Source: an uncultured delta proteobacterium (GTDB taxonomy: Bacteria; Desulfobacterota; Binatia; UBA9968). Taken from it: a DNA stretch of 64,000 bases. The DNA is taken from positions 128,001-192,000 of the forward strand of contig CAVUVW010000027.1 of NCBI GenBank assembly GCA_963745035.1, in the 5' to 3' direction. The position numbers were made by a program, and so were the translations under genes. This document shows positions 1 through 64,000 of the stretch, piece by piece. Below the pieces are notes generated by a model. It ran no database searches and was not told the DNA's origin. It saw only the letters and a program-made list of their open reading frames with translations. Positions within the stretch are counted from its first letter, which is position 1. Every line of letters starts with the position of its first letter.

Positions 1-770
1 TTACGACACGCTCGTGGGGGCAGGCCACTACGACGCCGAGCGCATGGCGGAGGCTCTCGGCAAACCTTTCTATATCGAGTCTCCGGGCATCGGGCTAAAG
101 AAATACCCAAGCTGCTATCACACCCATCGAGCGCTGGACGGAGTGTTTCCAGTTGTTAGGTGAGCACCGCCTCAACCACAAGGCCATCGCCGAAGTCGAC
201 GTGGGCACTTCCGAGCGGGCGATGCGCGTGCTCGCCTTCTCCGATCCGGCAACGCCCTATCAAGCCAAATACAGCATGCCTTACTGCATTGCCGCCGCTG
301 TGGTGGATCACCAAGTGTCCCTCGAAACTTTCACGGCTCACAAGTTCGAAGATCGCAACATCGCCGAGACCAGGAAAAAAGTTCACCTTTCCTTCCCAGA
401 TGTCCCCATCTGGCCTGGCCTCGCGGACGTCGGCCCGGATACCGAGTTCGTCGGCAATCCTGTGACGATCAAGATGACCGATGGACAAAGCTACAGCGCG
501 CGGGTAGATATCCCGCGCGGCGATCCCGCTCTGCCGCTGACCGACGATGAGTTACTCGCCAAGTATCGCGACTGCGGGCGCAATCAGCTGCGCCCCGAGG
601 ACATCGAGCGTAGTGTAGATTGGGTTCTGAGGCTCGAGAAAGTGGGAAATATTGGAACGTTGATGAGGCGCTCAACTCGCCCGCGCGCTAATCAACCTCG
701 GAACTCCGAGAGCGAACTGCTTCTGTGCTGCTTCGATCCGGCCGCGTCCGCGGCTGCAACGTTTCGCTGA
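1..770 (+). CDS. MmgE/PrpD family protein, 5' partial, frameshift near 149
   Basis: Frame 2 reads IGLKKYPSCYHTHRALD; frame 3 continues AKYSMPYCIAAA...PRGDPALPLTDDELLAKYRDC, typical of the PrpD C-terminal half. The extreme C-terminus may also be frameshifted. Confidence 0.8.
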
Positions 771-954
771 AACGAAGTTACTTTCGGCCCATCCTTCTAA
801 CTTTGGGATTCCCTTGGAATAAAGTGAGACGGACATAAGATACTCGCGTGTAACCTGAGGGTGCTCAACAGGAATAAGTCACGACTTGAGGCCAGCGATG
901 GGACGCGCGAGACGGTTCGAGTGGCTTTATGCATCAAGTAGGAGTAGCTACGAG

Positions 955-1134
955 CTAAGCGTCGCGGATGTTTGCTTTGACGCGCTCGAGGAGTTCCGGC
1001 GTTACTTGGCGAATGCCGTGTTCCTTGGCGTGCTCCGCCGCTTTTTGAATTACTTCCTCTATTGTCTCACCTCGCATGACGTGCTTACATCCGCTCGACG
1101 GGTCGACCTTAGCACATTCCAGGATCTTTGCCAT
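955..1134 (-). CDS. DUF1059-like small metal-binding protein (59 aa)
   Basis: MAKILECAKVDPSSGC...AAEHAKEHG (C..C..H..H pattern); GAGG RBS upstream. Confidence 0.75.
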   Translation of the reverse strand: MAKILECAKVDPSSGCKHVMRGETIEEVIQKAAEHAKEHGIRQVTPELLERVKANIRDA

Positions 1135-1582
1135 GGACTTGCCTCCTCTGATTTTACGGGATCCACTATTTCTCCTTTGACTGTTAACGATTCTATGAGC
1201 TCTCGACAGTGGGTGGGTAGGCAATGGCTTTATGCACGCCACTGCTCGCAAGACTGCCAATAGTGTTGCGTGAGGTTAAACACAGTGAAAGATGTGTTGA
1301 TCAGGGAGGCTCTCGGGGCCACGGGATGAGCGTGACGACGAACTTTACTGAACAGCTTGCGGGATTCTGTTGAAGCTATATAGACATGCTTATGGCGTTC
1401 TTGCTAAAATGCAAGTCGGTTACCAGAGCTGCATATGACCTGGATAGGTTTGAACAGTCTGCTGAGGCTGTCGTTCTGATTTCGCTATCTATGATCCGCT
1501 TTTCCGCGCTCGCCGCTTGATAAGCTGGTGCGACTAGGATATTCGAGCGTTAAAAGTCGATCAGAAAGCGAGCAGAAAAATT

Positions 1583-2305
1583 ATGTATTACGGTGCGCGA
1601 GGAATCGTTGGATTGGTCAAGCCGACTTATCGTCCTGGGTCGATGGAGAGCTTTATCAAGCTCATGCCGGAGGGTGTCGGCTTTATTCCGACTCATGCCG
1701 GCATTCGGGCGGGGAATGAAAAGGAATTGCAGGAAGCTCTGACGGTTGCGGAAAGAAAAGTTGCGCGCTTGGCCGAGTTGGGCGCCGACGTGGTGATGAT
1801 CATGGGCGCGCCGCCGACCATGGTGCGCGGGCACGGCGCGGATCGGGAGATCGCCGATTCGCTGACGAAGAAATACAAAATTCCCGTTACCGTGGCGACG
1901 ATCGCTCAGGTCGATGCGTTTCGCGCGCTGGGCATGAAAAAGCTGGTGGGCATCACCTATTTTCCGGAAGAGATGAATCAGCGCTTTGCCAAGTTTCTGC
2001 AAGACGACGGGTTCGAAGTCAGGGCGATGAAGGGCATCGACGTGCCCTTCAAGGATGCCGGCAAGCTTGCGCCCGAGGCGATCTACAATTTCGCCAAGAA
2101 AGTCTTCATCGAGCACGGACCGGCTGACGGCATCTACATGCTTGGCGCCGGCTGGCACAACCTGCCGGTGATCGAGATGTTAGAGAAGGATTTGAAGACC
2201 ACGGTGCTTTCCAGCATACCGGCGCAAGTTTGGGCGACGAAAAAAATTCTTCACTTGAACGAGCCGGTGACGGGATACGGCCGGCTGCTCGCGGAGATGC
2301 CGTGA
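1583..2305 (+). CDS. Asp/Glu racemase superfamily, maleate isomerase/arylmalonate decarboxylase-like; contains no Cys
   Basis: YGARGIVGLVKP N-terminus, AFRALGMKKL..ITYF, C-terminal GYGRLL. Confidence 0.75.
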   Translation: MYYGARGIVGLVKPTYRPGSMESFIKLMPEGVGFIPTHAGIRAGNEKELQEALTVAERKVARLAELGADVVMIMGAPPTMVRGHGADREIADSLTKKYKIPVTVATIAQVDAFRALGMKKLVGITYFPEEMNQRFAKFLQDDGFEVRAMKGIDVPFKDAGKLAPEAIYNFAKKVFIEHGPADGIYMLGAGWHNLPVIEMLEKDLKTTVLSSIPAQVWATKKILHLNEPVTGYGRLLAEMP

Positions 2306-2322
2306 AGATTGGGGTAATGTGA

Positions 2323-3333
2323 GTGATGCGAAGAGTTCGAACCGTTGCAACGGTGCTTTTTGCGATGAGCGTTTGCACATGGCTCGCTGCGTTTCCAGCG
2401 AACGCGCAGGGTTTGAAAGAAAAGGCGGAAGCCGAAGGCAAGCTCATGTTCTACGCCACCTTCAATGCCGCCGATTTGAAGACCCTGCTCGATGCTTTCA
2501 AACAAGCCTATCCGAAAATCGAAGCGGCCTCGTATCGCAGCACGGATTCGGCGCTCATGGAAAGAATTCTGACGGAGAATCGGGCCGGTCAGAATCTTTG
2601 GGACGTGGTGGTGACGACGAGTTTCTACGGCCACAATCTAAAAAAGCGCGGGTTGCTGGCGAGCTACGATTCACCTGAGCGGAAATTTTACCGTGACGGC
2701 TACAAAGATCCGCAGGCGATGTGGACGTCTACGTACACGAACTATGCCGCGTTTGGGTACAACGTTCGGACTGTGCCGAAGTCGAGCGTGCCGAAATCCT
2801 TCAATGATTTATTAAAGCCCGAGTGGAAAGGGCACATCGGTCTGGAAGGCCGGCCTTATGAGTGGTTCGGCACGATGGTCAAGGCGATGGGCGATGAAAA
2901 AGGTTTGGCGTACATGCGCGAGCTCGCCAAGCAGGTGCAACTGCGCACGGGGCGAACCTTGCTGGCGCAACTCGTCGCGGCCGGAGAGTTCAAAGGCGCT
3001 CTCGCTGCGTACTCGCAGACGTTTGAAGCGTTGAAGCCGTCGGGCGCGCCGGTGGACTGGGTCTATTTGAATCCGGTCTTTGCCAACATTCATCCGACTG
3101 CGGTGGCGGCCAAGGCGTCCAATCCCAACGCCGGACGTTTGTTCGTCGACTTCATGCTGTCCAAGCGAGGCCAGGAGGTGATTCGCGGCATGAATCGCAT
3201 CCCCGATCGAATCGATGTAACATTAGACACGCGCTGGACCGAAGGCGTCAAGCCGGCGTTCGCGCCGACCGAAGTGCTCGAGAACTTCGAGCGCTACGGC
3301 AAAATGTTTCACGAGATTTTCGGCGGACGGTAG
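2323..3333 (+). CDS. ABC transporter extracellular solute-binding protein (Fe3+/thiamine-like family)
   Basis: Signal peptide; EGKLMFY, PKSFNDLLKPEWKG, NPNAGRLFVDFMLSKRGQ. Confidence 0.85.
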   Translation: MMRRVRTVATVLFAMSVCTWLAAFPANAQGLKEKAEAEGKLMFYATFNAADLKTLLDAFKQAYPKIEAASYRSTDSALMERILTENRAGQNLWDVVVTTSFYGHNLKKRGLLASYDSPERKFYRDGYKDPQAMWTSTYTNYAAFGYNVRTVPKSSVPKSFNDLLKPEWKGHIGLEGRPYEWFGTMVKAMGDEKGLAYMRELAKQVQLRTGRTLLAQLVAAGEFKGALAAYSQTFEALKPSGAPVDWVYLNPVFANIHPTAVAAKASNPNAGRLFVDFMLSKRGQEVIRGMNRIPDRIDVTLDTRWTEGVKPAFAPTEVLENFERYGKMFHEIFGGR

Positions 3334-3343
3334 CGCACGCGCC

Positions 3344-3367
3344 GTTTCGAGTTTCTGGTTTCAGGTT
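3344..3367. repeat. 7-nt tandem repeat GTTTCnn x3
   Basis: GTTTCGA GTTTCTG GTTTCAG GTT, intergenic. Confidence 0.5.
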
Positions 3368-3392
3368 GGTGAAAAAGTAAAGACTTGTTGCA

Positions 3393-4173
3393 ATGAAAGT
3401 CGTCGTTCACGGCGTGACCAAAGAGTTTACCGGCGGCCAGGGAAGCGTCCGTGCCTTGGGCGGCGTTTCACTCGAAGTGCGCGACCGCGAGTTTTTCGGT
3501 ATCATCGGTCCGACCGGGTGCGGCAAGACGACCTTGCTCCATATTATCGCGGGCTTGGAAAAACAGTCCACAGGGACGGTCGAATTCGTCGGCGAGCGGC
3601 ATTCGAAATCGGTTGTTTCGATGGTATTTCAGGAAGCGGCACTGATGCCGTGGCGCACCGTGGAAGAAAATGTTCCTCTGGGGCCGGAGTTTCGCCAGGA
3701 GGAGCCGTCGGTCTACAAGAAAGTGAGCCGTTTTTTTCTGGAGGTCGTCAAACTCCTGGACTTCGCGGGTGCACAGCCTCATGAGCTCTCCGGCGGCATG
3801 AAACAGAAGGCAGCGCTTGCCCGCGCGCTCGCCAACGATCCTCAAGTCATTCTCATGGACGAGCCCTTTGCCAGCCTGGATGCGCAAACCCGTTTGATAA
3901 TGCGTGATGAGCTGCTGCGCATCTGGGAGCGCGACAAGAAGACCGTCATCCTGGTGACCCATAATCTGGAAGAAGCGGTTATGCTCTGCGATCGCATCGC
4001 GGTCATGAGTTCGCGCCCGGGGCTCATCAAAGAAGTCGTGAGGGTCGATATTCCTCGGCCGCGCACGATGAAGAGTATGAGAGAGCCGGATTTCGGCAGG
4101 TGCATGGAAAAAATTTGGGAACTTGCTGCGCTACGAAGTCGATGCGGCGATGCGCGTGAACCCTCCTTCTTGA
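3393..4173 (+). CDS. ABC transporter ATP-binding protein (NitT/TauT type), frameshift near 4125
   Basis: GPTGCGKT, LSGGMKQK, LMDEPF, VTH; corrected C-terminus WELLRYEVDAAMRVNPPS-stop. Confidence 0.85.
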
Positions 4174-4301
4174 ACTCCGCATCAACCAGAACCCAGTGCA
4201 AAACAACATGATGTCAGAGAAGGCGAGTCGCGCCGGCAGATTCGATAAACTCTTCCAAAAATTCCGCGTAGCTGACGGTTGGGCCGGCCGGATAGGCACC
4301 G

Positions 4302-6533
4302 TTGTCTAAACTTCTCGAGCGCTCCCTAGTTTATCTCTACGCCGCGGCGCTGTTTTTAAGCGCGGCGTTACTGTTTTCCGTCCAACCGATGGTGGCCAAG
4401 ATGATCCTGCCCTTTCTGGGCGGATCGCCGGCGGTGTGGAATACTTGCCTGTTCTTCTTTCAAACGGTTCTCTTGTTGGGATATCTCTACGCGCATTTCG
4501 GCAGCTCATGGCTGGGATTGAAGCGGCAGATGATTTTGCATTTTGTCATTATTGCCGCGGCGATATACTTCCTGCCGGTGACGATTCCGTCTCTTTGGCT
4601 TGAAAGTTCTCATTATAGTCCCGTCACTTTAGTGCTCTGGGTACTATTGGTTTCTGTTGGATTCCCATTTTTGGTTCTTTCCGCCAGCGCCCCGCTCCTG
4701 CAAAAATGGTTTTCCAGCAGCGGCCATGCCGACGCGCACGATCCGTACTTCCTTTATGCGGCCAGCAATGCCGGAAGCTTGCTTGGCTTGATTGCTTACC
4801 CGGTGCTCCTGGAGTCGCGGCTGACCCTGACCGAACAAAGCCGGTTATGGCTCTATATTTATCTCGGCTTCTTGGCGGTTACCTTCGCCTGCGGATTGGC
4901 GCTGCGTGCTTTTACAGCGTCCGGTAAGAACCGATTGCCCGTGAACGATGAACCGGATGTTACTATCGAATCGCGGAAACCAACACTGGGCCGCCGCGTT
5001 CGCTGGATCGTGCTTTCGTTTGCGCCATCCAGCCTGCTGCTCGGCGTTACGACCTACGTCACGACCGATTTGGCGTCGGTTCCGCTGCTTTGGGTGTTGC
5101 CACTTTCTCTCTATCTGGTTTCGTTCATTGTCGCCTACCGGCGCAATTCATGGGGGTCGAGTCCTTTTCTTGTGAAACGGCAAGCCTTTCTCCTGTTGGC
5201 TGCGGCCATAACCTTCTTTGCGAAAGCGACCGATCCCGCCGTGATCCTCTTGCCGCTTCATTTGTTCGCTTTCTTTGTTACCTGTCTCGTTTGCCATACA
5301 GAGTTGGCGAAAGACCGGCCCGAAACAAAATATCTCACCGAATATTATCTGTGGATTTCGTTTGGCGGGCTGCTGGGAGGCTTTTTTAACGGCTTTCTGG
5401 CTCCGGTGATCTTTTCATCTGTTCTGGAATATCCGCTGGCGATGATCGCGGCCGCTTTGGTCCGGCCGCGACTGGAGCCCTCATCTCAAAGCTCGGATAA
5501 GGTCTTTCATGATGTGCTTTGGTCTGTGCTCTTCTTTTGGATTGTCTTCTCGATCGTCTGGTGGACTCGCCGTTTTCAGCTCTCATCAACCTACGTCGCG
5601 CACCTCTTGATTTTTGGCGTCTCGGCGTTGATCGGTTTGAGCTTCGCTCGCCGGCCGTTGCGTTTCGGCTTAGGTATTGGCGCGATCATGTTGGCGACGA
5701 TCGGTTATCACGGTCCCTTCGGAGATCTTCTCTTTAGGGCCAGAAGTTTTTTCGGGGTGTATCGAGTGACGCGCGATGCTGGAAACAAATTTCATTTCAT
5801 TTTTCACGGCACCACTTTGCACGGCGTCCAGAGTCTCGAACCGAGCAGCCGGCTGCGGTCGACCTCTTATTACCATCGAACGGGCCCCGCTGGGCAGGTA
5901 TTCACGAGTTTATCGGCAAATGGTTTTGATAAGCCGGTCGCCGTCGTCGGCTTGGGCGCCGGCGCGCTCGCCTGCCACGGCAACCCTGGGCAGGTTTTTA
6001 CCTTTTACGAAATTGATCCTTTGGTGGAACGCATCGCCCGGAATGCAAATTTGTTCACATACTTGAAAGATTGTCCTCCCCAAACATCGGTAATCATCGG
6101 CGATGCCCGCGTGACCCTTGCGCGGGCACCCAACGGATTGCACGGCATGTTCGTACTCGATGCGTTCAGCGGTGATTCGATACCGATTCATCTGCTGACG
6201 CTGGAAGCGATCGAGGTTTATCTTGCTAAGCTCGTACCGGATGGAGTGCTGCTGTTCCATATTTCCAACCGTTATATGGATTTAACGAGGGTCTTGGAGC
6301 GAATCGCCGCCAAGCTGAAACTCACCGCGCTGGTGCAGCAAGATGTGAAGCTTTCCGATGTCGAGATTGCCGAAGGCAAACAACCGTCGAACTGGGTGAT
6401 CATGGCTCGGCAGGAGAGTGTGTTGGCGCCGTTGGGCGCCGATGGGCGCTGGAAGCCGCTCGCCGGCGATGTCAATGACACTCTCTGGACGGACAATTAC
6501 TCCAATATTCTGCAAGTGCTGCGCTGGAAGTGA
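4302..6533 (+). CDS. Fused membrane (MFS-like)/spermidine synthase-like methyltransferase
   Basis: Many TM helices, HGTTLHG, VVGLGAG, YEID, LDAFS, WTDNYSN. Confidence 0.85.
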   Translation: MSKLLERSLVYLYAAALFLSAALLFSVQPMVAKMILPFLGGSPAVWNTCLFFFQTVLLLGYLYAHFGSSWLGLKRQMILHFVIIAAAIYFLPVTIPSLWLESSHYSPVTLVLWVLLVSVGFPFLVLSASAPLLQKWFSSSGHADAHDPYFLYAASNAGSLLGLIAYPVLLESRLTLTEQSRLWLYIYLGFLAVTFACGLALRAFTASGKNRLPVNDEPDVTIESRKPTLGRRVRWIVLSFAPSSLLLGVTTYVTTDLASVPLLWVLPLSLYLVSFIVAYRRNSWGSSPFLVKRQAFLLLAAAITFFAKATDPAVILLPLHLFAFFVTCLVCHTELAKDRPETKYLTEYYLWISFGGLLGGFFNGFLAPVIFSSVLEYPLAMIAAALVRPRLEPSSQSSDKVFHDVLWSVLFFWIVFSIVWWTRRFQLSSTYVAHLLIFGVSALIGLSFARRPLRFGLGIGAIMLATIGYHGPFGDLLFRARSFFGVYRVTRDAGNKFHFIFHGTTLHGVQSLEPSSRLRSTSYYHRTGPAGQVFTSLSANGFDKPVAVVGLGAGALACHGNPGQVFTFYEIDPLVERIARNANLFTYLKDCPPQTSVIIGDARVTLARAPNGLHGMFVLDAFSGDSIPIHLLTLEAIEVYLAKLVPDGVLLFHISNRYMDLTRVLERIAAKLKLTALVQQDVKLSDVEIAEGKQPSNWVIMARQESVLAPLGADGRWKPLAGDVNDTLWTDNYSNILQVLRWK

Positions 6534-6630
6534 CGGGCGGCTTTGTCTGACCTTCTCGCTGATTGCGCTTGCATTCAGCGAAAAAAAATCTATGTTCGGA
6601 ATCGGCAATAGCCGATCGGAGGAACAAGTC

Positions 6631-7353
6631 ATGGTGCATTCTGTGAGGCTGATAACTCAATCGCTGTCGATATGCATGCTGGCGCTTTTCGTGGTGGGCT
6701 GCGTGGCGGGGTCAGCCGATTACCAGGCCGTCCTGACGAACCCGGACCGGCCGGATGCCGAGCGCAAACTGGATCCCGTACGCAAGCCGCAGGAGGTCAT
6801 GGCTTTTTACGGCGCCAAGCGGGGCGATAAGGTCGCCGATCTCTTCGCCGCGCGTGGCTACTACACGGCGATTCTTTCCCAGCTCGTCGGCCCGGAAGGC
6901 GTCGTTTACGCGGCCAATGGCGCGCCCCGTCCGGAATTACACGAGCGGGTCAAACATCCGAGCATGGCCAATGTACGCGTGATCGACGGCCCCTTCGATA
7001 AAGTCGCTTTGCCGCAAGACGGTTCGCTCGACTTTGTTTTTATCCATCTCGACTATCACGAGCTGGCGGCGGACACGCGCGCGGCGATGAACCGCCGGGT
7101 TTTCGCCGCGCTCAAGAAGGGCGGATCTTACGGTGTCGTCGACCATTCGGCGGCGGCCGGCCGCGGCGACGAGGACGCCAAGACGTTTCACCGCATCGAG
7201 AAGGCGCTGGTGATCAAAGACGCCACAGCCGCCGGCTTTCGCTTGGCCGAAGAGGGAAACATGCTCGCGCGAGCCGACGATACCCGAGATTTCAGCGTGA
7301 CGAAGTTGCGCGACCGCAGCGATCGATTCGTGCTGAAGTTCGTGAAGCCGTAG
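6631..7353 (+). CDS. Predicted class I SAM-dependent methyltransferase with lipoprotein-like signal
   Basis: LFVVGC lipobox; RKP..., VADLFAARGYYT, LKKGG..GVVDH, DRFVLKFVKP. Confidence 0.75.
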   Translation: MVHSVRLITQSLSICMLALFVVGCVAGSADYQAVLTNPDRPDAERKLDPVRKPQEVMAFYGAKRGDKVADLFAARGYYTAILSQLVGPEGVVYAANGAPRPELHERVKHPSMANVRVIDGPFDKVALPQDGSLDFVFIHLDYHELAADTRAAMNRRVFAALKKGGSYGVVDHSAAAGRGDEDAKTFHRIEKALVIKDATAAGFRLAEEGNMLARADDTRDFSVTKLRDRSDRFVLKFVKP

Positions 7354-7447
7354 TTTTAGGCGATTGATAAACGACGGGCGAGAATATCCGTTTGTAGAAT
7401 TTGTGTAGGTGCGACCGGCCGGTGGCTCCTATGGTTTAATCCATCCG

Positions 7448-8389
7448 CTAGATCTCCGTTACCCTCCGCAGCTTTATTTTCTTTCGCTTCGCCTGATCGA
7501 GAACAAATTTTCCGACTGCAAGATCTTCGTCGGCGATGCCGTTTGATTGAAAGAAGATCCTTTTGGGGCGCGGCTGCGGCGCCCCCGCCGCGACAAATTT
7601 TTCAAGCGGCACGATGTCTTCCCAGCGGGCGATGCGCGTCTGGCAGGCCTCGACCAGATCGCCGCTGTCGGCTTTGGCGGCGGCGAGATCATCGACCGCG
7701 ATCAAATCCATCCGGCGGATGAGACTGTTGGAGACTTCGTGCTTGACAGTGGCGTTGGCGCCGATGGAAGCGACCAGGACTTCCTCTTTGAGTGCTGTCC
7801 CCGTTGCCACCGGCGTCGTCGAGTCCGTGGAGACGACAAGAATATCGGCCGCGGCTTCGGCCTCGTCCACGCTATCGACCTCTTTCCAGTCCGCCTCGAC
7901 GACTTTGCTCATTTGCTTGATGAATTCCTTGCGCCGTTTAGGCGTGCGGCCGTAGACGACGACTTGCTCGATGGAACAAGCCTCGGCGACGGCTTCGACC
8001 TGGAACGTGGCCTGCCAGCCGGGACCGATAATGCCGAGGACTTTGCTGTCTGCCGGCGCGAGGTACTTGGCCGCGACTCCTGTGGCGGCACCGGTGCGCA
8101 GGCTGCTCAGCAGTCCCATGTTTACGATCGCCTGAATCGCGCCGGTGCGGCCGTTATAGAGGGTGATGGTATTCGCCTCGGCGGCATACGAGCGCAGGCA
8201 GATCAAGTCCATATCTTTATGCCACGCGGCCATCATATTGAGCTGCTTCTCACTGCCTTTCAGGCGGCGGCGTGGCACGCTGCGCATCTTGCCGGCCGCC
8301 CGGTCGCGGAACATTTTGTCGAGCAGCGCGACGGCTTGGGGCATTTCGATGAGCTTCCTGGTTTGCGGTTCGCTGATGATCACTGCCAT
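7448..8389 (-). CDS. Ornithine cyclodeaminase/mu-crystallin family protein
   Basis: RTGAATGVAAKYLA, GIIGPGWQA, FQSNGIADEDLA. Confidence 0.85.
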   Translation of the reverse strand: MAVIISEPQTRKLIEMPQAVALLDKMFRDRAAGKMRSVPRRRLKGSEKQLNMMAAWHKDMDLICLRSYAAEANTITLYNGRTGAIQAIVNMGLLSSLRTGAATGVAAKYLAPADSKVLGIIGPGWQATFQVEAVAEACSIEQVVVYGRTPKRRKEFIKQMSKVVEADWKEVDSVDEAEAAADILVVSTDSTTPVATGTALKEEVLVASIGANATVKHEVSNSLIRRMDLIAVDDLAAAKADSGDLVEACQTRIARWEDIVPLEKFVAAGAPQPRPKRIFFQSNGIADEDLAVGKFVLDQAKRKKIKLRRVTEI

Positions 8390-8564
8390 GGTCAACAATC
8401 CTCCAAGCGTTCTATAGCGCATGGGAAAGATCCCGGGCAAGGCATTCCTGTTTTTGATTCGGAGGGGTCTCAAGGACTTGACGGTATCTTTGAATGCATT
8501 CCATAATAGGCTCCGACTTCGGGCGGGCTCGGCCTTGCGTGCCCGGAGTAGAGGCGATTGCCCG

Positions 8565-9338
8565 ATGACACAAGCAAAAATCCAAACCCGTCTTTGTCCG
8601 CATTGTGCCAACAGCATCGGCGCGGACGCGCTCACCTGTCCTTACTGCAAGGCCGACCTGATGGTAGGCGAGCCCGAGTGGCCGGCGCGCGGCGAGATCG
8701 ACCCGCCCATCTCTGCGCCGGAGAAGCAAAAGCTCACAGTCAAATCGAAGGCGATCTTGGCGCTCGGCTTGCTCGTGTTCGCGTTGGGAGTTTATCTCGT
8801 CGGCGGCAACGTCGAACGACACGATCTGGACAATGTGCTGGCGGAACAGCGAAAAACGCTTCGGGAAAGAGACCAAAAGATTCAAAGTTTGGAAGCGCAA
8901 CTGGCCGAGCTGCGTCAGAAGAGCCAGGGAGGCGCCCAGGAAACCGAGCAAATCAAGGCGCGACTGGACAAAAGCCAAGAGAACCTCGCCGCCGCGCAGC
9001 GCAAGTTGGCGAGCGCGAACAAAGAAATCGAGCGACTGTCTTCCAGCCGAGTCGCGCCCGCGGTCCGGCCGGCATCGCGGCGCGCCGATCCGCCGCCGCA
9101 GCGGTCTACGGCGCCTTCGAACGCCGGTAGGGAGCCGCGCACCTACGAGGCTGTTCGCTCCACTCAGGTCTATGAGGAGCCGGCTAGTTCGGCGCGAGTA
9201 GTCGCGCAGCTCACCAAAGGGACGCAGATCACGGTGGTGGGCTCGGGTGATGGTTGGCTCGAGATTCGCTCGCGGCATGGCAAGCCGCCGGGATTCATCC
9301 GCGCTGACGACGCAATGTTTGTGAGCCGGGCCAACTGA
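8565..9338 (+). CDS. Zinc ribbon + TM helix + coiled coil + C-terminal SH3 domain protein
   Basis: CPHC..CPYC, hydrophobic ILALGLLVFALGVYLV, heptad-rich middle, QLTKGTQITV..GWLEI..GFI. Confidence 0.7.
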   Translation: MTQAKIQTRLCPHCANSIGADALTCPYCKADLMVGEPEWPARGEIDPPISAPEKQKLTVKSKAILALGLLVFALGVYLVGGNVERHDLDNVLAEQRKTLRERDQKIQSLEAQLAELRQKSQGGAQETEQIKARLDKSQENLAAAQRKLASANKEIERLSSSRVAPAVRPASRRADPPPQRSTAPSNAGREPRTYEAVRSTQVYEEPASSARVVAQLTKGTQITVVGSGDGWLEIRSRHGKPPGFIRADDAMFVSRAN

Positions 9339-9451
9339 GACGCTGCCTGGCGCGCCCGGGGTTCTATTTGCCGACGTGCGCGTGGCGCGGGCGTCGTCTC
9401 CTGATTCGCCGTTCCGCCTGAACATTCACTGAAAAGTCCTCTCCCCATCGG

Positions 9452-9481
9452 TTGACTTGCCCCGGCCGGGCTTTCTATGAT
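9452..9481 (+). promoter_or_regulatory. Candidate sigma70 promoter
   Basis: TTGACT-N18-TATGAT upstream of ATG 9504. Confidence 0.4.
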
Positions 9482-9503
9482 CGTCCGTCGCGCGAGAGGC
9501 TAT

Positions 9504-10583
9504 ATGACATCGGTCACACTATTTTCCGCCTTTGTATTGTTGCTGTTCGGGAGTCAAGCCGTTTACAGCCAGGGATTCCGCAGCGGTGGGAGCGGGGGCG
9601 CGCGGAGCGGAGGAGCTTCGGCGCCCGCTGCAGCTTCCGGCAGGCAAGGTCTTCAGGCGCCGCAGCGTTTACCGGCAAGTTCGGCACAAGCGCCCCGCGC
9701 AGGCCCGTCCTTTCAGCATCACCCGAGTTGGCATAATCCGAGCTGGGTGCATCCCGCACCGGGAGTGACGGCTCCGGTGCCTCCTGGCGCAACTTCGACC
9801 TTGCCGCCGGTGGGAAGAGTCTGGGCGCCGCAGTCAAGCTGGCGAGACCGGCCGCGGCATCCTCATCACCCTCATCAGCGTCAGCATTTTCATAGACACG
9901 CCGGAGTTGTGATTTTTGGCGTGCCGGAGATTGCCGGCACCACTGTGATCACGCAGGTCGCGCCTGGTGTAGTGCGCCAGGAACGGCGTTACGCCGAGGA
10001 GCCCGGGCCGGAAATTTCCGGGCGTGGTCCCGAAAGTCTGGCGCCGTTCGATCCCACGCCTCAGGAGATTGTCGAACGCATGCTTGCGCTCGCCGGAGCT
10101 CAGAAAGGCGACGTGATTTATGATCTGGGCGCGGGCGACGGACGGATTCTCATCGCGGCGGCCAAAAAATACGGCGCGCGTGGGGTCGGATTCGAAACCG
10201 ATCCGGGACTGGTCAAGCTGGCCCGTGAAAACGCGCGCAGCGCCGGAGTCGAAAAACGCGTGGAGATTCGCCAGCAGGATTTTCTCTCGGCGGATCTCTC
10301 CCCGGCATCAGTGGTGACGCTCTACTTGTCCTATGACGGTAACCTTGCCGTGCGGGAGCAGCTCCGTCGGCAGCTTCGCCCGGGAGCGCGCGTAGTTTCC
10401 TACACCTTCGACATGGGCGATTGGCCGCCGAAGATCGCGGAGTCTTACCGCGACGGAAACGGCAACGCGCATTCATTGTATCTTTGGGAGATTACCGCGC
10501 CGGCGCTGGCAAGCCGAGGCTCCGAGCCGATGCTTCAGCCGCATCCGAGCCGCGCCGGTCCGCTGATTATCGACGTTCGATAA
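9504..10583 (+). CDS. SAM-dependent methyltransferase with signal peptide and disordered Gly/Pro/His-rich N-terminus
   Basis: PFDPTPQEIVERML, YDLGAGDGR, LRPGARVVS. Confidence 0.75.
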   Translation: MTSVTLFSAFVLLLFGSQAVYSQGFRSGGSGGARSGGASAPAAASGRQGLQAPQRLPASSAQAPRAGPSFQHHPSWHNPSWVHPAPGVTAPVPPGATSTLPPVGRVWAPQSSWRDRPRHPHHPHQRQHFHRHAGVVIFGVPEIAGTTVITQVAPGVVRQERRYAEEPGPEISGRGPESLAPFDPTPQEIVERMLALAGAQKGDVIYDLGAGDGRILIAAAKKYGARGVGFETDPGLVKLARENARSAGVEKRVEIRQQDFLSADLSPASVVTLYLSYDGNLAVREQLRRQLRPGARVVSYTFDMGDWPPKIAESYRDGNGNAHSLYLWEITAPALASRGSEPMLQPHPSRAGPLIIDVR

Positions 10584-10604
10584 ATTCGATTATCACCCAC
10601 CTTT

Positions 10605-11552
10605 TTAGGCGCTATAAAGTTGATCGATGAAGCCGGTGTCGTCGATCTTGCGGAGATAATGCAGATCCCAAGGCTCCATCGGGCCGATGTGGCGCATCTT
10701 GGGATCCTTGCCGACGTCGAGGTCGTAGACGTTTTGAATGGCGGCCGGAAGCGGGTACGGTTTTTTTGAAAGCAGCTTGGCCCACTCGCGCTGCAGGTGC
10801 ACGTAATATTCGTCCTCTTCCAGGCCGTAGCGCTTGGCCAGATTCTTCTTCAAGATCGGCACCACTTTGTCGGGTTGCGTTTTGAAGAAATGCAGCGCCT
10901 CGATAAATCCCTTGATAAACGCGTAAACGGTCTCTTCGTTGGCCTTGATGTAATCACTGGTCGCGAGCAACGTGGTATTGTGAATCACCGGCCTGTCGGG
11001 AAGATCGACCACGTGCAGCCCCTTTTTCACGCCGTAAAGATCGAAAGGCATGTCGACCAGCGCGGCGACCGCCTTGCCGGAAGTAATCTCGTCGACGAAT
11101 TCTAGAAACTTACCGGAGGTGTCATTAATAACTTCCATGTTGATCTCGTCCGGTTTGAGCCCGCAATCCTGCAGCACAGCGCGCAGATTCCCCGAAACGC
11201 ACGGAGCCTTGGAGTGGCAGACGATCTTTTTGCCTTTTAAGTCTTCGATCGTTTTGATTTCAGCAGATGCGACCAGGCGGTCGTCCCAGTTATTCTGCGC
11301 CTGGGCAAGGTAAGTCAGGCGCTTTTCGCCCTTGGCGCGCTCGCGGTAGGTTTCATGGTGCAGACCGCTGAGAAAATCGATCTCGCCGGCGAGCGCCAGC
11401 TTGGCGCGATGGGCCATGGTCGGGGCCTTGGCGCCGCCGACGATATGCAAATCGATCTCATAGCCGTACTTCTCCATGACTTTGGATTCCTTGAAGACAT
11501 AGAGAAACGGCAGGTGGGAAGAATCGCTGGCGAGAAGATCCAGTGTTCGCAT
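10605..11552 (-). CDS. NMT1/TauA-like periplasmic-binding-protein fold, no signal peptide
   Basis: IKTIEDLKGKKI, FIKGFIEALHFFKTQP, IDDTGFIDQLY. Confidence 0.7.
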   Translation of the reverse strand: MRTLDLLASDSSHLPFLYVFKESKVMEKYGYEIDLHIVGGAKAPTMAHRAKLALAGEIDFLSGLHHETYRERAKGEKRLTYLAQAQNNWDDRLVASAEIKTIEDLKGKKIVCHSKAPCVSGNLRAVLQDCGLKPDEINMEVINDTSGKFLEFVDEITSGKAVAALVDMPFDLYGVKKGLHVVDLPDRPVIHNTTLLATSDYIKANEETVYAFIKGFIEALHFFKTQPDKVVPILKKNLAKRYGLEEDEYYVHLQREWAKLLSKKPYPLPAAIQNVYDLDVGKDPKMRHIGPMEPWDLHYLRKIDDTGFIDQLYSA

Positions 11553-11576
11553 GACTTTTCTCCTTTTGGTCTAGTG

Positions 11577-11630
11577 GTTCAAGACGTTCAAATCGTTCAA
11601 TCGCTATGCTCCGTTCAAGCTGTCCGAACA
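11577..11630. repeat. 9-nt GTTCAAnnn tandem repeat element (copy 1)
   Basis: GTTCAAGAC GTTCAAATC GTTCAATCG ctatgctcc GTTCAAGCT GTCCGAACA. Confidence 0.75.
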
Positions 11631-11668
11631 ATAGCAATGACCAGCATGTTTTGAAGTGCTAATGTCCG

Positions 11669-12637
11669 TCACATTCCCAACTCGCGCTGCGCTTCGCGCA
11701 GCAAACTCATGTCATGGGCGACGGACACCGGCACATTGGTTTTTTTCGTTTGCTGCTGGATAAAGCTCCATTCGATGCTGAGATCATCGTCGCTGAGCAT
11801 ACCGTTCTTGCTGAAACCGGGATTCGCCAATTCCAATGACCGGAGCGCGTCTTTCTCCGTCGCCCTCGTCCAGGCCATCAGAATCTTGACCGTGTCTTTA
11901 GGATTTGTCTGCAATAGTTGCAGGCTGCGCAGCATCGCGCGAAGCGCGCGTTTGATCAGATCGGGATCTTTCCTGATCCTCTCTTCGCGGACCCCGAGGC
12001 CGGCAATGGGGTTGACGACGATCTCCGCCGTGTTGCCGAGTAGCCGATAGCCCTTATTCTCCAGTTGAACGTTGGTCGGCAGAGGCATCAGACTGCCCTG
12101 GGCGATGTTCTTGTCCAGCGCGGCGATGCGCGCCGGCGTGGGGCCCAGCGCCAACAACTGATAGTCGCCTTTCTTCAGACCAAGATGCTGTAAATGCTTT
12201 TCGGTGAGAATCGCTTGAGTGTTGCCGAAAGACGCGACGGCGAAAACTTTACCCTTCAACTCGGACGCCGAGGTAATCTCCGGGCGCACAACCAGGGCGA
12301 ACAGGGGGCGAGAATTCAACGCGGCGACCAGCTTTGTACCGAGGCCTTGCATGGCGCCGTTGAGCACAGGGGAAATGTTGAGTGAAAAGTCGATATGACC
12401 GTTCGCCAGCGCCACAGTGGCGACGTTGCCGTTCATCTGAATGAGCTGGGGCTCCAGGCCCTCGCTGCGGAAGAAGCCTTTCTCCACCGCGACTTTGACG
12501 GGAAACCAGGTCATGCTAACGGCCGAATAGGACAGCGTCACTTTTCGCGGTTCGGGACCGGCGGCGGCCTGTGCTCCGAGAGACGCGAGGAAAAGCAATG
12601 AAAGCTGAAGGAGAAATTGCCGGACCGGCGATATCAT
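11669..12637 (-). CDS. ABC transporter substrate-binding protein (NMT1/TauA/SsuA family)
   Basis: Signal peptide, EKGFFRSEGL, ELKGKVFAV. Confidence 0.85.
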   Translation of the reverse strand: MISPVRQFLLQLSLLFLASLGAQAAAGPEPRKVTLSYSAVSMTWFPVKVAVEKGFFRSEGLEPQLIQMNGNVATVALANGHIDFSLNISPVLNGAMQGLGTKLVAALNSRPLFALVVRPEITSASELKGKVFAVASFGNTQAILTEKHLQHLGLKKGDYQLLALGPTPARIAALDKNIAQGSLMPLPTNVQLENKGYRLLGNTAEIVVNPIAGLGVREERIRKDPDLIKRALRAMLRSLQLLQTNPKDTVKILMAWTRATEKDALRSLELANPGFSKNGMLSDDDLSIEWSFIQQQTKKTNVPVSVAHDMSLLREAQRELGM

Positions 12638-13468
12638 TGGGCTAATTTCGGGTGCTCAATCGGCAGATCCGTCCGGTCGCCCCATTCCTTCCACGATCCG
12701 ATGTAATTGCGCACTTTAGGAAAACCGAGCAGGCGCAGGGCGACGTAGCTATGCGCGGCGCGGTAGCCGCCTTGGCAGTAGGAGACGACTTCCTTGTCCG
12801 GCGTGATGCCGGCCTTGTCGTACATCGACTTTAGATCGGCTTTGCTCTTGAACTTTCCCTCGGCGTCGAGATTGTCGGTCCATTCGATGTGCACCGCGCC
12901 TGGTATCGCGCCGCCCCGCGCGGCCCGCACTTGGGTGCCGTAGTATTCGCCCGCGCTGCGCGTGTCGAGGATCGCGATGTCGTTTTTATTGAGTGAGCGA
13001 AGCACGTCGCCGGCGGTTGCCAAGACCTCACGGCGTTCGTTGACTTTGAAAGTGGAAGATTTGGGCGCGGTGGCTTCACGAGTCACCGGCGCGCCGGCAG
13101 CCTGCCAAGCTTTGAAGCCGCCGTCGAGCATCTTGACGTCAGGATGGCCGTAGTATTCCAAAAACCACAGGCCACGAGCCGCCCGCATGCCTGAGTTCTC
13201 TTCGTAGAAAACGACTTCTTTACTTTCGCTCACGCCGCGCAGCTCGAGCACGTGATGAATCATGAACATGAATGCTTTGAGCGGCGCTTCGCTAGTATCG
13301 ACAAGGCTCAGGCCGAAGAGATCGAAGTGTGTGGCGCCGGGAATATGGCCGCGCGCATAATCTTCGGCGGGCCTGACGTCGATGATGCAAAGATTCGGCG
13401 AGTCCGAGTTTGCTCTGCAGCTCGGTGACCGTTATGAGGAGAGTTTCGCGCGCGTATTGTTTTTCCAT
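12634..13468 (-). CDS. Tandem-domain sulfurtransferase (rhodanese/SseA), frameshift near 13404
   Basis: IIDVRPAEDYARGHIPGA, LDGG, YCQGGYRA active site, NYIGSWKEW; ATG at 13468 is out of frame by one base. Confidence 0.85.
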
Positions 13469-13506
13469 AGCGTCCCTATAGCATTAGTCAAAATGGCACT
13501 GCAATA

Positions 13507-14652
13507 ATGCGATCCAATCGTAAGCTCAAGATCATTTTACTTTGTGCATTCGTTTCCTTTTGTCAGACTCTTACCCTCTCCCGTCCTGGGAGAGGGGAGG
13601 GTGAGGGCCAGCGACTTGCATTGGGTTTTACCTACCAGCTCGCGCTTCCCGGACGTAAGCTCTCTTTTCCGGCGGATCATTATTCCCATCCCGATTTCAA
13701 AACCGAATGGTGGTACTACACCGGCCATTTAGAAACGGAGAGCGGCAAACGCTACGGCTATCAGGTTACTTTCTTTCGTTTCGGCGTGCGTGATCGACAG
13801 AAAGACTTGAAAGAAGAGCCGCTGTTCACGGAGCTCTACATGGCGCATTTCGCGCTTTCCGATATTGCCGCCAAGAAATTTCTCTATCGCGAGCGCCTCA
13901 ATCGCGGCTATGGCGACAAGGCGGGGGCAGCCACCGACCGTTATCTCGTTTGGAACGAAGACTGGAAGGTCGAAGGCGGCGAGAAGGATCATCGAATCGT
14001 GGTCAGCGACCGGGGCACGACTTTGAAGCTTTCGCTCCGATCGCTCAAGCCGCCAGTGCTGCACGGCGACAATGGGCACAGCCAAAAGGGCGAGGGCGAG
14101 GGAAGGGCATCGTATTACTATTCGCTGACGCGCATGCAAACCGAAGGCGAGCTGACCATCGGCGGCAGGAAGGAAAAAGTGCGCGGTCAGAGCTGGATGG
14201 ACCACGAATTCGGCAGCAATCAGCTCGCCGACAATCAAATCGGTTGGGACTGGTTCAGCATTCAGCTCGACAATCAAAACGAACTGATGCTCTACCTCAT
14301 GCGCCGAAAGGACGGCTCGGTCGATCTGCATTCCAGCGGCACGCTCGTGAGTGCCAACGGCGCGACCAAGCATCTCACCCTCAAAGATTTTCGCATCCAA
14401 GTGTTGGATCGTTGGAAGAGTCCCAAGAGCGGCGCCAATTATCCGATGAAGTGGAAAGTGTTTATTCCTGTTCAGGACATCGAGCTAGAGATTCTACCGG
14501 CATTTCCCGATCAGGAGCTGATCACCAACCGCAGCACCCGGGTGACGTACTGGGAAGGCGCGGTGCAAGTCCGTGGTAACTTTCAAGGGAAACCGATTGG
14601 CGGAAACGGATATGTTGAAATGACCGGATATGCAGGGAAGCTGACGCTCTGA
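13507..14652 (+). CDS. Secreted AttH/CrtC-like lipocalin-domain hydrolase
   Basis: FPADHYSHPDFKTEWWYYTG, SYYYS, WMDHEF, GWDWF, YWEG, GYVEMTGY. Confidence 0.85.
   Translation: MRSNRKLKIILLCAFVSFCQTLTLSRPGRGEGEGQRLALGFTYQLALPGRKLSFPADHYSHPDFKTEWWYYTGHLETESGKRYGYQVTFFRFGVRDRQKDLKEEPLFTELYMAHFALSDIAAKKFLYRERLNRGYGDKAGAATDRYLVWNEDWKVEGGEKDHRIVVSDRGTTLKLSLRSLKPPVLHGDNGHSQKGEGEGRASYYYSLTRMQTEGELTIGGRKEKVRGQSWMDHEFGSNQLADNQIGWDWFSIQLDNQNELMLYLMRRKDGSVDLHSSGTLVSANGATKHLTLKDFRIQVLDRWKSPKSGANYPMKWKVFIPVQDIELEILPAFPDQELITNRSTRVTYWEGAVQVRGNFQGKPIGGNGYVEMTGYAGKLTL
13574..13607. repeat. REP-like palindrome inside the CDS
   Basis: CCCTCTCCC-gtcct-GGGAGAGGG-GAGGGTGAGGG. Confidence 0.65.
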
Positions 14653-14724
14653 GCGATCGTGTCGTTTTTTACAGGAAGCGCTCGGCAGTGTGATACTAAC
14701 CAAGTTTGTATTACGGAATGTCCC

Positions 14725-14975
14725 TAGGCGAGCCGCTATTTCGAGAATATTGGGCTCGCACGATATCCATTCTATGGTGAAAGAATTCATCAATCGTAGG
14801 GCGTGACGAGCCTCCTCTTCTCCTTCTTCGCGCCAAACGATATAGAGAACCTCCATCCGGCTCATGAAAGAAGCCAGGAGCCGGCATTGGTTCTTTCCGC
14901 CTGAGAAAGAAGCGTTTCGACTCGGTCCGCCCCTGGGTTCGTCGCCTCGCAATGCGAGCAGAACGGATGTATTAC
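14725..14975 (-). pseudogene. Degenerate, truncated PIN/VapC toxin remnant
   Basis: NTSVLLALRGDEP / GADRVETLL (frameshifted) / SFMSRMEVLYIVWREEGEEEA...ILEIAARL; no start and no C-terminal AD motif. Confidence 0.55.
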
Positions 14976-15128
14976 ACGATGTGTCTCGTACCTGCGAGCG
15001 GGATTTAGATTTACAAGTAGTTTGACAATTTGTCTTGTTCCTGCGGCGCGATCTCACAGCGGTAAAAACGGGGTACTCCGTCATTGATTTTGCTGGAATA
15101 AATACGGAAACTCCTTTCATCGACACTT

Positions 15129-16535
15129 ATGGTGAGCGAGAACGTAAAAGCGACGGTCAAGCGATTCGACCTGATTCTACCAGGCGATCGTATACTCATC
15201 GCTGTATCCGGCGGGCCGGATTCCGTGGCTTTGCTGCATTTGCTCAATGAACTACGCGAGGAGCTTTCATTGCACTTGGAAGTGGCGCATCTGCAGCACG
15301 GCATGCGCGGTGAAGAAGCCAAGGAGGACGCGCGGTTTGTTCAGCGTTTGGCAGCAAAGCTGGAGCTTCCTTTCCACCTAAAAGAGATCGATCTGCCGGG
15401 GATGAAGCTGTCGGCCGGCGCGGGCAATCTCGAAGAGTTGGCGCGCCAAGCGCGTTACCGGTTTTTCGCCGACTTGGCGGTGGAAAAAAATCTCCGAAAG
15501 ATCGCCACCGGGCACACGTTGGACGATCAGGCGGAAACCGCGCTGATGTGGTTTTTGCGCGGCGCGGGTTCGAAGGGCGTGGGTGGCATGGCGCCGCTTT
15601 CGCGAATTACCGGCTCCGCTGGGCACCCGGTGGCGGTGATCCGACCGTTTCTCGAAGTTTCCAAAGCGGAGATTCTGGAATATTTGAAAGATCGAGGCCT
15701 GGAGTTTCGCGTGGACGCCACTAATCGAGATTCCAGGTTGCTGCGGAACTGGTTCCGCCTCGAGCTCTTGCCAAGCATCCAGCAGCGGCTGGATGCCCGG
15801 GCGCCGGCGCGCTTGGCCCAACAAGCGGAGATTTTCCGCGATGAAGATGCTCTGCTCGATCGCTTGGCGCGCGACTGCTTCGCCGCGATGCGCGCGGCGG
15901 GCAGCATTGATCGTCTCGCGCTGCTCGCTCGACCGCGTGCCCTGCAGCGCAGGATTTTGCGTCTTTGGATCGAGCAGGCGCGCGGACATTTGCGCGCTCT
16001 CGAGTTTATTCACATCGAGGATGGTTTGCGTCTAATCGCTGGAGAGGCGCCGCAAGGCCGCGTGGCGATTCCCGGCGGCTGGGAGTTGGCGCGCGAATAT
16101 GATCGACTCAAAATCGAGAAACAAGTTCGAAGCCGGCGTTCAGTCTGCTATGATTATCCGTTAAAAATCGGAACGATACTGCCAATTGTCGAAGCGGGCC
16201 TGGAGCTTTATAGCGAGCGCATCGCGGCGCCGGATCGATGGCCCAAGAATCTCATGGAGGCGGTTTTTGACTGGAATCATGTAAACGGCGCGTTGGCGGT
16301 GCGTAATTTTCGCCGGGGCGACCGGTTTCAGCCGCTGGGCATGAAAGGGCGCAAAAAAATCAAGGACTTGTTCATCGAGAAGCGGGTGCCGTTGTCGATG
16401 AGAGCGCGTTGGCCGCTGCTCACGGCCGGCGATGAGGTTCTGTGGATTCCCGGCTACGGCCGGAGCGCCACCGCTCCAGTACGCAAAGCCACGACCGCGG
16501 TATTGCGCCTTGAGGCGCGGTCCGTTCAAGGTTAA
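15129..16535 (+). CDS. tilS: tRNA(Ile) lysidine synthetase
   Basis: AVSGGPDS, ARQARY, HTLDDQAET, C-terminal GDRFQPLG. Confidence 0.95.
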   Translation: MVSENVKATVKRFDLILPGDRILIAVSGGPDSVALLHLLNELREELSLHLEVAHLQHGMRGEEAKEDARFVQRLAAKLELPFHLKEIDLPGMKLSAGAGNLEELARQARYRFFADLAVEKNLRKIATGHTLDDQAETALMWFLRGAGSKGVGGMAPLSRITGSAGHPVAVIRPFLEVSKAEILEYLKDRGLEFRVDATNRDSRLLRNWFRLELLPSIQQRLDARAPARLAQQAEIFRDEDALLDRLARDCFAAMRAAGSIDRLALLARPRALQRRILRLWIEQARGHLRALEFIHIEDGLRLIAGEAPQGRVAIPGGWELAREYDRLKIEKQVRSRRSVCYDYPLKIGTILPIVEAGLELYSERIAAPDRWPKNLMEAVFDWNHVNGALAVRNFRRGDRFQPLGMKGRKKIKDLFIEKRVPLSMRARWPLLTAGDEVLWIPGYGRSATAPVRKATTAVLRLEARSVQG

Positions 16536-16610
16536 ATGATGGCGCAGCATTATTGCTACAAGTGGTCACGTATGTTAAGCTTTTCGCGTTCCTAACTTTT
16601 GGAGGATCGG

Positions 16611-18451
<1,841 letters not shown>

Positions 18452-18612
18452 GCGATTCTTGCCGGAGCGTCGGTTCCCGAATATCTGCGTTCCCAATCCG
18501 ATGATTGTCCTCGCTCCGAAGGCCGCCTTGTGCGGCTCGGGCGAGGTTCATCGCGAAAATAGTAGGACCATTCGCGGCCCATGTGAGTGTTTCGACGGAT
18601 TGCGGATACCCG

Positions 18613-19530
18613 ATGGCGGACAGAAAACTCCAGGAACCAAGCGTCGCGCTGACGCCGCTGGTAGCACCGCCGGCGGCCGGAGAGCGCGGGTTTTTGCAAA
18701 CCCGCCACGGCCGCCTGGATTTTTCGCGCCGCACGCTCGTCATGGGGATTCTCAACGTTACTCCGGATTCATTTTACGGCGCCAGCCGGCGTCCCGATCC
18801 GGTCAAGGCGATCGCCGACGGCGTAGCGATGGCGGCGAGCGGCGCGGACATCATCGACGTCGGCGGCGAGTCGAGCCGTCCCGGCGCCATTCCGGTTTCG
18901 GAAGAAGAGGAACTCGCCAGAGTTCTGCCGGTCGTGCGCGGCTTGCGCCGCGAGGTCAACGTGCCGATTTCCGTGGACACGTATAAATCCGGCGTCGCGC
19001 GCGCCGCGCTGGAAGCCGGCGCCGATATCGTCAACGACGTCAGCGCGCTGCGCTTCGACGGCGCGATGAGCTCTCTCCTAGCCGCGGAGAAGGTGCCGGT
19101 GGTGCTGATGCACATGCAGGGAACGCCGCGCACCATGCAAGCGGAGCCGCGCTACGACGACGTCACCCGCGAGGTGAGGGAGTTTCTCGCCGCGCAGCTT
19201 TACGAGGCGATGGACGCGGGCGTGCCGCAGGAATCGATTATTCTCGATCCGGGCATCGGCTTCGGCAAGACCATCGAGCACAATCTCCAACTGCTGCGCG
19301 GCCTGCCCGCCCTCGCCGCGTTGGGGCAAGCACTGTTGGTCGGCGTCTCGCGCAAGGCCTTTATCGGCAAGATTTTGGAACTCGACCCCGATGGGCGCCT
19401 CGAAGGAAGCCTGGCGGCGGCCGTGGCCGCGGTCTTGGCCGGCGCCAATATCGTGCGCGTCCATGACGTGAGCGAAACCTGCAAGGCGGTGCGGGTGGCC
19501 GATGCCATCCGCTTCGGCCTGTGCCGATGA
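18613..19530 (+). CDS. folP: Dihydropteroate synthase
   Basis: MGILNVTPDSF, DVGGESSRPG, DPGIGFGK, SRK, RVHDV. Confidence 0.95.
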   Translation: MADRKLQEPSVALTPLVAPPAAGERGFLQTRHGRLDFSRRTLVMGILNVTPDSFYGASRRPDPVKAIADGVAMAASGADIIDVGGESSRPGAIPVSEEEELARVLPVVRGLRREVNVPISVDTYKSGVARAALEAGADIVNDVSALRFDGAMSSLLAAEKVPVVLMHMQGTPRTMQAEPRYDDVTREVREFLAAQLYEAMDAGVPQESIILDPGIGFGKTIEHNLQLLRGLPALAALGQALLVGVSRKAFIGKILELDPDGRLEGSLAAAVAAVLAGANIVRVHDVSETCKAVRVADAIRFGLCR

Positions 19531-19543
19531 CAAGCGAGCCGCC

Positions 19544-20302
19544 ATGCTCGAGCTGATCCAACCGATTCGTTGGCAGGACTTCCTCGACATCGGCATCATC
19601 ACCTTCCTCGTCTATCGCTCGTTGCAGATCGTGCGCGGCAGCCGCGCCATGCAGATGATTATCGGCCTGACGGTGATCCTGGTCGCCTACGGGGCGTCGC
19701 GCGCGCTCGGTCTGCTCACCTTGAGCTGGATCCTCGATAATTTTCTCGCTTCGATCATCCTGGTGATCGTCGTGATCTTTCAAAGCGACATCCGCCGCGC
19801 GCTCACCCAGGTCGGCAGCGCGCCGTTGTTTGCCGCGGCGGAGCGCATGGTCCAGCCCAGCGATGATGTCATCGACGAAGTCGGCCAGGCCGCGACCGCG
19901 CTGGCGGAAAAGAACGTCGGCGCGCTGATCGTGATCGAGCGCGAGGTCGGGCTCAATGAATACATGGAGATCGGCACGCGGCTCGACGCCAGAGTCAGCC
20001 GCGAGCTCGTCGAGAGCGTATTCCTGCCGCATTCGCCGATCCACGACGGCGCGCTGGTGATCCAGAAGGGGCGGGTCACGGCGGTGCGCTGCCTTCTGCC
20101 GCTCAGCACCAATCCCAATCTGCGGAAAACCTGGGGCACGCGCCACCGCGCCGCCCTCGGCGTGACCGAGGAGACCGATGCCGTGGCGGTGGTGGTCTCC
20201 GAGCAGGAGGGCAACGCCGCATTGGTCGTTGGCGGCAATGTGACCGAAAACATCGACGGCGCGCGGCTGCGCTCGGCGCTGCGCGAGTTGCTCAAGGGAT
20301 GA
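19544..20302 (+). CDS. cdaA: Diadenylate cyclase
   Basis: Three TM helices, HDGA and RHRAA DAC motifs. Confidence 0.92.
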   Translation: MLELIQPIRWQDFLDIGIITFLVYRSLQIVRGSRAMQMIIGLTVILVAYGASRALGLLTLSWILDNFLASIILVIVVIFQSDIRRALTQVGSAPLFAAAERMVQPSDDVIDEVGQAATALAEKNVGALIVIEREVGLNEYMEIGTRLDARVSRELVESVFLPHSPIHDGALVIQKGRVTAVRCLLPLSTNPNLRKTWGTRHRAALGVTEETDAVAVVVSEQEGNAALVVGGNVTENIDGARLRSALRELLKG

Positions 20303-21228
20303 AACGGATCTGGGAAAGATTCGCCGTGCTGGGCGGCAGCAATGTGGCCCTGAAGATTCTGGCGCTGATCATCGCCATCGGACTTTGGGCGGCGGGCCAT
20401 CGGGACACCGAGCGCGCCATCGAGGCGCCGATCGAATTTCGCAACCTCCCGCCGGATTTGATGGTGATGGACAACCGCGTCGATTACGTGGTCTTGCGCC
20501 TGATGGGGCCGCGCACGCTGGTCTCGACCTTGGACGCGGACAAAATAAAGCTGTCGCTGGATCTCGACGGCGCAAAATCCGGCTCCATAAGCTATCCTTT
20601 GGACGCCGATGAATTCAACATTCCGCGCGGCGTGACGATCGCGCGCATCACGCCGCCGGTGATTCATCTGCGGCTCGAGCCGGTCAGCAAGCGCACGCTG
20701 CCGGTCTCGGTGCGGCTTTCGGGCAAGCCCACGGCCGGATACCGCGTCGCGCAGGCAACACCGCTGCCCGCCAACGTCTCGGTGCAGGGACCGGCCGAAG
20801 AAGTGCGCCGCCTCGCCGTCATCGAGACGGTGGCGGTCGACGTCGAAGAGATGCGCGGCGCCTTCAAGCGCCGAGTGCGGTTGTCCAACGACGGTAAACC
20901 GTTGTCGATCAGCCCGGATCAGGTGGAAGTAACGGTCGCCATCGAACAGGAGCAGGCCATCCGCACTTTTGAGCGGATCGAAGTTTACGCCAAGGATTTC
21001 GGCGGCGTGTACCAGGTCGTGCCGCCGTCGGTGAGCCTGCGCATCGCCGGCCCGAAGATGGCTGTGGAAAAGTTGAAGTTGACTTCGGACCAAGTCTATT
21101 TGAACCTGAAGGGGCTCTCAGTCGGAGAACATAACGTGCCGCTCGAATTGGATCTGCCGGCCGAAGTCAAGGTGCTGGAACAAAGGCCGCAGCGTTTTCG
21201 GGTGCGCATCACCAAGCCGGCCGAGTAG
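20299..21228 (+). CDS. cdaR: CdaR/YbbR-like regulator
   Basis: LKILALIIAIGLW anchor, YbbR repeats, position between cdaA and glmM. Confidence 0.88.
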   Translation: MKRIWERFAVLGGSNVALKILALIIAIGLWAAGHRDTERAIEAPIEFRNLPPDLMVMDNRVDYVVLRLMGPRTLVSTLDADKIKLSLDLDGAKSGSISYPLDADEFNIPRGVTIARITPPVIHLRLEPVSKRTLPVSVRLSGKPTAGYRVAQATPLPANVSVQGPAEEVRRLAVIETVAVDVEEMRGAFKRRVRLSNDGKPLSISPDQVEVTVAIEQEQAIRTFERIEVYAKDFGGVYQVVPPSVSLRIAGPKMAVEKLKLTSDQVYLNLKGLSVGEHNVPLELDLPAEVKVLEQRPQRFRVRITKPAE

Positions 21229-21270
21229 TTCTTGCGTCAAAAGGAGCGCTCCACGATGAGTCCGCCGAAA

Positions 21271-22704
21271 ATGAAAAAAATCCTCGCGCGCAACCTGTTT
21301 GGCACAGACGGCGTGCGCGGCGTCGCCAACCAAGAGCCGATGACTTCTGAAATGGCGCTGAAGCTCGGCCGCGCCATCGCAAAAGTTCTGCCTGACACGA
21401 AAAACCCGGACTCGACGGGCCGGACGGCGAACTCGACGTTCGGGCGCAAGAACAACGAGAACGGCAAACACCGCTACAAGATTTTGATCGGCAAGGACAC
21501 ACGGCTGTCGGGCTACATGCTGGAGACCGCGCTGGCGTCCGGCATCGTATCGATGGGCGCGGACGTGTTGCTGGTCGGTCCGCTACCGACTCCCGGCGTG
21601 GCGTTTTTGACGCGCAGCATGCGCGCGGACGCCGGTGTGGTCATTTCCGCCTCGCACAATCCGTATCAGGACAACGGCATCAAATTTTTTTCCTCCGACG
21701 GCTTCAAGCTGCCCGATGAAGTCGAGGCGCGCATGGAGGAGATGATCTTCAGCGGCGCGACCGATGAGTCGCGGCCGACCGCTTCCGAGATCGGTAAAGC
21801 CTTCCGCATTTCCGACGCCGTGGGCAGGTACAATGTTTTTTTGAAAAACTGCTTCCCGCGCCATTTGACCTTGGAAGGGTTGAAAATCGTCGTCGACTGC
21901 GGCCACGGCGCGGCCTACCGAGTAGTGCCCGAAGTGTTGTCGGAGTTGGGGGCCGAAGTGATGCCGATCGGCGTGCAGCCGGACGGCGAGAATATCAACC
22001 GGCGCTGCGGCGCGCTCCATCCGGAGACCGCCCGTGAGGTGCTGCTGCACGAGGGCGCGGACTTCGCGGTGGCGCTGGACGGCGACGCCGATCGCGCGGT
22101 GTTTATCGATGACACCGGCGAGATCCTCGACGGCGATCAGGTGCTCGCGATCAGCGCGCTGGACATGCAGCGCAAGGGAACCCTCAAAGGTCCGGGCCTG
22201 GTCGCCACGGTAATGAGCAATTTGGGACTGGAGTTGGCCATGCGCAAGGCCGGTCTGGAGGTTGCGCGCACCCAGGTCGGCGACCGCTACGTGGTCGAGA
22301 AGATGCTCGCCGACAGCTACAATCTCGGCGGCGAGCAGTCAGGGCACATCCTGTTCTTGGATCACAACACGACCGGCGACGGGGCGATTACCTGCTTGCA
22401 GATGCTCAGTTTGATGGTCGAGCAGCGCAAGCGAATGAGCGAGCTCAAAACCGTCATGACGCGCCTGCCGCAGGTGCTGCTCAACGTCATCGTCAAAGAG
22501 AAGCGCGATTTCTCCGAGATGCCGAAAGTGGCGCAAAAAATGTCCGAGGTGGAACGCGCGCTGGGCGGGCGCGGTCGCCTGCTCGTGCGCTACTCGGGCA
22601 CCGAGCTGCTCGCGCGCATCATGCTGGAAGGCGAGGAGGAAAAAAAGATCCGTGCCATGGCGGAGGACATTGCCGCGGAAATCCGCCGGGAGATCGGCAA
22701 GTAA
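21271..22704 (+). CDS. glmM: Phosphoglucosamine mutase
   Basis: [34 protein letters not shown]; start could be 21256. Confidence 0.95.
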
Positions 22705-22711
22705 GAGTAAG

Positions 22712-23434
22712 ATGATCCGTTTGGGCGTCAATATCGATCATGTCGCGACGCTGCGCCAGGCGCGCCGCGCCGCGGCGCCCGATCCGCTTGAAGCCGCGCT
22801 CTTGGCGGAGCGGGCCGGCGCCGACGGCATCACCGTGCACCTGCGCGAGGACCGCCGGCATATTCAAGAGCGCGACGTCGAGTGGCTGCGCGAACGGATC
22901 GCCACCAAGCTCAATTTGGAAATGGCCGTGACGCCGGCGATGGTCGCCTACGCGGAGGAGCTTCGTCCGGACGACGCCTGCTTTGTGCCGGAGAAGCGCG
23001 AGGAGCTCACGACCGAGGGCGGCCTCGACGTGGCCGGGCGGCGCGCGCAGGTCAAAGACGCGGTGACGCGTTTGCAAGAGCGCGGCATGCGCGTAAGCCT
23101 GTTCATCGATCCCGACAAGGCGCAGATCGAGGCGGCGCGCGAAAGCGGCGCTCACGGCATCGAAATTCACACCGGCGGCTACTGCAACGCCGCGGGCGCG
23201 GCGCGCGAAACCGAGCGCCGCGCCATCGCCGAAGCGGCCTCTCTGGCGCAAAGCCTGGGGCTTGAAGTCCACGGCGGGCACGGTCTCGATTATGAAAACG
23301 TCCTGCCGATCGCGGCGATCGCCGAGATCGTCGAGCTCAACATCGGCCACAGCATCGTCGCGCGCGCCGTCATGGTCGGTATCGAGCAGGCGGTGCGGGA
23401 GATGAAGGAGCTGCTGGTAAAGGCAGGAAGTTAA
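22712..23434 (+). CDS. pdxJ: Pyridoxine 5'-phosphate synthase
   Basis: [30 protein letters not shown]. Confidence 0.96.
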
Positions 23435-23436
23435 GA

Positions 23437-23572
23437 GTTCAAATCGTTCAATCGCTCGCTATGCTCGCTCCGTTCAACCGCTGCGCTTCGTTCAAACCGT
23501 CGAACCCCCTCCTTGATCCTCCCCGCGTCGGAGGAAAGAGGTGGAGGCCTGAACGGTTTGAACTGCTTGAAC
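23437..23572. repeat. Composite element: GTTCAAnnn repeats, central CCTCC/GGAGG hairpin, inverted TTGAAC repeats
   Basis: GTTCAAATC GTTCAATCG...GTTCAACCG...GTTCAAACC GTCGAAC; cccctcc..cctcccc..ggagg..ggagg; GAAC ggttTGAAC tgctTGAAC. Confidence 0.75.
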
Positions 23573-23573
23573 C

Positions 23574-25139
23574 ATGATCGTTGTCACCGCCGCGCAGATG
23601 CGCGAAATGGATCGGCTGACCATCGAAAAGTACGGCGTGCCGAGTTTGACCCTCATGGAGCGCGCCGGCGCGGCGGCGGCGCAGGCGATCGTCGAGCGCT
23701 TTGCGCGCGCCGCCAAGAAAGGCGTGCTGGTCGTCGCCGGCAAAGGCAATAACGGCGGCGACGGCTTGGTGGTTGCCCGCCTGCTGAGAAAAAAGCGCAT
23801 TCCTTGCGAGGTCGCCCTTCTGGCGCGGCGCGACGAGCTTTCGCCGGACGCAGCGCGTAACCTGCGCGCCTTCGTGAAGCTCAAAGGCAAAGTTACGGAA
23901 ATCACATCCGCCGGTCTGGATCTTTTGAGCGGGCGCGTCAGCAAAAACGCGCTGATCGTCGATGCGATCCTCGGCACGGGCATTAAGAACGAAGTTCGCG
24001 GTTTTCTCGCCGATGCGATCACGCTGCTCAATGGGGCCGGCTTGCCGATCGTCGCAATCGATATTCCCTCCGGGCTCGACACCGACAAAGGCTTGCCGCT
24101 CGGCGCCGCCGTGCGCGCCAAGGTGACCGTGGCGCTGGCGTTTCCGAAGCTCGGTGAAGTGATTTATCCGGGCATCTCCTACGCCGGCGAGTTGGTCGTC
24201 GGCGACATCGGCATCGATGAACGCGCCGTCGAAGAAGTCGCGCCGCGCACCGAGCTTTTGGATGAAACCGTTGGCCGGCTAGTCCCGCGGCGCGAGCCCG
24301 ACACCCATAAGGGCACTTACGGCCATCTCCTTGTCCTCGCCGGCTCGCGCGGCAAGACCGGTGCGGCGATTCTTTCCTGCCGCGCCGCCATGCGCTGCGG
24401 CGCCGGGTTGGTTACGCTGGCCGGGCCCCGTTCGCTCAACCAAATTTTTGCCGGCGCCCTCGTCGAGGTGATGACCGAGCCGCTGCGCGACAACGGCGCA
24501 GGGGAACTCGAGTCTTTGACCGACGACGATTGGCGCCGCATTCTGGAGCGAAAAGACGCCGTGCTTTTTGGCCCGGGCGTCGGCGTGGGCGCGGCCACGC
24601 AAAATAATCTGCGCTGGCTTCTCAGAAATCTGGCGCTGCCCTGGGTGATCGACGCCGACGGACTCAACAATCTCGCGCTGGAGCTCGACCGTTTACGCCA
24701 CGCCAAGGTTCCGCCAGTGCTGACGCCCCATCCCGGCGAGATGGCCCGTTTGATCAAAAAGAGCACCGCCGAGGTCAACGCCGATCGCGTGGAACTCGCC
24801 CGCTCTTTTGCCGTGGAACACCGCTGTCACCTAGTCCTCAAGGGCGCGCGCACCGTGATCGCGACCGCCGACGGGAGAGTTGCGATCAATCCGACCGGCA
24901 ATCCCGGCATGGCGAGCGCCGGCATGGGCGATGTGCTCGCCGGCATGCTCGCGGCGCTGCTCGGTCAAGGACTCGCCGCGGAAGATGCCATGAAGCTTGG
25001 CGTTTATCTGCATGGCCTGGTCGGCGATCGCGTTGCGCAAGCTCAAGGCGAGGTCGGCATGATCGCTTCGGATGTCATCGCCGGACTGCCCGCGGGTCTG
25101 CGCGAGCTTTCGCTCTCACCCCGGCCGCCCTCGCGCTGA
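23574..25139 (+). CDS. nnr: Bifunctional NAD(P)H-hydrate epimerase/dehydratase
   Basis: LMERAG, GKGNNGGDG, DIPSG, HKGTYG, DADG, TPHPGE, GMGDVL. Confidence 0.93.
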   Translation: MIVVTAAQMREMDRLTIEKYGVPSLTLMERAGAAAAQAIVERFARAAKKGVLVVAGKGNNGGDGLVVARLLRKKRIPCEVALLARRDELSPDAARNLRAFVKLKGKVTEITSAGLDLLSGRVSKNALIVDAILGTGIKNEVRGFLADAITLLNGAGLPIVAIDIPSGLDTDKGLPLGAAVRAKVTVALAFPKLGEVIYPGISYAGELVVGDIGIDERAVEEVAPRTELLDETVGRLVPRREPDTHKGTYGHLLVLAGSRGKTGAAILSCRAAMRCGAGLVTLAGPRSLNQIFAGALVEVMTEPLRDNGAGELESLTDDDWRRILERKDAVLFGPGVGVGAATQNNLRWLLRNLALPWVIDADGLNNLALELDRLRHAKVPPVLTPHPGEMARLIKKSTAEVNADRVELARSFAVEHRCHLVLKGARTVIATADGRVAINPTGNPGMASAGMGDVLAGMLAALLGQGLAAEDAMKLGVYLHGLVGDRVAQAQGEVGMIASDVIAGLPAGLRELSLSPRPPSR

Positions 25140-25248
25140 ACGGCTCCATCGGCCGGCATTCTCGCCGCGCTTGTCGCTTTGCCCGCGGGCGGTCCCTCAG
25201 TCTCGAATTCTTCATAGGAATATACTAGTTATACTGGGGAGTCTGACG

Positions 25249-25728
25249 ATGGGGTCGTGGTCGGTTATTTCCCGTTCTGCCCGCCAGACGATGAGTTGGG
25301 GGCGCAAGCTGGGAAAGCTGGTGCAAGGCGGTGAAATCATTGGACTCGTCGGCGAGCTGGGGACCGGCAAGACTTCCTTCGTGCGCGGCTTCGCCGCCGG
25401 CGCGGGGGTCGGCAAGGATGTCTGGGTGCGCAGCCCCACGTTCACTCTGATCAACGAGTATCAGGGGCGCTTGCCGGTTTATCACATCGATCTCTATCGC
25501 ATCGGCAAATCGGCGGAAGTGGACGCGCTCAATTTGCGCGAGTATCTCTACTCGGACGGCGCGAGCCTGATCGAGTGGTTCGATTATCTGCCGGCGGCAG
25601 AGGCCGATGAGTTTCTCGAGATCCGCATGACCCACGCCGGCCCGACAACGCGCGAGCTGGCGTTCGCCGCGCGCGGCGAACGCCATGAAAAGTTGCTCGA
25701 GAAGCTGCGCGACGGTGTGAACAGTTGA
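25249..25728 (+). CDS. tsaE: t6A biosynthesis ATPase
   Basis: GELGTGKT, SPTFTLINEY, HIDLYR, IEW. Confidence 0.93.
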   Translation: MGSWSVISRSARQTMSWGRKLGKLVQGGEIIGLVGELGTGKTSFVRGFAAGAGVGKDVWVRSPTFTLINEYQGRLPVYHIDLYRIGKSAEVDALNLREYLYSDGASLIEWFDYLPAAEADEFLEIRMTHAGPTTRELAFAARGERHEKLLEKLRDGVNS

Positions 25729-25732
25729 ATGG

Positions 25733-25787
25733 AATTTTAGAATTTCCTGACGGCAATCTAGAATCCAAAGTCGAAAATCTAAAATTG
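25733..25787. repeat. 7-nt AATCyAA repeats with an inverted left arm
   Basis: aattttagaattt ... AATCTAG AATCCAA AGTCGAA AATCTAA AATT. Confidence 0.6.
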
Positions 25788-25805
25788 GATTTCGTGGAGC
25801 GGTGA

Positions 25806-27029
25806 GTGGCTTTACTGGTGCAAAAATACGGCGGCACGTCCGTCGCTTCGATCGACAAGATCAAGCGCGTGGCGGCGAAGATCGCCGCGGCGAAGCGCGC
25901 CGGACATGATTTGGTGGTCGTGGTTTCGGCGATGGCCGGGGAAACCAATCGCTTGATCGCGCTCGCCCACGAGCTTTCCGAAATTCCCAACGAGCGCGAA
26001 AGGGACGTGCTGCTCGCCTCGGGAGAACAGGTTTCGGTCGCGCTCTTGACCCTGGCGCTCCACGAGGCGGGCCAGCCGGCGCGCTCTTTTCTCGGCCATC
26101 AGGTGCGCATCGCGACCGACAACGCCTACGGCAAAGCGCGCATCCTGAGCATCGATTCGACCAAGATCTTGCATGCGTTGAAAGCGGACGAAGTGGTGGT
26201 CGTCGCCGGTTTTCAGGGCGTGGACGACGACGACAACATCACCACTCTCGGCCGCGGCGGCTCGGACACGAGCGCGGTGGCGCTGGCGGCTTTTTTGAAT
26301 GCAAAGGCGTGCGAGATCTACACCGACGTGGAGGGCGTGTACACGACGGATCCCGGCATTTGTCCAGACGCGCGCAAGCTGGCGCGCATCGCCTACGACG
26401 AGATGATCGAGCTGGCGAGCACCGGCGCCAAGGTGCTGGAGATCCGCTCGGTGGAGTTTGCCAAGAAATTCTCCGTGCCGGTGCACGTCCGCTCGACCTT
26501 CAGCGAAGTCGAGGGAACGTGGCTGGTCAACGAGGAGGAGAGCATGAACGATGTGTTGGTGTCAGGCGTGGCTTACGACAGAAACGAAGCCAAGATTACA
26601 CTGCTCCGGGTGCCCGATCGGCCGGGGCTGGCGGCGCAGATTTTCGGCCCCATCGCCGCGGCGCACATCGTCGTCGACATGATTATCCAGAACGTCAGCG
26701 AAGACGGCACCACCGATTTGACTTTCACCGTGCCCAAGGCCGATCATAAAAAAGCGCTGGGCATCGTCGAGCGAACCGCCGCGTTGGTCAACGCCAAAGG
26801 AGTCAGAGTCGACACCGACATGGCGAAGATTTCCGTGGTCGGCGTCGGCATGCGCACCCACGCCGGCGTGGCGGCGAAGATGTTTGAGGTGCTCGCCCGC
26901 GAGGGAATCAACATCGAGATGATTTCCACTTCGGAAATTAAGATTTCCGTGGTCATCGAAGCGAAGTACACCGAGCTTGCCGTGCGGGTGCTGCACGAGG
27001 CGTTTATCGGCAACCAGGGGACGGTATGA
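25806..27029 (+). CDS. lysC: Aspartate kinase
   Basis: [18 protein letters not shown], two ACT domains. Confidence 0.95.
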
Positions 27030-28603
27030 AGGACGTTTTGCTCTACGACACGACACTGCGCGACGGCTGCCAGGCGGAGGATGTTTCTTTTACGCTCGAA
27101 GACAAACTGCGCATCGCGGAAAAACTCGATGAAATGGGCATCGACTACATCGAAGGCGGCTATCCGGGCTCCAACCCGCGCGACGCGGATTTCTTCCAAC
27201 GCGTAAAGAAGCGCAAGCTGAAAAACGCCAAGGTGGCGGCATTCGGCACGACCAGAAAATTCGGCGCCAAGCCGTCCCAGGACATCAATCTTAAAGTTCT
27301 GCTCGGTGCCGAGACGCCGGTGGTGACTCTGGTCGGCAAAACCTGGGATCTCCACGTGCGCGACGATCTGCGCATCAGCCAAAAAGCCAATTTAGAGCTG
27401 ATCGCCGATTCCGTCGCGTTCATGAAAAAGCGCGTCGATGAAGTGATGTTCGACGCCGAGCATTTTTTCGACGGCTTTCGCGCCAATCCGGAGTATGCGC
27501 TGGAATGCCTCAAGGCGGCGCAGGACGGCGGTGCGGACTGGATCGTGCTGTGCGAGACCAACGGCGGGCGACTGCCGGGCGAGGTCCGCGACGCGCTTAA
27601 CCACGTCAACCAGGTGATCAAGACGCCGCTCGGCATTCACTGCCACAACGACGGCGAGCTGGCGGTGGCCAACACGCTCGCGGGCGTGGAGATGGGGGCC
27701 ACACAGGTGCAGGGAACGATCAACGGCTTCGGCGAGCGCTGCGGCAACGTGAATTTGATCTCGGTGATCGCCAACCTGCAGCTCAAGATGGGCAAGAAGT
27801 GCGTGGCGCCGGCACAGCTCAAAAAACTGCGCGACGTGTCGCAGCTTTTCTACGAGCTCGCGAATATCCAGCCGAACAAGCGCCAGGCCTACGTCGGCGA
27901 CAGCGCGTTTGCGCACAAGGGCGGGCTGCACGTGTCCGGCGTGCTCAAAAATCGCGAGACCTACGAGCATATCGATCCCGAGCTGGTCGGCAATCGCCAG
28001 CGCGTCCTGGTTTCGGATCTCTCGGGGCGCAGCAACGTCGTCTACAAAGGCAAAGAGTACGGCATCGACATGAACGACCAGAACGAGGCCGTGCGCGACA
28101 TCCTAAAACGGACCAAGGAGCTCGAAGGCCAGGGCTATGAATTCCAAGCCGCGGAGGCGTCCTTCGAGCTGCTGATTCAGGAAGCGCTCGGCAAGAAGCG
28201 CAAGAATTTCAATCTCATCGGGTTTCGAGTCATCGACGAAAAGCGTAATGAAGGCGAGGGCGCGATTTCCGAAGCGACCATCATGGTCCAAGTCGACGGC
28301 GAAATGGAGCATGCGGCGGCGATGGGCAACGGCCCGGTGAACGCCCTCGACCAGGCGCTGCGCCGCGCCCTGACCAAGTTTTACCCGTCGCTCAAGCAGG
28401 TGGAGCTGCTCGATTATAAAGTACGCGTGCTCTCGTCCGGCGAAGGCACCGCCGCGATGGTGCGCGTGTTGATCGAATCGGGCGACGGAAAAGACAAGTG
28501 GGGCACTGTCGGCGTATCGCACAACGTCATCGAAGCAAGCTGGCTGGCGCTGGCGGACAGCATCGATTACAAGCTGTATAAGGATTCGCGGCGCCGGAAC
28601 TGA
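27026..28603 (+). CDS. cimA: Citramalate synthase
   Basis: [40 protein letters not shown]. Confidence 0.9.
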
Positions 28604-28607
28604 TAGG

Positions 28608-28687
28608 AGGCAATAGGCATTAGGCAACAGGCAATAGTTCGGAAAGGATCTTTGTGACTATTGCCTAGTGACTGTTGTCTAGTGCCT
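28608..28687. repeat. 7-nt AGGCAAT x4 facing an inverted CTATTGC-type x4 array
   Basis: AGGCAAT AGGCATT AGGCAAC AGGCAAT AG ... CTATTGC CTAGTGA CTGTTGT CTAGTGC CT. Confidence 0.75.
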
Positions 28688-28694
28688 GATTTGC

Positions 28695-29429
28695 ATGTGG
28701 CAAACGCTTAAAGAAGATATTCAGGCGGTCTTCGAGCGCGATCCGGCGGCGCGCTCGACGTGGGAGGTGGCGATTGCGTATCCGGGTTTTCACGCGATCC
28801 TGGTTCACCGTCTGGCGCACTGGCTGTGGCAGCGCCAGTTTGTGACGACGGCCCGATTCGTCAGCCATCTCGGCCGGTTTCTCACGGGCATCGAGATTCA
28901 TCCCGGAGCGAAGATCGGCAGGCGCTGCTTCATCGATCACGGCATGGGCGTGGTGATCGGCGAGACCGCCGAGATCGGCGACGATGTGACGATTTATCAG
29001 GGAGTGACCCTCGGCGGCACTTCGACGGCGCCCGTCAAGCGCCACCCTACGATCGAAGATTCGGTGACGATCTTCAGCGGCGCGGCGGTGCTCGGTCCGG
29101 TGACGGTCGGCCGGCACAGCCGGATCGGCGCCGGATCGGTGCTGGTGAGCTCGGTGCCGCAGCATTCAACGGTCGTCGGCATCCCAGGGCGCGTGGTGCA
29201 GCTCGAAGCGCGCCATACGCCTGCCGGCAAAGCGATCATCGACCTCAACTCCGCCGATCTGCCCGATCCCATTGCCCGGGCCTTCGGCGCGCTCGCCGAT
29301 TATGTCGAGAAGCTCGAAAAAAAGGTCGACGAGCTGACCACGCGCCAAGGCGGCTTGGAAGAGAAGACCGCCGAAGAAAGCGAAGTGTTGAACAAAGTAA
29401 AAGAGCTGCTCAAGAATACGGGAAGCTAG
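28695..29429 (+). CDS. cysE: Serine O-acetyltransferase
   Basis: [32 protein letters not shown]. Confidence 0.95.
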
Positions 29430-29443
29430 AAGAAATAGAACAC

Positions 29444-29479
29444 GTTCAAAGCGATCAAGCCGTTCAAAACGTTCAAGTC
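29444..29479. repeat. 9-nt GTTCAAnnn tandem repeat element (copy 3)
   Basis: GTTCAAAGC GATCAAGCC GTTCAAAAC GTTCAAGTC. Confidence 0.75.
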
Positions 29480-29492
29480 GTCTAGAAGAACA

Positions 29493-30555
29493 ATGAAGGC
29501 GCAGAGGAAGAAGATCGTCGTCGCCATGAGCGGCGGCGTCGACAGCTCGGTGGCGGCGGCGCTGCTGCGTGGAGCAGGGCTATGACGTTCAGGGCGTGTC
29601 CTTGCGCATGTGGGAAGAGAACCATGGGCCGCGGGTGTGCTCGGATCATCGCGGCGCCGCGGAAGTCGCGGCTCAACTTGGCATCTCGCACGCGCTGCTC
29701 GATCTGCGCGCGCAATTTGCCCAGACCGTGGTGCAGCCCTTCGCAGGCGATTATCTGCGCGGCCGCACGCCCAATCCTTGCGTCGCATGCAATCGCGACT
29801 TCAAGCTCGGAACATTGCTCGCGTGGGCGCGCGAGCACGGGGCGGAATTTGTTGCCACCGGGCACTACGCGCGAATCGAGCGCGATGAGTCCTCCGGCGC
29901 GGCGGCGCTCTTCCGGGGCGCCGATCGCGGCAAAGACCAGTCTTATTTCCTCTTCGCCTTGTCGCCCGAGCAGCTTGTCCGCACGCTGTTTCCGCTGGGC
30001 GAGATGCGCAAAGCGGATGTACGCGACCAGGCGCGAAGGCTGGGCTTGCCCGCCGCCGAGCGGCCAGAGAGTCAGGATATCTGCTTCGGCGACTACAAGG
30101 CGCTGGTGGCGTCTTATGCCCGCGCAGGCGATCTCGGCGGCGACGTCGTCGATCGCGCCGGCAAACTGCTCGGGCGCCACTCCGGCATTCACGGCGTGAC
30201 GGTCGGTCAGAGGCGCGGCTTGGGGATATCCGGCGCCGAGCCGCTCTACGTCGTCGAGATCGAGGATGAAACCAAGCGCGTGGTCGTAGGCAAGAAAAGC
30301 GAATTGGCATCCACCGGGCTGATCGCGCGTTCGGTCAATTGGCTCGGGGCTCCGAGCGGGGGCGAATTGGCGGCGGAAGTGCAGATCCGTTACCGCGCCC
30401 CGGCGATTGCCTGCGTCATCCGCCGGATTGACGAGGATGCCTGCGAGGTTCGATTCGACGAGCCGGTTGCGGCGGTGACGCCGGGGCAGGCCGCGGTTTT
30501 CTATCGCGGCGAGCAGATTATCGGCGGGGGATGGATCGAGCGCGCGCTGCACTAG
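29493..30555 (+). CDS. mnmA: tRNA 2-thiouridylase, frameshift near 29568
   Basis: AMSGGVDSS in the upstream frame; TPNPCVACN, ATGHY, KDQSYFL, ESQDICF, TPGQ. Confidence 0.93.
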
Positions 30556-30570
30556 CGCGGCGCGCGATGG

Positions 30571-30645
30571 CAAATCTCAAATTTCAAATCGCAGATTTGG
30601 AGGCTCGAAACATACTGTGAGATTTGGCATTTGCAATTTGAGATT
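30571..30645. repeat. 7-nt CAAATyn x4 facing an inverted nnATTTG array
   Basis: CAAATCT CAAATTT CAAATCG CAGATTT ... AGATTTG GCATTTG CAATTTG AGATT. Confidence 0.75.
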
Positions 30646-30662
30646 CTGAGCGAAGCGACGAT

Positions 30663-32013
30663 ATGCGAATCGCCATTACCACGCTCGGCTGCAAGATCAA
30701 TCAATACGATTCGGCGGTGATTCAGAGCCGCTTGGAAGAAAAGCATTCGTTCGTGCCGTTCGACGCCGAGGCGGATTGCTACCTGATCAACACCTGTACG
30801 GTGACCGATCGCGCCGACTGGGAGGCGCGCCAGCTCGTGCGCCGCGCCCGGCGCTTGAATCCCGCGGCCAAGGTGCTGGTGACCGGCTGCTACGCCCAGG
30901 TGAGTCGCGGAGGAAGTCGCCGCGGTTCCCGGAGTCGATTTCGTCGTCGGCCTCAACCGGCTCGACGATCTGCTGCGCTTCGTCGAAGCGCCCGGGCGAA
31001 GTGCGCCGGCGATCGCGGTGAGCGACGTGAAACGGGAGCGCGGCGTGGCCGTGCTCGGCACGCGCGCGTTGCCCGGCCACACGCGTGCTTTTCTGAAAAT
31101 CCAGGAAGGGTGCAACTACAGTTGCACGTACTGCATTATTCCAACAGCGCGCGGGCTCAGCCGCAGCGTGGCGCCGCGCGCGGTGCTGGAGCAGGTGCGA
31201 CAGCTCGCCGAAGGCGGGTACAAGGAGATCGTTCTCACCGGCATCCATCTCGGCGGCTACGGCCATGATTTACAGCCGAAGATCGATCTGACGGCGCTGG
31301 TGGAAATGATCGCGGCGAGCGGCTTGATCGCCCGGCTGCGCTTGAGCTCTCTCGATCCGCGCGAGGCGCCCGATCGGCTGCTCGACCTGATCGCGCGCTC
31401 CGACGTCGTCTGCCCGCACCTCCATATCTGCGCTCAGGCCGGCGACGACGAGATCCTCAAGGGCATGCGGCGCAACTACGGCACCGCCTTTTATCGCGAG
31501 CTGCTCGAGCGCGTGCGCGCGCGCTTGCCGGAGGCTGCGCTGGGCAGCGACGTGATCGTCGGGTTTCCCGGCGAGACCGATGCGCAGTTCGAGAGCTCGC
31601 TCGAATATTTCGCGTCCTTGCCGCTCACCTATTTTCACGTGTTTCCGTATTCCTCCCGGCGCGGCACCGTCGCGGCGGCACTCGCCGACCCGGTGCCGCC
31701 GCGCGTAAAAAAGGAGCGGGCGCGGCGCATGCGGGCGCTGGGCGCGCGCAAAAAAGACGAATTTTGCGAAAGTTTTATCGGCCGGCGCGTCGCGGTATTG
31801 GTCGAGGAGAAAGTCGAGAAGCGAAGCGGGCTGCGTCGTGGGTTCACCCAGAATTATTTGCCCGTCGCCGTCGAAGCGGCAGACGTCAATCGAGAAATCG
31901 GCGTCTATCTCGAGCGCTACAGCGGCGGCTGGTTGAGCGGCGCGATCGCGCCCGGTGAATCAAATGCCTTGCCGCCGGCGCGCCGTTCCTGGGACCGTGT
32001 TGAAAAACGATAA
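30663..32013 (+). CDS. mtaB: tRNA t6A37 methylthiotransferase, frameshift near 30905
   Basis: TLGCKINQYD, NTCTVT, GCYAQ, KIQEGCNYSCTYC, HVFPYS.R.GT. Confidence 0.92.
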
Positions 32014-32704
32014 CTTGAAACGCTTGCAGGACGAGCTGGGATATCATTTCAAAGATCCCGCCCTGCTCGTGCGCAGCCTCACCCACGTTTCCTACGAACG
32101 GCAAAAGAGCGACGGCCACAACGAAGTTCTCGAGTTTCTCGGCGACGCGGTGCTCTATCTCGTCGTCAGCGATCTTCTGATCCGCGGCAATCCGGACAAG
32201 CCGGAAGGCGTTCTGTCGAAGATGCGGGCGGCGCTGGTCAATGCTGCCGTGCTGGCGGACAAAGCGGCGGGCCTCCAGCTCGGCGCGCTGCTGCGCATCG
32301 GCAAGGGCGAAGAGCTGAGCGGCGGACGCGCCAAGGAGTCGATACTCGCCGGCGCGTTTGAAGCGCTGCTCGGCGGCGTTTATCGCGACGGCGGCTACGA
32401 GGCTGCCCATCGAGTGGTCGAGCGCTATTTCGGCACGGACGTAACGGCCAAGAAACTGGGCCAGCACGATTACAAGACGCGCCTTCAGGAAATCAGTCAG
32501 ATGCTTTTTCGCGCGCCGCCGGCCTATCGGGTGGTTGCGGAGAGCGGGCCGGATCACGATAAATTCTTCGTCAGCGAAATCTCCGTCGGCGGCAAAATTC
32601 TGGGCAAGGGCGAAGGCCGAAGCAAGAAGCAAGCTGAGCAACAAGCGGCCAAAAAGGCGCTGAAAGAACTGCAGAAGAGCGGCGCGCAAGACGCGCGCGA
32701 CTGA
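31997..32704 (+). CDS. rnc: Ribonuclease III
   Basis: NEVLEFLGDAVL, EALLGG, dsRBD DYKTRLQE...SKKQAEQQAA. Confidence 0.93.
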   Translation: MLKNDNLKRLQDELGYHFKDPALLVRSLTHVSYERQKSDGHNEVLEFLGDAVLYLVVSDLLIRGNPDKPEGVLSKMRAALVNAAVLADKAAGLQLGALLRIGKGEELSGGRAKESILAGAFEALLGGVYRDGGYEAAHRVVERYFGTDVTAKKLGQHDYKTRLQEISQMLFRAPPAYRVVAESGPDHDKFFVSEISVGGKILGKGEGRSKKQAEQQAAKKALKELQKSGAQDARD

Positions 32705-32737
32705 CTTCGATCGATCCTCCACGGGGTAAACTTCGAC

Positions 32738-34468
32738 ATGCCCCATCTCACCACAGACGTGCTTGTCATCGGCGCAGGCGGCGCCGGCATGTACGCGGCG
32801 ATCGCGGCGGCGCAGAACGGCGCGTCCGTTCTCTTGCTCGACAAAGGCCAGGTGGGACGCGGCGGCGCGACCATCATGGCGCAGATGACCGTGGCCGTAG
32901 CGTTAGGCGAGCAGGAGCCCGATTCCGTTGCACTTCATCTGGACGACACGCTGAAAGCCGGGCGCGGGCTGTGCAACGAAGAACTGTCGGCATTACTTTG
33001 TGAGGATGGCCCGAAGCGCATTCGGGAAATGGAAGAGTGGGGGACACGCTGGGCGCGGGAAGACGGCCACATCAAGCAGGAAATGGCGCCGGGCCACAGC
33101 GTCAAGCGTTGTTGTTACGTCGACTTTCTCAACACCGGCCCCGCCGTCGCCGCGACTTTGCGACGCAAAGTCGGCGAGATCCCGAAAAAATTCGCCGCAT
33201 CAGCAATCTCGCCGTGGTCGAAATTCTCGTCCGCGAACGGACGGGCGCTCGGCGCGATCGCACTCAATCTGATCGACGGCGACTTGATTACGATTCAAGC
33301 CAAGGCGGTGATTCTTGCCGCCGGTGGGCTGACGAAACTTTACGAACGCAACAGCGCATCGGCGAACATGGGCGGTGAAGCGTATGCGTTGGCGCTGTGG
33401 GCGGGCGCCGAGCTCGTCGATATGGAGTTCGTGCAGTTTTTTCCCATCGGCCATCTGGCGCCGCGTCTCGTCGGCATGGACCCGATCATGTGGGATCCGT
33501 TTCGCTACAAGCTCGGCGGCAAGCTGCTCAACGGGAAGTTCGAAGAATTCATCGACCGCTACGGCAGCACGGACTTCGGCAAGTACAACGCCACCCGCGA
33601 CGTCGCGGCCTACGCGATCCTCAAAGAAGTCGAAGCCGGTCGCGGCACGGCGCATGGCGGCGCTTATCTCGATTTCCGCCACATTGCGGAATCGGACCTT
33701 CGCGACGCTTTCGGCCCGGTGATCGATCGCCTGCTCGCTAACGGCATCGATCTCACGCGAACGCCGGTCGAAGTCGGGCCGATGGCGCACTACCACATGG
33801 GCGGGATTCGCGTCGATGTGAACATGCGGACGCGGGTCGAAGGGCTCTACGCTGCCGGCGAGGCCGTCGGCGGCGCCAACGGCGCCAATCGTCTTGTCCG
33901 GAAACGCGATCACCGAGGCATTCGTGTTTGGCGCGCGCGCCGGGTGAGACCGCAGCAGAACGAGGCAAAGCGGACGCGAGCTGAATGGGATGAGAGCCTC
34001 GCCGAGCGAGGCGCTGGAGCGGTTGAAAGCTTTTGCGCAGCAATCTCGCAAGTAGACGGTGTCCCGCCGATCGCGCTGCAAACCGAACTGCAAAAGCTCA
34101 TGTGGGAGCAAGCGGGGCCGTTTCGCACCGGCGAGAAGCTGGCGGCCGCGCTTGTCGCGCATCGAAGAGATGCAGCGGAAAGATTTGCCGCATGCTTCGA
34201 ATCGCGTTGGCGTGCGCGGCAGTTCAATCTCGATTTGCACGACGCATTCGAGCTGCGCGCGATGCTGCTGACTGCCGAGGCGGTCGTTCGTTCCGCGTTC
34301 GCGCGCCCCGAAAGCCGTGGCGCCCATCAGCGCGAAGATTTTCCGAATACCGATAACCGCTGTCTCAAAAATCAAGTGGTGGAGCTGCGAGAAGGCGAAT
34401 TACAAACTCGCTGGATTGCGCCGGTTCGGATCGATCGGAGCACAGATAGCTCATGGCTAACCAAATGA
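32738..34468 (+). CDS. SdhA/FrdA/NadB-family flavoprotein with internal compensating frameshifts
   Basis: IGAGGAG, DMEFVQFFP, RDV, HYHMGG, AAGE, GANRL, ESRGAH. Confidence 0.85.
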   Translation: MPHLTTDVLVIGAGGAGMYAAIAAAQNGASVLLLDKGQVGRGGATIMAQMTVAVALGEQEPDSVALHLDDTLKAGRGLCNEELSALLCEDGPKRIREMEEWGTRWAREDGHIKQEMAPGHSVKRCCYVDFLNTGPAVAATLRRKVGEIPKKFAASAISPWSKFSSANGRALGAIALNLIDGDLITIQAKAVILAAGGLTKLYERNSASANMGGEAYALALWAGAELVDMEFVQFFPIGHLAPRLVGMDPIMWDPFRYKLGGKLLNGKFEEFIDRYGSTDFGKYNATRDVAAYAILKEVEAGRGTAHGGAYLDFRHIAESDLRDAFGPVIDRLLANGIDLTRTPVEVGPMAHYHMGGIRVDVNMRTRVEGLYAAGEAVGGANGANRLVRKRDHRGIRVWRARRVRPQQNEAKRTRAEWDESLAERGAGAVESFCAAISQVDGVPPIALQTELQKLMWEQAGPFRTGEKLAAALVAHRRDAAERFAACFESRWRARQFNLDLHDAFELRAMLLTAEAVVRSAFARPESRGAHQREDFPNTDNRCLKNQVVELREGELQTRWIAPVRIDRSTDSSWLTK

Positions 34469-34795
34469 ACAAGACAGCCCATCTTCGTGTCAGCCGCGGC
34501 GCGCCTGGCGAAGAAAGGCATTACGATCGAATTCGAGGTGCCGTACGAAGACGGCATGTCCGTGCTCGACGCGCTGCGCTGGATTCGCACTCATCGCGAT
34601 AGCAGCCTGGCGATTCGCTACAGCTGCATCAACGCCAACGCCTGCAAGACCTGCATGGCGCTGGTCAACGGCGAAGTCGAGTATACGTGCATCGCCAAGC
34701 TGGCGCCCGGCGTCGTCACGGTTGAGCCGTTACCGAAGCGGCCGCTGATTCGAGACCTGGTGACGGATGTGATTCCTGAGGATGAGAAGTTGTAA
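34453..34795 (+). CDS. 2Fe-2S protein (SdhB N-terminal domain only), frameshift near 34529
   Basis: FEVPYEDGMSVLDAL, SCINANACKTC...C, EPL...IRDLV. Confidence 0.8.
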
Positions 34796-34862
34796 GCCGT
34801 TGCTCTTTCTTTCGAGTGCGTGAAACGCACTGCTCAAATCGATGTTTCTTTCCGGAACCCGC

Positions 34863-34894
34863 ATTCCAAGACTCCAGTACTCCACCACTCCAGC
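34863..34894. repeat. 8-nt ACTCCAnn x4 tandem repeat
   Basis: ATTCCAAG ACTCCAGT ACTCCACC ACTCCAGC, between convergent genes. Confidence 0.65.
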
Positions 34895-34903
34895 CGCTTG
34901 AAT

Positions 34904-35794
34904 TTATGCCAATCCCATTAGCCGCGCTGGATTGATTGCGGCGACTTGATTCACCTCGCCCTGGCTCAAGCCCCCCTCGTGCAGCATGCCGAGGTACATG
35001 CGGAAGAGTTCTGCTGGGTTTGGGCTGTACGGGCGAAAGTAGTCGGTGCTGGCGATGATTTGCCGCAGGCCGACTTCGCGGAATTGTTTGACGAGCTCCG
35101 GCGAGTCCATCCGGCCCGGGGCCAGAGCGTTCCAACAGGCTTCGAGGAATGCGCCCATCTCGGCGGCGCGCTTCATCGCGTCCACGGGCATCGCGATGAT
35201 GTGGCTCTGCACGTGATTGACGACGATCCGGTGGCTGTAGCCCATGTCGCGCGCGGCTTTGATGAATTCCAAAGATTCCTGCCACGACACGTGGCCCATG
35301 CCGAGAGTGATATCGTTCGCTTTGCAGGCTTCGATGATTTCGTAGCCGCGCGGGATGAGCTTTCCTTTGTCGTCGAGGAAATAGTAATTGGGATTCTCCA
35401 GTTTGGCGTGGCTTTTATAGTACGACTTGATGCGGGCGCTGAAGCCTTTGCGCTCGACGTCGTTGCGCGCGCTCCAAGTCGGCAAAAAAACCATTTTGCC
35501 GCCGAGTTCGGCACAGGCTTCGATGATGCAGGGATTCGGCCCGCCCGCAGTGCTGTTGAGCGCGACGCTCGACCATAGCGCGACTTTGGTTTCCACCGAT
35601 GAAAGAATGTACGGCACGACGTTGACCGTCGGCCACCAGTGCGATTTCAGCACGACGCCGCGCATGCCCATCGCCTCGGCTTTGGGCAGCCAGAGAAACT
35701 CCGGCTCACGCTTGCGCTCTTTGGCGGAAAATTCGAAGTCGATATGGCAGTGGACATCGATCGCGCCTTGCATCATGTCGTCGTAAAGAGTCAT
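34904..35794 (-). CDS. Amidohydrolase-like metalloprotein (DUF6282-like)
   Basis: GAIDVHCH, GVVLKSH, GGPNP, GHVS, NH, STD. Confidence 0.7.
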   Translation of the reverse strand: MTLYDDMMQGAIDVHCHIDFEFSAKERKREPEFLWLPKAEAMGMRGVVLKSHWWPTVNVVPYILSSVETKVALWSSVALNSTAGGPNPCIIEACAELGGKMVFLPTWSARNDVERKGFSARIKSYYKSHAKLENPNYYFLDDKGKLIPRGYEIIEACKANDITLGMGHVSWQESLEFIKAARDMGYSHRIVVNHVQSHIIAMPVDAMKRAAEMGAFLEACWNALAPGRMDSPELVKQFREVGLRQIIASTDYFRPYSPNPAELFRMYLGMLHEGGLSQGEVNQVAAINPARLMGLA

Positions 35795-35811
35795 GTTGCC
35801 GCTCAAAGCAG

Positions 35812-35876
35812 GTGAGAAGTGAGGAGTAGAAGTTAGGAGCAAAGAGCGTCGGAGAATCACCTTACTCCTGACTCTT
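35812..35876. repeat. Degenerate 7-nt GTgAGgA repeats with an inverted CTnACTC arm
   Basis: GTGAGAA GTGAGGA GTAGAA GTTAGGA ... CTTACTC CTGACTC. Confidence 0.5.
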
Positions 35877-35895
35877 GTTGTTACACGTGTACTCG

Positions 35896-37188
35896 TCACG
35901 ACACGATTGTCAGACGCTCGGAGCGGGCGCCGCCGCAGCAGCGTTTATACTTCTTGCCGCTGCCGCAAGGGCAGGGATCGTTTCGTCCGGCTTGGCGGAC
36001 GGAAGCTTTTGCGTCCGCGGCGCGAACGATCTCCATCAACTTTTCGATCGGCTCGCCGGCCTCGACCAGCTCGGCGAATTTTTGAAAATACGGCTTGCTG
36101 TGGCCGAAGAATGACTTGAGGCCGGCGCAAAGATAGTTGAGCCCGTCTTCGCCGGACGGCGTCTTGATGATCCGGTCCTTGGGGCAGCCGCCGTTGCACA
36201 TGCTCAACACTTCGCACTCGCGGCAATACTTCGGCAGGCTGGTCCACTTGGCCTGGCCGAACTCGCGCTGCTTCGGATCTTCGACCATGTCCGCGAGCGG
36301 GCGATCGTGGATGTTGCCGATTTTGTACTCGGGCGTCACGTAATGATCGCAGGAATAGAAGTCGCCGTTGTGCTCGACCACCGGCACGTCGCCGCAGGTT
36401 TCGCGGTAAATGCACAGCGCGTGCTCCATGCCGAGAAACGGCCGCACCGATTCGTCGAAGAGTTGGATGAAAATCTTGCCGATATCGTGGCGCACCCATT
36501 CGTCGAAAATCGTGTTCAGAAATTTTCCATAGGCCGCGGCCGGCACCGAGCGCTTGTGGACGGGATTGGCCGGGTCGCCGGTTTTTTCGACCAGCGGCAG
36601 GAATTGCAAATACTGCCCGCCGATCTCCTTCAAGTAGCGATAGACTTGGGTCGGATATTTGACGTTGACGTCGTGGACGACGGTAAGCAGATCGACGTGC
36701 ACCTTGGCGCGCCGGAGCATGTGAAAAGCCTGGACGACTTGCTTGTGGGTCGGCTTCTGCCCCTTGGTGACGCGGTAGTGGTCGTGCAGCTCGCGCGGTC
36801 CGTCGAGGCTGAGGCCGATATAAAAATTTTCCTTGGCGAGAAACTCGCACCATTCGTCGTCGATGGTTGTGCCGTTGGTCTGAATGCCGTTGATGATTTT
36901 TTTGTCCGGCGGCAGATGCTTTTTCTGCAGCGCGACCGCCTTGCGGAAAAAATCGACGCCGAGCAAGGTCGGCTCGCCGCCGTGCCAGGAAAAGCTGACG
37001 GTTTCTCCGGGCGTCGCCTGGATATGCTGGATGATGTAGCGCTCGAGGGTTTCATCGTCGAGGCGGAAGTTGGTGCCCTTGGGATAGAGATTCTCTTTGT
37101 CGAGATAATAGCAATAGTGGCAATCGAGGTTGCAAATCGCCCCGATCGTCTTGACCATGATCTGAAACTCACGCGCCGCGGTTTCCAT
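35896..37188 (-). CDS. Anaerobic sulfatase maturase-type radical SAM/SPASM protein with C-terminal SEC-C motif
   Basis: CNLDCHYCYY, WHGGEPTL, QTNG, YSCDH, CNGGCPK, GRNDPCPCGSGKKYKRCC. Confidence 0.9.
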   Translation of the reverse strand: METAAREFQIMVKTIGAICNLDCHYCYYLDKENLYPKGTNFRLDDETLERYIIQHIQATPGETVSFSWHGGEPTLLGVDFFRKAVALQKKHLPPDKKIINGIQTNGTTIDDEWCEFLAKENFYIGLSLDGPRELHDHYRVTKGQKPTHKQVVQAFHMLRRAKVHVDLLTVVHDVNVKYPTQVYRYLKEIGGQYLQFLPLVEKTGDPANPVHKRSVPAAAYGKFLNTIFDEWVRHDIGKIFIQLFDESVRPFLGMEHALCIYRETCGDVPVVEHNGDFYSCDHYVTPEYKIGNIHDRPLADMVEDPKQREFGQAKWTSLPKYCRECEVLSMCNGGCPKDRIIKTPSGEDGLNYLCAGLKSFFGHSKPYFQKFAELVEAGEPIEKLMEIVRAADAKASVRQAGRNDPCPCGSGKKYKRCCGGARSERLTIVS

Positions 37189-37326
37189 GCTGAGGACTCT
37201 ACTCAAAAACGCCTGCGAAGTCACCACCCGCCGGGCCGTTTCGAACCCGAGGGTTCTCCCGGATAGTTGACAGATCGGCGGATTGCCATGAGAATTGCCA
37301 ATGGGCCACTCACACGACGTCAGTCC

Positions 37327-37764
37327 ATGAATTATCTCGCGGTTCTTCCAATCTTTGTGGCGTTTAGCATCTACGGCAGCGAGGCTCTTGCCTGCACCTG
37401 CCTTGCCCCTATAGGGCCGGCCGAGGGACTCAAGCGATCGACCGCGGTATTCACAGGAAGGGTGAGCACAATCAGCCGGCCGTTTCTGGACCGTGTCGGA
37501 CTAAAAAATAGCGGAGGGTACTGGGTTGGATTCGAAGTCGCCAAGCAATGGAAGGGCGCGGCGGCGAAAAGTGCAGAAGTTTTCACGCGCCTAACCGGCG
37601 AGGCTTGCGGGTTTCCCTTCGAGCTGAACAAAGAGTATCTCGTCTATGTGGTGACGGAACCCAGCGACCTCCAGACCGGTATTTGCACCGGAACCAAGAA
37701 CATCGCCGATGCGGAACAGGAGATGAAACAACTGGACGAGATGGTTGCCCGAGGCGTGAAATGA
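37327..37764 (+). CDS. Secreted TIMP N-domain-like protein
   Basis: Signal peptide ALA|CTC, AVFTGRV, CGFPFELNKEYLVY, IC. Confidence 0.6.
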   Translation: MNYLAVLPIFVAFSIYGSEALACTCLAPIGPAEGLKRSTAVFTGRVSTISRPFLDRVGLKNSGGYWVGFEVAKQWKGAAAKSAEVFTRLTGEACGFPFELNKEYLVYVVTEPSDLQTGICTGTKNIADAEQEMKQLDEMVARGVK

Positions 37765-37765
37765 A

Positions 37766-38320
37766 GTGAATTTCACCGTTAAACAGAAGGGTGTGGTTCG
37801 TGGTGTCGTGCCGGCGGCGATCATCACACTGGCGGGGCTGTGCGGTGTCTCGCTTTTGATTCCGATGGACGTGCTGCCGGCGGACGAGGCAGGCGCGAGG
37901 CTTGCCTGGGCTTTGCGATGGTCTCTCATTCCGGTTCTCGCGCTGGTCATCGCCATAGCGCGGGTTGGAAATTTCCGCTTCTCTTCGCCTCAGGATATCG
38001 ATGGGAGCGGTCTGACGAACGCATCGCCGCAAATCCAGATTCTTCGGGCCGTGCTGCAAAATACACTGGAGCAAACAGTATTGGCGGTTGGGACCTATCT
38101 GATTTGGGCAGCGGCGATGCCGCACCGGTGGCTGAGAGTCATTCCGGTGGCGGCGATGCTCTTCATCGGCGGGCGTGTGCTCTTTGCCCGCGGATACAGC
38201 AAAGGCGCCGGCGGAAGAGCAATGGGATTCGGACTGACCATGTATGGAACGGCAGGGATGCTTGCCACGGTCACGCTTGTTCTGTCCTATCGCCTTTTGG
38301 CATGGGCCATTATGCAATAG
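37766..38320 (+). CDS. MAPEG-family membrane protein
   Basis: LQNTLEQ, F..GRVLF..GY, RAMGF; about 4-5 TM helices. Confidence 0.7.
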   Translation: MNFTVKQKGVVRGVVPAAIITLAGLCGVSLLIPMDVLPADEAGARLAWALRWSLIPVLALVIAIARVGNFRFSSPQDIDGSGLTNASPQIQILRAVLQNTLEQTVLAVGTYLIWAAAMPHRWLRVIPVAAMLFIGGRVLFARGYSKGAGGRAMGFGLTMYGTAGMLATVTLVLSYRLLAWAIMQ

Positions 38321-38334
38321 CAACGTATGTCGAC

Positions 38335-39096
38335 ATGACAACAATAGCCAGAACCAGTGCCGGCGACTTCTTCGACGAATGGTCGATTTACGACCAAATC
38401 CTGACCCATAACTACATGTACCACGATGATATCTTCGAGGACGTGAGGCAATTTCTCGCCGATCGTTATGCTGACGAGCGATTCAGTATCATAGATCTCG
38501 GCTGCGGCAGCGCACGTCACTTGGCGCGCGCTCTGGAAGGCCGCTCGGTCAGCGGTTATGCTGGGATACGATCTTTCGGACGAGGCGCTCCAGCACGCTC
38601 AAAAGAATCTCAGTTTTCTCGATTGCCCGGTCGATTTGCGGCACGGGGACTTGCTGGATGGGGTTAAGAATTCGGCGAGAGTTGGGATCTCGTCTTCAGC
38701 AGCTTCGCGCTGCACCACCTTTCCGCTGCGCAAAAAGCGGATTTTCTAGCTGCCTCTTATCGGCGGCTCAATCCCGATGGAATCTGTCTGGTGATCGACA
38801 CGATGCGCGATGACGGCGAGGACCGCGCGACTTACCTCGATCGATATTGCGCCTGGCTCGGCTCACGCTGCGAATCTCTGTCAGCGGACACATTAAAGCA
38901 TGTTTTCGCTCACATCCGGGCGAACGATTTTCCGGAAAGCCAAAAGGACTTTGAAGAGATGGCGGTCCGCGCGGGCTTCGCTCGCAAGACCGAGATCAGC
39001 TCGATATCGCTGGCATCACGGCTGGTGCTTGAGCAAAGGCGAAAGAGTAACGATCTGCCCTCGGCGCTGCGGCGCGCTTTGTCATTGCAATCGTAG
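38335..39096 (+). CDS. Class I SAM-dependent methyltransferase, multiply frameshifted
   Basis: IDLGCGSA, GYDLS, SSFALHHL, LNPDG, DFPE spread across three frames; end uncertain. Confidence 0.65.
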
Positions 39097-39167
39097 AGTT
39101 TACCAGGCTATTAAAACACATGACTCGCGAGTGTGCTTGTTGCCCTACCGCGGGCAGGAGGGAAGCG

Positions 39168-40509
39168 ATGATTCGGATCGTTCACATCGTCAACCAGTTT
39201 TTCGCCGGTATCGGTGGTGAAGACAAGGCCGGGGTAGGGGTTGGTGTGACCGCCGGGGCCGCAGGCGCAGCGCGCGGGCTCGAAGCGCAGCTTGGCGGCC
39301 GTGGCCAAGTCATCGCGACCATCCATTTCGGTGACAATTACTTTCACGAGCAAAAGCAAGAGGCGCTGGCGGCGATACTCGCCGAAGTGGAAAAGCAAAA
39401 AGCGGACGTGGTCGTTGTCGGTCCGGCCTTCAATGCCGGACGCTACGGGCTGGCTTGCGTGGAGATTTGCCAGGGTATCAGCGAACGCCTCGGCCTAGCA
39501 TGCGTGACGGGTATGGAGCCGGAGAATCCCGCCGTTAGTCTGTATCGAGATGCCCACAACGAGAAAGTGTTCCTGTTTCCAACCGCCGAGACGACGGCGG
39601 GAATGGCCAGTGCTTTGAAAGTTGTTACGCCGTTTGCCTGCCGTGTTGCCCTCGGTGAAAAGATCGGTACAGCGGACGCCGAAGGTTATGTAGCGCGCGG
39701 CATTCGCCGCCTGACCCAAGTGGATCGACCGGCGGTCGATCGCGCCATCGACATGCTGCTCGCCAAGGTTGCGGGCGAGCCGTTCCAAACTGAAGTGCCG
39801 ATGGAAGTCTGGGACAAGGTCGCGCCCGCTGCGCCGCTGCCCGATGCGGCTGCCGCCAATCTCGCAGTCATCTGCACAGGCGGCGTGGTGCCGTGGGGCA
39901 ATCCGGACGGGTTCAAAACCTACCGCAACACCTTCTGGCGCAAATACAATTTCGCCGAGCTGAAATCGCTCGACGTCGGGCAAGTGGGAAGCGGTGCACG
40001 GCGGCTACAACGTCGCCTTCATGAATCAGAATCCGCATTACGGCATGCCGCTCGACGCGCTGCGTTCGCTGGAAAGCGAAGGCAAGATCGGCGCCGGCAA
40101 ATTGTATCCCGCCTACTACGTCATCCCGGGCAATCAAGGCTCACCCGCAGTCATGCGCCGCGTCGGCCAGGAGATCGGCGCCGACTTGAAGAAAGAGGGG
40201 ATCGACGGCGTACTGCTCGTCGCCACGTGAGGAACCTGCAGTCGCAGCGGCGCTGTGATTAGCAAGGAACTCGATCGAGCAGGACTTCCAGTAGCGATGA
40301 TCAGCGCCATGTATCCGGTGGCGGAGCAGGTCGGCGCGAGCCGCATCGTCAAAGCAGTTGCCATTCCTCATCCGTGCGGTGATCCGAGTCTACCCGCGGA
40401 CCTCGACGGCCAATTACGCCGCGAAATCGTCGCGACGGCTCTCAAAGCTCTCGAACAAAAGGTGGATACGTCCACCGTCTTCGCGCCGAAGATCGCCGCG
40501 AGCGCATAG
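39168..40509 (+). CDS. grdB: Glycine/sarcosine/betaine reductase selenoprotein B family (Sec at UGA 40228-40230; +1 frameshift near 39980)
   Basis: NQFFAGIGGEDKA, GPAFNAGRYG, GGVVP.GNPD, HGGY, LVAT-U-GTCSRSGA, IPHPCGDP; ~446 aa after correction. Confidence 0.9.
40235..40267 (+). promoter_or_regulatory. Candidate bacterial SECIS hairpin
   Basis: cctgc-AGTCGCAGC-ggc-GCTGTGATT-a-gca-a-gg; G-initiated apical loop about 18 nt after the UGA. Confidence 0.7.
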
Positions 40510-40595
40510 GTGCTGAACGCGATCGTAGGCGTGATTCGTGTTCCGAAACAAACGGCAAGGCTCCGCGCGCTTAAATTTTACCGCTAGGAAATACC

Positions 40596-41900
40596 ATGCG
40601 CCTTGAGTTAGCGGAGTTTCCCGTTACGAGCATCTCGATCGGCGAGCGGTTTCATTATGATTCCGCTGAGCTGACGGTGGACCGCGCCGCCATCGAGCAG
40701 GCAGTCTTGGCAGAAAAGCGCATCGAAGCGGCGTGGCTCGAAGTGGTCGCGCCCGGCGATCGAGTCAGGATCACCGGCATTCGCGACGTCGTCGAGCCGC
40801 GCGTGAAAGTGCGCGGCGGCGGACAAGTATTCCCCGGCGTGCTCGGACCAGTCGAGGCGGTTGGCGAAGGCTGCACGCACCGGCTCTCCGGCATGGCGGT
40901 GTTCGTCACGGCGGAATACGAGGGCACGGTACGCGCCGGTCTCGGCGTGCAGCGGAGCGCTATCCTCGACATGTGGGGCGAGGGCGCGGCTGCTTCACCG
41001 TTCAGCGCCTTGCGCGGCGTGGTGCTCAACTTACGATTGGCGCCGGGCCTTTCCGAATTGACCGCCCACGCGATCATCCAGCGCGCCGCTTTCGAGACGG
41101 CAAAAAAATTGGCGGAAACGACTGTCGGCCTGACTCCCGCGAAGACGGAGGTCTTCGAACTCGGCGGCGCAGCGCCGGAACTGCCCAAGGTGCTGCTGAT
41201 TCAGGGTTGCCTCACCGACAGCCCTAATCCGCACTCCGGCGTGAGCTACTTCGGCTTGCCGATCCGCGATTCACTGGCGACGGTGATTCATCCCAACGAA
41301 TTTCTCGACGGCGCTTTTGCGATGTACGCCACCCGGTGCATCGCGTATTTTCCGGTCACTTGGGATTGGCAGAATCATCCGCTTCTGCTCGGCCTGTACC
41401 GCGCCCATCGGCGCCAGGTGAATTTCCTCGGAGTCATTCTGGAGCGGATTCGCTACGACACGTTTCACGGCAAGGAAGTCATCGCGCACAACACCGCGCA
41501 GCTTGCCACGCAGCTCGGCGCGGAGGCGGCGCTGATTTCGTGGCTCGGTTCCGGAAACGCTTTCGTCGACGTGATGCTGACATTGCGCGCCTGTGAGCAG
41601 CGCGGCATCAAGACCAACTTGGTCACTTACGAGTACGGCGGCAAAGATGGAGTGGACTCGCCGCTGCTGTTTTATACCGGGGAAGCGGACGCGATCACCA
41701 GCACCGGCAGCCGCGATCGCTGGATCGACCTGCCGGAGGCCGAGAGAATCGTCGGCCCCTACGAAGAGATCAAAGTGCTCAGCTATCCCGGTGCGCCGCT
41801 GACGCCGGCGCGCGGGCGTTTTACTCTCGATGCGCGCGACATGATTCTCGGCGGGGTGGATTATTGGGGCAGAGGCAATTGGACGTGCGCCGCCTATTAA
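40596..41900 (+). CDS. Glycine/sarcosine/betaine reductase component B proprotein-like (GrdE/GrdI family), copy 1
   Basis: MRLEL, PGDRVRI..IRDVVEPRVKV, THRLSG, HPNEFLDGA, QNHP, GN..VD. Confidence 0.85.
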   Translation: MRLELAEFPVTSISIGERFHYDSAELTVDRAAIEQAVLAEKRIEAAWLEVVAPGDRVRITGIRDVVEPRVKVRGGGQVFPGVLGPVEAVGEGCTHRLSGMAVFVTAEYEGTVRAGLGVQRSAILDMWGEGAAASPFSALRGVVLNLRLAPGLSELTAHAIIQRAAFETAKKLAETTVGLTPAKTEVFELGGAAPELPKVLLIQGCLTDSPNPHSGVSYFGLPIRDSLATVIHPNEFLDGAFAMYATRCIAYFPVTWDWQNHPLLLGLYRAHRRQVNFLGVILERIRYDTFHGKEVIAHNTAQLATQLGAEAALISWLGSGNAFVDVMLTLRACEQRGIKTNLVTYEYGGKDGVDSPLLFYTGEADAITSTGSRDRWIDLPEAERIVGPYEEIKVLSYPGAPLTPARGRFTLDARDMILGGVDYWGRGNWTCAAY

Positions 41901-41995
41901 GAAGATTAGTTCAGAGCTCATTCAGGCCGCTCAAGGTGTTTCCGATTCCAGCTAGCGTAGGCGGGTAAAAATATTTGATGGAGGATTGTCATTAG

Positions 41996-42985
41996 ATGGT
42001 GCGACGATTTTTGGTATTCAATTTGTTGGCGCTGGCTTTGTCCGCGGCGAGCGCGATGGCCGCGGCGCCGGCGAACAAGGTCGTGATTGCCTATTCGGTG
42101 CTGAACGAGCGCGGCACGGGAGCGCTGCTCGTGGCGCGCGATCAAGGATTTTTTCGCAAGTACGATCTCGATGTCAATTTGATTCTCATGCGCAGCGGCG
42201 CGGTAGCGCTTTCGGCGTTGTCTTCCGGAGAAGCGCATTTTTATTCCGGCTCGGCCAACGGCTCGTCGCTCGGTGCCATGGCCGGCGGGCTCGACTTGGT
42301 TTTCGTCGCCGGCTTGGCCAATCAACTGAACGGCACGATGGTCGCCGCGCCGTCGATCCGCGCGCCCGCCGATCTCAAGCGTAAAAACATCGGCATCCAG
42401 AGTATCGGCGGCGGTATCTGGATGATCACCCAATTGGTCCTCGAGCACTGGGGCCTCGATCCCAAGCGCGACGGCATCAATCTGCGCATCGTCGGCGATG
42501 AATCGGTCATGGTCCAGGCGTTGGTCTCGGGCAACATCGATGCGACCTACGCCGGGTATTCCTATGCCACCATGCTCAAGAAGCAGGGGTTCAACATCCT
42601 CGCCGATCTGACCAAGCTCGGCGTGCCGTTCCAGAGCACGGCGATCCTCGCGCGCCGGAGCTATCTGAAAACCTCGCCCGCGACCGCGGAGAAGGTGGTG
42701 CGCGCGCTGGTGGACGCGATCACGTTCATTCAGCGGCCGGCCAACAAGCCCTCGGTGGTGGCGACGTTGACGAAGAATCTGCAGATCGTGCGGCCCGAGG
42801 ATGCCGAAGAGGGCTACGAAGTGATGAAAAACGTCTACGACCGCCGCGTGTTTCCCAACATCGAAGGCATCAACAACGCGATCCGCCTGCTCGGCCTCAG
42901 CAACGAAAAAATCCGCCAGCTCAAAGGCGCGGACCTGGTCGATGACGGCATCGTCAGGAAATTGGAGAAAGAAGGAATCTTTTAG
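41996..42985 (+). CDS. ABC transporter substrate-binding protein (NMT1/TauA family)
   Basis: Signal peptide, DQGFFRKYDLDV, DLKRKNIGI, LEKEG. Confidence 0.85.
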   Translation: MVRRFLVFNLLALALSAASAMAAAPANKVVIAYSVLNERGTGALLVARDQGFFRKYDLDVNLILMRSGAVALSALSSGEAHFYSGSANGSSLGAMAGGLDLVFVAGLANQLNGTMVAAPSIRAPADLKRKNIGIQSIGGGIWMITQLVLEHWGLDPKRDGINLRIVGDESVMVQALVSGNIDATYAGYSYATMLKKQGFNILADLTKLGVPFQSTAILARRSYLKTSPATAEKVVRALVDAITFIQRPANKPSVVATLTKNLQIVRPEDAEEGYEVMKNVYDRRVFPNIEGINNAIRLLGLSNEKIRQLKGADLVDDGIVRKLEKEGIF

Positions 42986-42996
42986 TTTAACAACGC

Positions 42997-43052
42997 GTTC
43001 AACTTACGAAGGCGTTCAAACCGTTCAAAACGTTCAAGTAGTTCAAATCGTT
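42997..43052. repeat. 9-nt GTTCAAnnn tandem repeat element (copy 4)
   Basis: GTTCAA...GTTCAAACC GTTCAAAAC GTTCAAGTA GTTCAAATC GTT. Confidence 0.75.
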
Positions 43053-43107
43053 TTCGGACTCGGTTGTCGAGGCGGCCTGGAACTTCCGCGAAATTAACTC
43101 ACTATTC

Positions 43108-44415
43108 ATGCGACTCGAGATGGCAGAATTTCCGGTGCGCCGAATTCGACTCGGCGGCGCGTACCGTTATCAAGACGGCATTCTGGAAATTGACGGCGAC
43201 GATCTTGTCCGGCGGGTATTGGAAGATCCGCGTATCCGGATGGCCAAATTCGACGTCGTGACGCCGGGCGAGTCCGTGCGCGTTACCGGGATTCGCGATG
43301 TGGTCGAGCCGCGGGTCAAGCTCGGCGGAGCGGCGCAGGTGTTTCCCGGTGTGCTCGGTCCGGTGGCGGCGGTCGGCGGCGGGTTGACCCATCGTCTCTC
43401 CGGCATGGCGGTGCTCGCGACGGCTTCGTACGAGGGAACGGTGCGCGCCGGCACGGGCGTGCAGCGCAGTGCAATTCTCGACATGTGGGGGCGCGGCGCA
43501 GAAGCGTCGCGCTTCAGCTCGCTCATTCACCTTGTGCTGATTCTTGAGATAAACGAAGGTCTCGGTGAGCTCGAAGCGCACAGCGCGATTCAAACCGCCG
43601 AGTTCGAGGTCGCGCGAAAGCTCGCTGAAACGACGGCGGGCCTTGAACCGGCGCGAACGGTCCTCTACGACCTGAGCGACGGCGCCGAGCGGCGTCCCCG
43701 CGTGGTGCTGATTCAAGGCTGTATCACCCAGGCGCAGCAGCCCCATTCCGGCATCGGTTACTATGGCATGCCCATCCGCGAGTCGCTGCCGACGGCGATC
43801 CATCCCAACGAGTTGCTCGACGGTGCAGTCACGCCGAACACCACCCGAGGCATCGGCTATTATCCGACCAGTTGGGACTGGCAGAATCATCCGCTGGCGC
43901 TGGGGCTCTACCGCGAGCACGCCGCCGGCCGGCTGAGCTTCGGCGGCGTGATTCTGGAGCGCATCTCCTACGAAACCCATCAGGCCAAGGAAGTGGTGGC
44001 GCACAACGCGGCGCAGTTGGCGCGCAGCCTCGCCGCCGACGCGGCGCTGATCACCTGGACCGGCTCCGGCAATGCGTTCGTCGAGGTGATGCTGACGATT
44101 CGCGCCTGCGAGCGGTTGGGCATCAAAACCGTACTCGTCACCTACGAGTACGGCGGCAAGGACGGCGTCGATTCGCCGCTGCTCTTCTATGCCGAAGAAG
44201 CGAGCGCGGTGGTCAGCACCGGCAGCCGCGACCGCTGGATCGATCTCGCCGCGCCAGAAAAAGTCGTCGGGCCGTACGACGCCATCCGCGTCCTCAGCTA
44301 TCCGGGCGCGCCGTCCGCTCCGGCGCTCTCCGCTCTCACGCTTGACGCGCGCGATATGATCATCGGCGGCGTGGACAACTGGGGTGGCGGCGCCTGGACT
44401 TGCCGGGCTTTCTAA
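43108..44415 (+). CDS. GrdE/GrdI-like component B proprotein, copy 2
   Basis: Colinear paralogue of 40596-41900 (e.g. shared GVQRSAILDMWG, LVTYEYGGKDGVDSPLLFY). Confidence 0.85.
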   Translation: MRLEMAEFPVRRIRLGGAYRYQDGILEIDGDDLVRRVLEDPRIRMAKFDVVTPGESVRVTGIRDVVEPRVKLGGAAQVFPGVLGPVAAVGGGLTHRLSGMAVLATASYEGTVRAGTGVQRSAILDMWGRGAEASRFSSLIHLVLILEINEGLGELEAHSAIQTAEFEVARKLAETTAGLEPARTVLYDLSDGAERRPRVVLIQGCITQAQQPHSGIGYYGMPIRESLPTAIHPNELLDGAVTPNTTRGIGYYPTSWDWQNHPLALGLYREHAAGRLSFGGVILERISYETHQAKEVVAHNAAQLARSLAADAALITWTGSGNAFVEVMLTIRACERLGIKTVLVTYEYGGKDGVDSPLLFYAEEASAVVSTGSRDRWIDLAAPEKVVGPYDAIRVLSYPGAPSAPALSALTLDARDMIIGGVDNWGGGAWTCRAF

Positions 44416-44621
44416 GTTTCTCGACCCTTCCCGTCCGTGTGAAATCTTCGTGATCACCGCGCAGGCGGGCGATCCGAGCGGGATTTTTGTACCCGATTGT
44501 CTGCCTATGGCCTATAATAGCCGCGGCTCCGTAAGGTCGGCCAACTCTCTAAATTGTCATTTTCAACGACACCATCGGAGGATCGTTATCGATCCGCCGG
44601 GAGGCAACCGAGGAACTGATC

Positions 44622-47600
44622 ATGGCAAACAACATTCCGCTCAAGCTTCAAGGCACTCCGATTGCCGATCCCGGGTTGCCGGCCGCGCTGCGCGCGGCGA
44701 CGCGCGGCGCCGCCAAGGCGAGCGAATTCCTGCCGCCGGGCTATCTGAAGGTCGATGCGGCTTTCGATCTTAGCGCGCGCGCTCGGTCCACTCCCGGCGG
44801 CGCCGTGGAGAAAACGATCCAGGCTGGAGACAACCAGGTCGTCGTCCTTGAGATGGCCGACGGCGTCACCGTCATCACCAGCGCAAAAAAATTACAAGAG
44901 TCGCTGCGGCGCATCGATCCCGCCGCCATCGAAGCCGACGGCACGGCAAGATTAGCCGCCCTGCGCGAGCGCGGCGAGGCCAGCCGCGGCATCATCAGCG
45001 ACACCGTCGGCGATCTGGTATCGCGGGTATTCACGGTGACCGTCGGCGATAGCGCCGATCCGATTATCGATGCGGCGAAACGCAAGGCCGCCGAATGGCT
45101 GGGCGAGAAGGCCGAGGAGAAGATCCAGGCCTATTCCGAGCTCGGTGTCACCTGGCTCGGCACCAAGGCGCTCATGTGGGCGATCGAGAGCCGGCTGGAC
45201 CGCAAGCCCGGACTGTATCGCTGGCCGCGCGGCATGGGCGAGGCGGTAGACCTGTTGAACGTCGACGCCGACGCGCTGGCGGCGGACGCCAGGGAAGGGC
45301 CGCTGCTGATTTTTATTCACGGCACCGCATCGTCGAGTACGGGCAGCTTCGGCGATTTGCAGAAAGTCGGCCACGAAGACTGGCAGGCGCTCGAACGGAA
45401 GTTCGGCGACCGCATCTACGCCTTCGAGCATCTTACGTTCTCGCAAAGCCCGATCGAGAACGCCATCGAGCTCGCGGCCGCGCTGCCCGCGGGCGCGCAG
45501 GTGAACCTGGTGACCCACTCGCGCGGCGGCTTGATCGGCGATCTGCTCTGCCTGCGCAGCCCGGCCGATGAGCTGATCGAAAACTTCCGGTCCGATTTAC
45601 CGGAGCCGGGCGAGGTCTTGGAAGAGGAGCGCGAGCGCATCAAGAAAGAAACCGAGAACGCCCACGCCGAACAGCAAGGACAGCTCCGCGAGCTGCGCGC
45701 GCTGCTGCAACGAAAGCAGCTCGCCGTCCAACGCTACGTCCGCGTTGCCTGCCCGGCGCGCGGCACGCTCCTGGCTTCGGGCAATTTCGATATTTTTCTT
45801 TCCGCGCTGCTGACCGTGATCGGCCGGGTGCCTTACCTTTACGGCAATCCGATTTACTACGCGGTCAAGCGCATCGTGCTCGAGATCGTCAAAAACCGCA
45901 CCAATGCCAAGCTCGTGCCCGGCATCGAAGCGATGCTGCCCGAGTCTCCGATGGCGCGTTTTCTCGCCGAGGCTGCGCCGCAGGAATCAACCCGGATCGC
46001 GGTCATCGCCGGCGATATCGAAGGCGGCGGCCTGCTCAAGCGCTTGGGCGTGCTCTTCACCGACTACGCCTTTTTCAACGGCGTCGACAATGACCTGGTC
46101 GTCGATACCGACGCCATGTACGCCGGGATCGCACGGAAGGCCGGCGGGCGCGCGCTTTTCGACCAGGGCCCGACCACGTCGCACTTCAGTTATTTTCAAA
46201 ACGACGACACGCGCGCGGCGCTGCGCGATTGGCTGATCGCCGACGGCGTCGAGCAGTTGGCCACGTTCAAAGTTCTTCCTGGTGCGCGTCCCGAGCGCAG
46301 CTTAGCGGAAGAAAAGGCCCATGCGGCCGAGTTGCGGCGCAGCCGCGGCGGCGAAGCAGCCGAGGCGATCTTGCCCGTGGCGGTCGTCCTCCCGGGCATC
46401 ATGGGCTCCCATCTCTGGCGCAACGAAAGCGAGCGGGTGTGGTACCGCGTTGCCGGCTTGGTGGTCGGCGGCCTCAGAAATCTCGCATGGGGCGAGCGCA
46501 CGGGCAGCGAGAGCGGCGACGGGATCACGGCGGAAAAGCTTTTCGACGATTCCTACGGCGACCTGTGCGATCATCTCATGGAAACCCACCGTGTCGAACG
46601 CTTTCCTTACGATTGGCGCTTGCCGCTCGACATCCTCGCCGATCGCCTGGAGAGATTTTTGCGGCGGCTCTTCGAGGAAACCAAAAATCCGCAGCGGCCC
46701 ATTCGCATCCTCGCTCACAGCATGGGCGGCCTGGTGGCGCGCGCGCTGATTCACAAGCTCGCCCAGCGCCAAGACAATCTGTGGGACGATCTCATGGGCC
46801 GCGACGGCGCGCGCTTTATCATGCTCGGCACGCCCAACCAGGGTGCGCACTCGATGGTCGAGGCGCTGATCGGCAAGTCGGATACGCTGCGCAGTCTCGC
46901 CCGCATCGACGTGAGAAACGACCTGCAGAGCATTCTCGACATCATCGGTGAATTCCGCGGCGCGCTGCAGCTCCTGCCGAAGCCCGGATTTGCCGACGTC
47001 GGCGACGCCCAGTTCGACGATTATTTCACCGCTGGCGCGCTGGAGCGCGTTCAAAGAAGAGATGAAGGATTTCTGGTTCGGCGACAAGGTCGCGGCGGTG
47101 CCGACCGCCGCCGCGCTCAGCCAAGCCAAATGGCTGTGGGAGCGCGACGGCGTGCTGCCGCCGGCGCTGCCGGAGCGCCATAAAGACAAGACCATCTACG
47201 TCCACGGCTGCGCGCCGACGACCGCCTGCGGCATCAAGAAAATCGACGGCCGCTGGAAAATGGTCGGCACCGTTCGAAGGCGACGGCACGGTCACCTGGA
47301 AGTCGGGCGCGATAGACGGCATCGGCCGGCGCTATTACATGCCCGCGGTGCACGGCGATCTCGCCGCCGCCGAGGAGTATTTCACCGCCTTGGACGAACT
47401 GCTGCGCACCGGCGCCACCGGCGCGTTGATGGATCGACCGCCGGAAACGCGCGACGCCGAGGCGGCAGAACCGCGAGCGTATGAAGCAGGACCGCCGCGC
47501 TACCCCATGCCCGAAGAAGCGGCACACGCGCTGACCGGCGTGCCCAAGCGCAAGCGTCTCGCCGAGCGCGCGGTGCCGACCTTGAAGGTCGCGGTGAAGG

Positions 47601-50600
47601 CGATGGATCTGCGCTTCGTCAACCAGCCGATCATGGTCGGCCACTACGAACAGGACGCAATCTCGGGCGCCGAGTCGATCATCGACCGCGAGCTGGTCGA
47701 TAACGCGCTGAGCGAGCGCTACAACCTGGGACTTTACGCCGGTCCGGTCGGCACCGCGGTGGTCGTGCTGCGTCTGCCCAACGAAGCGGAGCGACTGCGC
47801 GGCAGCTCCTACGGCGCGGTGGTGACCGGCCTGGGCACCTACGACGGCACACTGGCGGCCAACCGGCTCACCGAGGCGGTGCGCACCGGCGCGCTGCGCT
47901 ACCTGCTCCAGTATTTCGATTGCAGCGGCGTGGGCTCTGGAGAGATCGGCCTCAGCACCCTGCTGCTGGGCTACAATTCCAGCGCCAATCTGACCATTCA
48001 AGCTTCCGTCGAGGCGCTGGTGCGCGGCGTGGTGGAGGCCAATCGCAAGTTTGCCGACGCCACCCGGCAGACTCTGCACATCGGCTCGCTGGAGATCATC
48101 GAGCTTTATCTCGATACCGCGATCTCGGCGATGCGCTACTTGCGCGCTTTCGCCGAGAAGTCCAACGGCGAGGCGCGCGGCCTGGGCGTTCGCTTGGAGA
48201 TTCCCGAGGAACTGGAACAAGACCGGAGCGTGCGGCCGAGATTGGACGATAGCCGCGCGGTCGGCCATTGGCCGCGCATGATCATCACCGACGCGGACCG
48301 TAATGAAGAAGAATGCCCGCCGGAGTGCTATGAGCGCCTTTTCCCGCCTGAGAGCTACGACGAGGGTGAGCGCGAGGATGAAAACGCGGGCGGCGAAACC
48401 AAAACGCCGGCGCGGCTGCGGCGGCGAACCGCGCTCGCCGAGCGCTTGAAATTCGTCCACGTCGGCCAGCGCGCGCGCGCCGAGACCATCGTGCAGCAGC
48501 GCCAACCCGGATTGGTGGAAAAGCTCATTGCCCAACAGATTCTGGAAAAAAACTATCGCCCGGATTTCAGCCGGACGTTGTTTCAATTGATGGTGCCCCA
48601 TGAATTCAAAGACGCCTCGCGCCAGCTCGATCGCATCGTGCTGGTGGTGGACGGATACACTGCGAATTTGCCTTGGGAGCTGATGCTGGCCGAGGACGAA
48701 CCGCTCGCGGTGCGCTCGCCGATGATCCGCCAGCTGGTGTCGAGCAAGTTTCGCCGGCAGGTGCGCCAATCGCTGCAGCCGCTCGCCTACGTGATCGGCA
48801 ATCCCTCGACCGCGAACTTTTATCGAAGCTTTCCTTCGCCGGACCGCAGGCCGTCCGAAGGATTGGTTTCGCTCGCCGGCGCCCAGGAGGAGGCCGAAGT
48901 GGTGGTCGAATCCTTGCGCCGCTACGGCTACGAGGTGGAGCAGTCGATCGGCGCGGAATATGATGCGCTCAAAGTCATCAACCCGCTGTATCAAAAACCT
49001 TATCGCATCGTGCACATCGCCGCGCACGGCGTCTTCGACGAGCGCGCGGCGGACGGCAAGAGCCGCAGCGGCGTGGTGCTCGCCGACGGGCTGCTGCTGA
49101 CCGCCGCGGAGATCGGCCAGATGGAGATCGTGCCCGATCTGGTGTTTCTCAACTGCTGCCACCTCGCCAAGGTGGACGCCCAGCCGGTCGCCTACAACCG
49201 CCTGGCCTACAGCATCTCGCGGGAACTGATCGAGATCGGCGTGCGCTGCGTGGTCGCTGCCGGGTGGGCGGTGGACGACGATGCCGCCTACACGTTCGCC
49301 GACGTGTTCTACCAAGGAATTCTCCACGAAAAACTCCAGTTCGGCGACGCCGTGTTCGCCGCGCGCAGGGAAACCTATCGCAAGCACGGCGGCAGCGTCA
49401 CCTGGGGAGCCTATCAAGCCTACGGCGACGCCGGTTGGCGCATCGACCCGCGCGAAGGCTCGGGGCGCCGGGGGCGCGGCAGCGCCGACTTTGTTTCGCC
49501 GGAGGAATTGATCGACGGCATGAGGGGAATTCGCACCGGCATCTTCCAACGGCGCGAGGCCCTGACCAAGCCGGCGGCGCGCAGCACCGCAGCGCAGCTC
49601 CAAGTGCTATTGCGCCGCGGTCCAAAGAACTGGCTCGACGATCCGGCGGTCAGCTTCGAACTGGCGGAAACCTACGCGTCGCTCGGCGCGGAATTTTTCG
49701 AGGAGGCCTGCAAACTGTACAACGTCGCGATCGCCGCCGAGGACAGGGCGCACCGCGTGCCCATCACCGCCATCGAGCAGCTCGCCAATATTGAATCAAA
49801 GCTCGGCGAAGAGATGGGCGCGCCGGATTTGATCGACCGTGCCATCGAGCGGCTTTATGATCTGGACAAAGTCGTCGCCGGGACCGTCGATTACGGCTCC
49901 GGCCGGCGCATCGAAGCAGCCGCATCGAAGGCCAACATCGAGCGCCAGTCGCTCGCTGGCAGCGCTTACAAGAGAAAAGCCGCCATCTTCGCGCGCCAGA
50001 TTCTCGATCCGCGTACGCCGGATCGGCAGGAGTCGATCAAAAAGTTCGAAGAGGCGATCGGACAGAGCATCGAGGCCTACAGAAATGCCTCGGGAGCCGA
50101 GAACGAGGCGCGTTTCGATCCGTATCCGGCGCTCAACTGGCTCGCGCTCCGGGCGCTCGACGGCGCCTACGACCAAGGTGTCGCCGTTTGCGTGCTGTGC
50201 GGCAAGAAGGCCACCGAAAAGTTCATGCGCGCCGCCAATGTTTGGAATGCCGTGATGGCCGCCGAAGCCTATCTGGTCCAAACGCTATGCGACGGCAGCC
50301 TGGGCCGACCGCGCGACGCGGGCGATCAAGCTCTCGAGGAAGTTTGGCGGCGCTACCGCGATGCCTTTGCCAACGTCCGCTTTGCGCCGAAGGACCTCGA
50401 CGCGGTGACTTTACAGCTCTGTCTGCTGGCGCTGTTTTTCGAAGCGAAAAGCGCGACCGGCACACAGGCCGCGCGCAGCAGAGCCCACGGCGCGGCGGCG
50501 CATCGCCTGCGCCGGCTCGCCGAACGAATCCAGCCGGGAAGCTGCGAGGATCCGACGCCGCCGGCGCGAGTGGAAACGGCGCGGGAGACCCTGCCCGAGC

Positions 50601-50641
50601 CGGCGGCTCCCCGGCGGCGGGCAAGGCGACGGCGACGGTAG
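44622..50641 (+). CDS. ~2005-aa protein: two alpha/beta-hydrolase (lipase-like) domains + CHAT caspase-like domain + TPR-like C-terminus; +1 frameshifts near 47035 and 47275
   Basis: IHGT/THSRGG; LPGIMGS/YDWR/AHSMGG/LGTP/GDGTV/HGDL; HIAAHG and FLNCC; LAGSAYKR, YPALNW. Confidence 0.8.
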
Positions 50642-50710
50642 CCGCGACAGCGCCGCACGGTTGCGTCGGCAGCGACGCTCCTTTATGGTCGCGGATCATA
50701 GAACGTGGCG

Positions 50711-51442
50711 ATGTCAGAAAAAGCGAAACAGATCATTCCCATCGGCGGCGGCGGGTTTTATCGCGACCCGGAGAACCTCGCGCTGGAAAAATATGTGATT
50801 GCCCAGACCGGCGCGCAAAATGCGCGCGTCGCCTTCGTGCCGACGGCGAGCGGCGAGCCGGACCATTACGTCGCGAGCTTCTACGCGGCGTTTCTGAAGC
50901 TCGGCTGCCGGCCGTCGGTGCTGACGTTTTTCAAGCGTACCCCCGATCTGCGCTCATTTTTGCTGAACCAGGATGTGATCTACGTCGGCGGCGGCAACAC
51001 CAAGAGTCTTCTCGCCGTGTGGCGCGATTGGGGCGTGGATAAGATTCTGCGCGAGGCGTGGGAGTCCGGCATCGTGCTCACCGGCGTGAGCGCGGGGGCG
51101 ATCTGCTGGTTTGCGCAGGGGGTGACGGATTCGTTTGCCGACGGCCTTTGCCCGCTCGACTGCCTGGGCTTTTTACCGGGGAGCTGCTGCCCGCACTACG
51201 ACGGCGAGCCGCAGCGTCGGCCGTCCTATCACGGACTGCTCGGCTCCGGCGCAATCGCCGCGGGCGTCGCCATCGAAGACTGGACCGGCGTTCACTTCAA
51301 GGGCGCGGAAATCCATAAGGTCGTGAGCTCCAAGCGCGGCGCTCGGGCCTACAGCATGCGCGCCGCGCACGGCTCGGTGCAGGAAGTCGCGCTGCCGAGC
51401 GAGTTTCTCGATGCCGCCGCGGCGGAGAATCGAGCCGACTAA
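50711..51442 (+). CDS. Peptidase E (S51) family
   Basis: FVPTASG, YVGGGNT, GVSAGAICW, CPHYD. Confidence 0.88.
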   Translation: MSEKAKQIIPIGGGGFYRDPENLALEKYVIAQTGAQNARVAFVPTASGEPDHYVASFYAAFLKLGCRPSVLTFFKRTPDLRSFLLNQDVIYVGGGNTKSLLAVWRDWGVDKILREAWESGIVLTGVSAGAICWFAQGVTDSFADGLCPLDCLGFLPGSCCPHYDGEPQRRPSYHGLLGSGAIAAGVAIEDWTGVHFKGAEIHKVVSSKRGARAYSMRAAHGSVQEVALPSEFLDAAAAENRAD

Positions 51443-51463
51443 CGGGATCGAGGCGGGCGTGCA

Positions 51464-51922
51464 ATGGCGACGCTAAAAAAGCGCAAGAGAATGCCGATCG
51501 TCGGCGCGGTGATGACTTCTTTTCCCTATTTTGTCGACGTCGAGGAAACCGCGACGAATATGGAGCGCATGATGGATGAGCACGCCATTCGTCATCTGCC
51601 GGTGCAGGACAAGGGCGCGGTCGTGGGTATCGTCTCGGAGCGCGATCTGCACCACCATGTCAAGCGCGAAGCGCCCAAAACGGAAAAGGATAAAATTCTC
51701 GCCCGGCAGATCATGATTCCCGATCCTTACATCGTGCCATTTCGCGCGCCGCTCAACGAAGTGGTTTTCGAAATGTCGCGGCGGCGCATCGGCTCTGTGC
51801 TCGTGCAGCGCGAGGGCAAGCTGGCGGGAATTCTCTCCGCCATGGACGTCTGCCGCGTGTTCGGCGAATACCTGGAATCGATGTTTCCGGGCGGCAAGCG
51901 CGGCGGCGATTCCGCGGCATAG
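51464..51922 (+). CDS. CBS domain pair protein
   Basis: IRHLPV...VGIVSERD; IGSVLV...GILSAMD. Confidence 0.85.
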   Translation: MATLKKRKRMPIVGAVMTSFPYFVDVEETATNMERMMDEHAIRHLPVQDKGAVVGIVSERDLHHHVKREAPKTEKDKILARQIMIPDPYIVPFRAPLNEVVFEMSRRRIGSVLVQREGKLAGILSAMDVCRVFGEYLESMFPGGKRGGDSAA

Positions 51923-52008
51923 CGCCACGGAAACTCTCGGCACGCCCCTAGACGTTCGGGATCAGTTCAGCGACGAAACGGGTTTATCGAATGGAGACTT
52001 GTGGGTTG

Positions 52009-52074
52009 AGTTGAACGCCGGATCTTCATGCGCGCTCACGACCACGGCAACGGAGAAACCATCGGCGTTCAACT
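52009..52074. repeat. 12-bp perfect inverted repeat, 42-nt spacer, between convergent genes
   Basis: AGTTGAACGCCG ... CGGCGTTCAACT. Confidence 0.6.
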
Positions 52075-52103
52075 TACTTCGTCCTGCGAAATTTGGCAGA
52101 GGG

Positions 52104-52493
52104 CTAGAGATCGTAGACCGGCGTGTGGATGGCAACGTGCTCGCCGCGGGCGATGGCGCTGACGATATCGGCGCGGCTGACGATGCCGACGACGCGCTCG
52201 CCGCGCATCACCGGAACGCGCTTGATCTTCTGCATGGTCATCAGGCGAGCGATTTCCTCGACCGCGGTGTCTTCGCCGACGCTGATGATTTTCTTGCTCA
52301 TGATCGCTTTTACGTCTTTGCCTTTCTTCGCGACGATATCGGCTTCGGAGACTACGCCTAGAATCTTGCCGTTTTTTCCCGCGACCGGCGCGCCGCTGAT
52401 CTGATTCTTGATCAGCGTGGTCGCTAAATTTCGGATGGTCATGGTGGGAGGAACGGTAATGATGTCACGGGTCATGATGTCTTTCGCCTGCAT
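52104..52493 (-). CDS. CBS domain pair protein
   Basis: AKDIMT, ISGAPV, GVVSEAD, IKRVPV, GIVSRAD. Confidence 0.88.
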   Translation of the reverse strand: MQAKDIMTRDIITVPPTMTIRNLATTLIKNQISGAPVAGKNGKILGVVSEADIVAKKGKDVKAIMSKKIISVGEDTAVEEIARLMTMQKIKRVPVMRGERVVGIVSRADIVSAIARGEHVAIHTPVYDL

Positions 52494-52515
52494 GGTCTCT
52501 ACCTCCGCATGTGTT

Positions 52516-53529
52516 CTAAAGTCCCTTGTCGGCCATCAATTTCGCCAGGTCGCCGACGCGACAGCTATAACCCCATTCGTTGTCGTACCAGGAAAGAACT
52601 TTGGCCATCTTGCCTTCGAGCACGACGGTCGACAAGCCGTCGACGATCGAGGACGCTGAATTACCACGAAAATCGGTGGAAACCAAGGGTTCGTCGGAGT
52701 AGCCGAGCACGCCGCGCATCTTGCCCTCGGCGCTTTCCTTGAGCGCGGCGTTGATCTCTTCGGCACTGGCGGATTGTTTGAGATCGGCCACCAGATCGAC
52801 GACCGAAACCGTCGACGTCGGCACGCGCAGGGAAATGCCGTGGAGCCTGCCTTTAAGCTCGGGCATCACCAGCCCGATGGCTTTGGCGGCGCCGGTGCTC
52901 GTCGGCACGATATTCATCGCCGCGGCGCGCGCGCGGCGCAGATCTTTGTGCATCAGGTCGAGGATTCTTTGATCGTTGGTGTAGGCGTGGGTGGTGGTCA
53001 TCAGGCCGCGCTCGATGCCGAAATGATCTTGCAGAACCTTTGCGACGGGCGCCAGGCAGTTGGTGGTGCAAGAAGCGTTGGAAACGATGTGGTGCTTGCG
53101 CGGATGGTAGTCGGCGTCATTGACGCCGAGCACCACCGTGATGTCTTCGTTGGTGGCCGGCGCGGTAATGATCGCCTTTTTGGCGCCGGCTTCGAGGTGC
53201 GCCCGTACCTGTGCGCCGTCGGTGAACACGCCGGTCGACTCGATGACGATATCGACGCCCAGATCTTTCCATGGCAAGCGGGTCGGATCTTTTTGGTTGA
53301 GAACGGCGACGTTGTTGCCGTCGATTTGCAGCACGCCTTCGCCGACGGCGACCTTGCCCGGAAAAACTCCGTAGTTCGTGTCGTAGCGAAACAGATGCGC
53401 GTTGGTGTGCAGGTCGGCCATGTCATTGACGGCGACCACCGTCAAATCGTCGCGGTGGCGCTCGTGCATGGTTCTCAAGGTCAAGCGGCCGATGCGCCCA
53501 AACCCGTTGATTGCAATTCTCGTTGCCAT
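52516..53529 (-). CDS. gap: Type I glyceraldehyde-3-phosphate dehydrogenase
   Basis: [27 protein letters not shown]. Confidence 0.97.
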
Positions 53530-53720
53530 GGAAGTTCCTTTGAAGTTGGATCTGAACGTAATGAGACGACTTTATCTGACGCCATATTCATGCCGGACAG
53601 AAGATCATTTGAAAACTCTAGCTCTCGCGCCGCGCCTTCTCAACCTTGAGAAAACTTTCCAGCGCCTTCTTAGATTTAAGAAGAATGGCTGGTTTCAGTT
53701 CTGGTTTCAATGCATTTTGC

Positions 53721-53735
53721 TGGCACAAGGGTTGC
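53721..53735 (+). promoter_or_regulatory. sigma54 -24/-12 promoter
   Basis: TGGCAC-AAGGG-TTGC, 35 nt before the DoxX start. Confidence 0.75.
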
Positions 53736-53770
53736 GCCTTAGCACGGTGAGCGGAAAAGGAGAGACGAAG

Positions 53771-54346
53771 ATGCATGAAGCAACTGGAACGATCGAAGAA
53801 CCAAAGGTGGCAAAGCTGCTCTTCAGCGATGCGCGCTTTGGCTGGCTGTGGCTGCCCCTGAGGTTGTACCTTGGCTACATGTGGTTTGAGGCCGGCTGGC
53901 ACAAGTTCACTGACCCGAGATGGATGGGGACCGGTGAAGCCTTACTTGATTATTGGAAGCGCGGTCTCAAGATGACGCCCAAGCCGACAATCTCCTACGA
54001 TTGGTACCGCGGGTTCATCGAGTATCTCGTCAACGCCGAAGCACACACATGGTTTTCCAAGGTCATCATCTACGGCGAGTTATTGGTGGCCGCAGGTTTG
54101 ATTCTCGGCGCCTTCGTCGGCATCGCGGCCTTTTTCGGCGGCCTGATGAACTGGAGCTTCATCATGGCCGGGTCGGCATCGACCAACGGTATGTTGTTTG
54201 CCATCGCAACCTGGCTTGTGTTGGCCTGGCGCAACGCCGGCTGGATCGGTCTCGATCGTTGGCTCTTGCCGGCCCTGGGAACGCCCTGGACGCGGGGTCG
54301 ATTATCACGCACGAATCGACCAAATCGAACCGTGAGTGTCGTATGA
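53771..54346 (+). CDS. DoxX/DoxD-family membrane protein
   Basis: RLYLGYMWFEAGWHK, GELLV..GLILG, AGSASTN, GLDRW. Confidence 0.85.
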   Translation: MHEATGTIEEPKVAKLLFSDARFGWLWLPLRLYLGYMWFEAGWHKFTDPRWMGTGEALLDYWKRGLKMTPKPTISYDWYRGFIEYLVNAEAHTWFSKVIIYGELLVAAGLILGAFVGIAAFFGGLMNWSFIMAGSASTNGMLFAIATWLVLAWRNAGWIGLDRWLLPALGTPWTRGRLSRTNRPNRTVSVV

Positions 54347-54423
54347 CGTCGCATCAAGAGCATGGCGGAGCAAGGTGAGTGCTCCCGCGTTTTTTGGAGA
54401 ACACCTCGGAAAGGAGATAGGTT

Positions 54424-54930
54424 ATGGAAGATTTCGCTGATGTAAATGCCGTGTTGGGCTTTCCTCCGTATGAAGAGGGAATCTCCCCGGTAGAAAAACT
54501 GCTCAACGATTTTGAGGCGCATGAGGCCCAGGAAGACCGCGCTCTCGAGTTCTACAAACAGGCGCTTTCGCATCTGCCCAATTCAGCCAGCCGATTTCTG
54601 CTGCAGCTGATAATTTCCGATGAAGAAAAGCACCGGGCGGTGATCCATGCGATGGCCGCGACTCTCAAAGGCAGCCTGACTTGGACGAAGCCGGCGGGCA
54701 GCCTTGAGGGCATGGCGGATCTGGCCAGCTTGAACGGCAAGATCCGCCAGGTAACCGAAGAGTTGATCGACCTTGAAAAGGCGGGCATAAGTGAATACAA
54801 GAGCCTCGCCAAAGAGAGTAGCGGCTACTACCACGGTCTTTTCAAAATCTTGCTCGACGGGATGATTAGGGATTCCGAAAAGCACGTGCAGATGCTCGAG
54901 TTTTTGAAGGAAAACATAAAAAATACATGA
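54424..54930 (+). CDS. Ferritin-like (rubrerythrin-type fold) protein
   Basis: E..ALEFY, DEEKH, E..GISEY, DSEKH. Confidence 0.7.
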   Translation: MEDFADVNAVLGFPPYEEGISPVEKLLNDFEAHEAQEDRALEFYKQALSHLPNSASRFLLQLIISDEEKHRAVIHAMAATLKGSLTWTKPAGSLEGMADLASLNGKIRQVTEELIDLEKAGISEYKSLAKESSGYYHGLFKILLDGMIRDSEKHVQMLEFLKENIKNT

Positions 54931-55430
54931 GTACCCCAGCGCCGTTCGATCCGCTGCTGCGCTTCGCTGAGATCGAGCGGCTGGTCGCGAAAATCTACTA
55001 TCGCTTTTCGCATCTCTTTCTCTCCCGTCCCGAGCTGCGCGATTTTTGGTGGGAGATGGCGCGGGAAGAGGAGCAGCACGCCAGCATTCTGGGCGCATGC
55101 CGGGAGCTTATCGTCAATTACCAAGACGAATCTCTCGATCCCATGATCAGCAGCGAGAACGCCGACAATCTTACCGAGAGGCTTCAATCGTTTCTTAGCC
55201 GCGGTACGCCGGCGCTCGGTATCGAGGAGGCCTTCAAAATTGCGCTCGACATCGAGTGTTCCGAGATCGACGTCATATACGGCAAGTTGCTGCAGCTGGG
55301 CGGCCCGCAGATCGGCAAGACGATGGAAAACCTGGGCGTTCCCGCAGCTGTACAGAGGCAAAAACTCAAGGCCGCGCTGCGCCGCTTTTGTTCCGATCCG
55401 GAACTGCTGCGGGCCGCCGAGCTGTTCTGA
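54927..55430 (+). CDS. Ferritin-like protein
   Basis: IERLVAKIY, MAREEEQH, IECSEID; ATGA overlap with the upstream gene. Confidence 0.65.
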   Translation: MSTPAPFDPLLRFAEIERLVAKIYYRFSHLFLSRPELRDFWWEMAREEEQHASILGACRELIVNYQDESLDPMISSENADNLTERLQSFLSRGTPALGIEEAFKIALDIECSEIDVIYGKLLQLGGPQIGKTMENLGVPAAVQRQKLKAALRRFCSDPELLRAAELF

Positions 55431-55455
55431 GCCGCAATTCTCCAGTTCGATCGTC

Positions 55456-55484
55456 TTGACACATTCACCACGCGCTTCTATCTT
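55456..55484 (+). promoter_or_regulatory. sigma70-type promoter of the activator gene
   Basis: TTGACA-N17-TATCTT. Confidence 0.55.
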
Positions 55485-55551
55485 GCCGATTGCCTTGGTG
55501 AGGTACTTCAGCGAAGCGCAGTGCGATACACCCCGGTTGAGCCGGCGAAAC

Positions 55552-56497
55552 ATGGAATTTCACCTGAACAACATCATCGGTAAGAGCAAGGTGATCCGCG
55601 ACGTTTTAGATCTGGTCAAGAAGGTCGCCAATACCCAAGCGACCGTTCTGATCACCGGGGGCAGCGGCACGGGCAAGGAATTGATCGCCCTGGCGCTCCA
55701 CGCGCTCAGCGATCGCCGCGATAAGGTTTTCCTGCCGGTCAACTGCGGCGCACTTCCGGAAACCCTGCTCGAAAGCCTCCTCTTCGGGCATATGAAAGGT
55801 TCTTTCACCGGCGCCTTCGCGAATCAGGAAGGCTTGTTCGAAAGAGCCAAGGCAGGTACTATTTTTCTCGACGAGATCGGAGAAATTCCGCAGCATCTGC
55901 AGGTCAAATTGCTCAGAGCTTTGGAGGCAAAGGAGATTCTCCCGATCGGCAGCACGACGCCGCGCCGGATCGATGTCCGGGTGTTGGCGGCGACCAACCG
56001 AAATCTAAAAAACGAAGTAGAAGCCGGACGATTTCGCGAAGATCTGTACTACCGTCTCAACATCATGGAGATTCATATTCCGCCCCTAAGCGAGCGTCCG
56101 GAAGACATTCCGCTGCTGGTCGATCATTTCATCAAGCGGCACAACCCGGAACTCAAAAGAAACTTTCAGGGCATCGAGGAGGACGCCGTGCGCGTCCTGA
56201 TGTCGCTTCCGTGGAAGGGCAACGTGCGCGAACTCGATAATATCATCGAGCACACTATGATTCTCGCCGAAGGAGAGCGCATCACCTTGAAGGATCTGCC
56301 GAGCTCGATCATGTGCCAGCAGTCAGGCCCATCCCGCCTTCACCTTCAACCTCAAAGACGCGCTGCGGGAATTTGAAAAACAGCACATCTTGCGCGCTCT
56401 CGAACAGGCGAAACACGACCGAAAGGAAGCCGCCAAGCTCCTGGATATCAGTCTATCGTCGCTTTACCGGAAGATCGAAGAGCTGGATATCGACTAG
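55552..56497 (+). CDS. sigma54 enhancer-binding protein (AAA+ and Fis HTH only), frameshift near 56330
   Basis: GGSGTGKE, ESLLFGH.KGSFTGA, FLDEIGE, FREDLYYRL, WKGNVREL; HTH AAKLLDISLSSLYRK in the +1 frame. Confidence 0.88.
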
Positions 56498-56509
56498 TTT
56501 CGATACTGT

Positions 56510-56860
56510 TTAACTAAGGTTCAGTGCTTCTCTCGCCTCCTGGCATTGGGCGCAAAGGGCCGTTTCCGGGATCGCCGCGAGGCGCTCCGGCGCAATCGTT
56601 TCGTGGCAGGCGAGGCAGACCCCGTAGTTTCCTTCGGCTATCCGAATCAAGGCGCCATCGATACGGTCACTCTCATTCAGGTACCATTCAGCGAGATTAT
56701 TGAGCAGATGAGTTCTGCTTGCATAGGCCGCTTTATCGATCCACTCTTTGTTTTCATCGATCTCGCGCTGCTCTTGTTGCACATGTTCGAGGGTCTTGAC
56801 GATTACGCCGCGGCGTTGTCTTAGCTTTCCGTAATACGGTTCGATTCTGATTGCGATCAT
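56510..56860 (-). CDS. TraR/DksA C4 zinc-finger protein
   Basis: ALIRIAEGNYGVCLAC...ERL.AIP...LCAQC; GGAGG RBS. Confidence 0.85.
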   Translation of the reverse strand: MIAIRIEPYYGKLRQRRGVIVKTLEHVQQEQREIDENKEWIDKAAYASRTHLLNNLAEWYLNESDRIDGALIRIAEGNYGVCLACHETIAPERLAAIPETALCAQCQEAREALNLS

Positions 56861-57022
56861 AACGTACCTCCCGAGTCATGCTTCCGGCGCGACAGATGCT
56901 CGGCTCAAGGCTTGTCGCTGGGCTTTATGGGACTCTAACTCAATATTGGGTCCGTGTTTTTGTCCCTCATGATTTCCGCAGATGCGGGAGCAGCACTTAA
57001 AACTCTTTGGAAAATAGCAAAC

Positions 57023-57037
57023 GCAACGAGCGTGCCA
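57023..57037 (-). promoter_or_regulatory. sigma54 -24/-12 promoter
   Basis: Minus strand TGGCAC-GCTCG-TTGC, upstream of the DksA-like gene. Confidence 0.7.
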
Positions 57038-57145
57038 TGCGGCGCGATGCATTTGCCTTAGCATTTCCTGCCACACTAACCCGATTTTCTCAGGCGTAAG
57101 AAGATGATTCTTGTAATCCGAAAGCGCGGGCGGTGCGGAGTTGGG

Positions 57146-57277
57146 TTATTCAGCTCGAAAAGAGCCTGACATTTCGGGGGCGCGCCGCCGCGAATCGTTC
57201 TTGGTGAGAACAAAACTAACGATCAGCAGGAGGATAATGGAAATAACCAGATAAGCGAGTTCATATTCATTTGCCAT
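57146..57277 (-). CDS. 43-aa single-TM small protein
   Basis: GGAGG-N5-ATG; MANEYELAYLVISIILLLIVSFVLTKNDSRRRAPEMSGSFRAE. Confidence 0.6.
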   Translation of the reverse strand: MANEYELAYLVISIILLLIVSFVLTKNDSRRRAPEMSGSFRAE

Positions 57278-57310
57278 CTCAACCTCCGAAACCATTCGTT
57301 GCCAGGCTGA

Positions 57311-57424
57311 TCAAGCATGCGAATGCTCATCATGTCGCCGCTGCGACCGCACGGCTAGGACATTGAGGAGCATGATCAAAAGCGTGAGCAGCACGAGATG
57401 GAAAAATACGTTTTCCGTTACCAT
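57311..57424 (-). CDS. 37-aa single-TM small protein
   Basis: GAGAGGGG RBS; MVTENVFFHLVLLTLLIMLLNVLAVRSQRRHDEHSHA. Confidence 0.55.
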   Translation of the reverse strand: MVTENVFFHLVLLTLLIMLLNVLAVRSQRRHDEHSHA

Positions 57425-57463
57425 GATTCCCCTCTCAAGAAGTTGCCCTGGGCTAATAGATGG

Positions 57464-57478
57464 GCAAGACGAATGCCA
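57464..57478 (-). promoter_or_regulatory. sigma54 -24/-12 promoter
   Basis: Minus strand TGGCAT-TCGTC-TTGC, about 40 nt before ATG 57424. Confidence 0.7.
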
Positions 57479-57668
57479 GCATAGATTTTCGTGTTCATCG
57501 AGCCAGTCAATTCTTATGCAATCGCCGCACATTACGTTTCATAGGCAAACTTCTCTTGCCTGTAGGCGCGGTTCAAGATGTGATTGCATAAATGGGAAAC
57601 ATTGCAGTTCCTTTTTTAAAATTGCGAAAACTGCGGTGCAAAGTCCCGGAATTATGACGCCGGTTTGG

Positions 57669-57683
57669 TGGCATAGCGATTGC
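57669..57683 (+). promoter_or_regulatory. sigma54 -24/-12 promoter
   Basis: TGGCAT-AGCGA-TTGC, upstream of the USP cluster. Confidence 0.7.
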
Positions 57684-57731
57684 GGAATCACATTTTAGCC
57701 AAATCAATTCAATACAAGGAGGTATTGATCC

Positions 57732-57880
57732 ATGGCAAAAAACACCAAAGCGAAAGATATCCAGTCGGTGGTTCATGGCACCCATTCGTGGGCTTAGCGC
57801 TGGGGAGGGAGACATGGACAGGTATTTGGAGGAGTTTTTTGGCCGCAGGGCGCGTGGCCGAAACCGTGGTACGGCATTCG
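57732..57880 (+). pseudogene. Possible Hsp20 N-terminal remnant
   Basis: AAGGAGGT RBS, MAKNTKAKD, then WHPFVGL / RW / DMDRYLEEFFGRR in shifting frames; no alpha-crystallin domain. Confidence 0.4.
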
Positions 57881-57930
57881 GGCGACCCGGTCTTGATTAT
57901 TCGGTCGGTCTGACAGCACAGGAGATCACG

Positions 57931-58861
57931 ATGTTCTCAAAAATTCTCGTGCCATTGGACGGTTCCGGAACCGCGGAAAAAGTCCTGCCCTTCGTCCGTT
58001 GTTTTGCTCGCGGTCTGCAGATTCCGGTGGAATTGCTAGGGGTCGTGGATATCGGCGAAATGGCTCGCCACATCAGTGCCGATCAAGGCGCGATGATCCG
58101 CAGCTTGGTCGATGACAGCGCCCGCAGGTTAGACGAATATTTGCAGCGAATCGCAAAGAACTTTCCAACTGGAAAAGTGGAATGCACGGTCCGACACGGG
58201 AACGCGGCAGAGGTGATCATCGAATCCGCCGCGGCGGACCGGCAAACCCTCATCGCCATGGCCACTCACGGCCGTTCCGGCGTCGATCGCTGGCTGCTCG
58301 GCAGTGTGACGGAGAAAGTCTTGCGAGCCGCCGCAAATCCGATGCTGATAGTTCGGGCCAGTGAGGAAAACAGCCCCGGTTGGCACATGGGTGCGCTCAA
58401 GCGGGTACTCGTTCCGCTGGACGGCTCGAAGTTGTCGGAATCCATCCTGCCAGTGGCGCAGGCCTTGGCGCGCGACCTGGATCTCGAGATCGTACTGCTC
58501 AGTGTCTATAGCAACCCGTTTACTCTGGGCACGGACGGTGACGGCTTTTATAACGCGGCCCAGCTGCAGACAATTCTCGCCACGCTTCGCGCAGAGAGCA
58601 TGGAATACCTTGCGCTCAAAGCGGAGGAACTGAAGAAAGCGGGTTTCAGCAAAGTATCGTCTGTGGCTGAGGAAGGACGCGCTGCCGATGCAATCATTGC
58701 TTCAGCACAGCGAAACCCCGACTGTCTGGTCGCCATGTGCACGCATGGGCGTTCCGGCGTGCAAGCGCTGGGTATTGGGAAGCGTGACGGAAACTGTGGT
58801 GCGCCATTTGGGCGCGCCGGTGCTGGTGGCGCGACCCACTGACCTTTTGCCGAGGGATTAA
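57931..58861 (+). CDS. Tandem universal stress protein, frameshift near 58762
   Basis: ILVPLDGS, MATHGRSG..RWLLGSV, second domain MCTHGRSG/KRWVLGSV. Confidence 0.88.
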
Positions 58862-58865
58862 AGCC

Positions 58866-59783
58866 ATGTTCAGCAAAATTCTAATACCGTTGGACGGTTC
58901 AAAGACGGCCGAGAGCGCCTTGCCCTATGCGCGGCTTTTGGCGGAGACGCTCGACGCCGACGTTGAACTGCTGGCAGTGATCGATCGCGGCGAAATCGAG
59001 CGCAGTATTGCTGACCCGGATGCATTGACTGAAGTTGTGTGCTACCACACGGCTCGTTTTGAACGATACTTATCACAGGTTGCCGAGGGGTTTTCAGGTA
59101 GTCGGCCGCAATGCCGGATCGAACAGGGGCTGGCGGCGGAGAGGATTATCGGTGCAGCGGCTGAAAGTAGTGAAACCTTGATTGTGATGGCGAGCCACGG
59201 CCGTTCCGGTATCCAGCGCTGGCTCCTCGGCAGCGTAGCCGAGAAGGTCCTGCGCGGTACGAGTAATCCTTTGATTCTGGTTCGTGCATCCGCCGGCGAC
59301 GCTACGGAGAGGTCGGCCGCTCTGGGATCGGTCGTAATTGCGCTCGATGGCTCCGAGCTGAGCGAACGCGCGCTTGCGCCGGGTCTCGAAATCGCCCGGC
59401 GCCTGAACGTCGAAGCCGTTCTGGCGAGGAGTTTCGAATTTCCAACAACCGCCTATTACCGTGCTGACGATTATCCGCCCAGTGCCGCGGCATTCATTCC
59501 GAGTTACCGCGAGTTGGCGGAGGAGATGGGCCGCGAAACGCGAGAGTATCTTGATGCCAAGGTGAAAGAGATCAGCGCGAGTGTGCCTGTACAAATTCGC
59601 GCAGAGGTTCTCGAAGGACCGGCCGCCGAGGGAATCATTGACTTGGCGCGAGGCACGAAAGGCAGTTTGATCGTGATGTGCACCCACGGCTGCTCGGGGT
59701 TCAAGCGCTGGGTGCTCGGCAGCGTCGCGGAAAAGATCGCGCGCCATGCTGAGAACCCGGTATTGATTATTCGCGCGAGCTGA
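58866..59783 (+). CDS. Tandem universal stress protein
   Basis: ILIPLDGS, MASHGRSG, GSVAEK twice. Confidence 0.9.
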   Translation: MFSKILIPLDGSKTAESALPYARLLAETLDADVELLAVIDRGEIERSIADPDALTEVVCYHTARFERYLSQVAEGFSGSRPQCRIEQGLAAERIIGAAAESSETLIVMASHGRSGIQRWLLGSVAEKVLRGTSNPLILVRASAGDATERSAALGSVVIALDGSELSERALAPGLEIARRLNVEAVLARSFEFPTTAYYRADDYPPSAAAFIPSYRELAEEMGRETREYLDAKVKEISASVPVQIRAEVLEGPAAEGIIDLARGTKGSLIVMCTHGCSGFKRWVLGSVAEKIARHAENPVLIIRAS

Positions 59784-59802
59784 TGACGGGGTCCGGTCCG
59801 CA

Positions 59803-60186
59803 TGGAAAGAAAAATTCTCGTTTCACCACTCAGGAGTGATCGACCCGATCTGGGCGCGGAGATCATTATCTCTTGTTGACGCGGTTGCTTTCGTCCAATA
59901 CATCGACATTGAAGCGTGAGCTCGAACAGCACAAAAAGACACTCGGGGAATTTGTCGCGGAGAAGCTCGGCGATGCGGGCGCTGGATTGAGAATGCGCCA
60001 GCTCGTCGATGCGGGCAGCCCTGTGGCGCCATTGTCGATTGCGCGGAGAAAGAAGGCGTCGACCTGATCGTCATGTCGTCCCACGGCCGGAGCGGATTGT
60101 CGCCCATGCTGGTCGGCAGCGTCACGGGTAGGCTCGTGCGTACGGCGCCCTGTCCGGTGCTGGTGGTTCCGACGGAAGCACAATAG
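59803..60186 (+). pseudogene. Degenerate single-domain USP
   Basis: Intact C-terminus VDLIVMSSHGRSG..MLVGSV..APCPVLVV; N-terminus broken by stops and frameshifts. Confidence 0.6.
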
Positions 60187-60301
60187 TAAAAATCCGGCCG
60201 GGAAGACGGTAAGGTCGAAACTGTCACCGACGTCTGGTTTCTAGCAGCAGACCCGATTGGGCCACCGCACGGCCGACTCGGAATTCTTCCACCGGTGAAC
60301 T

Positions 60302-61396
60302 ATGGATATCAACTCCGATCGGCGCAGGTTCATCCTTATTGCTTTTGCCGGAATTTCACTTCTCACGGGCATATGGGTCGGCGTTGCTCGAATGGGATGG
60401 GTGCTGCCGTTGCCGAACGAGCGATGGGTCGTGCTGCATGGCCCTTTGATGGTGGTGGGTTTTCTCGGTGTGCTGATCGGACTTGAACGGGCCGTCGCAT
60501 TAGAGCGCCGGTGGGCGTACGCCATTCCGGTCTGTGCCGGACTCAGCACCCTATTGGCGCTGGTGGGCGCGCCACTGCCGATCAGCGCATCCCTGGCGGT
60601 GTTGGCCGCCATATTTCTTGTCGCCGTGTTTATTACGCTTTATCGCCATTCTCCCACCGAGCACTTCGTCATCATGGCGCTAAGCGCTCTAACGTGGGCC
60701 GTGGGCAATGTCTTGTGGTTTGCCGAGGCCGCGATCTTTGCCTTGGTTCCCTGGTGGGTCGGATATCTCGTTCTCATGATTGCCGGCGAACGGTTAGAGC
60801 TCTCTCGACTCAGGCAACCGCCGGTGTCGGTTCGCCGCGCCTTCCACGCATGTGTTGCGGTGATTCTCGCCGGTCTTGCGTGTTCGTTATTCGACCTTCC
60901 TACAGCCGTCCGCATTTGCGGGCTCGGCTTTTTCGCCCTTGCACTGTGGCTGCTTCGCTACGACCTCGCCTGGAAGAGTACGAAGCAAGCGGGTCTGCCG
61001 CGTTTCATGGCGCTCTCTCTCATCGCGGGATATTTGTGGCTTGCGGTGGGAGGAATCCTTTGGATGGGGTTCGCCCGATATTTCTCGGCCGGACCGCGTT
61101 ACGACGCAATGTTGCACTCGATCTTTTTGGGTTTTGTTTTTTCGATGATCTTTGCCCACGCGCCAATCATATTGCCGACCATTACCGGACTCGCATTGCC
61201 GTTTCGGAAAGGTTTTTATCTCCACGCCGGCTTATTGCATCTTTCGCTGGTTGGGCGAATTGCCGGTGACATCTTGCTCTTGCTGCCGCTGCAACGCTGG
61301 GCCGGACTGCTGAACGCCGCTGCAATCGTGCTTTTCCTGGCCAACAATATACGGGCCGTGGTGTTAGAGACAAAGATGCGTTCCGTTCAGGGGTAG
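60302..61396 (+). CDS. Polytopic membrane protein, NnrS-like/heme-copper-associated hypothetical family
   Basis: About 12 TM helices; HGPLMV.GFLG.LIGLERA, IAGERLEL, HSIFLGFVFSMIFAH. Confidence 0.6.
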   Translation: MDINSDRRRFILIAFAGISLLTGIWVGVARMGWVLPLPNERWVVLHGPLMVVGFLGVLIGLERAVALERRWAYAIPVCAGLSTLLALVGAPLPISASLAVLAAIFLVAVFITLYRHSPTEHFVIMALSALTWAVGNVLWFAEAAIFALVPWWVGYLVLMIAGERLELSRLRQPPVSVRRAFHACVAVILAGLACSLFDLPTAVRICGLGFFALALWLLRYDLAWKSTKQAGLPRFMALSLIAGYLWLAVGGILWMGFARYFSAGPRYDAMLHSIFLGFVFSMIFAHAPIILPTITGLALPFRKGFYLHAGLLHLSLVGRIAGDILLLLPLQRWAGLLNAAAIVLFLANNIRAVVLETKMRSVQG

Positions 61397-61505
61397 CTCG
61401 CGATCGTGAGGAGATGAGAGGCTTGAAATCAAACTCAACGTGTTGGAAAAGCAGAAAAGCTTTTTGAGCCTCTAGCCCTGGGAAATGCGTCGCAAAGGAG
61501 ATGCC

Positions 61506-61952
61506 GTGATTAGACCAAAGAAAATTCTCGCGCCGACAGATCTCTCCAAACTGTCGCTCGCTGCGGTTCGTTACGCGCTCGAGATGGCATTGGAGCAAAA
61601 TGCGGAAGTCATTATCTATAACGTTATCGGCGAGGACGGCGAATGGTTCGGAAAGAACGATCCTTTGAATCCGGCCACCGCGATTTTGCCACGGCAAAAG
61701 GAGCGGTTGAGCGAGTTCGTCAAGGAAAACTTCGCCGATATGATCGGGAAAGTGAGGATCACTGAATCGGTTGAAGCCGGCATATCTCATTTATTGATCG
61801 TCAAGAAAGCTGAAGAGGAAAACGCCGATCTGATTGTCATGTCGACGCATGGCCGCACGGGAATCGAGCAGCTCATGCTGGGCAGCGTTACCGCCAAAGT
61901 AGTGGCGCGCGCGAGCTGTCCGGTATTGTCGATCCGTCCGGCGAAAGCATAG
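61506..61952 (+). CDS. Universal stress protein
   Basis: KILAPTDLS, MSTHGRTG, GSV, CPVL. Confidence 0.9.
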   Translation: MIRPKKILAPTDLSKLSLAAVRYALEMALEQNAEVIIYNVIGEDGEWFGKNDPLNPATAILPRQKERLSEFVKENFADMIGKVRITESVEAGISHLLIVKKAEEENADLIVMSTHGRTGIEQLMLGSVTAKVVARASCPVLSIRPAKA

Positions 61953-62136
61953 GCGCTGAGCAAGGTAGCGTTCGACGAATTGGTCGGGAGGTGCGAACGA
62001 TTTTTTGCGACTGCGGCTCCCTTAGCAGGTGCTGTTATGCTCGGCCAAAACCGGAATCCAGAGATCGTATGCTATGCCCCACTCTACAAAGACTCCTGGA
62101 CACCGATCGACGCGGCGCTAAAAGATCGGTCAAGCT

Positions 62137-62403
62137 CTAGACTATATCCGCCACTTTTCTGACTCCGTCACCCCAGTCCTCTATTTTGAAGTCCGCCAGC
62201 GGGACCACGATCGGCTCTTTTTCCTCGATCACGATCATTCGGTTCTTGTACTGGAGCAGGAATGAGATCTTTAGCAACACCGAGTCGTCCCGGGTTTCGA
62301 GAAGCGAGACCTTCTGTTCGAAATAAGAGTATTGTTTGTCCCGAAATATTTGTTTGACCCGTTCGCGAGTAAGCACGTCGCTAGCGCCGAGAAAACCTCC
62401 CAT
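62137..62403 (-). CDS. Hypothetical protein (88 aa)
   Basis: GGGAGG RBS, plausible composition. Confidence 0.5.
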   Translation of the reverse strand: MGGFLGASDVLTRERVKQIFRDKQYSYFEQKVSLLETRDDSVLLKISFLLQYKNRMIVIEEKEPIVVPLADFKIEDWGDGVRKVADIV

Positions 62404-62464
62404 ATTTCCTCCCTACTTTTTACGGCGATACCGTTGCCCCACGATCGCGCACTAATTGCTCCGG

Positions 62465-62899
62465 TCACGGCGTTTCCTCGTCCAGGCGATTGAGAAAGCA
62501 ACGCAAAACATCGACGTAGGTGACAATGCCCACGAGTCCTTCCGCCTCATCGACGACGGGAATTCCGCCGATCTTATCTTCAACCAACAGCTCCACCGCG
62601 TCGCGCAGCGTGTCGTCGGGCGATAAGGTCAATGGATGAGCGGTCATGACTTCTTTGACTTCCGTCCCCAGCGCCTTTTCGCGCCTGTCGGAATCCAGCA
62701 CCGGTGAATCAGCAAAAAAAGAGCGGATGTCCCGGTCGGTGATGATCCCGAGGAGCGCGCTGCCTTCGACAACGGGCAGCTGGCGAATTCTATTCTCCGT
62801 CATCACTTGGTCCGCCTCGCCGATCGTTTCAGACGGCGTCATCACCAAAGGATGCTTGGTCATGACATCGACAACTTTCATCCCGTCGTACAGTCCCAT
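62465..62899 (-). CDS. CBS domain pair protein (AcuB-like)
   Basis: IRQLPVV..LGIITDRD; KIGGIPVVD...GIVTYVD; GGAGAGGAG RBS. Confidence 0.88.
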   Translation of the reverse strand: MGLYDGMKVVDVMTKHPLVMTPSETIGEADQVMTENRIRQLPVVEGSALLGIITDRDIRSFFADSPVLDSDRREKALGTEVKEVMTAHPLTLSPDDTLRDAVELLVEDKIGGIPVVDEAEGLVGIVTYVDVLRCFLNRLDEETP

Positions 62900-62957
62900 T
62901 GGCCTACTCCTCTCCTTGATCATCGTCCTAACTTGATTCACGCAGGAGATTTTAACA

Positions 62958-62972
62958 GCACGCGTTATGCCA
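62958..62972 (-). promoter_or_regulatory. Candidate sigma54 promoter
   Basis: Minus strand TGGCAT-AACGC-GTGC. Confidence 0.5.
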
Positions 62973-63115
62973 ACCCTGTGGCGAGAATTTTTAACGAATT
63001 CGCTCGCGTATTCGCTTCCGGCAATGCTTTTTCGCACTCCTGCGAAACCCGGCAAATCTTTGCGCAGCAATGAGAAAAATGCCGGTGAATTTGCATTGCG
63101 TCATGCGGGTTTTGG

Positions 63116-63130
63116 CGGCATGTCTTTTGC
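63116..63130 (+). promoter_or_regulatory. Candidate sigma54 promoter
   Basis: CGGCAT-GTCTT-TTGC (GG-N10-GC), about 40 nt before ATG 63172. Confidence 0.55.
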
Positions 63131-63171
63131 GCTATCTGTTGGTGAGAAAAGTTCGGAGCGAGGGGGAATTT

Positions 63172-63642
63172 ATGCACAAGGTAAAAAAGATCTTGGCGCC
63201 GACGGATTTGACCGACACATCCATAGCCGGGATTGGTTACGCATTGGAGACCGCTCGAGATGCCAGCGCCGAAGTTTTGGTTTATCACGTCATCGACCTC
63301 GGCGATCCTTTTCAAGACAAACGTATGCGACCTGGACCGTATCGCGATATGTTGGAAAACGGCGGGCGGGTGCTGGACAGATTTCTCGTCCAGCATTTTG
63401 CCGATTGCATCGATCTGGTCGAAGTGCGCCAGGCAGTGGAGTTTGGGGAGCCGTACAGAAATATCGTCCGGAAAGCCGCGGAAGAGGGCGTCGATATGAT
63501 CGTCATGTCAACTCACGGCCGCACCGGCATCGATCGGTTCATGTGGGGCAGCATAGCAGAGAAGGTAGTAGCGCACGCGCCGTGCGCGGTGGTGGTTGTT
63601 CCCCGGCGCGGCCGCGAGATCGGGGCGGCGAAGGCCGCTTAA
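63172..63642 (+). CDS. Universal stress protein
   Basis: KILAPTD, MSTHGRTG, GSIAEKVV..APC. Confidence 0.9.
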   Translation: MHKVKKILAPTDLTDTSIAGIGYALETARDASAEVLVYHVIDLGDPFQDKRMRPGPYRDMLENGGRVLDRFLVQHFADCIDLVEVRQAVEFGEPYRNIVRKAAEEGVDMIVMSTHGRTGIDRFMWGSIAEKVVAHAPCAVVVVPRRGREIGAAKAA

Positions 63643-63676
63643 AGAGCGGCCGGAACGGTTTCGGGAGGTGAAATTC

Positions 63677-64000
63677 ATGGAAAACGAAAAGGATCGATTT
63701 GGCGATACCATGCGACTTGTGGAGAGGGCTAAGGAAGACATTTACTTTGCCGAGCGCGACCGGGAAATCTTAGAAAAACTGCGCAGCCAATTGCGCAAGG
63801 TCGATACTGCCGAGCCGCGGTCTCAATGCCCGAAGTGTACCGGAAAGCTGGAGACTCATTCGTTCGAAGGTTTCAGCCTTGATCGATGCCGCGAATGCGG
63901 CGGGATCTGGTTGGACAAGGGCGAGCTCGAAGCGATCGTGCGCAAAATCAGCCGAGGTCCGCTCGGCGCTTGGTTTGACGCTGTGGCACCCAAGTCGTGA
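63677..64000 (+). CDS. zf-TFIIB-like zinc-ribbon protein
   Basis: EDIYF, CPKC...DRCRECGGIWLDKGEL. Confidence 0.8.
   Translation: MENEKDRFGDTMRLVERAKEDIYFAERDREILEKLRSQLRKVDTAEPRSQCPKCTGKLETHSFEGFSLDRCRECGGIWLDKGELEAIVRKISRGPLGAWFDAVAPKS

Follow-up and report, generated by a model that had tools for sequence, protein, structure and literature searches.

A soil bacterium encodes an unusual, much-duplicated substrate-binding half of selenium-dependent glycine reductase, and the four-gene module described here is probably one among several "protein B" modules of differing substrate specificity that supply a common GrdA/GrdC pair in a variant of the system that lacks GrdD. Because this lineage is without one standard subunit (GrdD), its substrates and end product probably differ from the textbook ones. 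Within the window, i.e. the whole 64-kb stretch of DNA that was analysed, the module occupies the + strand in the order grdB(Sec), a first GrdE-like gene (E1), an NMT1-family binding protein gene and a second GrdE-like gene (E2). This confirms the co-directional arrangement claimed in the earlier note, with coordinates, strand and Pfam matches in agreement:

39168-40509, + strand: GrdB-like gene as a whole, Pfam GRDB, 446 aa class, in two frames in the assembly
39168..39980, + strand: N-terminal 270 residues of the GrdB-like protein, frame 0, start MIRIVH, Pfam GRDB 279.3 bits
39979..40509, + strand: C-terminal 176 residues of the GrdB-like protein, frame +1, Pfam GRDB 64.9 bits
39976..39981, + strand: GrdB frame break, an extra G in a GGG run, two frames needed
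40228-40230, + strand: in-frame selenocysteine (Sec) codon TGA of GrdB
40228..40273, + strand: SECIS-like hairpin starting at the UGA, from folding
40596..41900, + strand: E1, GrdE-like paralogue 1, 434 aa, PF09338 286.5 bits
41996..42985, + strand: periplasmic solute-binding protein, NMT1/SsuA-like, 329 aa, N-terminal signal peptide, PF09084 69.6 bits
43108..44415, + strand: E2, GrdE-like paralogue 2, 435 aa, PF09338 291.6 bits

The three genes downstream of GrdB have intact reading frames, and contigs of RNA library X20 match them with 0-13 differences per piece, a weak hint that the module is expressed. Related records are labelled Candidatus Binatia or delta proteobacterium, in line with the non-clostridial lineage proposed earlier, and the order of the host probably belongs in Binatia.

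The N-terminal part of GrdB aligns to positions 2-265 and the C-terminal part to positions 268-347 of the Pfam GRDB profile (length 347), AGGAGG sits 8 nt upstream of the start, and TIGR01918 matches the two parts with 244.2 bits (cut-off 65.45) and 168 bits, respectively. With TGA translated as U, the Sec motif reads A-T-U-G-T-C-S-R-S-G, which recurs unchanged in 39 of the 45 related GrdB genes; U-G-T-C-S-R-S thereby replaces UxxCxxC in this clade, the third Cys being absent. The hairpin after the UGA (MFE -20.7 kcal/mol, z -2.29, a stability attained by 6 of 200 shuffled sequences) forms the first 46 nt of the 58-nt segment that was folded (40228-40285), and the genome carries the Sec machinery, namely tRNA-Sec, selA, selB and selD.

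The type-specific NCBIfam models score below their cut-offs. The N-terminal part of GrdB reaches 240.1 bits of 800 for GrdF, 217.2 of 775 for GrdH and 214.1 of 602.2 for GrdB, and both parts summed come to about half of each cut-off (240+157 of 800, 217+145 of 775 and 214+157 of 602, respectively), while E1 and E2 reach 197.3 and 189.6 bits of 780 for GrdG and also fall short for FarE and PrdA. In addition, the published GrdB and GrdF motifs (PMC9751293) are matched by none of the 31 intact GrdBs of the clade. The half-height scores and unmatched motifs argue against a standard protein B for glycine, sarcosine or betaine that diverged through phylogenetic distance only, a reading we consider unlikely despite the ranking of sarcosine GrdF and GrdG as top specific models, the Cys that E1 retains at the pyruvoyl place, and the automatic naming of relatives as glycine or sarcosine reductases. 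It is further disfavoured by the number of GRDB matches (as many as 10 in one genome) and of supported GrdE clades in the tree (at least six), which together imply more than three specificities, and by binding proteins that are SsuA/TauA-like by score and presumably not of the betaine-binding kind. The non-canonical character that the earlier note ascribed to the module therefore stands at the level of sequence, but the frame break in GrdB had been overlooked.

Frame 0 of GrdB ends with LKSLDVG and frame +1 begins with GKWEAVHGGYN, the shift lying within "gtcgggcaag" at about 39976-39981, with one extra G at 39978. Most probably this break arose in assembly, since contigs of the independent metagenome runs X5 and X9, from strains about 2% different, are without base 39978 and restore the frame (run X1 has no cover at this position), and since the junction is in frame in 38 of 39 related GrdB genes, the window copy being the sole exception. 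A real frameshift in a cluster undergoing loss from this strain is a good deal less probable: the break is single and lies in a G run, the base is absent from two independent runs, the other indels seen there are intergenic or of 3 nt, and the remaining three genes are intact. Housekeeping genes of the window are damaged as well, MiaB being split (30663-31268 and 31018-32013) and FtsH (17516-18451) being without its ATPase part, which likewise points to assembly errors. What speaks for decay is the presence of the break in the assembly, the lack in the window of an extra upstream binding protein carried by orthologous loci, a GrdE/GrdB pair on contig C15 (the fourth in the genome) that is broken in several frames, and three loci (L026, L081 and L032) with the same flanks and no GrdB-E1, in which the E2 orthologue and its binding protein are retained. 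Loci L009-L014 and L061 retain the orthologous module, and in L010-L014 and L061 its GrdB occupies a single frame.

E1 and E2 are 64% identical and form separate, conserved orthologue groups (clades of 10 and 9 rows with support of 96 and 99, respectively), bearing out the claim of two GrdE paralogues. E1 is of a Cys type, with Cys248 as the sole Cys between residues 206 and 332. The pyruvoyl peptide of C. difficile GrdE begins at residue 242 (PMC9908766), and Cys248 appears to occupy this precursor place, the equivalence with Cys242 coming from profile coordinates and a by-eye match to the published peptide rather than from a tool alignment. The model of E1 (pLDDT 90.0) puts Cys248 on a loop that follows strand 241-243 and precedes helix 255-259. 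E2 is of a Gly type, with Gly in the same column and Cys only at 205, 334 and 432, which leaves residues 206 to 333 free of Cys. Across 78 GrdE-like genes, 11 have Cys in this column, nine of them directly 3' of GrdB; among 53 Gly-type genes, 26 are directly beside GrdB and 27 have no GrdB within 7 kb.

These features raise the possibility that E2 is not a GrdB partner but has an accessory or independent role comparable to that of the uncleaved PrdD and PrdE, served by its own binding protein. We hold this to be the less likely reading, although it is a serious one: E2 has no candidate Cys in the relevant segment, about half of the Gly-type genes have no adjacent GrdB, and the E2 orthologue and binding protein persist in the three loci without GrdB-E1. 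Nevertheless, the genomes without GrdB at this site carry other GrdB genes, the other Gly-type genes do adjoin GrdB, and the complex model places the L010 orthologue of E2 on L010 GrdB with an ipSAE of 0.94 in three runs (best control 0.00), a partner pLDDT of 90-91 and contacts agreeing by at least 90% between runs. Of 157 solved complexes, 116 attain this score mark, as do 2 of 215 mismatched pairs, these counts being rough since own alignments were used. The test can also be passed by a near relative of a genuine partner, so that the pass of E2 may only mirror its likeness to E1. The predicted binding of E2 to GrdB is in line with the suggested interchangeability of GrdE subunits, subject to that same likeness. 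A PDB sequence search returned no relative of GrdB or GrdE.

As had been claimed, no grdA, grdC/D or trx gene was detected among the 58 window ORFs scanned with Pfam. A profile search of the genome nevertheless located a grdC-grdA pair on another contig (C13:1654710-1656549), with a GrdA Sec motif of C-F-V-U and a GrdC score of 556 bits against an equivalog cut-off of 450, together with trxB (C13:1428977-1429882; 421.7 bits against 343.45) and three further GrdB/GrdE loci. GRDB occurs in 37 of 41 genomes of the order, and its multiplication to as many as 10 matches in one genome goes along with orphan GrdE genes and binding proteins. GrdC and GrdA are found in the same 34 of 41 genomes as an adjacent pair, with a single GrdA match each and one GrdC match in most genomes, and accompany GRDB in 32 of the 37 GRDB-positive genomes. 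Moreover, 11 related loci have the order GrdB-GrdE-GrdC-GrdA with GrdB/GrdE of the same clade, and L093 the order grdC-grdA-grdE-grdB, the adjoining GrdC/GrdA being only 40-47% identical to the pair of this genome.

The presence of Sec grdA beside grdC here, their co-occurrence with GRDB and the operonic linkage of the clade contradict the proposal of a stand-alone Se-dependent enzyme cleaving C-N or C-S bonds without proteins A and C, which we regard as very improbable. That proposal draws on the bare window, the missing third Cys of UxxCxxC, the Gly-type genes remote from GrdB, and five GRDB-positive genomes in which neither GrdA nor GrdC was seen (G001, G009, G020, G021 and G032); these five are drafts of 80 to 850 contigs with 65-95% completeness. 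The C-S or sulfonium substrates that had been suggested are speculative. As refuting evidence, the earlier note named a full grdA/C/D set elsewhere and nesting of the genes within characterised reductases. This refutation goes halfway: A and C do lie elsewhere, D was not found, and by the tests run the genes fall outside the characterised types. The best GrdD match in this genome scores 24.9 bits (cut-off 350). None of the 41 genomes of the order and none of the 151 of the class has GrdD, against 3 of the 201 genomes of the phylum, which serve as a positive control.

Since none of grdA, grdC and trx lies in the window, it is their co-occurrence and the arrangement in other genomes from which coupling of the module to them is inferred for this genome. 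In the favoured scheme of protein B modules sharing GrdA/GrdC, the periplasmic NMT1-type protein would capture a small compound of the X-CH2-COO- type for uptake, and cytoplasmic GrdB with a GrdE-type subunit would break the bond to the alpha-carbon by means of its Sec and take the carboxymethyl group. E1 would undergo self-cleavage at its Cys and, like GrdE and GrdG, form a Schiff base with a primary or secondary amine; E2, having no such Cys, may stay uncleaved and replace it as the partner when a substrate needs no Schiff base. The carboxymethyl group would pass to the single selenoprotein A encoded on the other contig, whose reduction would fall to the housekeeping thioredoxin system and whose unloading to GrdC alone. 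Canonical formation of acetyl phosphate requires GrdD; in the proposed pathway, the acetyl unit might leave without it as acetate, acetyl-CoA or acetyl phosphate.

The glycine/sarcosine/betaine reductases of amino-acid-fermenting Clostridia (for example Peptoclostridium acidaminophilum, Clostridium sticklandii and C. difficile), composed of A, B (GrdB/E, GrdF/G, GrdH/I), C (GrdC/D) and a thioredoxin system, share with the host the families PF07355 and PF09338 (B), PF04723 (A) and NF040746 (C beta subunit), Sec in GrdB and GrdA, several B modules with a single GrdA per genome, and a Cys at the pyruvoyl place, as in E1. Unlike them, the host order and class are without GrdD, the genes for B, A/C and the thioredoxin system are dispersed, GrdB departs from UxxCxxC, the published motifs and the equivalog cut-offs, most GrdE paralogues have no Cys, periplasmic NMT1 binding proteins lie within the clusters, and the host has four heme-copper oxidase genes. 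D-proline reductase (PrdA/PrdB) likewise has a homologous Sec subunit and a proprotein of the same family, and its cluster contains PrdD and PrdE, extra uncleaved proprotein paralogues comparable to E2; however, the window proteins score only 81.2 of 300 for PrdB, 23-36 of 700 for PrdA and 27 of 320 for PrdD, and GrdB is full length, unlike the short PrdB. The sarcosine reductase cluster of 'Candidatus Formimonas warabiya' DCMF, as laid out in the cluster description of PMC9768040 (trxB-trxA-grdA-grdC-grdD-grdG-grdF), is of the type whose models, GrdF and GrdG, fit the window GrdB and GrdE best, but that cluster is contiguous and complete, GrdD and thioredoxin genes included, and the window scores come to about half of the cut-off for GrdF and a quarter of that for GrdG. 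Fluoroacetate reductase FarE of Synergistota (NF053623), a GrdE-family subunit with a non-amine substrate (PMC10838667), shows that this family can handle other X-CH2-COO- compounds, although E1 and E2 score 98 and 95.6 against its cut-off of 675 and belong to a different lineage.

The binding protein, whose signal peptide was judged from sequence, also matches PF13379 (57.5 bits) and falls below the NCBIfam cut-offs for SsuA_fam (65.4 of 163.5) and TauA (33.3 of 304.25), its nearest solved chains being 3qsl (E 3e-10) and TauA 6ssy (4e-7). The Pfam scan of window ORFs revealed no ABC permease or ATPase genes beside it. In agreement with the claim that the module has its own solute-binding protein, a conserved orthologue lies 5' of the E2 orthologue in nine loci, with an identity of 73-84% in L009-L013 and of 84-85% in L026, L058, L061 and L081.

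The module is made up of a selenocysteine-containing GrdB gene read in two parts, two GrdE-type genes (E1 and E2) and an NMT1-type binding protein gene, all on the same strand:

39168-39980, + strand: GrdB, N-terminal part (Pfam GRDB 279.3 bits, profile 2-265 of 347)
39979-40509, + strand: GrdB, C-terminal part (Pfam GRDB 64.9 bits, profile 268-347)
40228-40230, + strand: selenocysteine codon TGA in the GrdB frame, motif A-T-U-G-T-C-S-R-S-G
40596-41900, + strand: GrdE1 (PF09338, Gly_reductase, 286.5 bits)
41996-42985, + strand: binding protein of the NMT1/NMT1_2 families (69.6 and 57.5 bits), with an N-terminal signal peptide
43108-44415, + strand: GrdE2 (PF09338, 291.6 bits)

Both GrdB halves belong to the selenoprotein B family, with 279.3 and 64.9 bits on GRDB (PF07355, cut-off 22 bits) and 244.2 and 168 bits on TIGR01918 (various_sel_PB, cut-off 65.45), and E1 and E2, which are 64% identical to each other, both belong to the GrdE/PrdA proprotein family PF09338 (cut-off 22.2). 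A TGA occupies the selenocysteine place in all 45 related GrdB genes, and the UGA of the window gene opens a hairpin of -20.7 kcal/mol (z -2.29, with 6 of 200 shuffles as good). The genome (GCA_963745035.1) encodes tRNA-Sec, selA (592.3 bits), selB (346.9 bits) and selD (384.6 bits), the last carrying an in-frame TGA of its own. The in-frame UxxC context, the hairpin and the presence of tRNA-Sec, selA, selB and selD justify reading the TGA as selenocysteine. A promoter and terminator scan over 38300-44800 gave no more sites than shuffled sequences. An RNA library (X20) yielded contigs that match segments of E1 (with 0-1 differences), of the binding protein and of E2, and one contig of 429 nt spans the binding protein into E2, providing a weak hint of module expression from a type of library in which DNA can also occur.

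The window GrdB requires two frames, frame 0 giving a plausible protein as far as ...ELKSLDVG and frame +1 taking over at GKWEAVHGGYN. The intact paralogue on contig C11 of the same genome reads ...ELKELEPGKWEAVHGGYN in a single frame, and the window therefore contains one surplus base in 'gtcgggcaag'. The junction is in frame in 38 of the 39 related GrdB genes in which both parts were placed, the window gene being the sole exception, and contigs from two public metagenome runs of different studies (X5 and X9), which cover the place with ~98% identity, both omit one base at 39978. A third run (X1) offers no cover at this position, and an X20 contig starts about at the break site and is uninformative on the indel. 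Other indels over the 5.4 kb are either intergenic (39148/39150, 40546 and 41912) or 3 nt long (44037). A strain-specific mutation is possible, as the frame-restoring X5 and X9 contigs come from slightly different strains. In addition, housekeeping genes of the window are split: MiaB is divided between two overlapping ORFs, UPF0004 in one frame and Radical_SAM in the other (30663-32013), and the FtsH ORF at 17516-18451 begins at the AAA lid domain and is overlapped on its upstream side by an ORF in a different frame (region 16858-18451), both of which fit indel errors of assembly. Because of the in-frame relatives, the base missing from X5 and X9 and these split genes, the GrdB break is very probably an assembly error. 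A programmed +1 frameshift was rejected, given the relatives that read through in one frame and the two runs without the base.

The GrdB halves fall far short of the models for characterised reductases. They reach 214.1 and 156.8 bits (sum ~371) on the GrdB equivalog TIGR01917 against a cut-off of 602.2, on which the intact C11 paralogue, taken up to its selenocysteine, scores 300 bits. The values are 240.1 and 156.5 bits (~397) against 800 for sarcosine GrdF (NF040794), and 217.2 and 145.4 bits (~363) against 775 for GrdH (NF040795), on which the betaine comparison rests, no GrdI-specific model match having been returned. E1 and E2 score 197.3 and 189.6 bits on sarcosine GrdG (NF040793, cut-off 780), and 98 and 96 bits on FarE (cut-off 675). 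The GrdB motif given in the methods of PMC9751293 (YxNx6GGE..CGD..GPxF[NF]AGRYG..AHGGxD[QTAP]x8RV[IL]PxD..TxGNxTxV) is found in none of the 31 intact GrdBs of the clade, the window halves carrying only its GPxF[NF]AGRYG part, and the GrdF motif of the same source (IHGGYDR..TTGTGT) is absent from all 31. GrdBs with the U-G-T-S motif lie nearer to the published motifs, yet lack them too. A review describes the GrdB redox motif as UxxCxxC (PMC13188914); the window instead reads U-G-T-C-S-R-S, and U-G-T-C-S-R-S-G-A is present in 39 of 45 related genes, with a third Cys in just one of the 45. Among the 75 full-length GrdB-family representatives nearest the C11 paralogue, P0181 alone comes near a characterised type (GrdH, 578.9 bits over its N-terminal part), and the clade therefore belongs to a large uncharacterised GrdB diversity. 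In four database proteins of 774-798 aa (P0150, P0169, P0205 and P0209), the GrdB part occupies the C-terminal half, beginning at about residue 430-457 and ending at the selenocysteine place; these are probably GrdE-GrdB fusions.

A sequence search of the PDB returned no solved GrdB relative, and only chance-level matches for E1 (E 0.11 and 0.17). No paper that links 'Binat*' to 'glycine reductase' came up in full-text literature searches, none among the matches listed dealt with a GrdD-less system, and broader searches listed none either. The matched passages on the Olavius symbiont selenoproteome list neither GrdA nor GrdB (PMC1976440), and those of a preprint on an SAO system (10.1101/2022.07.06.499078) deal with matters unrelated to the GrdB/GrdE system.

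The two GrdE proteins differ at the place of the pyruvoyl precursor. A passage on Clostridioides difficile GrdE derives the pyruvoyl group from Cys242 (PMC9908766). E1 has Cys at 93, 205, 248, 333 and 431, of which Cys248 is the sole one between 206 and 332 and stands by itself in the middle third; the site expected from the profile is a few residues away at most, and the residues following Cys248 resemble the published peptide, as judged by eye rather than from a tool alignment with a characterised GrdE. E2 carries Gly at this place and has no Cys between 206 and 333, and thus lacks the self-cleavage Cys. Of the 78 full-length GrdE-like genes in the surveyed loci, 53 have Gly at the 248 column, 11 have Cys and 10 have Ala, while the other 4 have Thr, Ser or Gln. 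GrdB stands directly before nine of the Cys-type genes, and the Gly-type genes are divided between those beside GrdB (26 of 53) and those not beside it (27 of 53). A quick tree of 80 rows, with SH-aLRT support only, recovers separate supported clades for E1 (10 rows, 96), E2 (9 rows, 99) and several further groups. A homologue search with the most divergent GrdE (locus L080) yielded environmental relatives only.

The predicted structure of E1 (pLDDT 90.0, pTM 0.91) places Cys248 in a loop. Foldseek found no PDB match to it at E <= 0.001 (best 3.7e-3, a subtilisin, TM 0.18), and the best match of a wide VIA-align search had a Z of 8.8 over 108 residues (rmsd 3.1 A), all matches being generic alpha/beta folds (flavodoxin or Rossmann-like) over residues 194-430; neither tool gave a functional lead. 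A complex model of the GrdB from an orthologous locus (L010, 353 residues, up to the selenocysteine) with its own E2 orthologue scored 0.94 in three runs against 0.00 for the best control, with a partner pLDDT of 90-91 and contacts agreeing by >=90% between runs. Of 157 solved complexes, 116 attain this mark, as do 2 of the 215 mismatched pairs, counts that apply only approximately because of the use of own alignments, and no similar complex was found in the PDB by sequence. Because a close cousin of the true partner can also pass, the model shows fit rather than binding, and in it E2 keeps a predicted GrdB-fitting surface.

Partners of the module were searched for in the whole genome (7.43 Mb, 28 contigs, 92.6% complete). 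The absence of GrdA, GrdC, GrdD and thioredoxin-system proteins from the 64 kb, pointed out in the earlier note, is borne out for the 58 window ORFs scanned with Pfam. Outside the window, contig C13 carries a GrdA gene (1654710-1655141, 178.1 bits) with one TGA in C-F-V-U, which conforms to CxxU, and directly upstream of it a GrdC gene, which scores 556 bits on NF040746, above the equivalog cut-off of 450. TrxB is encoded on the same contig, apart from the grd genes (1428977-1429882; TIGR01292, 421.7 bits against 343.45). GrdD was not found in the genome, the best match reaching 24.9 bits against a cut-off of 350. The genome also harbors three more GrdB/GrdE loci, of which that on C11 is intact with the motif U-G-T-C-S-R-S and one on C13 is intact with U-G-T-S-T-R-S. 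The GrdE/GrdB pair on C15 (L004, 300967-303440), the fourth in the genome and of the U-G-T-S type, is broken into several frames and could be a pseudogene or reflect further assembly errors. A short PrdB-like gene (L006, C13:1522076-1522483, - strand) has an in-frame TGA in U-P-A-C and scores 79 bits on TIGR04483 (cut-off 300); its neighbours are glutathione S-transferase, NMT1 binding-protein and amidohydrolase genes. Four matches to heme-copper oxidase subunit I are present in the same genome.

The synteny survey covered 73 related loci. In 11 of them (L017-L023, L028, L030, L045 and L067), GrdE is directly followed by GrdC and GrdA, with GrdB preceding GrdE where the contig reaches; in several, the series is preceded by two additional GrdE genes and by binding proteins of two kinds. 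The earlier proposal of a stand-alone enzyme is thus contradicted by these loci and by GrdA, GrdC and TrxB elsewhere in the genome, and of grdA, grdC and grdD only grdD was not found genome-wide. The order is grdC-grdA-grdE-grdB in L093, from another genus, and L096 has grdC, grdE and grdB in order, with a 600-nt gap between grdC and grdE.

In the orthologous loci (L009-L014 and L061), E1 is 82-85% identical to that of the window, and the gene order, as far as the contigs reach, is DUF6282 (-), radical SAM (-), MAPEG (+), an extra NMT1 binding protein, GrdB, GrdE1, binding protein and GrdE2. MAPEG was not seen in L012 and L061, nor the extra binding protein in L061; the window, too, lacks this extra upstream gene, which most orthologous loci have (L009-L013). 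Two further loci (L026 and L081) share the flanking DUF6282, radical SAM and DUF7379 genes with the window, but each retains just the E2 orthologue and two binding proteins; L032 has both upstream flanks and only the E2 orthologue. The lack of GrdB and GrdE1 in these three loci indicates gain or loss of the GrdB-E1 pair at this site.

The binding protein matches only the broad Pfam NMT1 families and bears a distant likeness to TauA/SsuA/NrtA-type proteins, scoring 65.4 bits on SsuA_fam (TIGR01728, cut-off 163.5) and 33.3 on TIGR01729 (cut-off 304.25). No permease gene lies beside it. The NMT1/SsuA-like family is very large in this genome: the window protein finds 250 places, 228 of them of at least 600 nt and mostly without visible adjoining transporter genes, and the window itself has such genes at 10605-11552, 11669-12637 and 41996-42985.

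Across the 41 genomes of the order, which include the present genome and the unpublished G005 (each count falls by at most 1 without the latter), GRDB is found in 37 (up to 10 matches each), GrdC in 34 (30 over the cut-off), GrdA in 34 and GrdD in none. GrdA occurs in the same 34 genomes as GrdC, as a single copy with one TGA each and adjoining GrdC. GrdC mostly gives one match per genome among the 41, with two in four genomes, some of these being fragments, and falls into three lineages of 40-49% mutual identity. In a class-wide set of 151 genomes, GrdC is present in 14, all belonging to the three families of the same order, and GrdD in none; at the level of the phylum (201 genomes), GrdD is found in three (478-544 bits), so the search was able to detect it. 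GrdD was likewise not found in closed single-contig genomes of the order. Nothing GrdD-like follows grdC-grdA in the 11 loci, and no conserved candidate for a replacing gene stands beside grdC-grdA in L005, L093-L096 or the type-B loci. In the textbook scheme, GrdD is the carrier of the acetyl thioester and produces acetyl phosphate, and its absence is the real puzzle of the proposed system. A DUF255 (Thioredox_DsbH) protein of ~500 aa with a thioredoxin fold is encoded divergently from grdC, on the - strand, in L093 (5166-6665) and L096 (5492-7015), which represent two genera; it is possibly a dedicated reductant. Of 8000 scored sequences, 1438 are relatives of GrdE1 at E <= 0.001. The named relatives, like the titles of related loci, are for the most part MAGs labelled 'delta proteobacterium' or 'Candidatus Binatia bacterium', and a few bins have other names.

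Glycine-reductase-type selenoenzymes are regarded as characteristic of strictly anaerobic fermenters of amino acids and are described with a constant set of subunits that leads to acetyl phosphate and ATP. The novelty here lies in finding the core families without GrdD, alongside a protein B that has diverged and multiplied, in a lineage possessing aerobic oxidases. Tentatively, and with the balance still somewhat against it, this soil order of Binatia may possess a GrdD-less system in which one GrdA/GrdC pair serves radiating protein B modules, with Cys-type and Cys-less GrdE each paired with periplasmic binding proteins, for the cleavage of a range of X-CH2-COO- compounds that is not confined to glycine, sarcosine and betaine. 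Candidate substrates would be N-, S- or halogen-substituted acetates, which would be cleaved reductively, and GrdC alone might free the acetyl unit through a path that bypasses the formation of acetyl phosphate by GrdD. To the observed gene content, partners and paralogue classes, this chemistry is added by analogy with the established clostridial Grd mechanism, as generally known and in part as given in literature passages. The core families reside in a widespread soil lineage that also has oxygen reductases, without the subunit that acetyl-phosphate formation is believed to require, and with several copies of the substrate-specific half, which are linked to uptake proteins. Should the system prove active, selenium-dependent reductive C-X cleavage would extend to a wider range of substrates and habitats, the role of GrdD would become directly testable, being naturally removed, and many metagenome genes automatically named 'glycine' or 'sarcosine reductase' would be mislabelled.

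Several further features surround the module. Upstream, on the - strand (34904-37227), lie genes for a DUF6282 protein and for a radical SAM/SPASM protein of the anaerobic sulfatase-maturase type that bears a SEC-C motif (TIGR03942, 473.7 bits); the maturase is kept upstream of the module in L009-L013 and L061, as is DUF6282, except that the contig does not reach it in L010 and L012, and no sulfatase gene was noticed near the maturase. Between MAPEG and GrdB (38330-39096), in place of the extra binding protein of the orthologous loci, is a methyltransferase-like stretch spread over three frames, with a DLGCG motif recognised by eye and no Pfam match for the scanned pieces. Downstream (44622-50641), an 853-aa DUF7379 and alpha/beta-hydrolase protein precedes a CHAT protease-like protein of 1100 aa that has a TPR-S sensor domain, and a TPR-S protein with a patatin-like lipase follows grdA in L020 and L023. 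GTTCAA arrays with a 9-base period number 193 matches (>=3 units) in 125 clusters genome-wide, with about none expected by chance. In the window they lie at 43014-43046, between the binding protein and GrdE2, where many foreign metagenome contigs pile up, and at 11577, between two NMT1 binding-protein genes; on C11, arrays at 123757 and 125180 flank the GrdB and GrdE genes. These arrays may represent a repeated intergenic element or an array of regulator sites.

Follow-up and report, generated by a model that had tools for sequence, protein, structure and literature searches.

A probable selenoprotein B gene of the glycine-reductase type, fragmented in gene calls, in an uncultured delta proteobacterium

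Introduction

Do three neighbouring open reading frames (ORFs) in the DNA of an uncultured delta proteobacterium represent separate coding units, or are they the pieces of a single gene that has been broken up by the way in which it was read? The question arises from positions 39168-40509 of the plus strand of a stretch of 64 kb, to which we refer in its entirety as the window, where the table-11 ORF list splits the locus into 39120-40262, 39994-40230 and 40255-40509. A preliminary description of this DNA had taken the three to be fragments of one hidden selenoprotein gene of the GrdB family, with an in-frame UGA encoding selenocysteine (Sec) and a hairpin resembling a SECIS element after it. 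That proposal raises two further issues, namely whether the codon is decoded as Sec and, if so, to which of the known enzymes of the glycine-reductase type the protein would be most closely related.

Results

One gene with two breaks

The start of the gene was placed by homology at the ATG at 39168 (MIRIVHIVNQFFAG...; N-terminus MIRIVHIVNQFF), which matches the N-termini of the homologues and has a Shine-Dalgarno-like AGGAGG, read from the sequence, 6 nt 5' of it (39156-39161, plus strand, as are all features of the gene). From there residues 1-269 are encoded in frame 0 (39168-39974), as evidenced by matches to PF07355 and TIGR01918 and by alignment to P0004, a related protein from another assembly. 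Homology in frame 0 ends after ...FAELKSLD and resumes in frame 1 at GKWEAVHGGYN (GKWEAVHGGYNVAFMNQNPHYG...), the two being separated by a one-base insertion. The middle part of the gene (39976-40227) continues in frame 1 to ...LLVAT, matches PF07355 and aligns to residues 270-353 of P0004, and it is followed by the in-frame TGA at 40228-40230 and by a C-terminal part (40231-40509) of 92 codons with a TAG stop at 40507-40509.

The ORFs 39994-40230 and 40255-40509 have a shared frame (both 1 mod 3), and when the TGA is read through the translation becomes ...GIDGVLLVAT-U-GTCSRSGAVISKELDRAGLPV... and ends at the TAG. Frame arithmetic and translation thus bear out the earlier claim that these two ORFs are joined as VAT-TGA-GTCSR. 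With both breaks read through, the predicted product comes to 353 + U + 92 = 446 residues and Sec is residue 354, the same figures that had been put forward (Sec near residue 354 of about 446) after removal of one indel. Our analysis therefore confirmed that positions 39168-40509 are predicted to encode one GrdB-family protein of 446 residues, and the three listed ORFs are the three pieces of which the preliminary description had spoken; gene finders fragment the gene because of its in-frame UGA, the putative Sec codon, and its one-base insertion.

Membership of the selenoprotein B family

Both coding pieces matched Pfam PF07355 (GRDB; cut-off 22 bits), the frame-0 piece over profile positions 2-264 of 347 (1.5e-82, 278.1 bits) and the frame-1 piece over positions 266-347 of 347 (6.1e-19, 69 bits), with the end of the model coinciding with the TGA. 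NCBIfam TIGR01918, which represents the glycine/betaine/sarcosine/D-proline family reductase selenoprotein B, matched the N-terminal piece with 243.1 bits and the piece spanning the TGA with 169.5 bits over profile positions 264-430 of 431 (cut-off 65.45). Since the latter match runs across the TGA, the 92 codons 3' of it belong to the same protein. The matches of both pieces to these two models uphold the original assignment to the GrdB family, and NCBI already labels relatives from Binatia MAGs as selenoprotein B (P0039). A PDB sequence search gave no match for the C-terminal piece or for P0004.

The models for individual members of the family gave lower scores relative to their thresholds. 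Summing by hand the scores of the two gene pieces placed the protein below the equivalog cut-offs of GrdB (TIGR01917; 213.6 + 158.1 bits, cut-off 602.2), GrdF (NF040794; 238.8 + 156.9 bits, cut-off 800) and GrdH (NF040795; 215.4 + 146.8 bits, cut-off 775), with GrdF and GrdH being the best-scoring specific models. The C-terminal half of the protein, including the Sec region, is homologous to PrdB of D-proline reductase (TIGR04483, 81.3 bits), but the score does not reach the cut-off of 300 and PrdB, at about 240 residues (242 in Table 2 of PMC3091704), lacks the N-terminal 200 residues of the window protein. Likewise, the N-terminal ~130 residues match NF041545, a GrdB-related putative oxidoreductase without selenium, with 82 bits, but the cut-off is 175 and that family, of 171 residues, has no Sec region. 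By profile comparison, then, the predicted protein falls within the known selenoprotein B family without being an equivalog of GrdB, GrdF, GrdH, PrdB or FarB.

The resemblance to the clostridial GrdB, GrdF and GrdH proteins that had been pointed out earlier stood in part. The window protein has in common with them a family profile match over its full length, including the part after Sec, an adjoining GrdE-type gene, the UxxC motif and the position of Sec, which is residue 354 of 446 in the window versus 350 of 436 in GrdB and 352 of 440 in GrdH of C. sticklandii (Table 2 of PMC3091704); the latter values agree with the earlier statement that UxxC lies near residue 350 in clostridial proteins. 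In addition, an mRNA hairpin is found at the same position, and compensatory changes connect it with the canonical one. However, the gene is no close copy of its clostridial counterparts, being 39-47% identical to loci of cultured Firmicutes and below all three equivalog cut-offs. The residues before Sec are ATU, not STU, and the third position of the UxxCxxC motif, as GrdB is described in the relevant part of PMC13188914, is Ser in the window protein (UxxCxxS).

The latter difference extends to a separate clade. We scanned genome contigs and obtained 80 related loci with identities from 85% down to 39%, and 75 of these plus the window were used for a quick maximum-likelihood tree, with the truncated L009 and L030 and the frame-broken L021, L026 and L032 left out. 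The window groups with L001 (SH-aLRT 97) in an 8-row group (100), which is part of a 27-row clade (100), and U-x-x-C-x-x-S is present in 27/27 of the clade rows (UGTCSRSG in the window). The clade members are uncultured "delta proteobacterium"/Binatia genomes whose loci often lie beside luciferase-type monooxygenases, Rieske oxygenases and flavin reductases. Among the papers listed in our search of the open-access literature, none linked Binatia to a glycine-reductase-type enzyme.

Partner genes and genomic neighbourhood

The genes downstream of the grdB-like gene have an operon-like arrangement of grdB, grdE-like and binding-protein genes. The first grdE-like gene (40596-41900, plus strand) encodes 434 aa and the second (43108-44415, plus strand) 435 aa, and both matched PF09338 (3.4e-85, 286.5 bits and 1e-86, 291.6 bits, respectively; cut-off 22.2). 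Between them is a gene for an NMT1/SsuA-type periplasmic solute-binding protein of 329 aa (41996-42985, plus strand; Pfam NMT1, 4.6e-19), whose score of 65.4 bits to TIGR01728 (SsuA_fam) is below the cut-off of 163.5. The two GrdE-like proteins weakly matched GrdG (197 and 190 bits, cut-off 780) and FarE (98 and 95.6 bits, cut-off 675). A promoter/terminator scan of 38900-44700 gave counts no higher than in shuffles.

The canonical self-cleavage cysteine pair is missing from both GrdE-like proteins. Canonical proproteins (L061, L063) read SGNCVAACDK at the cleavage region; the first GrdE-like protein has a single Cys (...YATRCIAYFP), two places off the canonical Cys in an ungapped reading, and the second has no Cys there (...NTTRGIGYYP). 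In the window, L002, L018, L021, L008 and L027, it is the grdE-like gene directly after grdB that has the TRC form, and the TRG form occurs elsewhere, as seen in a regular-expression search that missed several loci. According to the part of PMC10838667 that deals with these proteins, two conserved Cys are needed for self-cleavage to the pyruvoyl group, and FarE and GrdI, which are without the two cysteines, are no proproteins. Probably, the window partners are not processed in the canonical way either, which would argue against a substrate that requires a Schiff base.

The order grdB, grdE-like, NMT1-type binding protein, grdE-like is common to the window, L002 and L018. Other subclade orders are NMT1, grdB, grdE, DUF5940 protein and SBP, grdE, grdB, luciferase-type monooxygenase, the DUF5940 protein being GrdC-like by tblastn (375-404 bits). 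A GrdC-like and then a GrdA-like gene follow grdB-grdE in seven of the 32 clade loci L001-L032 (L007, L008, L010, L012, L013, L025 and L028), and L031 has the GrdA-like gene only. None of GrdA, GrdC, GrdD, GrdX, TrxA/B or SelA was found in the 64 kb of the window or in its nearest relatives, for which the spans searched were 15-21 kb (L001, L002, L018 and L021) or less (others). There are several grdB loci per genome, only some of which have grdC and grdA (L007/L011/L031; L027/L028), and this matches the statement in the corresponding part of PMC10838667 that several protein-B complexes, each specific for its substrate, feed a common reductase.

A parallel to these features is FarB/FarE of Cloacibacillus porcorum, which acts on fluoroacetate, as far as the system is described in the parts of PMC10838667 drawn on here. 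Both systems are self-contained protein-B modules that have a transport gene to themselves and are thought to pass their product to shared GrdA and GrdC, both have a selenoprotein that has lost cysteines of the CxxC and a partner without the pyruvoyl-forming cysteines (as GrdI), and both have an anaerobic-sulfatase-maturase-type radical-SAM gene nearby (35896-37227, minus strand, in the window). However, the window partners score far below the FarE cut-off, the window selenoprotein keeps the first Cys (UxxC), its transport gene encodes an ABC-type binding protein rather than an MFS antiporter, and its radical-SAM gene is three genes off and on the opposite strand.

These results bear on whether the gene could simply encode the B subunit of an ordinary glycine, sarcosine or betaine reductase. 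Such an identity is what the names "glycine reductase" and "betaine reductase" of close database relatives would lead one to expect, and the GrdE-like gene adjoining and the ranking of GrdF and GrdH as best specific models point the same way. We nevertheless consider it unlikely, as the scores are far under the GrdB, GrdF and GrdH equivalog cut-offs, the gene is placed in a clade apart (SH-aLRT 100) and has the UxxCxxS motif, the partners are without the NC...C cysteines for cleavage that canonical proproteins have, and the surroundings consist of two GrdE-like genes and one NMT1-type gene, with GrdX, GrdA, GrdCD and Trx genes missing from the vicinity, in contrast to L059, L061 and L037. On the basis of the sub-threshold scores, the UxxCxxS motif and the partners without the cleavage cysteine pair, the enzyme probably acts on something other than glycine, sarcosine or betaine as understood for clostridia.

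The one-base insertion

At the first break, relatives such as L001 read GAG TCG GGC versus GAC G TCG GGC in the window (39975-39981), which thus has one extra base at ~39975. The insertion was mapped by DNA and protein comparison with nine loci (L001-L007, L018 and L027), a comparison from which it cannot be told which base is the extra one. Programmed +1 frameshifting was rejected as an explanation since the relatives are without the extra base at the site.

The insertion is most likely an assembly or sequencing error and no feature of the organism, judging from sequence comparisons. P0004, from another assembly, is unbroken at this place (...SLDAGKWEAV...), with 99% identity to the N-terminal query in the search table and, by BLASTP, 98% identity to the window ORF across its first 272 residues. 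In frame 1 the window gene is ~98% identical to P0004, and there are no further stops or decay 3' of the shift. In addition, three other window genes are broken: ftsH has an extra base at ~17539, between DPALL and RPGRFDR, a miaB-like gene is split across frames near 30900, and the methyltransferase-like gene immediately upstream of grdB loses its frame at ~38569 and regains it at ~38686 (tblastn with the L002 protein; Pfam searches of the pieces of this gene gave no matches). Finally, the grdB frames of L021, L026 and L032, from similar long-contig MAGs, are also broken. A point on the other side is that the breaks in the three other window genes do not lie at homopolymers.

The alternative that the strain carries a true pseudogene, with a genuine insertion and production of the selenoprotein lost, draws on the presence of the extra base in the sequence as given and on its location outside any long homopolymer. 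However, the intact protein from another assembly, the lack of decay past the shift and the like breaks in the essential or housekeeping ftsH and miaB-like genes, which point to assembly error, make that alternative improbable. Several probable one-base errors in the window mean that gene calls of this assembly need frameshift-aware handling.

The in-frame UGA as a selenocysteine codon

Alignment of homologues at the second break, a check suggested in the preliminary description for the presence of Sec or Cys, involved the 79 loci that reach the codon (L030 stops short of it). The homologous codon is TGA in 79/79, and in each locus it is followed by 84-110 open and conserved codons that start G-T-x-x-R-x-G. 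Represented among these loci are Clostridium asparagiforme, Desulfosporosinus paludis and two Sporomusa genomes, the loci of which carry GrdX, GrdA, GrdC/D and TrxA/B, and in the case of L059 also selA. That no Cys codon occurs among the 79 loci agrees with the portion of PMC1794560 concerning these proteins, which states that Cys homologues of GrdA and GrdB are few or absent in organisms that contain Sec and lists GrdB in deltaproteobacteria, e.g., Syntrophus aciditrophicus; the Olavius symbionts are listed without GrdB in the corresponding part of PMC1976440. The eight GrdA-like genes of the clade loci also have an in-frame TGA, in C-F-V-U, in 8/8 cases.

Gene calls in public databases do not include the codons after the TGA. 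Among the best 120 database proteins, 103 have exactly 353 aa, the longest has no more than 364 aa even though lengths to 469 were admitted, and none is read through; the 353-aa relatives indicate that public gene calls end at the TGA codon. TGA is also the ordinary stop of 18 of the 43 Pfam-backed ORFs of the window, where it is the commonest stop, so there is no global change of the genetic code and a global reassignment of UGA was rejected.

No selA, selB, selD or tRNA-Sec was found in the 64-kb window (no tRNA gene, SelA match or matching Pfam domain), and a tRNA search of L001-L032 found a tRNA-Ser in L011 as its sole tRNA gene and no tRNA-Sec. Separately, we screened the window for a second selenoprotein by means of open frames flanking TGA codons and obtained 87 candidates, 11 of which passed the GC3 filter, with no obvious motif; the screen is a weak one, as the grdB TGA itself fails that filter.

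A conserved hairpin after the UGA

The mRNA is predicted to fold into a SECIS-type hairpin whose core (40242-40258, plus strand) consists of a 7-bp stem (40242-40248 with 40252-40258) and the loop GGC (40249-40251), as supported by the fold and by pair counts. The stem extends to 9 bp in the window (40240-40248 with 40252-40260, including two G-U pairs) and is accompanied by two lower stems. Bacterial SECIS elements have a spacing of 16-37 nt from the UGA and a G in the apical loop (the bSECISearch rule), and the window loop, which begins 18 nt 3' of the UGA and contains G, falls within this rule. The minimum free energy is -21.4 kcal/mol with a z of only -1.39, as 15/200 shuffles fold equally well; therefore, the hairpin of the single sequence proves little and its support comes from comparison.

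For that comparison we used an ungapped alignment of 57 nt from the TGA inclusive, comprising 80 sequences of which 78 are distinct. Five pairs of the core stem (16-30, 17-29, 18-28, 19-27 and 20-26) are standard in 78/78 distinct sequences, and pairs 21-25 and 15-31 are formed in 76/78 and 72/78, respectively. Compensatory changes occur at three core-stem pairs: 18-28 is C-G in 41 sequences and U-A in 37, 19-27 is U-A in 42, A-U in 35 and U-G in 1, and 15-31 is U-A in 62, G-C in 7, C-G in 2 and A-U in 1. These counts are of sequences and not of independent events, and the occurrence of every combination of pairs 18-28 and 19-27, four in total, indicates more than one event. In the loop, G22 and G23 do not vary among the 80 sequences, and the loop consensus is GGN. 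A covariation score of 0.209 was reached by 0/500 shuffles, and slid 3' partners pair at 31-41% versus the 79.4% observed.

The relationship of the hairpin to the coding sequence was also apparent in the alignment. Column 27, the synonymous third base of an Ala codon, tracks column 19, which differs between a Ser (AGC) and a Cys (TGC) codon. In the close clade the 19-nt stem-loop AGTCGCAGCGG(C/T)GCTGTGAT is nearly invariant, and the neighbouring Gly, Thr and Cys codons are free to vary at third positions. Rfam gave no match at gathering score in the whole window and three chance-level matches only (E 0.53-3.6) around the hairpin, with no model that fits it. The 9-bp upper stem and GGC loop that had been described after the UGA were reproduced by the fold, and the core of that stem is conserved with covariation. 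The extended lower stem, which formed part of the same description, is present in the window fold as well, but it is only partially conserved across the alignment and is thus largely a property of the window sequence and its nearest relatives.

Together, the TGA in all loci compared, the TIGR01918 match across the codon and the conserved hairpin make the selenocysteine reading of 40228-40230 well supported and bear out the earlier proposal of a hidden Sec codon. It is extremely improbable that the TGA is a genuine stop that yields a product of 353 residues and leaves the 84-codon ORF from the GTG at 40255 as separate or meaningless, for which the prevalence of TGA as a stop in the window and the termination of public gene calls at it might be cited, as the 92 codons after it are in frame and conserved in every locus, the family profile match continues through them, GTCSRSGA (from the TGA to that GTG) is conserved as protein and the covarying hairpin lies exactly at the place expected of a bacterial SECIS. 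Very probably, the locus is a single gene whose product is selenoprotein B, the subunit that contains selenocysteine in an enzyme of the glycine-reductase type.

Discussion

Proposed mechanism

We propose that the ribosome would read the UGA as Sec because a hairpin with a GGN loop forms in the mRNA, with its loop 18 nt on; grdB genes of cultured bacteria that make selenoproteins contain the same hairpin. The product, with Sec354 located in U-G-T-C, would combine with one or both of the GrdE-like proteins encoded downstream to give a substrate-specific protein B, as expected from the family. By analogy with clostridial enzymes that are 39-47% identical, from which both the chemistry and the roles of the partners are extrapolated, the selenol of Sec354 may attack the alpha-carbon of a bound substituted acetate and cause the substituent to leave. 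The resulting carboxymethyl-selenoether would then be resolved with the neighbouring Cys357, and the carboxymethyl group would be passed to GrdA and then to GrdC, potentially encoded elsewhere in the genome, for the formation of acetyl phosphate. The basis for these chemical steps is the Andreesen mechanism as summarised in the relevant parts of PMC13188914 and PMC10838667. Import of the substrate is suggested by the gene for a solute-binding protein that lies between the two grdE-like genes.

A possible new substrate

It is conceivable, albeit with less than even likelihood, that the clade represents a protein-B module for a new substituted acetate in organisms that are not classical amino-acid fermenters, the traits of which are a UxxCxxS selenoprotein B, GrdE-like proteins without cleavage cysteines and an SsuA/NMT1-type binding protein. 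Under this tentative reading glycine, sarcosine, betaine, proline and fluoroacetate would be excluded, and the substrate might possibly be a sulfonated or quaternary compound, for example.

Conclusions

The locus illustrates how selenoprotein genes are lost from annotation, with most of the best 120 database relatives (103) being cut at Sec. If Sec decoding in this genome is true, the uncultured lineage to which it belongs would need selenium, and it would have a module of the glycine-reductase type for a substrate outside the known ones.

Frame Breaks in the Window and in Related Loci

Genes other than grdB are also split in the window. In ftsH (16858-18451, forward strand), one extra base at about 17539 separates the AAA part from the Peptidase_M41 part, where reading resumes one frame over. 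Similarly, a miaB-like gene (30663-32013, forward strand) has its UPF0004 piece in frame 0 and its Radical_SAM piece in frame 1, the switch falling near 30900, with the window sequence giving ...VTGCYAQV before it and ...AEEVAAVPGVDFVVG after it. Directly upstream of grdB, a gene resembling SAM-dependent methyltransferases (about 38350-39096, forward strand) is syntenic with 6139-7245 of L002, a locus that shares the window's order of grdB, grdE-like, NMT1-type binding protein and grdE-like genes. No piece of this gene was recognized by Pfam; its frame is lost at about 38569 and regained at about 38686, and therefore two compensating indels are indicated.

Comparable breaks were found in four related MAG loci, all on long "contig_" records: in grdB itself in three (L021:10001-11060, L026:10001-11058 and L032:9797-10859) and in a luciferase-type gene in the other (L017:1942-3019). 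These breaks suggest the same kind of assembly error as is probable in the window.

Gene Neighborhoods

Eight loci with relatives of the window's grdB (L007, L008, L010, L012, L013, L025, L028 and L031) have GrdA-like genes with an in-frame TGA within a CFVU motif, beside which no GrdD-like gene was detected. In seven of them a GrdC-like (Pfam DUF5940) gene precedes the GrdA-like gene; L031 has the GrdA-like gene only.

Downstream of the window's second grdE-like gene, genes for a DUF7379/alpha-beta-hydrolase protein (853 residues) and a CHAT-TPR-S protein (1100 residues; together 44622-50641, forward strand) separate it from a Peptidase_S51 gene (50705-51442). The two look like an insertion of ~6 kb, because in L018, which has the same grdB-grdE order, the S51 gene (83% identical to that of the window) immediately follows the second grdE-like gene.

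Farther from grdB, a 743-residue ORF with no Pfam hit (4302-6533, forward strand) has a very hydrophobic N-terminal membrane part and a C-terminal part that, by eye, resembles spermidine-synthase-type methyltransferases; the strong AT skew (-0.264) at 4-6 kb is due to this ORF. A cluster at 57775-63642 comprises five ORFs with Usp (universal-stress-protein) domains, which are in tandem in two of the ORFs, and an accompanying CBS-domain gene; a sigma-54 activator (55240-56376) lies upstream. GC content drops to 0.51 at 56-58 kb.

On the reverse strand, 34904-37227 encodes a radical SAM/SPASM protein of the anaerobic-sulfatase-maturase type (TIGR03942, 473.7 bits), with a SEC-C motif at its C-terminal end, and an adjoining DUF6282 protein. 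The same pair lies upstream of grdB in L002 (88.6 and 82.4% identical, respectively). In PMC10838667, the fluoroacetate reductase operon is also described as including a radical-SAM gene. As a lead only, the radical SAM gene of the window may be tied to the reductase.

Follow-up and report, generated by a model that had tools for sequence, protein, structure and literature searches.

The SAVED-CHAT protease is described as specifically cleaving and activating the Peptidase_C14 protein 'PCaspase' (10.1101/2023.06.23.546230). For the Thoeris systems, the part of the literature available to us reports that type II recognises His-ADPR through a Macro domain and that ThsI of type VIII consists of a CMP hydrolase and a TPR, the latter being the proposed cADPR sensor (10.64898/2025.12.03.692087); ThsE of type IV is presented there as a caspase-like protease (preprints 10.64898/2025.12.03.692087 and 10.1101/2024.10.24.620036). 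In conflict systems, caspase domains are stated to be always accompanied by an alpha/beta-hydrolase gene in the sections available of Kaur et al. (2020, PMC7159879).

Here we analyse a 64,000-nt stretch of DNA, called the window in the following, which carries a giant, frameshifted lipase–macro–CHAT protease gene at 44622-50641 on the + strand.

Gene structure

The stretch 44622-50641 is a single gene. Three open reading frames are present on the + strand, 44622-47183 in frame 1, 46948-47484 in frame 2 and 47339-50641 in frame 3, and the original prediction had joined them, with offsets of +1, into a product of about 2005 aa. With the spliced reading 44622-47030, 47032-47274 and 47276-50638 (803+81+1121 residues) a joined translation of exactly 2005 aa was recovered. 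The uninterrupted homologue P0003 (2010 aa) is 81-84% identical to this joined product in tblastn, its residues 1-805, 806-886 and 887-2010 being colinear with frames 1, 2 and 3, respectively. Because an intact homologue is colinear over the three frames, the joins are real and the breaks correspond to two 1-nt insertions, spaced by 244 nt. The first extra base is located near 47031 (context ACC[G]CTG), where frame 1 ends at 47030 and frame 2 starts at 47032 in the tblastn alignment; the second is located near 47275 (context GTT[C]GAA), where the homologue reads KM(I/V)GTV directly followed by EGDGTVTW over the join.

All three open reading frames possess start codons, as would be expected for three truly separate genes. 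In that case, however, the second hydrolase domain would fall into three parts (Ser in the first frame, Asp and His in the third). Moreover, the homologue aligns with zero gap at the joins, and the frame is continuous in 48 loci of relatives read in one frame, as it is in the proteins of 1960-2110 aa, which number at least 510. The colinear intact homologue and the single-frame relatives refute separate genes, which we regard as practically impossible.

The region upstream of the gene (44500..44621, + strand) contains a TATAAT sequence at 44513-44518 and a GAGGA sequence 6-7 nt before the ATG. Since a promoter scan covering 44300-51600 gave no entry 5' of the ATG at 44622, both elements are reported from inspection of the sequence only.

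We considered two alternatives for the origin of the frameshifts. First, they could be consensus errors of the assembly; second, both insertions could be real and the gene a recent pseudogene, yielding only an 853-aa N-terminal product or none. Since near-identical metagenome contigs lack both insertions, we consider the first alternative somewhat the likelier. The sole contig aligned over the first site (run X5, record 20; 489 nt, 5 mismatches) has one base fewer at 47032, and the sole contigs aligned over the second site, from X5 (record 23) and X9 (record 29), have one base fewer at 47270; the extra base is thus absent from all three contig pieces aligned over the two sites. These contigs stem from other samples and are not identical to the window (1-4% divergent), which leaves room for a pseudogene. 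Also in favour of a pseudogene, five long housekeeping genes (557-1375 aa) are unbroken in the same assembly, and indels are therefore not rampant in it, whereas two of them cluster within 244 nt of one accessory gene. In addition, the family is patchy in the genus (orthologue in 5 of 24 genomes), as expected if it is dispensable and possibly costly; a single open frame of about 2000 aa was found in four of these 24 genomes, the fifth copy being split only at contig ends. On the other hand, the identity of 81-84% to the homologue extends over all three segments, with no further lesion in 6 kb and zero in-frame stops inside any segment; multi-frame copies among the relatives are confined to one assembly type (6/12 loci versus 0/42 others); and a ModC-like ATPase gene elsewhere in the same genome is likewise split. 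A recent pseudogene is accordingly the less probable, though still a substantial, alternative to assembly errors.

Domain organisation of the product

A Pfam search of the product returned DUF7379 (6.3e-32), an LCAT/PGAP1/DUF676-type hydrolase (2.4e-9), CHAT (1.1e-31) and TPR-S (6.4e-11). The domain order is N-terminal domain, DUF7379 hydrolase, LCAT/LPLA2-like phospholipase, macro fold, disordered linker, CHAT and TPR-S.

The N-terminal domain (44622..45305, + strand; residues 1-228) is conserved in the family, with a majority fraction of 0.58 across 61 homologues, and had zero Pfam matches at E<=0.1. Its model is of good confidence and packs against the hydrolases (pTM 0.81); the fold searches hardly covered it.

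Hydrolase 1 (45306..46300, + strand) is a DUF7379 lipase-like alpha/beta hydrolase (111.5 bits, cut-off 33) with the nucleophile motif THSRGG at 45513-45530. The HSxGG motif, the Asp of DNDLVVD and the His of SHF are invariant in 63 sequences. The model of an orthologue (residues 234-554) resembles PlaB of Legionella, with Z 18.9 over 242 aligned residues, and also T1 lipase, with Z 16.4 (262 of 387).

Hydrolase 2 (46390..47430, + strand), which spans both frameshifts, is LCAT/LPLA2-type phospholipase-like and carries AHSMGG at 46713-46730, GDGTV at 47279-47293 and HGDL at 47351-47362. Pfam matches are LCAT, DUF676 and PGAP1, and the Ser, Asp and His are conserved across homologues. The orthologue model (residues 593-938) is strongly matched to lysosomal phospholipase A2 (4x97_A, Z 27.2, rmsd 3.4, 311 of 377), to LCAT (Z 24.9) and to the T6SS lipase Tle4 (Z 20.9, 305 aligned). 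The match to Tle4 would suit an interbacterial toxin for export, in which a Tle-like lipase effector is combined with a protease for its processing. This possibility is very improbable: LPLA2 and LCAT outscore Tle4, no obvious signal peptide is seen by eye at the translated N-terminus, secretion-system or immunity genes were not seen among the neighbours scanned, and the hydrolase is fused to a cytoplasmic-type core of macro, CHAT and TPR domains.

Between hydrolase 2 and CHAT a macro-fold domain is predicted (47573..48181, + strand; residues 98-300 of the C-terminal piece; pLDDT mostly 84-96). It was matched by VIA to macroH2A1.1 (1zr3_A, Z 15.6, rmsd 3.0, 169 of 186), to the VEEV macro domain with ADP-ribose (3gqo_A, Z 15.0, rmsd 2.6, 154 of 161) and to a leucine aminopeptidase N-domain (8pz0, Z 15.4), and by Foldseek to YmdB, MacroD2 and the CHIKV macro domain. 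The Pfam Macro families gave zero matches to this domain; the link at the sequence level is to the aminopeptidase N-domain, since Peptidase_M17_N covers it in 3 of 33 family members and in a shorter relative at 1e-7. We know of no ADP-ribose binding by the aminopeptidase N-domain. On the basis of the model the macro fold is a second candidate sensor. Neither this domain nor the caspase partner gene carried by most relatives (see below) had figured in the original prediction.

An acidic low-confidence linker (48242..48511, + strand; pLDDT <50 over most of residues 321-406) leads from the macro fold to CHAT. Conservation is lowest and gaps are most frequent in this linker (0.45 majority, 22% gaps), which is a candidate cleavage region.

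The CHAT caspase-like protease (48512..49447, + strand; Pfam 110.8 bits) contains HIAAHG at 49013-49030 and FLNCCH at 49145-49162; in 62 sequences, no variation occurs at H578, H582, C625, C626 and H627. VIA matched it to separase (5fby_A, Z 21.1), SAVED-CHAT (8tl0_C, Z 18.1, rmsd 2.4, 180 aligned) and Csx29 (7y9x_B, Z 18.1).

The TPR-S helical repeat tail (49496..50530, + strand; 43.2 bits, cut-off 27.6), a predicted sensor, is followed by a disordered C-terminal stretch of basic character that runs to the stop at 50641. Its model is wholly helical with pLDDT mostly >85, the fold matches are generic (ASK1 Z 18.0 and LGN Z 16.6 in VIA), and it is the most variable of the folded parts (0.52). 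The two serine-hydrolase motifs with the downstream GDGTV and HGDL, the CHAT His-Cys dyad and the helical TPR-like tail were all present as predicted. About 60 homologues retain the catalytic residues, comprising both Ser-Asp-His sets and the CHAT His/Cys.

Family and caspase partner

The gene belongs to a large, conserved, uncharacterised family. The four Pfam domains recur in all of the proteins of 1960-2110 aa mentioned above, at least 510, and a search at E<=1e-30 yields 1501 matching cluster representatives. Macro-like–CHAT–TPR-S proteins of 960-1013 aa exist as stand-alone proteins, so the sensor–protease core is a module.

Of the 45 loci whose upstream sequence is long enough, 29 have a Peptidase_C14 caspase gene as the immediate upstream neighbour in the same orientation, at a distance of 14-598 nt; His85 and Cys138 of this partner are invariant in 25 sequences. 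For this reason the label of a single-gene system, under which the locus had been proposed, does not hold for the family. The genome of the window possesses one C14 gene, an orthologue that is unlinked on another contig and whose product shares 45-50% identity with the partner C14 proteins along its full length. Within the genus, the C14 orthologue occurs in 6 of the 9 genomes that carry the giant gene or else its 38% paralogue, versus 3 of the 15 that carry neither, these relatives not being independent of each other; in the other three of the nine congeners none was seen. A congener also encodes a shorter hydrolase–M17_N–CHAT protein with a C14 gene directly 5' of its gene.

Genomic neighbourhood

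The gene stands among unrelated genes, as predicted: glycine-reductase B subunits and an NMT1 binding protein are encoded upstream, Peptidase_S51, CBS and GAPDH downstream. Association with defence islands was only weakly borne out. Of 54 loci, only seven have TIR genes inside the retrieved flanks. The 106 neighbour ORFs examined at 18 loci include CRISPR genes at only two loci and a BrxH/SngC-like helicase at one; in the window's clade the neighbours are metabolic. No TIR gene lies within the 64-kb window; the genome has 10 TIR_2 genes above the Pfam cut-off. A gasdermin or Cas7-11 partner was not found among the neighbours scanned.

This context bears on whether the protein is an immune factor at all. 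Instead, it could regulate housekeeping or development: in a social or soil lifestyle, a phospholipase under the control of a protease could serve membrane remodelling, stress-induced lysis or programmed death. The stable surroundings, metabolic and syntenic in the window and the eight closest loci with Peptidase_S51 downstream in 9/9, the scarcity of known defence genes nearby, a LysM-Peptidase_M15 cell-wall hydrolase gene directly downstream in four loci and the association of caspase/hydrolase pairs with multicellular bacteria in the available sections of Kaur et al. (PMC7159879) would all agree with such a role. However, the family shows the distribution typical for accessory conflict genes, being patchy within the genus and scattered over phyla, its sensor tail is variable, some loci have TIR and CRISPR neighbours, and the prokaryotic CHAT and C14 proteases studied, where named in the source sections available, all have defence roles. 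We therefore regard a housekeeping function as unlikely.

Proposed mechanism

Overall, the explanation we favour, by a little better than even chances, is that this single gene of a large family encodes a latent, ligand-gated CHAT effector that fires a caspase and fused phospholipases. The protein would be a latent cell-death or immune effector whose macro domain and/or TPR-S tail senses a ligand, most likely an ADP-ribose-derived signal from TIR-type enzymes, about ten of which are encoded in this genome. Ligand sensing would switch on the CHAT protease, which may then cut the C14 procaspase, as SAVED-CHAT does PCaspase, and probably also its own disordered linkers. Cleavage would set off promiscuous proteolysis and turn both fused phospholipases against the membrane of the cell itself, by which infection would be aborted. 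Of the proposal that sensor, protease and effector are united in one chain, the chain with tail, CHAT and two lipase-like hydrolases stands; the single-gene system does not.

Comparison with known systems

By analogy, the effector proposed here appears to resemble SAVED-CHAT/PCaspase and the Thoeris effectors. As in SAVED-CHAT/PCaspase, a sensor-fused CHAT is encoded with a stand-alone Peptidase_C14, and the CHAT folds match (8tl0_C). In contrast, the giant gene lacks a SAVED domain and linkage to CRISPR or CD-NTase, its candidate sensors being the macro fold and TPR-S; it carries two phospholipase-like domains in fusion, and in the window's genome it is not linked to the C14 gene. Genes for a sigma factor, an inhibitor or a kinase were not seen. 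With Thoeris effectors, as far as described in the source sections available, it would share a TPR or Macro sensor fused to a killing enzyme, a caspase-like executioner and, at 7/54 loci, TIR genes. Unlike in Thoeris, an adjacent TIR gene is absent here and in most relatives, and the giant effector combines protease and lipases, versus the CMP hydrolase, pore or SIR2 given there.

Csx29 (TPR-CHAT of the type III-E Craspase) likewise has TPR and CHAT in one chain and matches in fold (7y9x_B, Z 18.1; 8eey_B, Foldseek 4.5e-5), but its TPR is N-terminal to CHAT, whereas that of the giant protein is C-terminal, and the giant protein adds macro and lipase modules; Cas7-11 and Csx30/31 genes were absent among the neighbours scanned. 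In the MoxR-vWA (VMAP) ternary systems, according to the sections available of PMC7159879, a caspase-superfamily peptidase is recurrently coupled with an alpha/beta hydrolase and joint action is predicted; the giant protein instead fuses peptidase and hydrolase in one chain, and Pfam and PADLOC results for the neighbours contained no MoxR, vWA or VMAP genes. Borvo (BovA), a single-gene CHAT defence system of PADLOC, is similar as a lone CHAT-domain gene proposed for defence but differs in architecture, the BovA model giving a weak match (16.5 bits, E 8e-4) that is confined to the CHAT core (residues 536-695). Finally, hydrolase 2 is predicted to have the fold of LPLA2, LCAT and Tle4 along almost the entire chain, as well as their AHSxG nucleophile elbow, but is only 17-18% identical to them and, unlike them, is of cytoplasmic type and embedded in a multidomain protein.

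One gene read in three frames

Translation of the giant gene (window 44622–50641, + strand) gave three overlapping ORFs, 44622–47183 in frame 1, 46948–47484 in frame 2 and 47339–50641 in frame 3, and all motifs quoted in the original prediction were found in them. The joined reading 44622–47030, 47032–47274 and 47276–50638 yields 803 + 81 + 1121 = 2005 aa. Its best match, the intact 2010-aa homologue P0003, is colinear with the window over its whole length (identity 81–84%), residues 1–805 corresponding to frame 1, 806–886 to frame 2 and 887–2010 to frame 3. Since this colinearity extends across both joins and no residue is lost there, each break corresponds to one inserted base, at about 47031 and about 47275. 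Judged from this alignment, the three ORFs are one gene, as originally proposed. A protein search restricted to longer proteins returned at least 510 relatives that are 1960–2110 aa long and share its four Pfam domains; the names given by the sources, if any, are 'CHAT domain-containing protein', pimeloyl-ACP methyl ester carboxylesterase or triacylglycerol lipase, or 'hypothetical protein'.

Both inserted bases fall in the second of the two hydrolase domains, after the codon of its Ser and before those of its Asp and His. We considered two alternatives. First, the breaks could be an assembly error, which we think is probably the case; second, they could be real and the window's copy a recent pseudogene, a serious possibility to which we give somewhat less credence. 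Contigs of four other public metagenome runs were compared with the window over 46500–47800; those of two runs (X1 and X10) were without cover at both sites. At about 47031 the sole covering contig (X5) is one base shorter than the window, and at about 47275 both covering contigs (X5 and X9) are one base shorter. As the X5 and X9 contigs diverge from the window by 1–4%, they represent close relatives and do not prove an error. Copies in more than one frame occur in 6 of 54 relatives' loci, and all six are among the 12 assemblies of one naming style, compared with none of the 42 others. In the window's own genome five long housekeeping ORFs of 950, 954, 900, 557 and 1375 aa are unbroken. The window's copy is an ordinary member of the family, possibly mis-assembled.

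On contig C8 of the same genome a frameshift divides the gene of a ModC-like ABC ATPase between two ORFs (55158–55628 and 55201–56229; 4158–4628 and 4201–5229 of locus L072), with ABC_tran profile positions 10–100 in one ORF and positions 106–137 together with TOBE in the overlapping next ORF. A reference-free, genome-wide GC3 count of same-strand frame switches was dropped, because the giant gene, serving as positive control, was not flagged and control loci scored higher.

Two hydrolase domains in the N-terminal half

The first piece of the protein matches Pfam DUF7379 (PF24096) with 111.5 bits (cut-off 33; 6.3e-32). All 63 sequences compared share H309, S310, G312 and G313 of the HSRGG elbow as well as D501 and H531; by its profile and Ser nucleophile elbow, hydrolase 1 is assigned to the DUF7379 alpha/beta hydrolases. 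The same piece also matches LCAT/DUF676/PGAP1-type hydrolases (Pfam 2.4e-9; LCAT, PF02450, 37.4 bits against a cut-off of 21), and the AHSMGG, GDG and HGD motifs of this hydrolase 2 are conserved among homologues. Both Ser-Asp-His sets are conserved in the family.

The N-terminal half was modelled from an intact congener (L004; 1000 aa, 76% identical to the window in this part) with pLDDT 84 and pTM 0.81. Model residues 593–938, hydrolase 2, superimpose on lysosomal phospholipase A2 (4x97_A) with Z 27.2 and rmsd 3.4 over 311 of 377 residues; LCAT (Z 24.9) and the T6SS lipase Tle4 (Z 20.9) are matched as well. Profile, Ser-Asp-His triad and modelled fold agree in placing hydrolase 2 with the LCAT/LPLA2 enzymes, and lipase activity is predicted. 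Hydrolase 1 (model residues 234–554) resembles Legionella PlaB (Z 18.9) and T1-type lipases (Z about 16). For the N-terminal 233 residues there was no Pfam family match, and fold searches hardly covered this region. A PDB sequence search with the N-terminal half returned a marginal LCAT match alone (E 0.01).

Macro fold, CHAT protease and TPR-S tail

The window's own C-terminal 1119 aa were modelled (pLDDT 77), giving three folded parts joined by linkers of low confidence; residue numbers in this section refer to this frame-3 piece. Residues 98–300 superimpose on macroH2A1.1 (1zr3_A, Z 15.6, 169 of 186 residues aligned), on an aminopeptidase N-domain (Z 15.4) and on the VEEV macro domain with ADP-ribose (3gqo_A, Z 15.0, 154 of 161 aligned), and Foldseek gave target-normalised TM values of 0.60–0.71. 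In the model, the domain preceding CHAT is a macro fold. Support for it at the sequence level is thin: no Pfam Macro family was matched, and Peptidase_M17_N was matched in 3 of 33 members and in a shorter relative (1e-7). The glycine-rich loops are invariant.

The CHAT domain is recognised by Pfam PF12770 of the clan CD caspase-like peptidases (last piece; 110.8 bits, cut-off 24, 1.1e-31). H582 of HIAAHG and C625/C626 of FLNCCH are invariant in 62 sequences, and with profile and catalytic His and Cys present, the domain is classed by sequence as a CHAT protease. Model residues 326–725 match separase (Z 21.1), SAVED-CHAT (Z 18.1) and Csx29 (Z 18.1). TPR repeats occupy residues 739–1083 of the model, and residues 806–956 match TPR-S (PF20308; 43.2 bits, cut-off 27.6, 6.4e-11), a match that recurs in a 38% identical paralogue and in stand-alone forms. 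A PDB sequence search with the C-terminal piece and with the macro profile returned no match, and NCBIfam holds no family for any piece of the giant protein.

Conservation is highest in the enzymatic domains (0.69–0.72) and lowest in the TPR-S tail (0.52) and the linker between macro fold and CHAT (0.45, with 22% gaps). Three stand-alone proteins of 960–1013 aa (P0165, P0189 and P0214) begin just before the macro-like domain and contain CHAT without the lipase domains; P0189 and P0214 also carry TPR-S. The existence of such stand-alone proteins shows that the putative sensor–protease core is a separable module.

A C14 caspase gene as partner

The original prediction regarded the giant gene as a candidate single-gene system. 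For the family this does not hold. Among the loci with at least 1 kb of upstream sequence, 29 of 45 have a same-strand gene of about 280 aa directly upstream of the giant gene, coding for a Peptidase_C14 caspase with invariant His and Cys. Cultured carriers include the Cyanobium isolate of L049, which has the C14 gene together with the giant gene, and the Variovorax and Albitalea isolates of L030 and L046, whose loci are without C14. The window's genome keeps exactly one C14 gene, unlinked, on contig C8 at 58337–59149 (L072 7337–8149); its product shares 45–50% full-length identity with the relatives' partners and is the orthologue of the giant-gene partner in other phyla. It lies between the genes for an NMT1 binding protein and, following it, a 382-aa protein of the endonuclease/exonuclease/phosphatase family, which might be a further effector.

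Within the genus, 5 of 24 genomes have the giant orthologue, one of them split at contig ends and one intact copy coming from the unpublished genome G005; four same-genus genomes contain the 38% paralogue, whose domains are the same. The C14 orthologue is present in 6 of the 9 genus genomes with giant gene or paralogue versus 3 of the 15 others, these kin not being independent of each other. Another congener codes for a 1126-aa hydrolase–M17_N–CHAT protein with a C14 gene directly upstream.

Neighbourhood and defence linkage

By Pfam, the neighbours of the giant gene in the window are metabolic, so that its position among unrelated genes, noted originally, is confirmed. The eight closest loci share the synteny of the window, with Peptidase_S51 downstream in nine of nine loci including the window; one of the nine, L011, belongs to the unpublished genome G041 and enters the neighbour, C14, TIR and PADLOC counts.

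Known defence genes are rare near the giant gene. A scan of 18 loci (106 neighbour ORFs) found Cas6 in one locus, Cas3 together with Cas5c in a second and a helicase resembling BrxH/SngC in another; TIR ORFs lie within the flanks analysed of 7 of 54 loci. Two PADLOC matches were discounted, 'IetA' beside L020 being FtsH by Pfam and pVip in L017 a weak radical-SAM match.

TIR ORFs were searched with a local HMM built from nine TIR_2 domains, which divergent TIRs may escape; none was found in the whole 64-kb window. Outside the window, its genome contains ten TIR_2 genes over the Pfam cut-off, and 40 of 47 relatives' whole genomes contain TIR_2, a genome-wide count not tied to the loci of the giant gene.

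Several arrangements near the giant gene were recorded. In Ideonella-like genomes it is closely preceded by genes for a membrane protein of TIR_2–CHASE2 type and for a FecR-domain protein (L033 3969–6023 and 6020–7153; also L037 and L039), the C14 gene intervening in L037 and L039. In L020 (13349–14056), L031, L032 and L034 the next gene downstream codes for a cell-wall hydrolase with LysM and Peptidase_M15_4. A reductase region of the window comprises 39120–40262 (+), 40596–41900 and 43108–44415; in it, two glycine/sarcosine/betaine reductase component-B paralogues stand on either side of an NMT1-type binding protein. The ORF at 39120–40262 is GRDB selenoprotein-B-like; it covers only positions 2–267 of the 347-position profile, and its reading frame may extend past an in-frame TGA read as selenocysteine. 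Further upstream, a protein of the radical SAM/SPASM type that bears a SEC-C motif at its C-terminus (35896–37227, − strand) adjoins a DUF6282 protein (34904–35899, − strand).

Proposed mechanism

By analogy with SAVED-CHAT/PCaspase, Thoeris and the caspase–hydrolase pairs described below, we propose a mechanism that we hold slightly more likely than not. CHAT would be gated by the macro domain, by TPR-S or by both. Once switched on, it would cut the C14 protein and probably its own linkers, with predicted cut sites in those at residues 56–95 and 321–410 of the C-terminal piece, and the caspase and the two putative phospholipases would then kill the cell. A bolder version, which we consider rather unlikely to be correct, is a caspase cascade in two tiers that carries its own membrane-attacking effector. 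Here the sensor would respond to a diffusible ADP-ribose-type alarm that TIR enzymes, encoded at unlinked sites, produce in trans; CHAT would then activate the separate C14 caspase and, by cutting its own linkers, free the two phospholipases. Such a cascade could work with scattered genes, as in the window's organism. Since C14 and TIR partners can be encoded away from the giant gene, discovery pipelines based on operons would miss such systems.

If the mechanism holds, the family, with 1501 cluster representatives at E ≤ 1e-30, would provide an abundant example of bacterial cell death in which a caspase-type proteolytic cascade is coupled to lipases. Three themes so far studied apart would also be joined in it: the activation of caspases by CHAT, signalling by ADP-ribose-type molecules via macro or TPR sensors, and the destruction of membranes. 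In the literature searched, with most subscription journals outside the search, no paper naming DUF7379/PF24096 was found; among the papers listed, none mentioned TPR-S and none contained both 'macro domain' and 'CHAT domain', and the listings of broader searches included no title on this architecture. New here are the recognition of a macro fold, of a conserved C14 partner and of an orthologue of that partner, unlinked, in the window's genome.

Comparison with known systems

No gasdermin model matched among the 106 neighbour ORFs (18 of 54 loci, three ORFs on each side), nor was a gasdermin found among the window's neighbours by Pfam. The PADLOC model for BovA of Borvo matched weakly and through the CHAT core alone (16.5 bits, E 8e-4, profile positions 509–663 of 711), short of a full-length match.

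Thoeris is defined by a TIR gene in the effector operon, whereas the 64 kb of the window contain no TIR ORF. According to a recent study (10.64898/2025.12.03.692087), the Macro domain of type II Thoeris senses His-ADPR, and the TPR of ThsI, for which a role in TIR signalling had been predicted earlier, is proposed as a cADPR sensor; its main text gives 29 putative effector types, phospholipases and hydrolases included. Caspase-superfamily domains in conflict systems are reported always to be accompanied by an alpha/beta hydrolase (PMC7159879).

In the SAVED-CHAT/PCaspase system, SAVED-CHAT specifically cuts and activates the C14 'PCaspase' on binding cA3 (10.1101/2023.06.23.546230). There the SAVED sensor is fused to CHAT, whereas the window protein is without a SAVED Pfam match and has the predicted macro fold in its place. 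The clustering of a C14 gene with the CHAT gene that characterises SAVED-CHAT/PCaspase is absent from the window and is shared by those 29 of the 45 relatives' loci.
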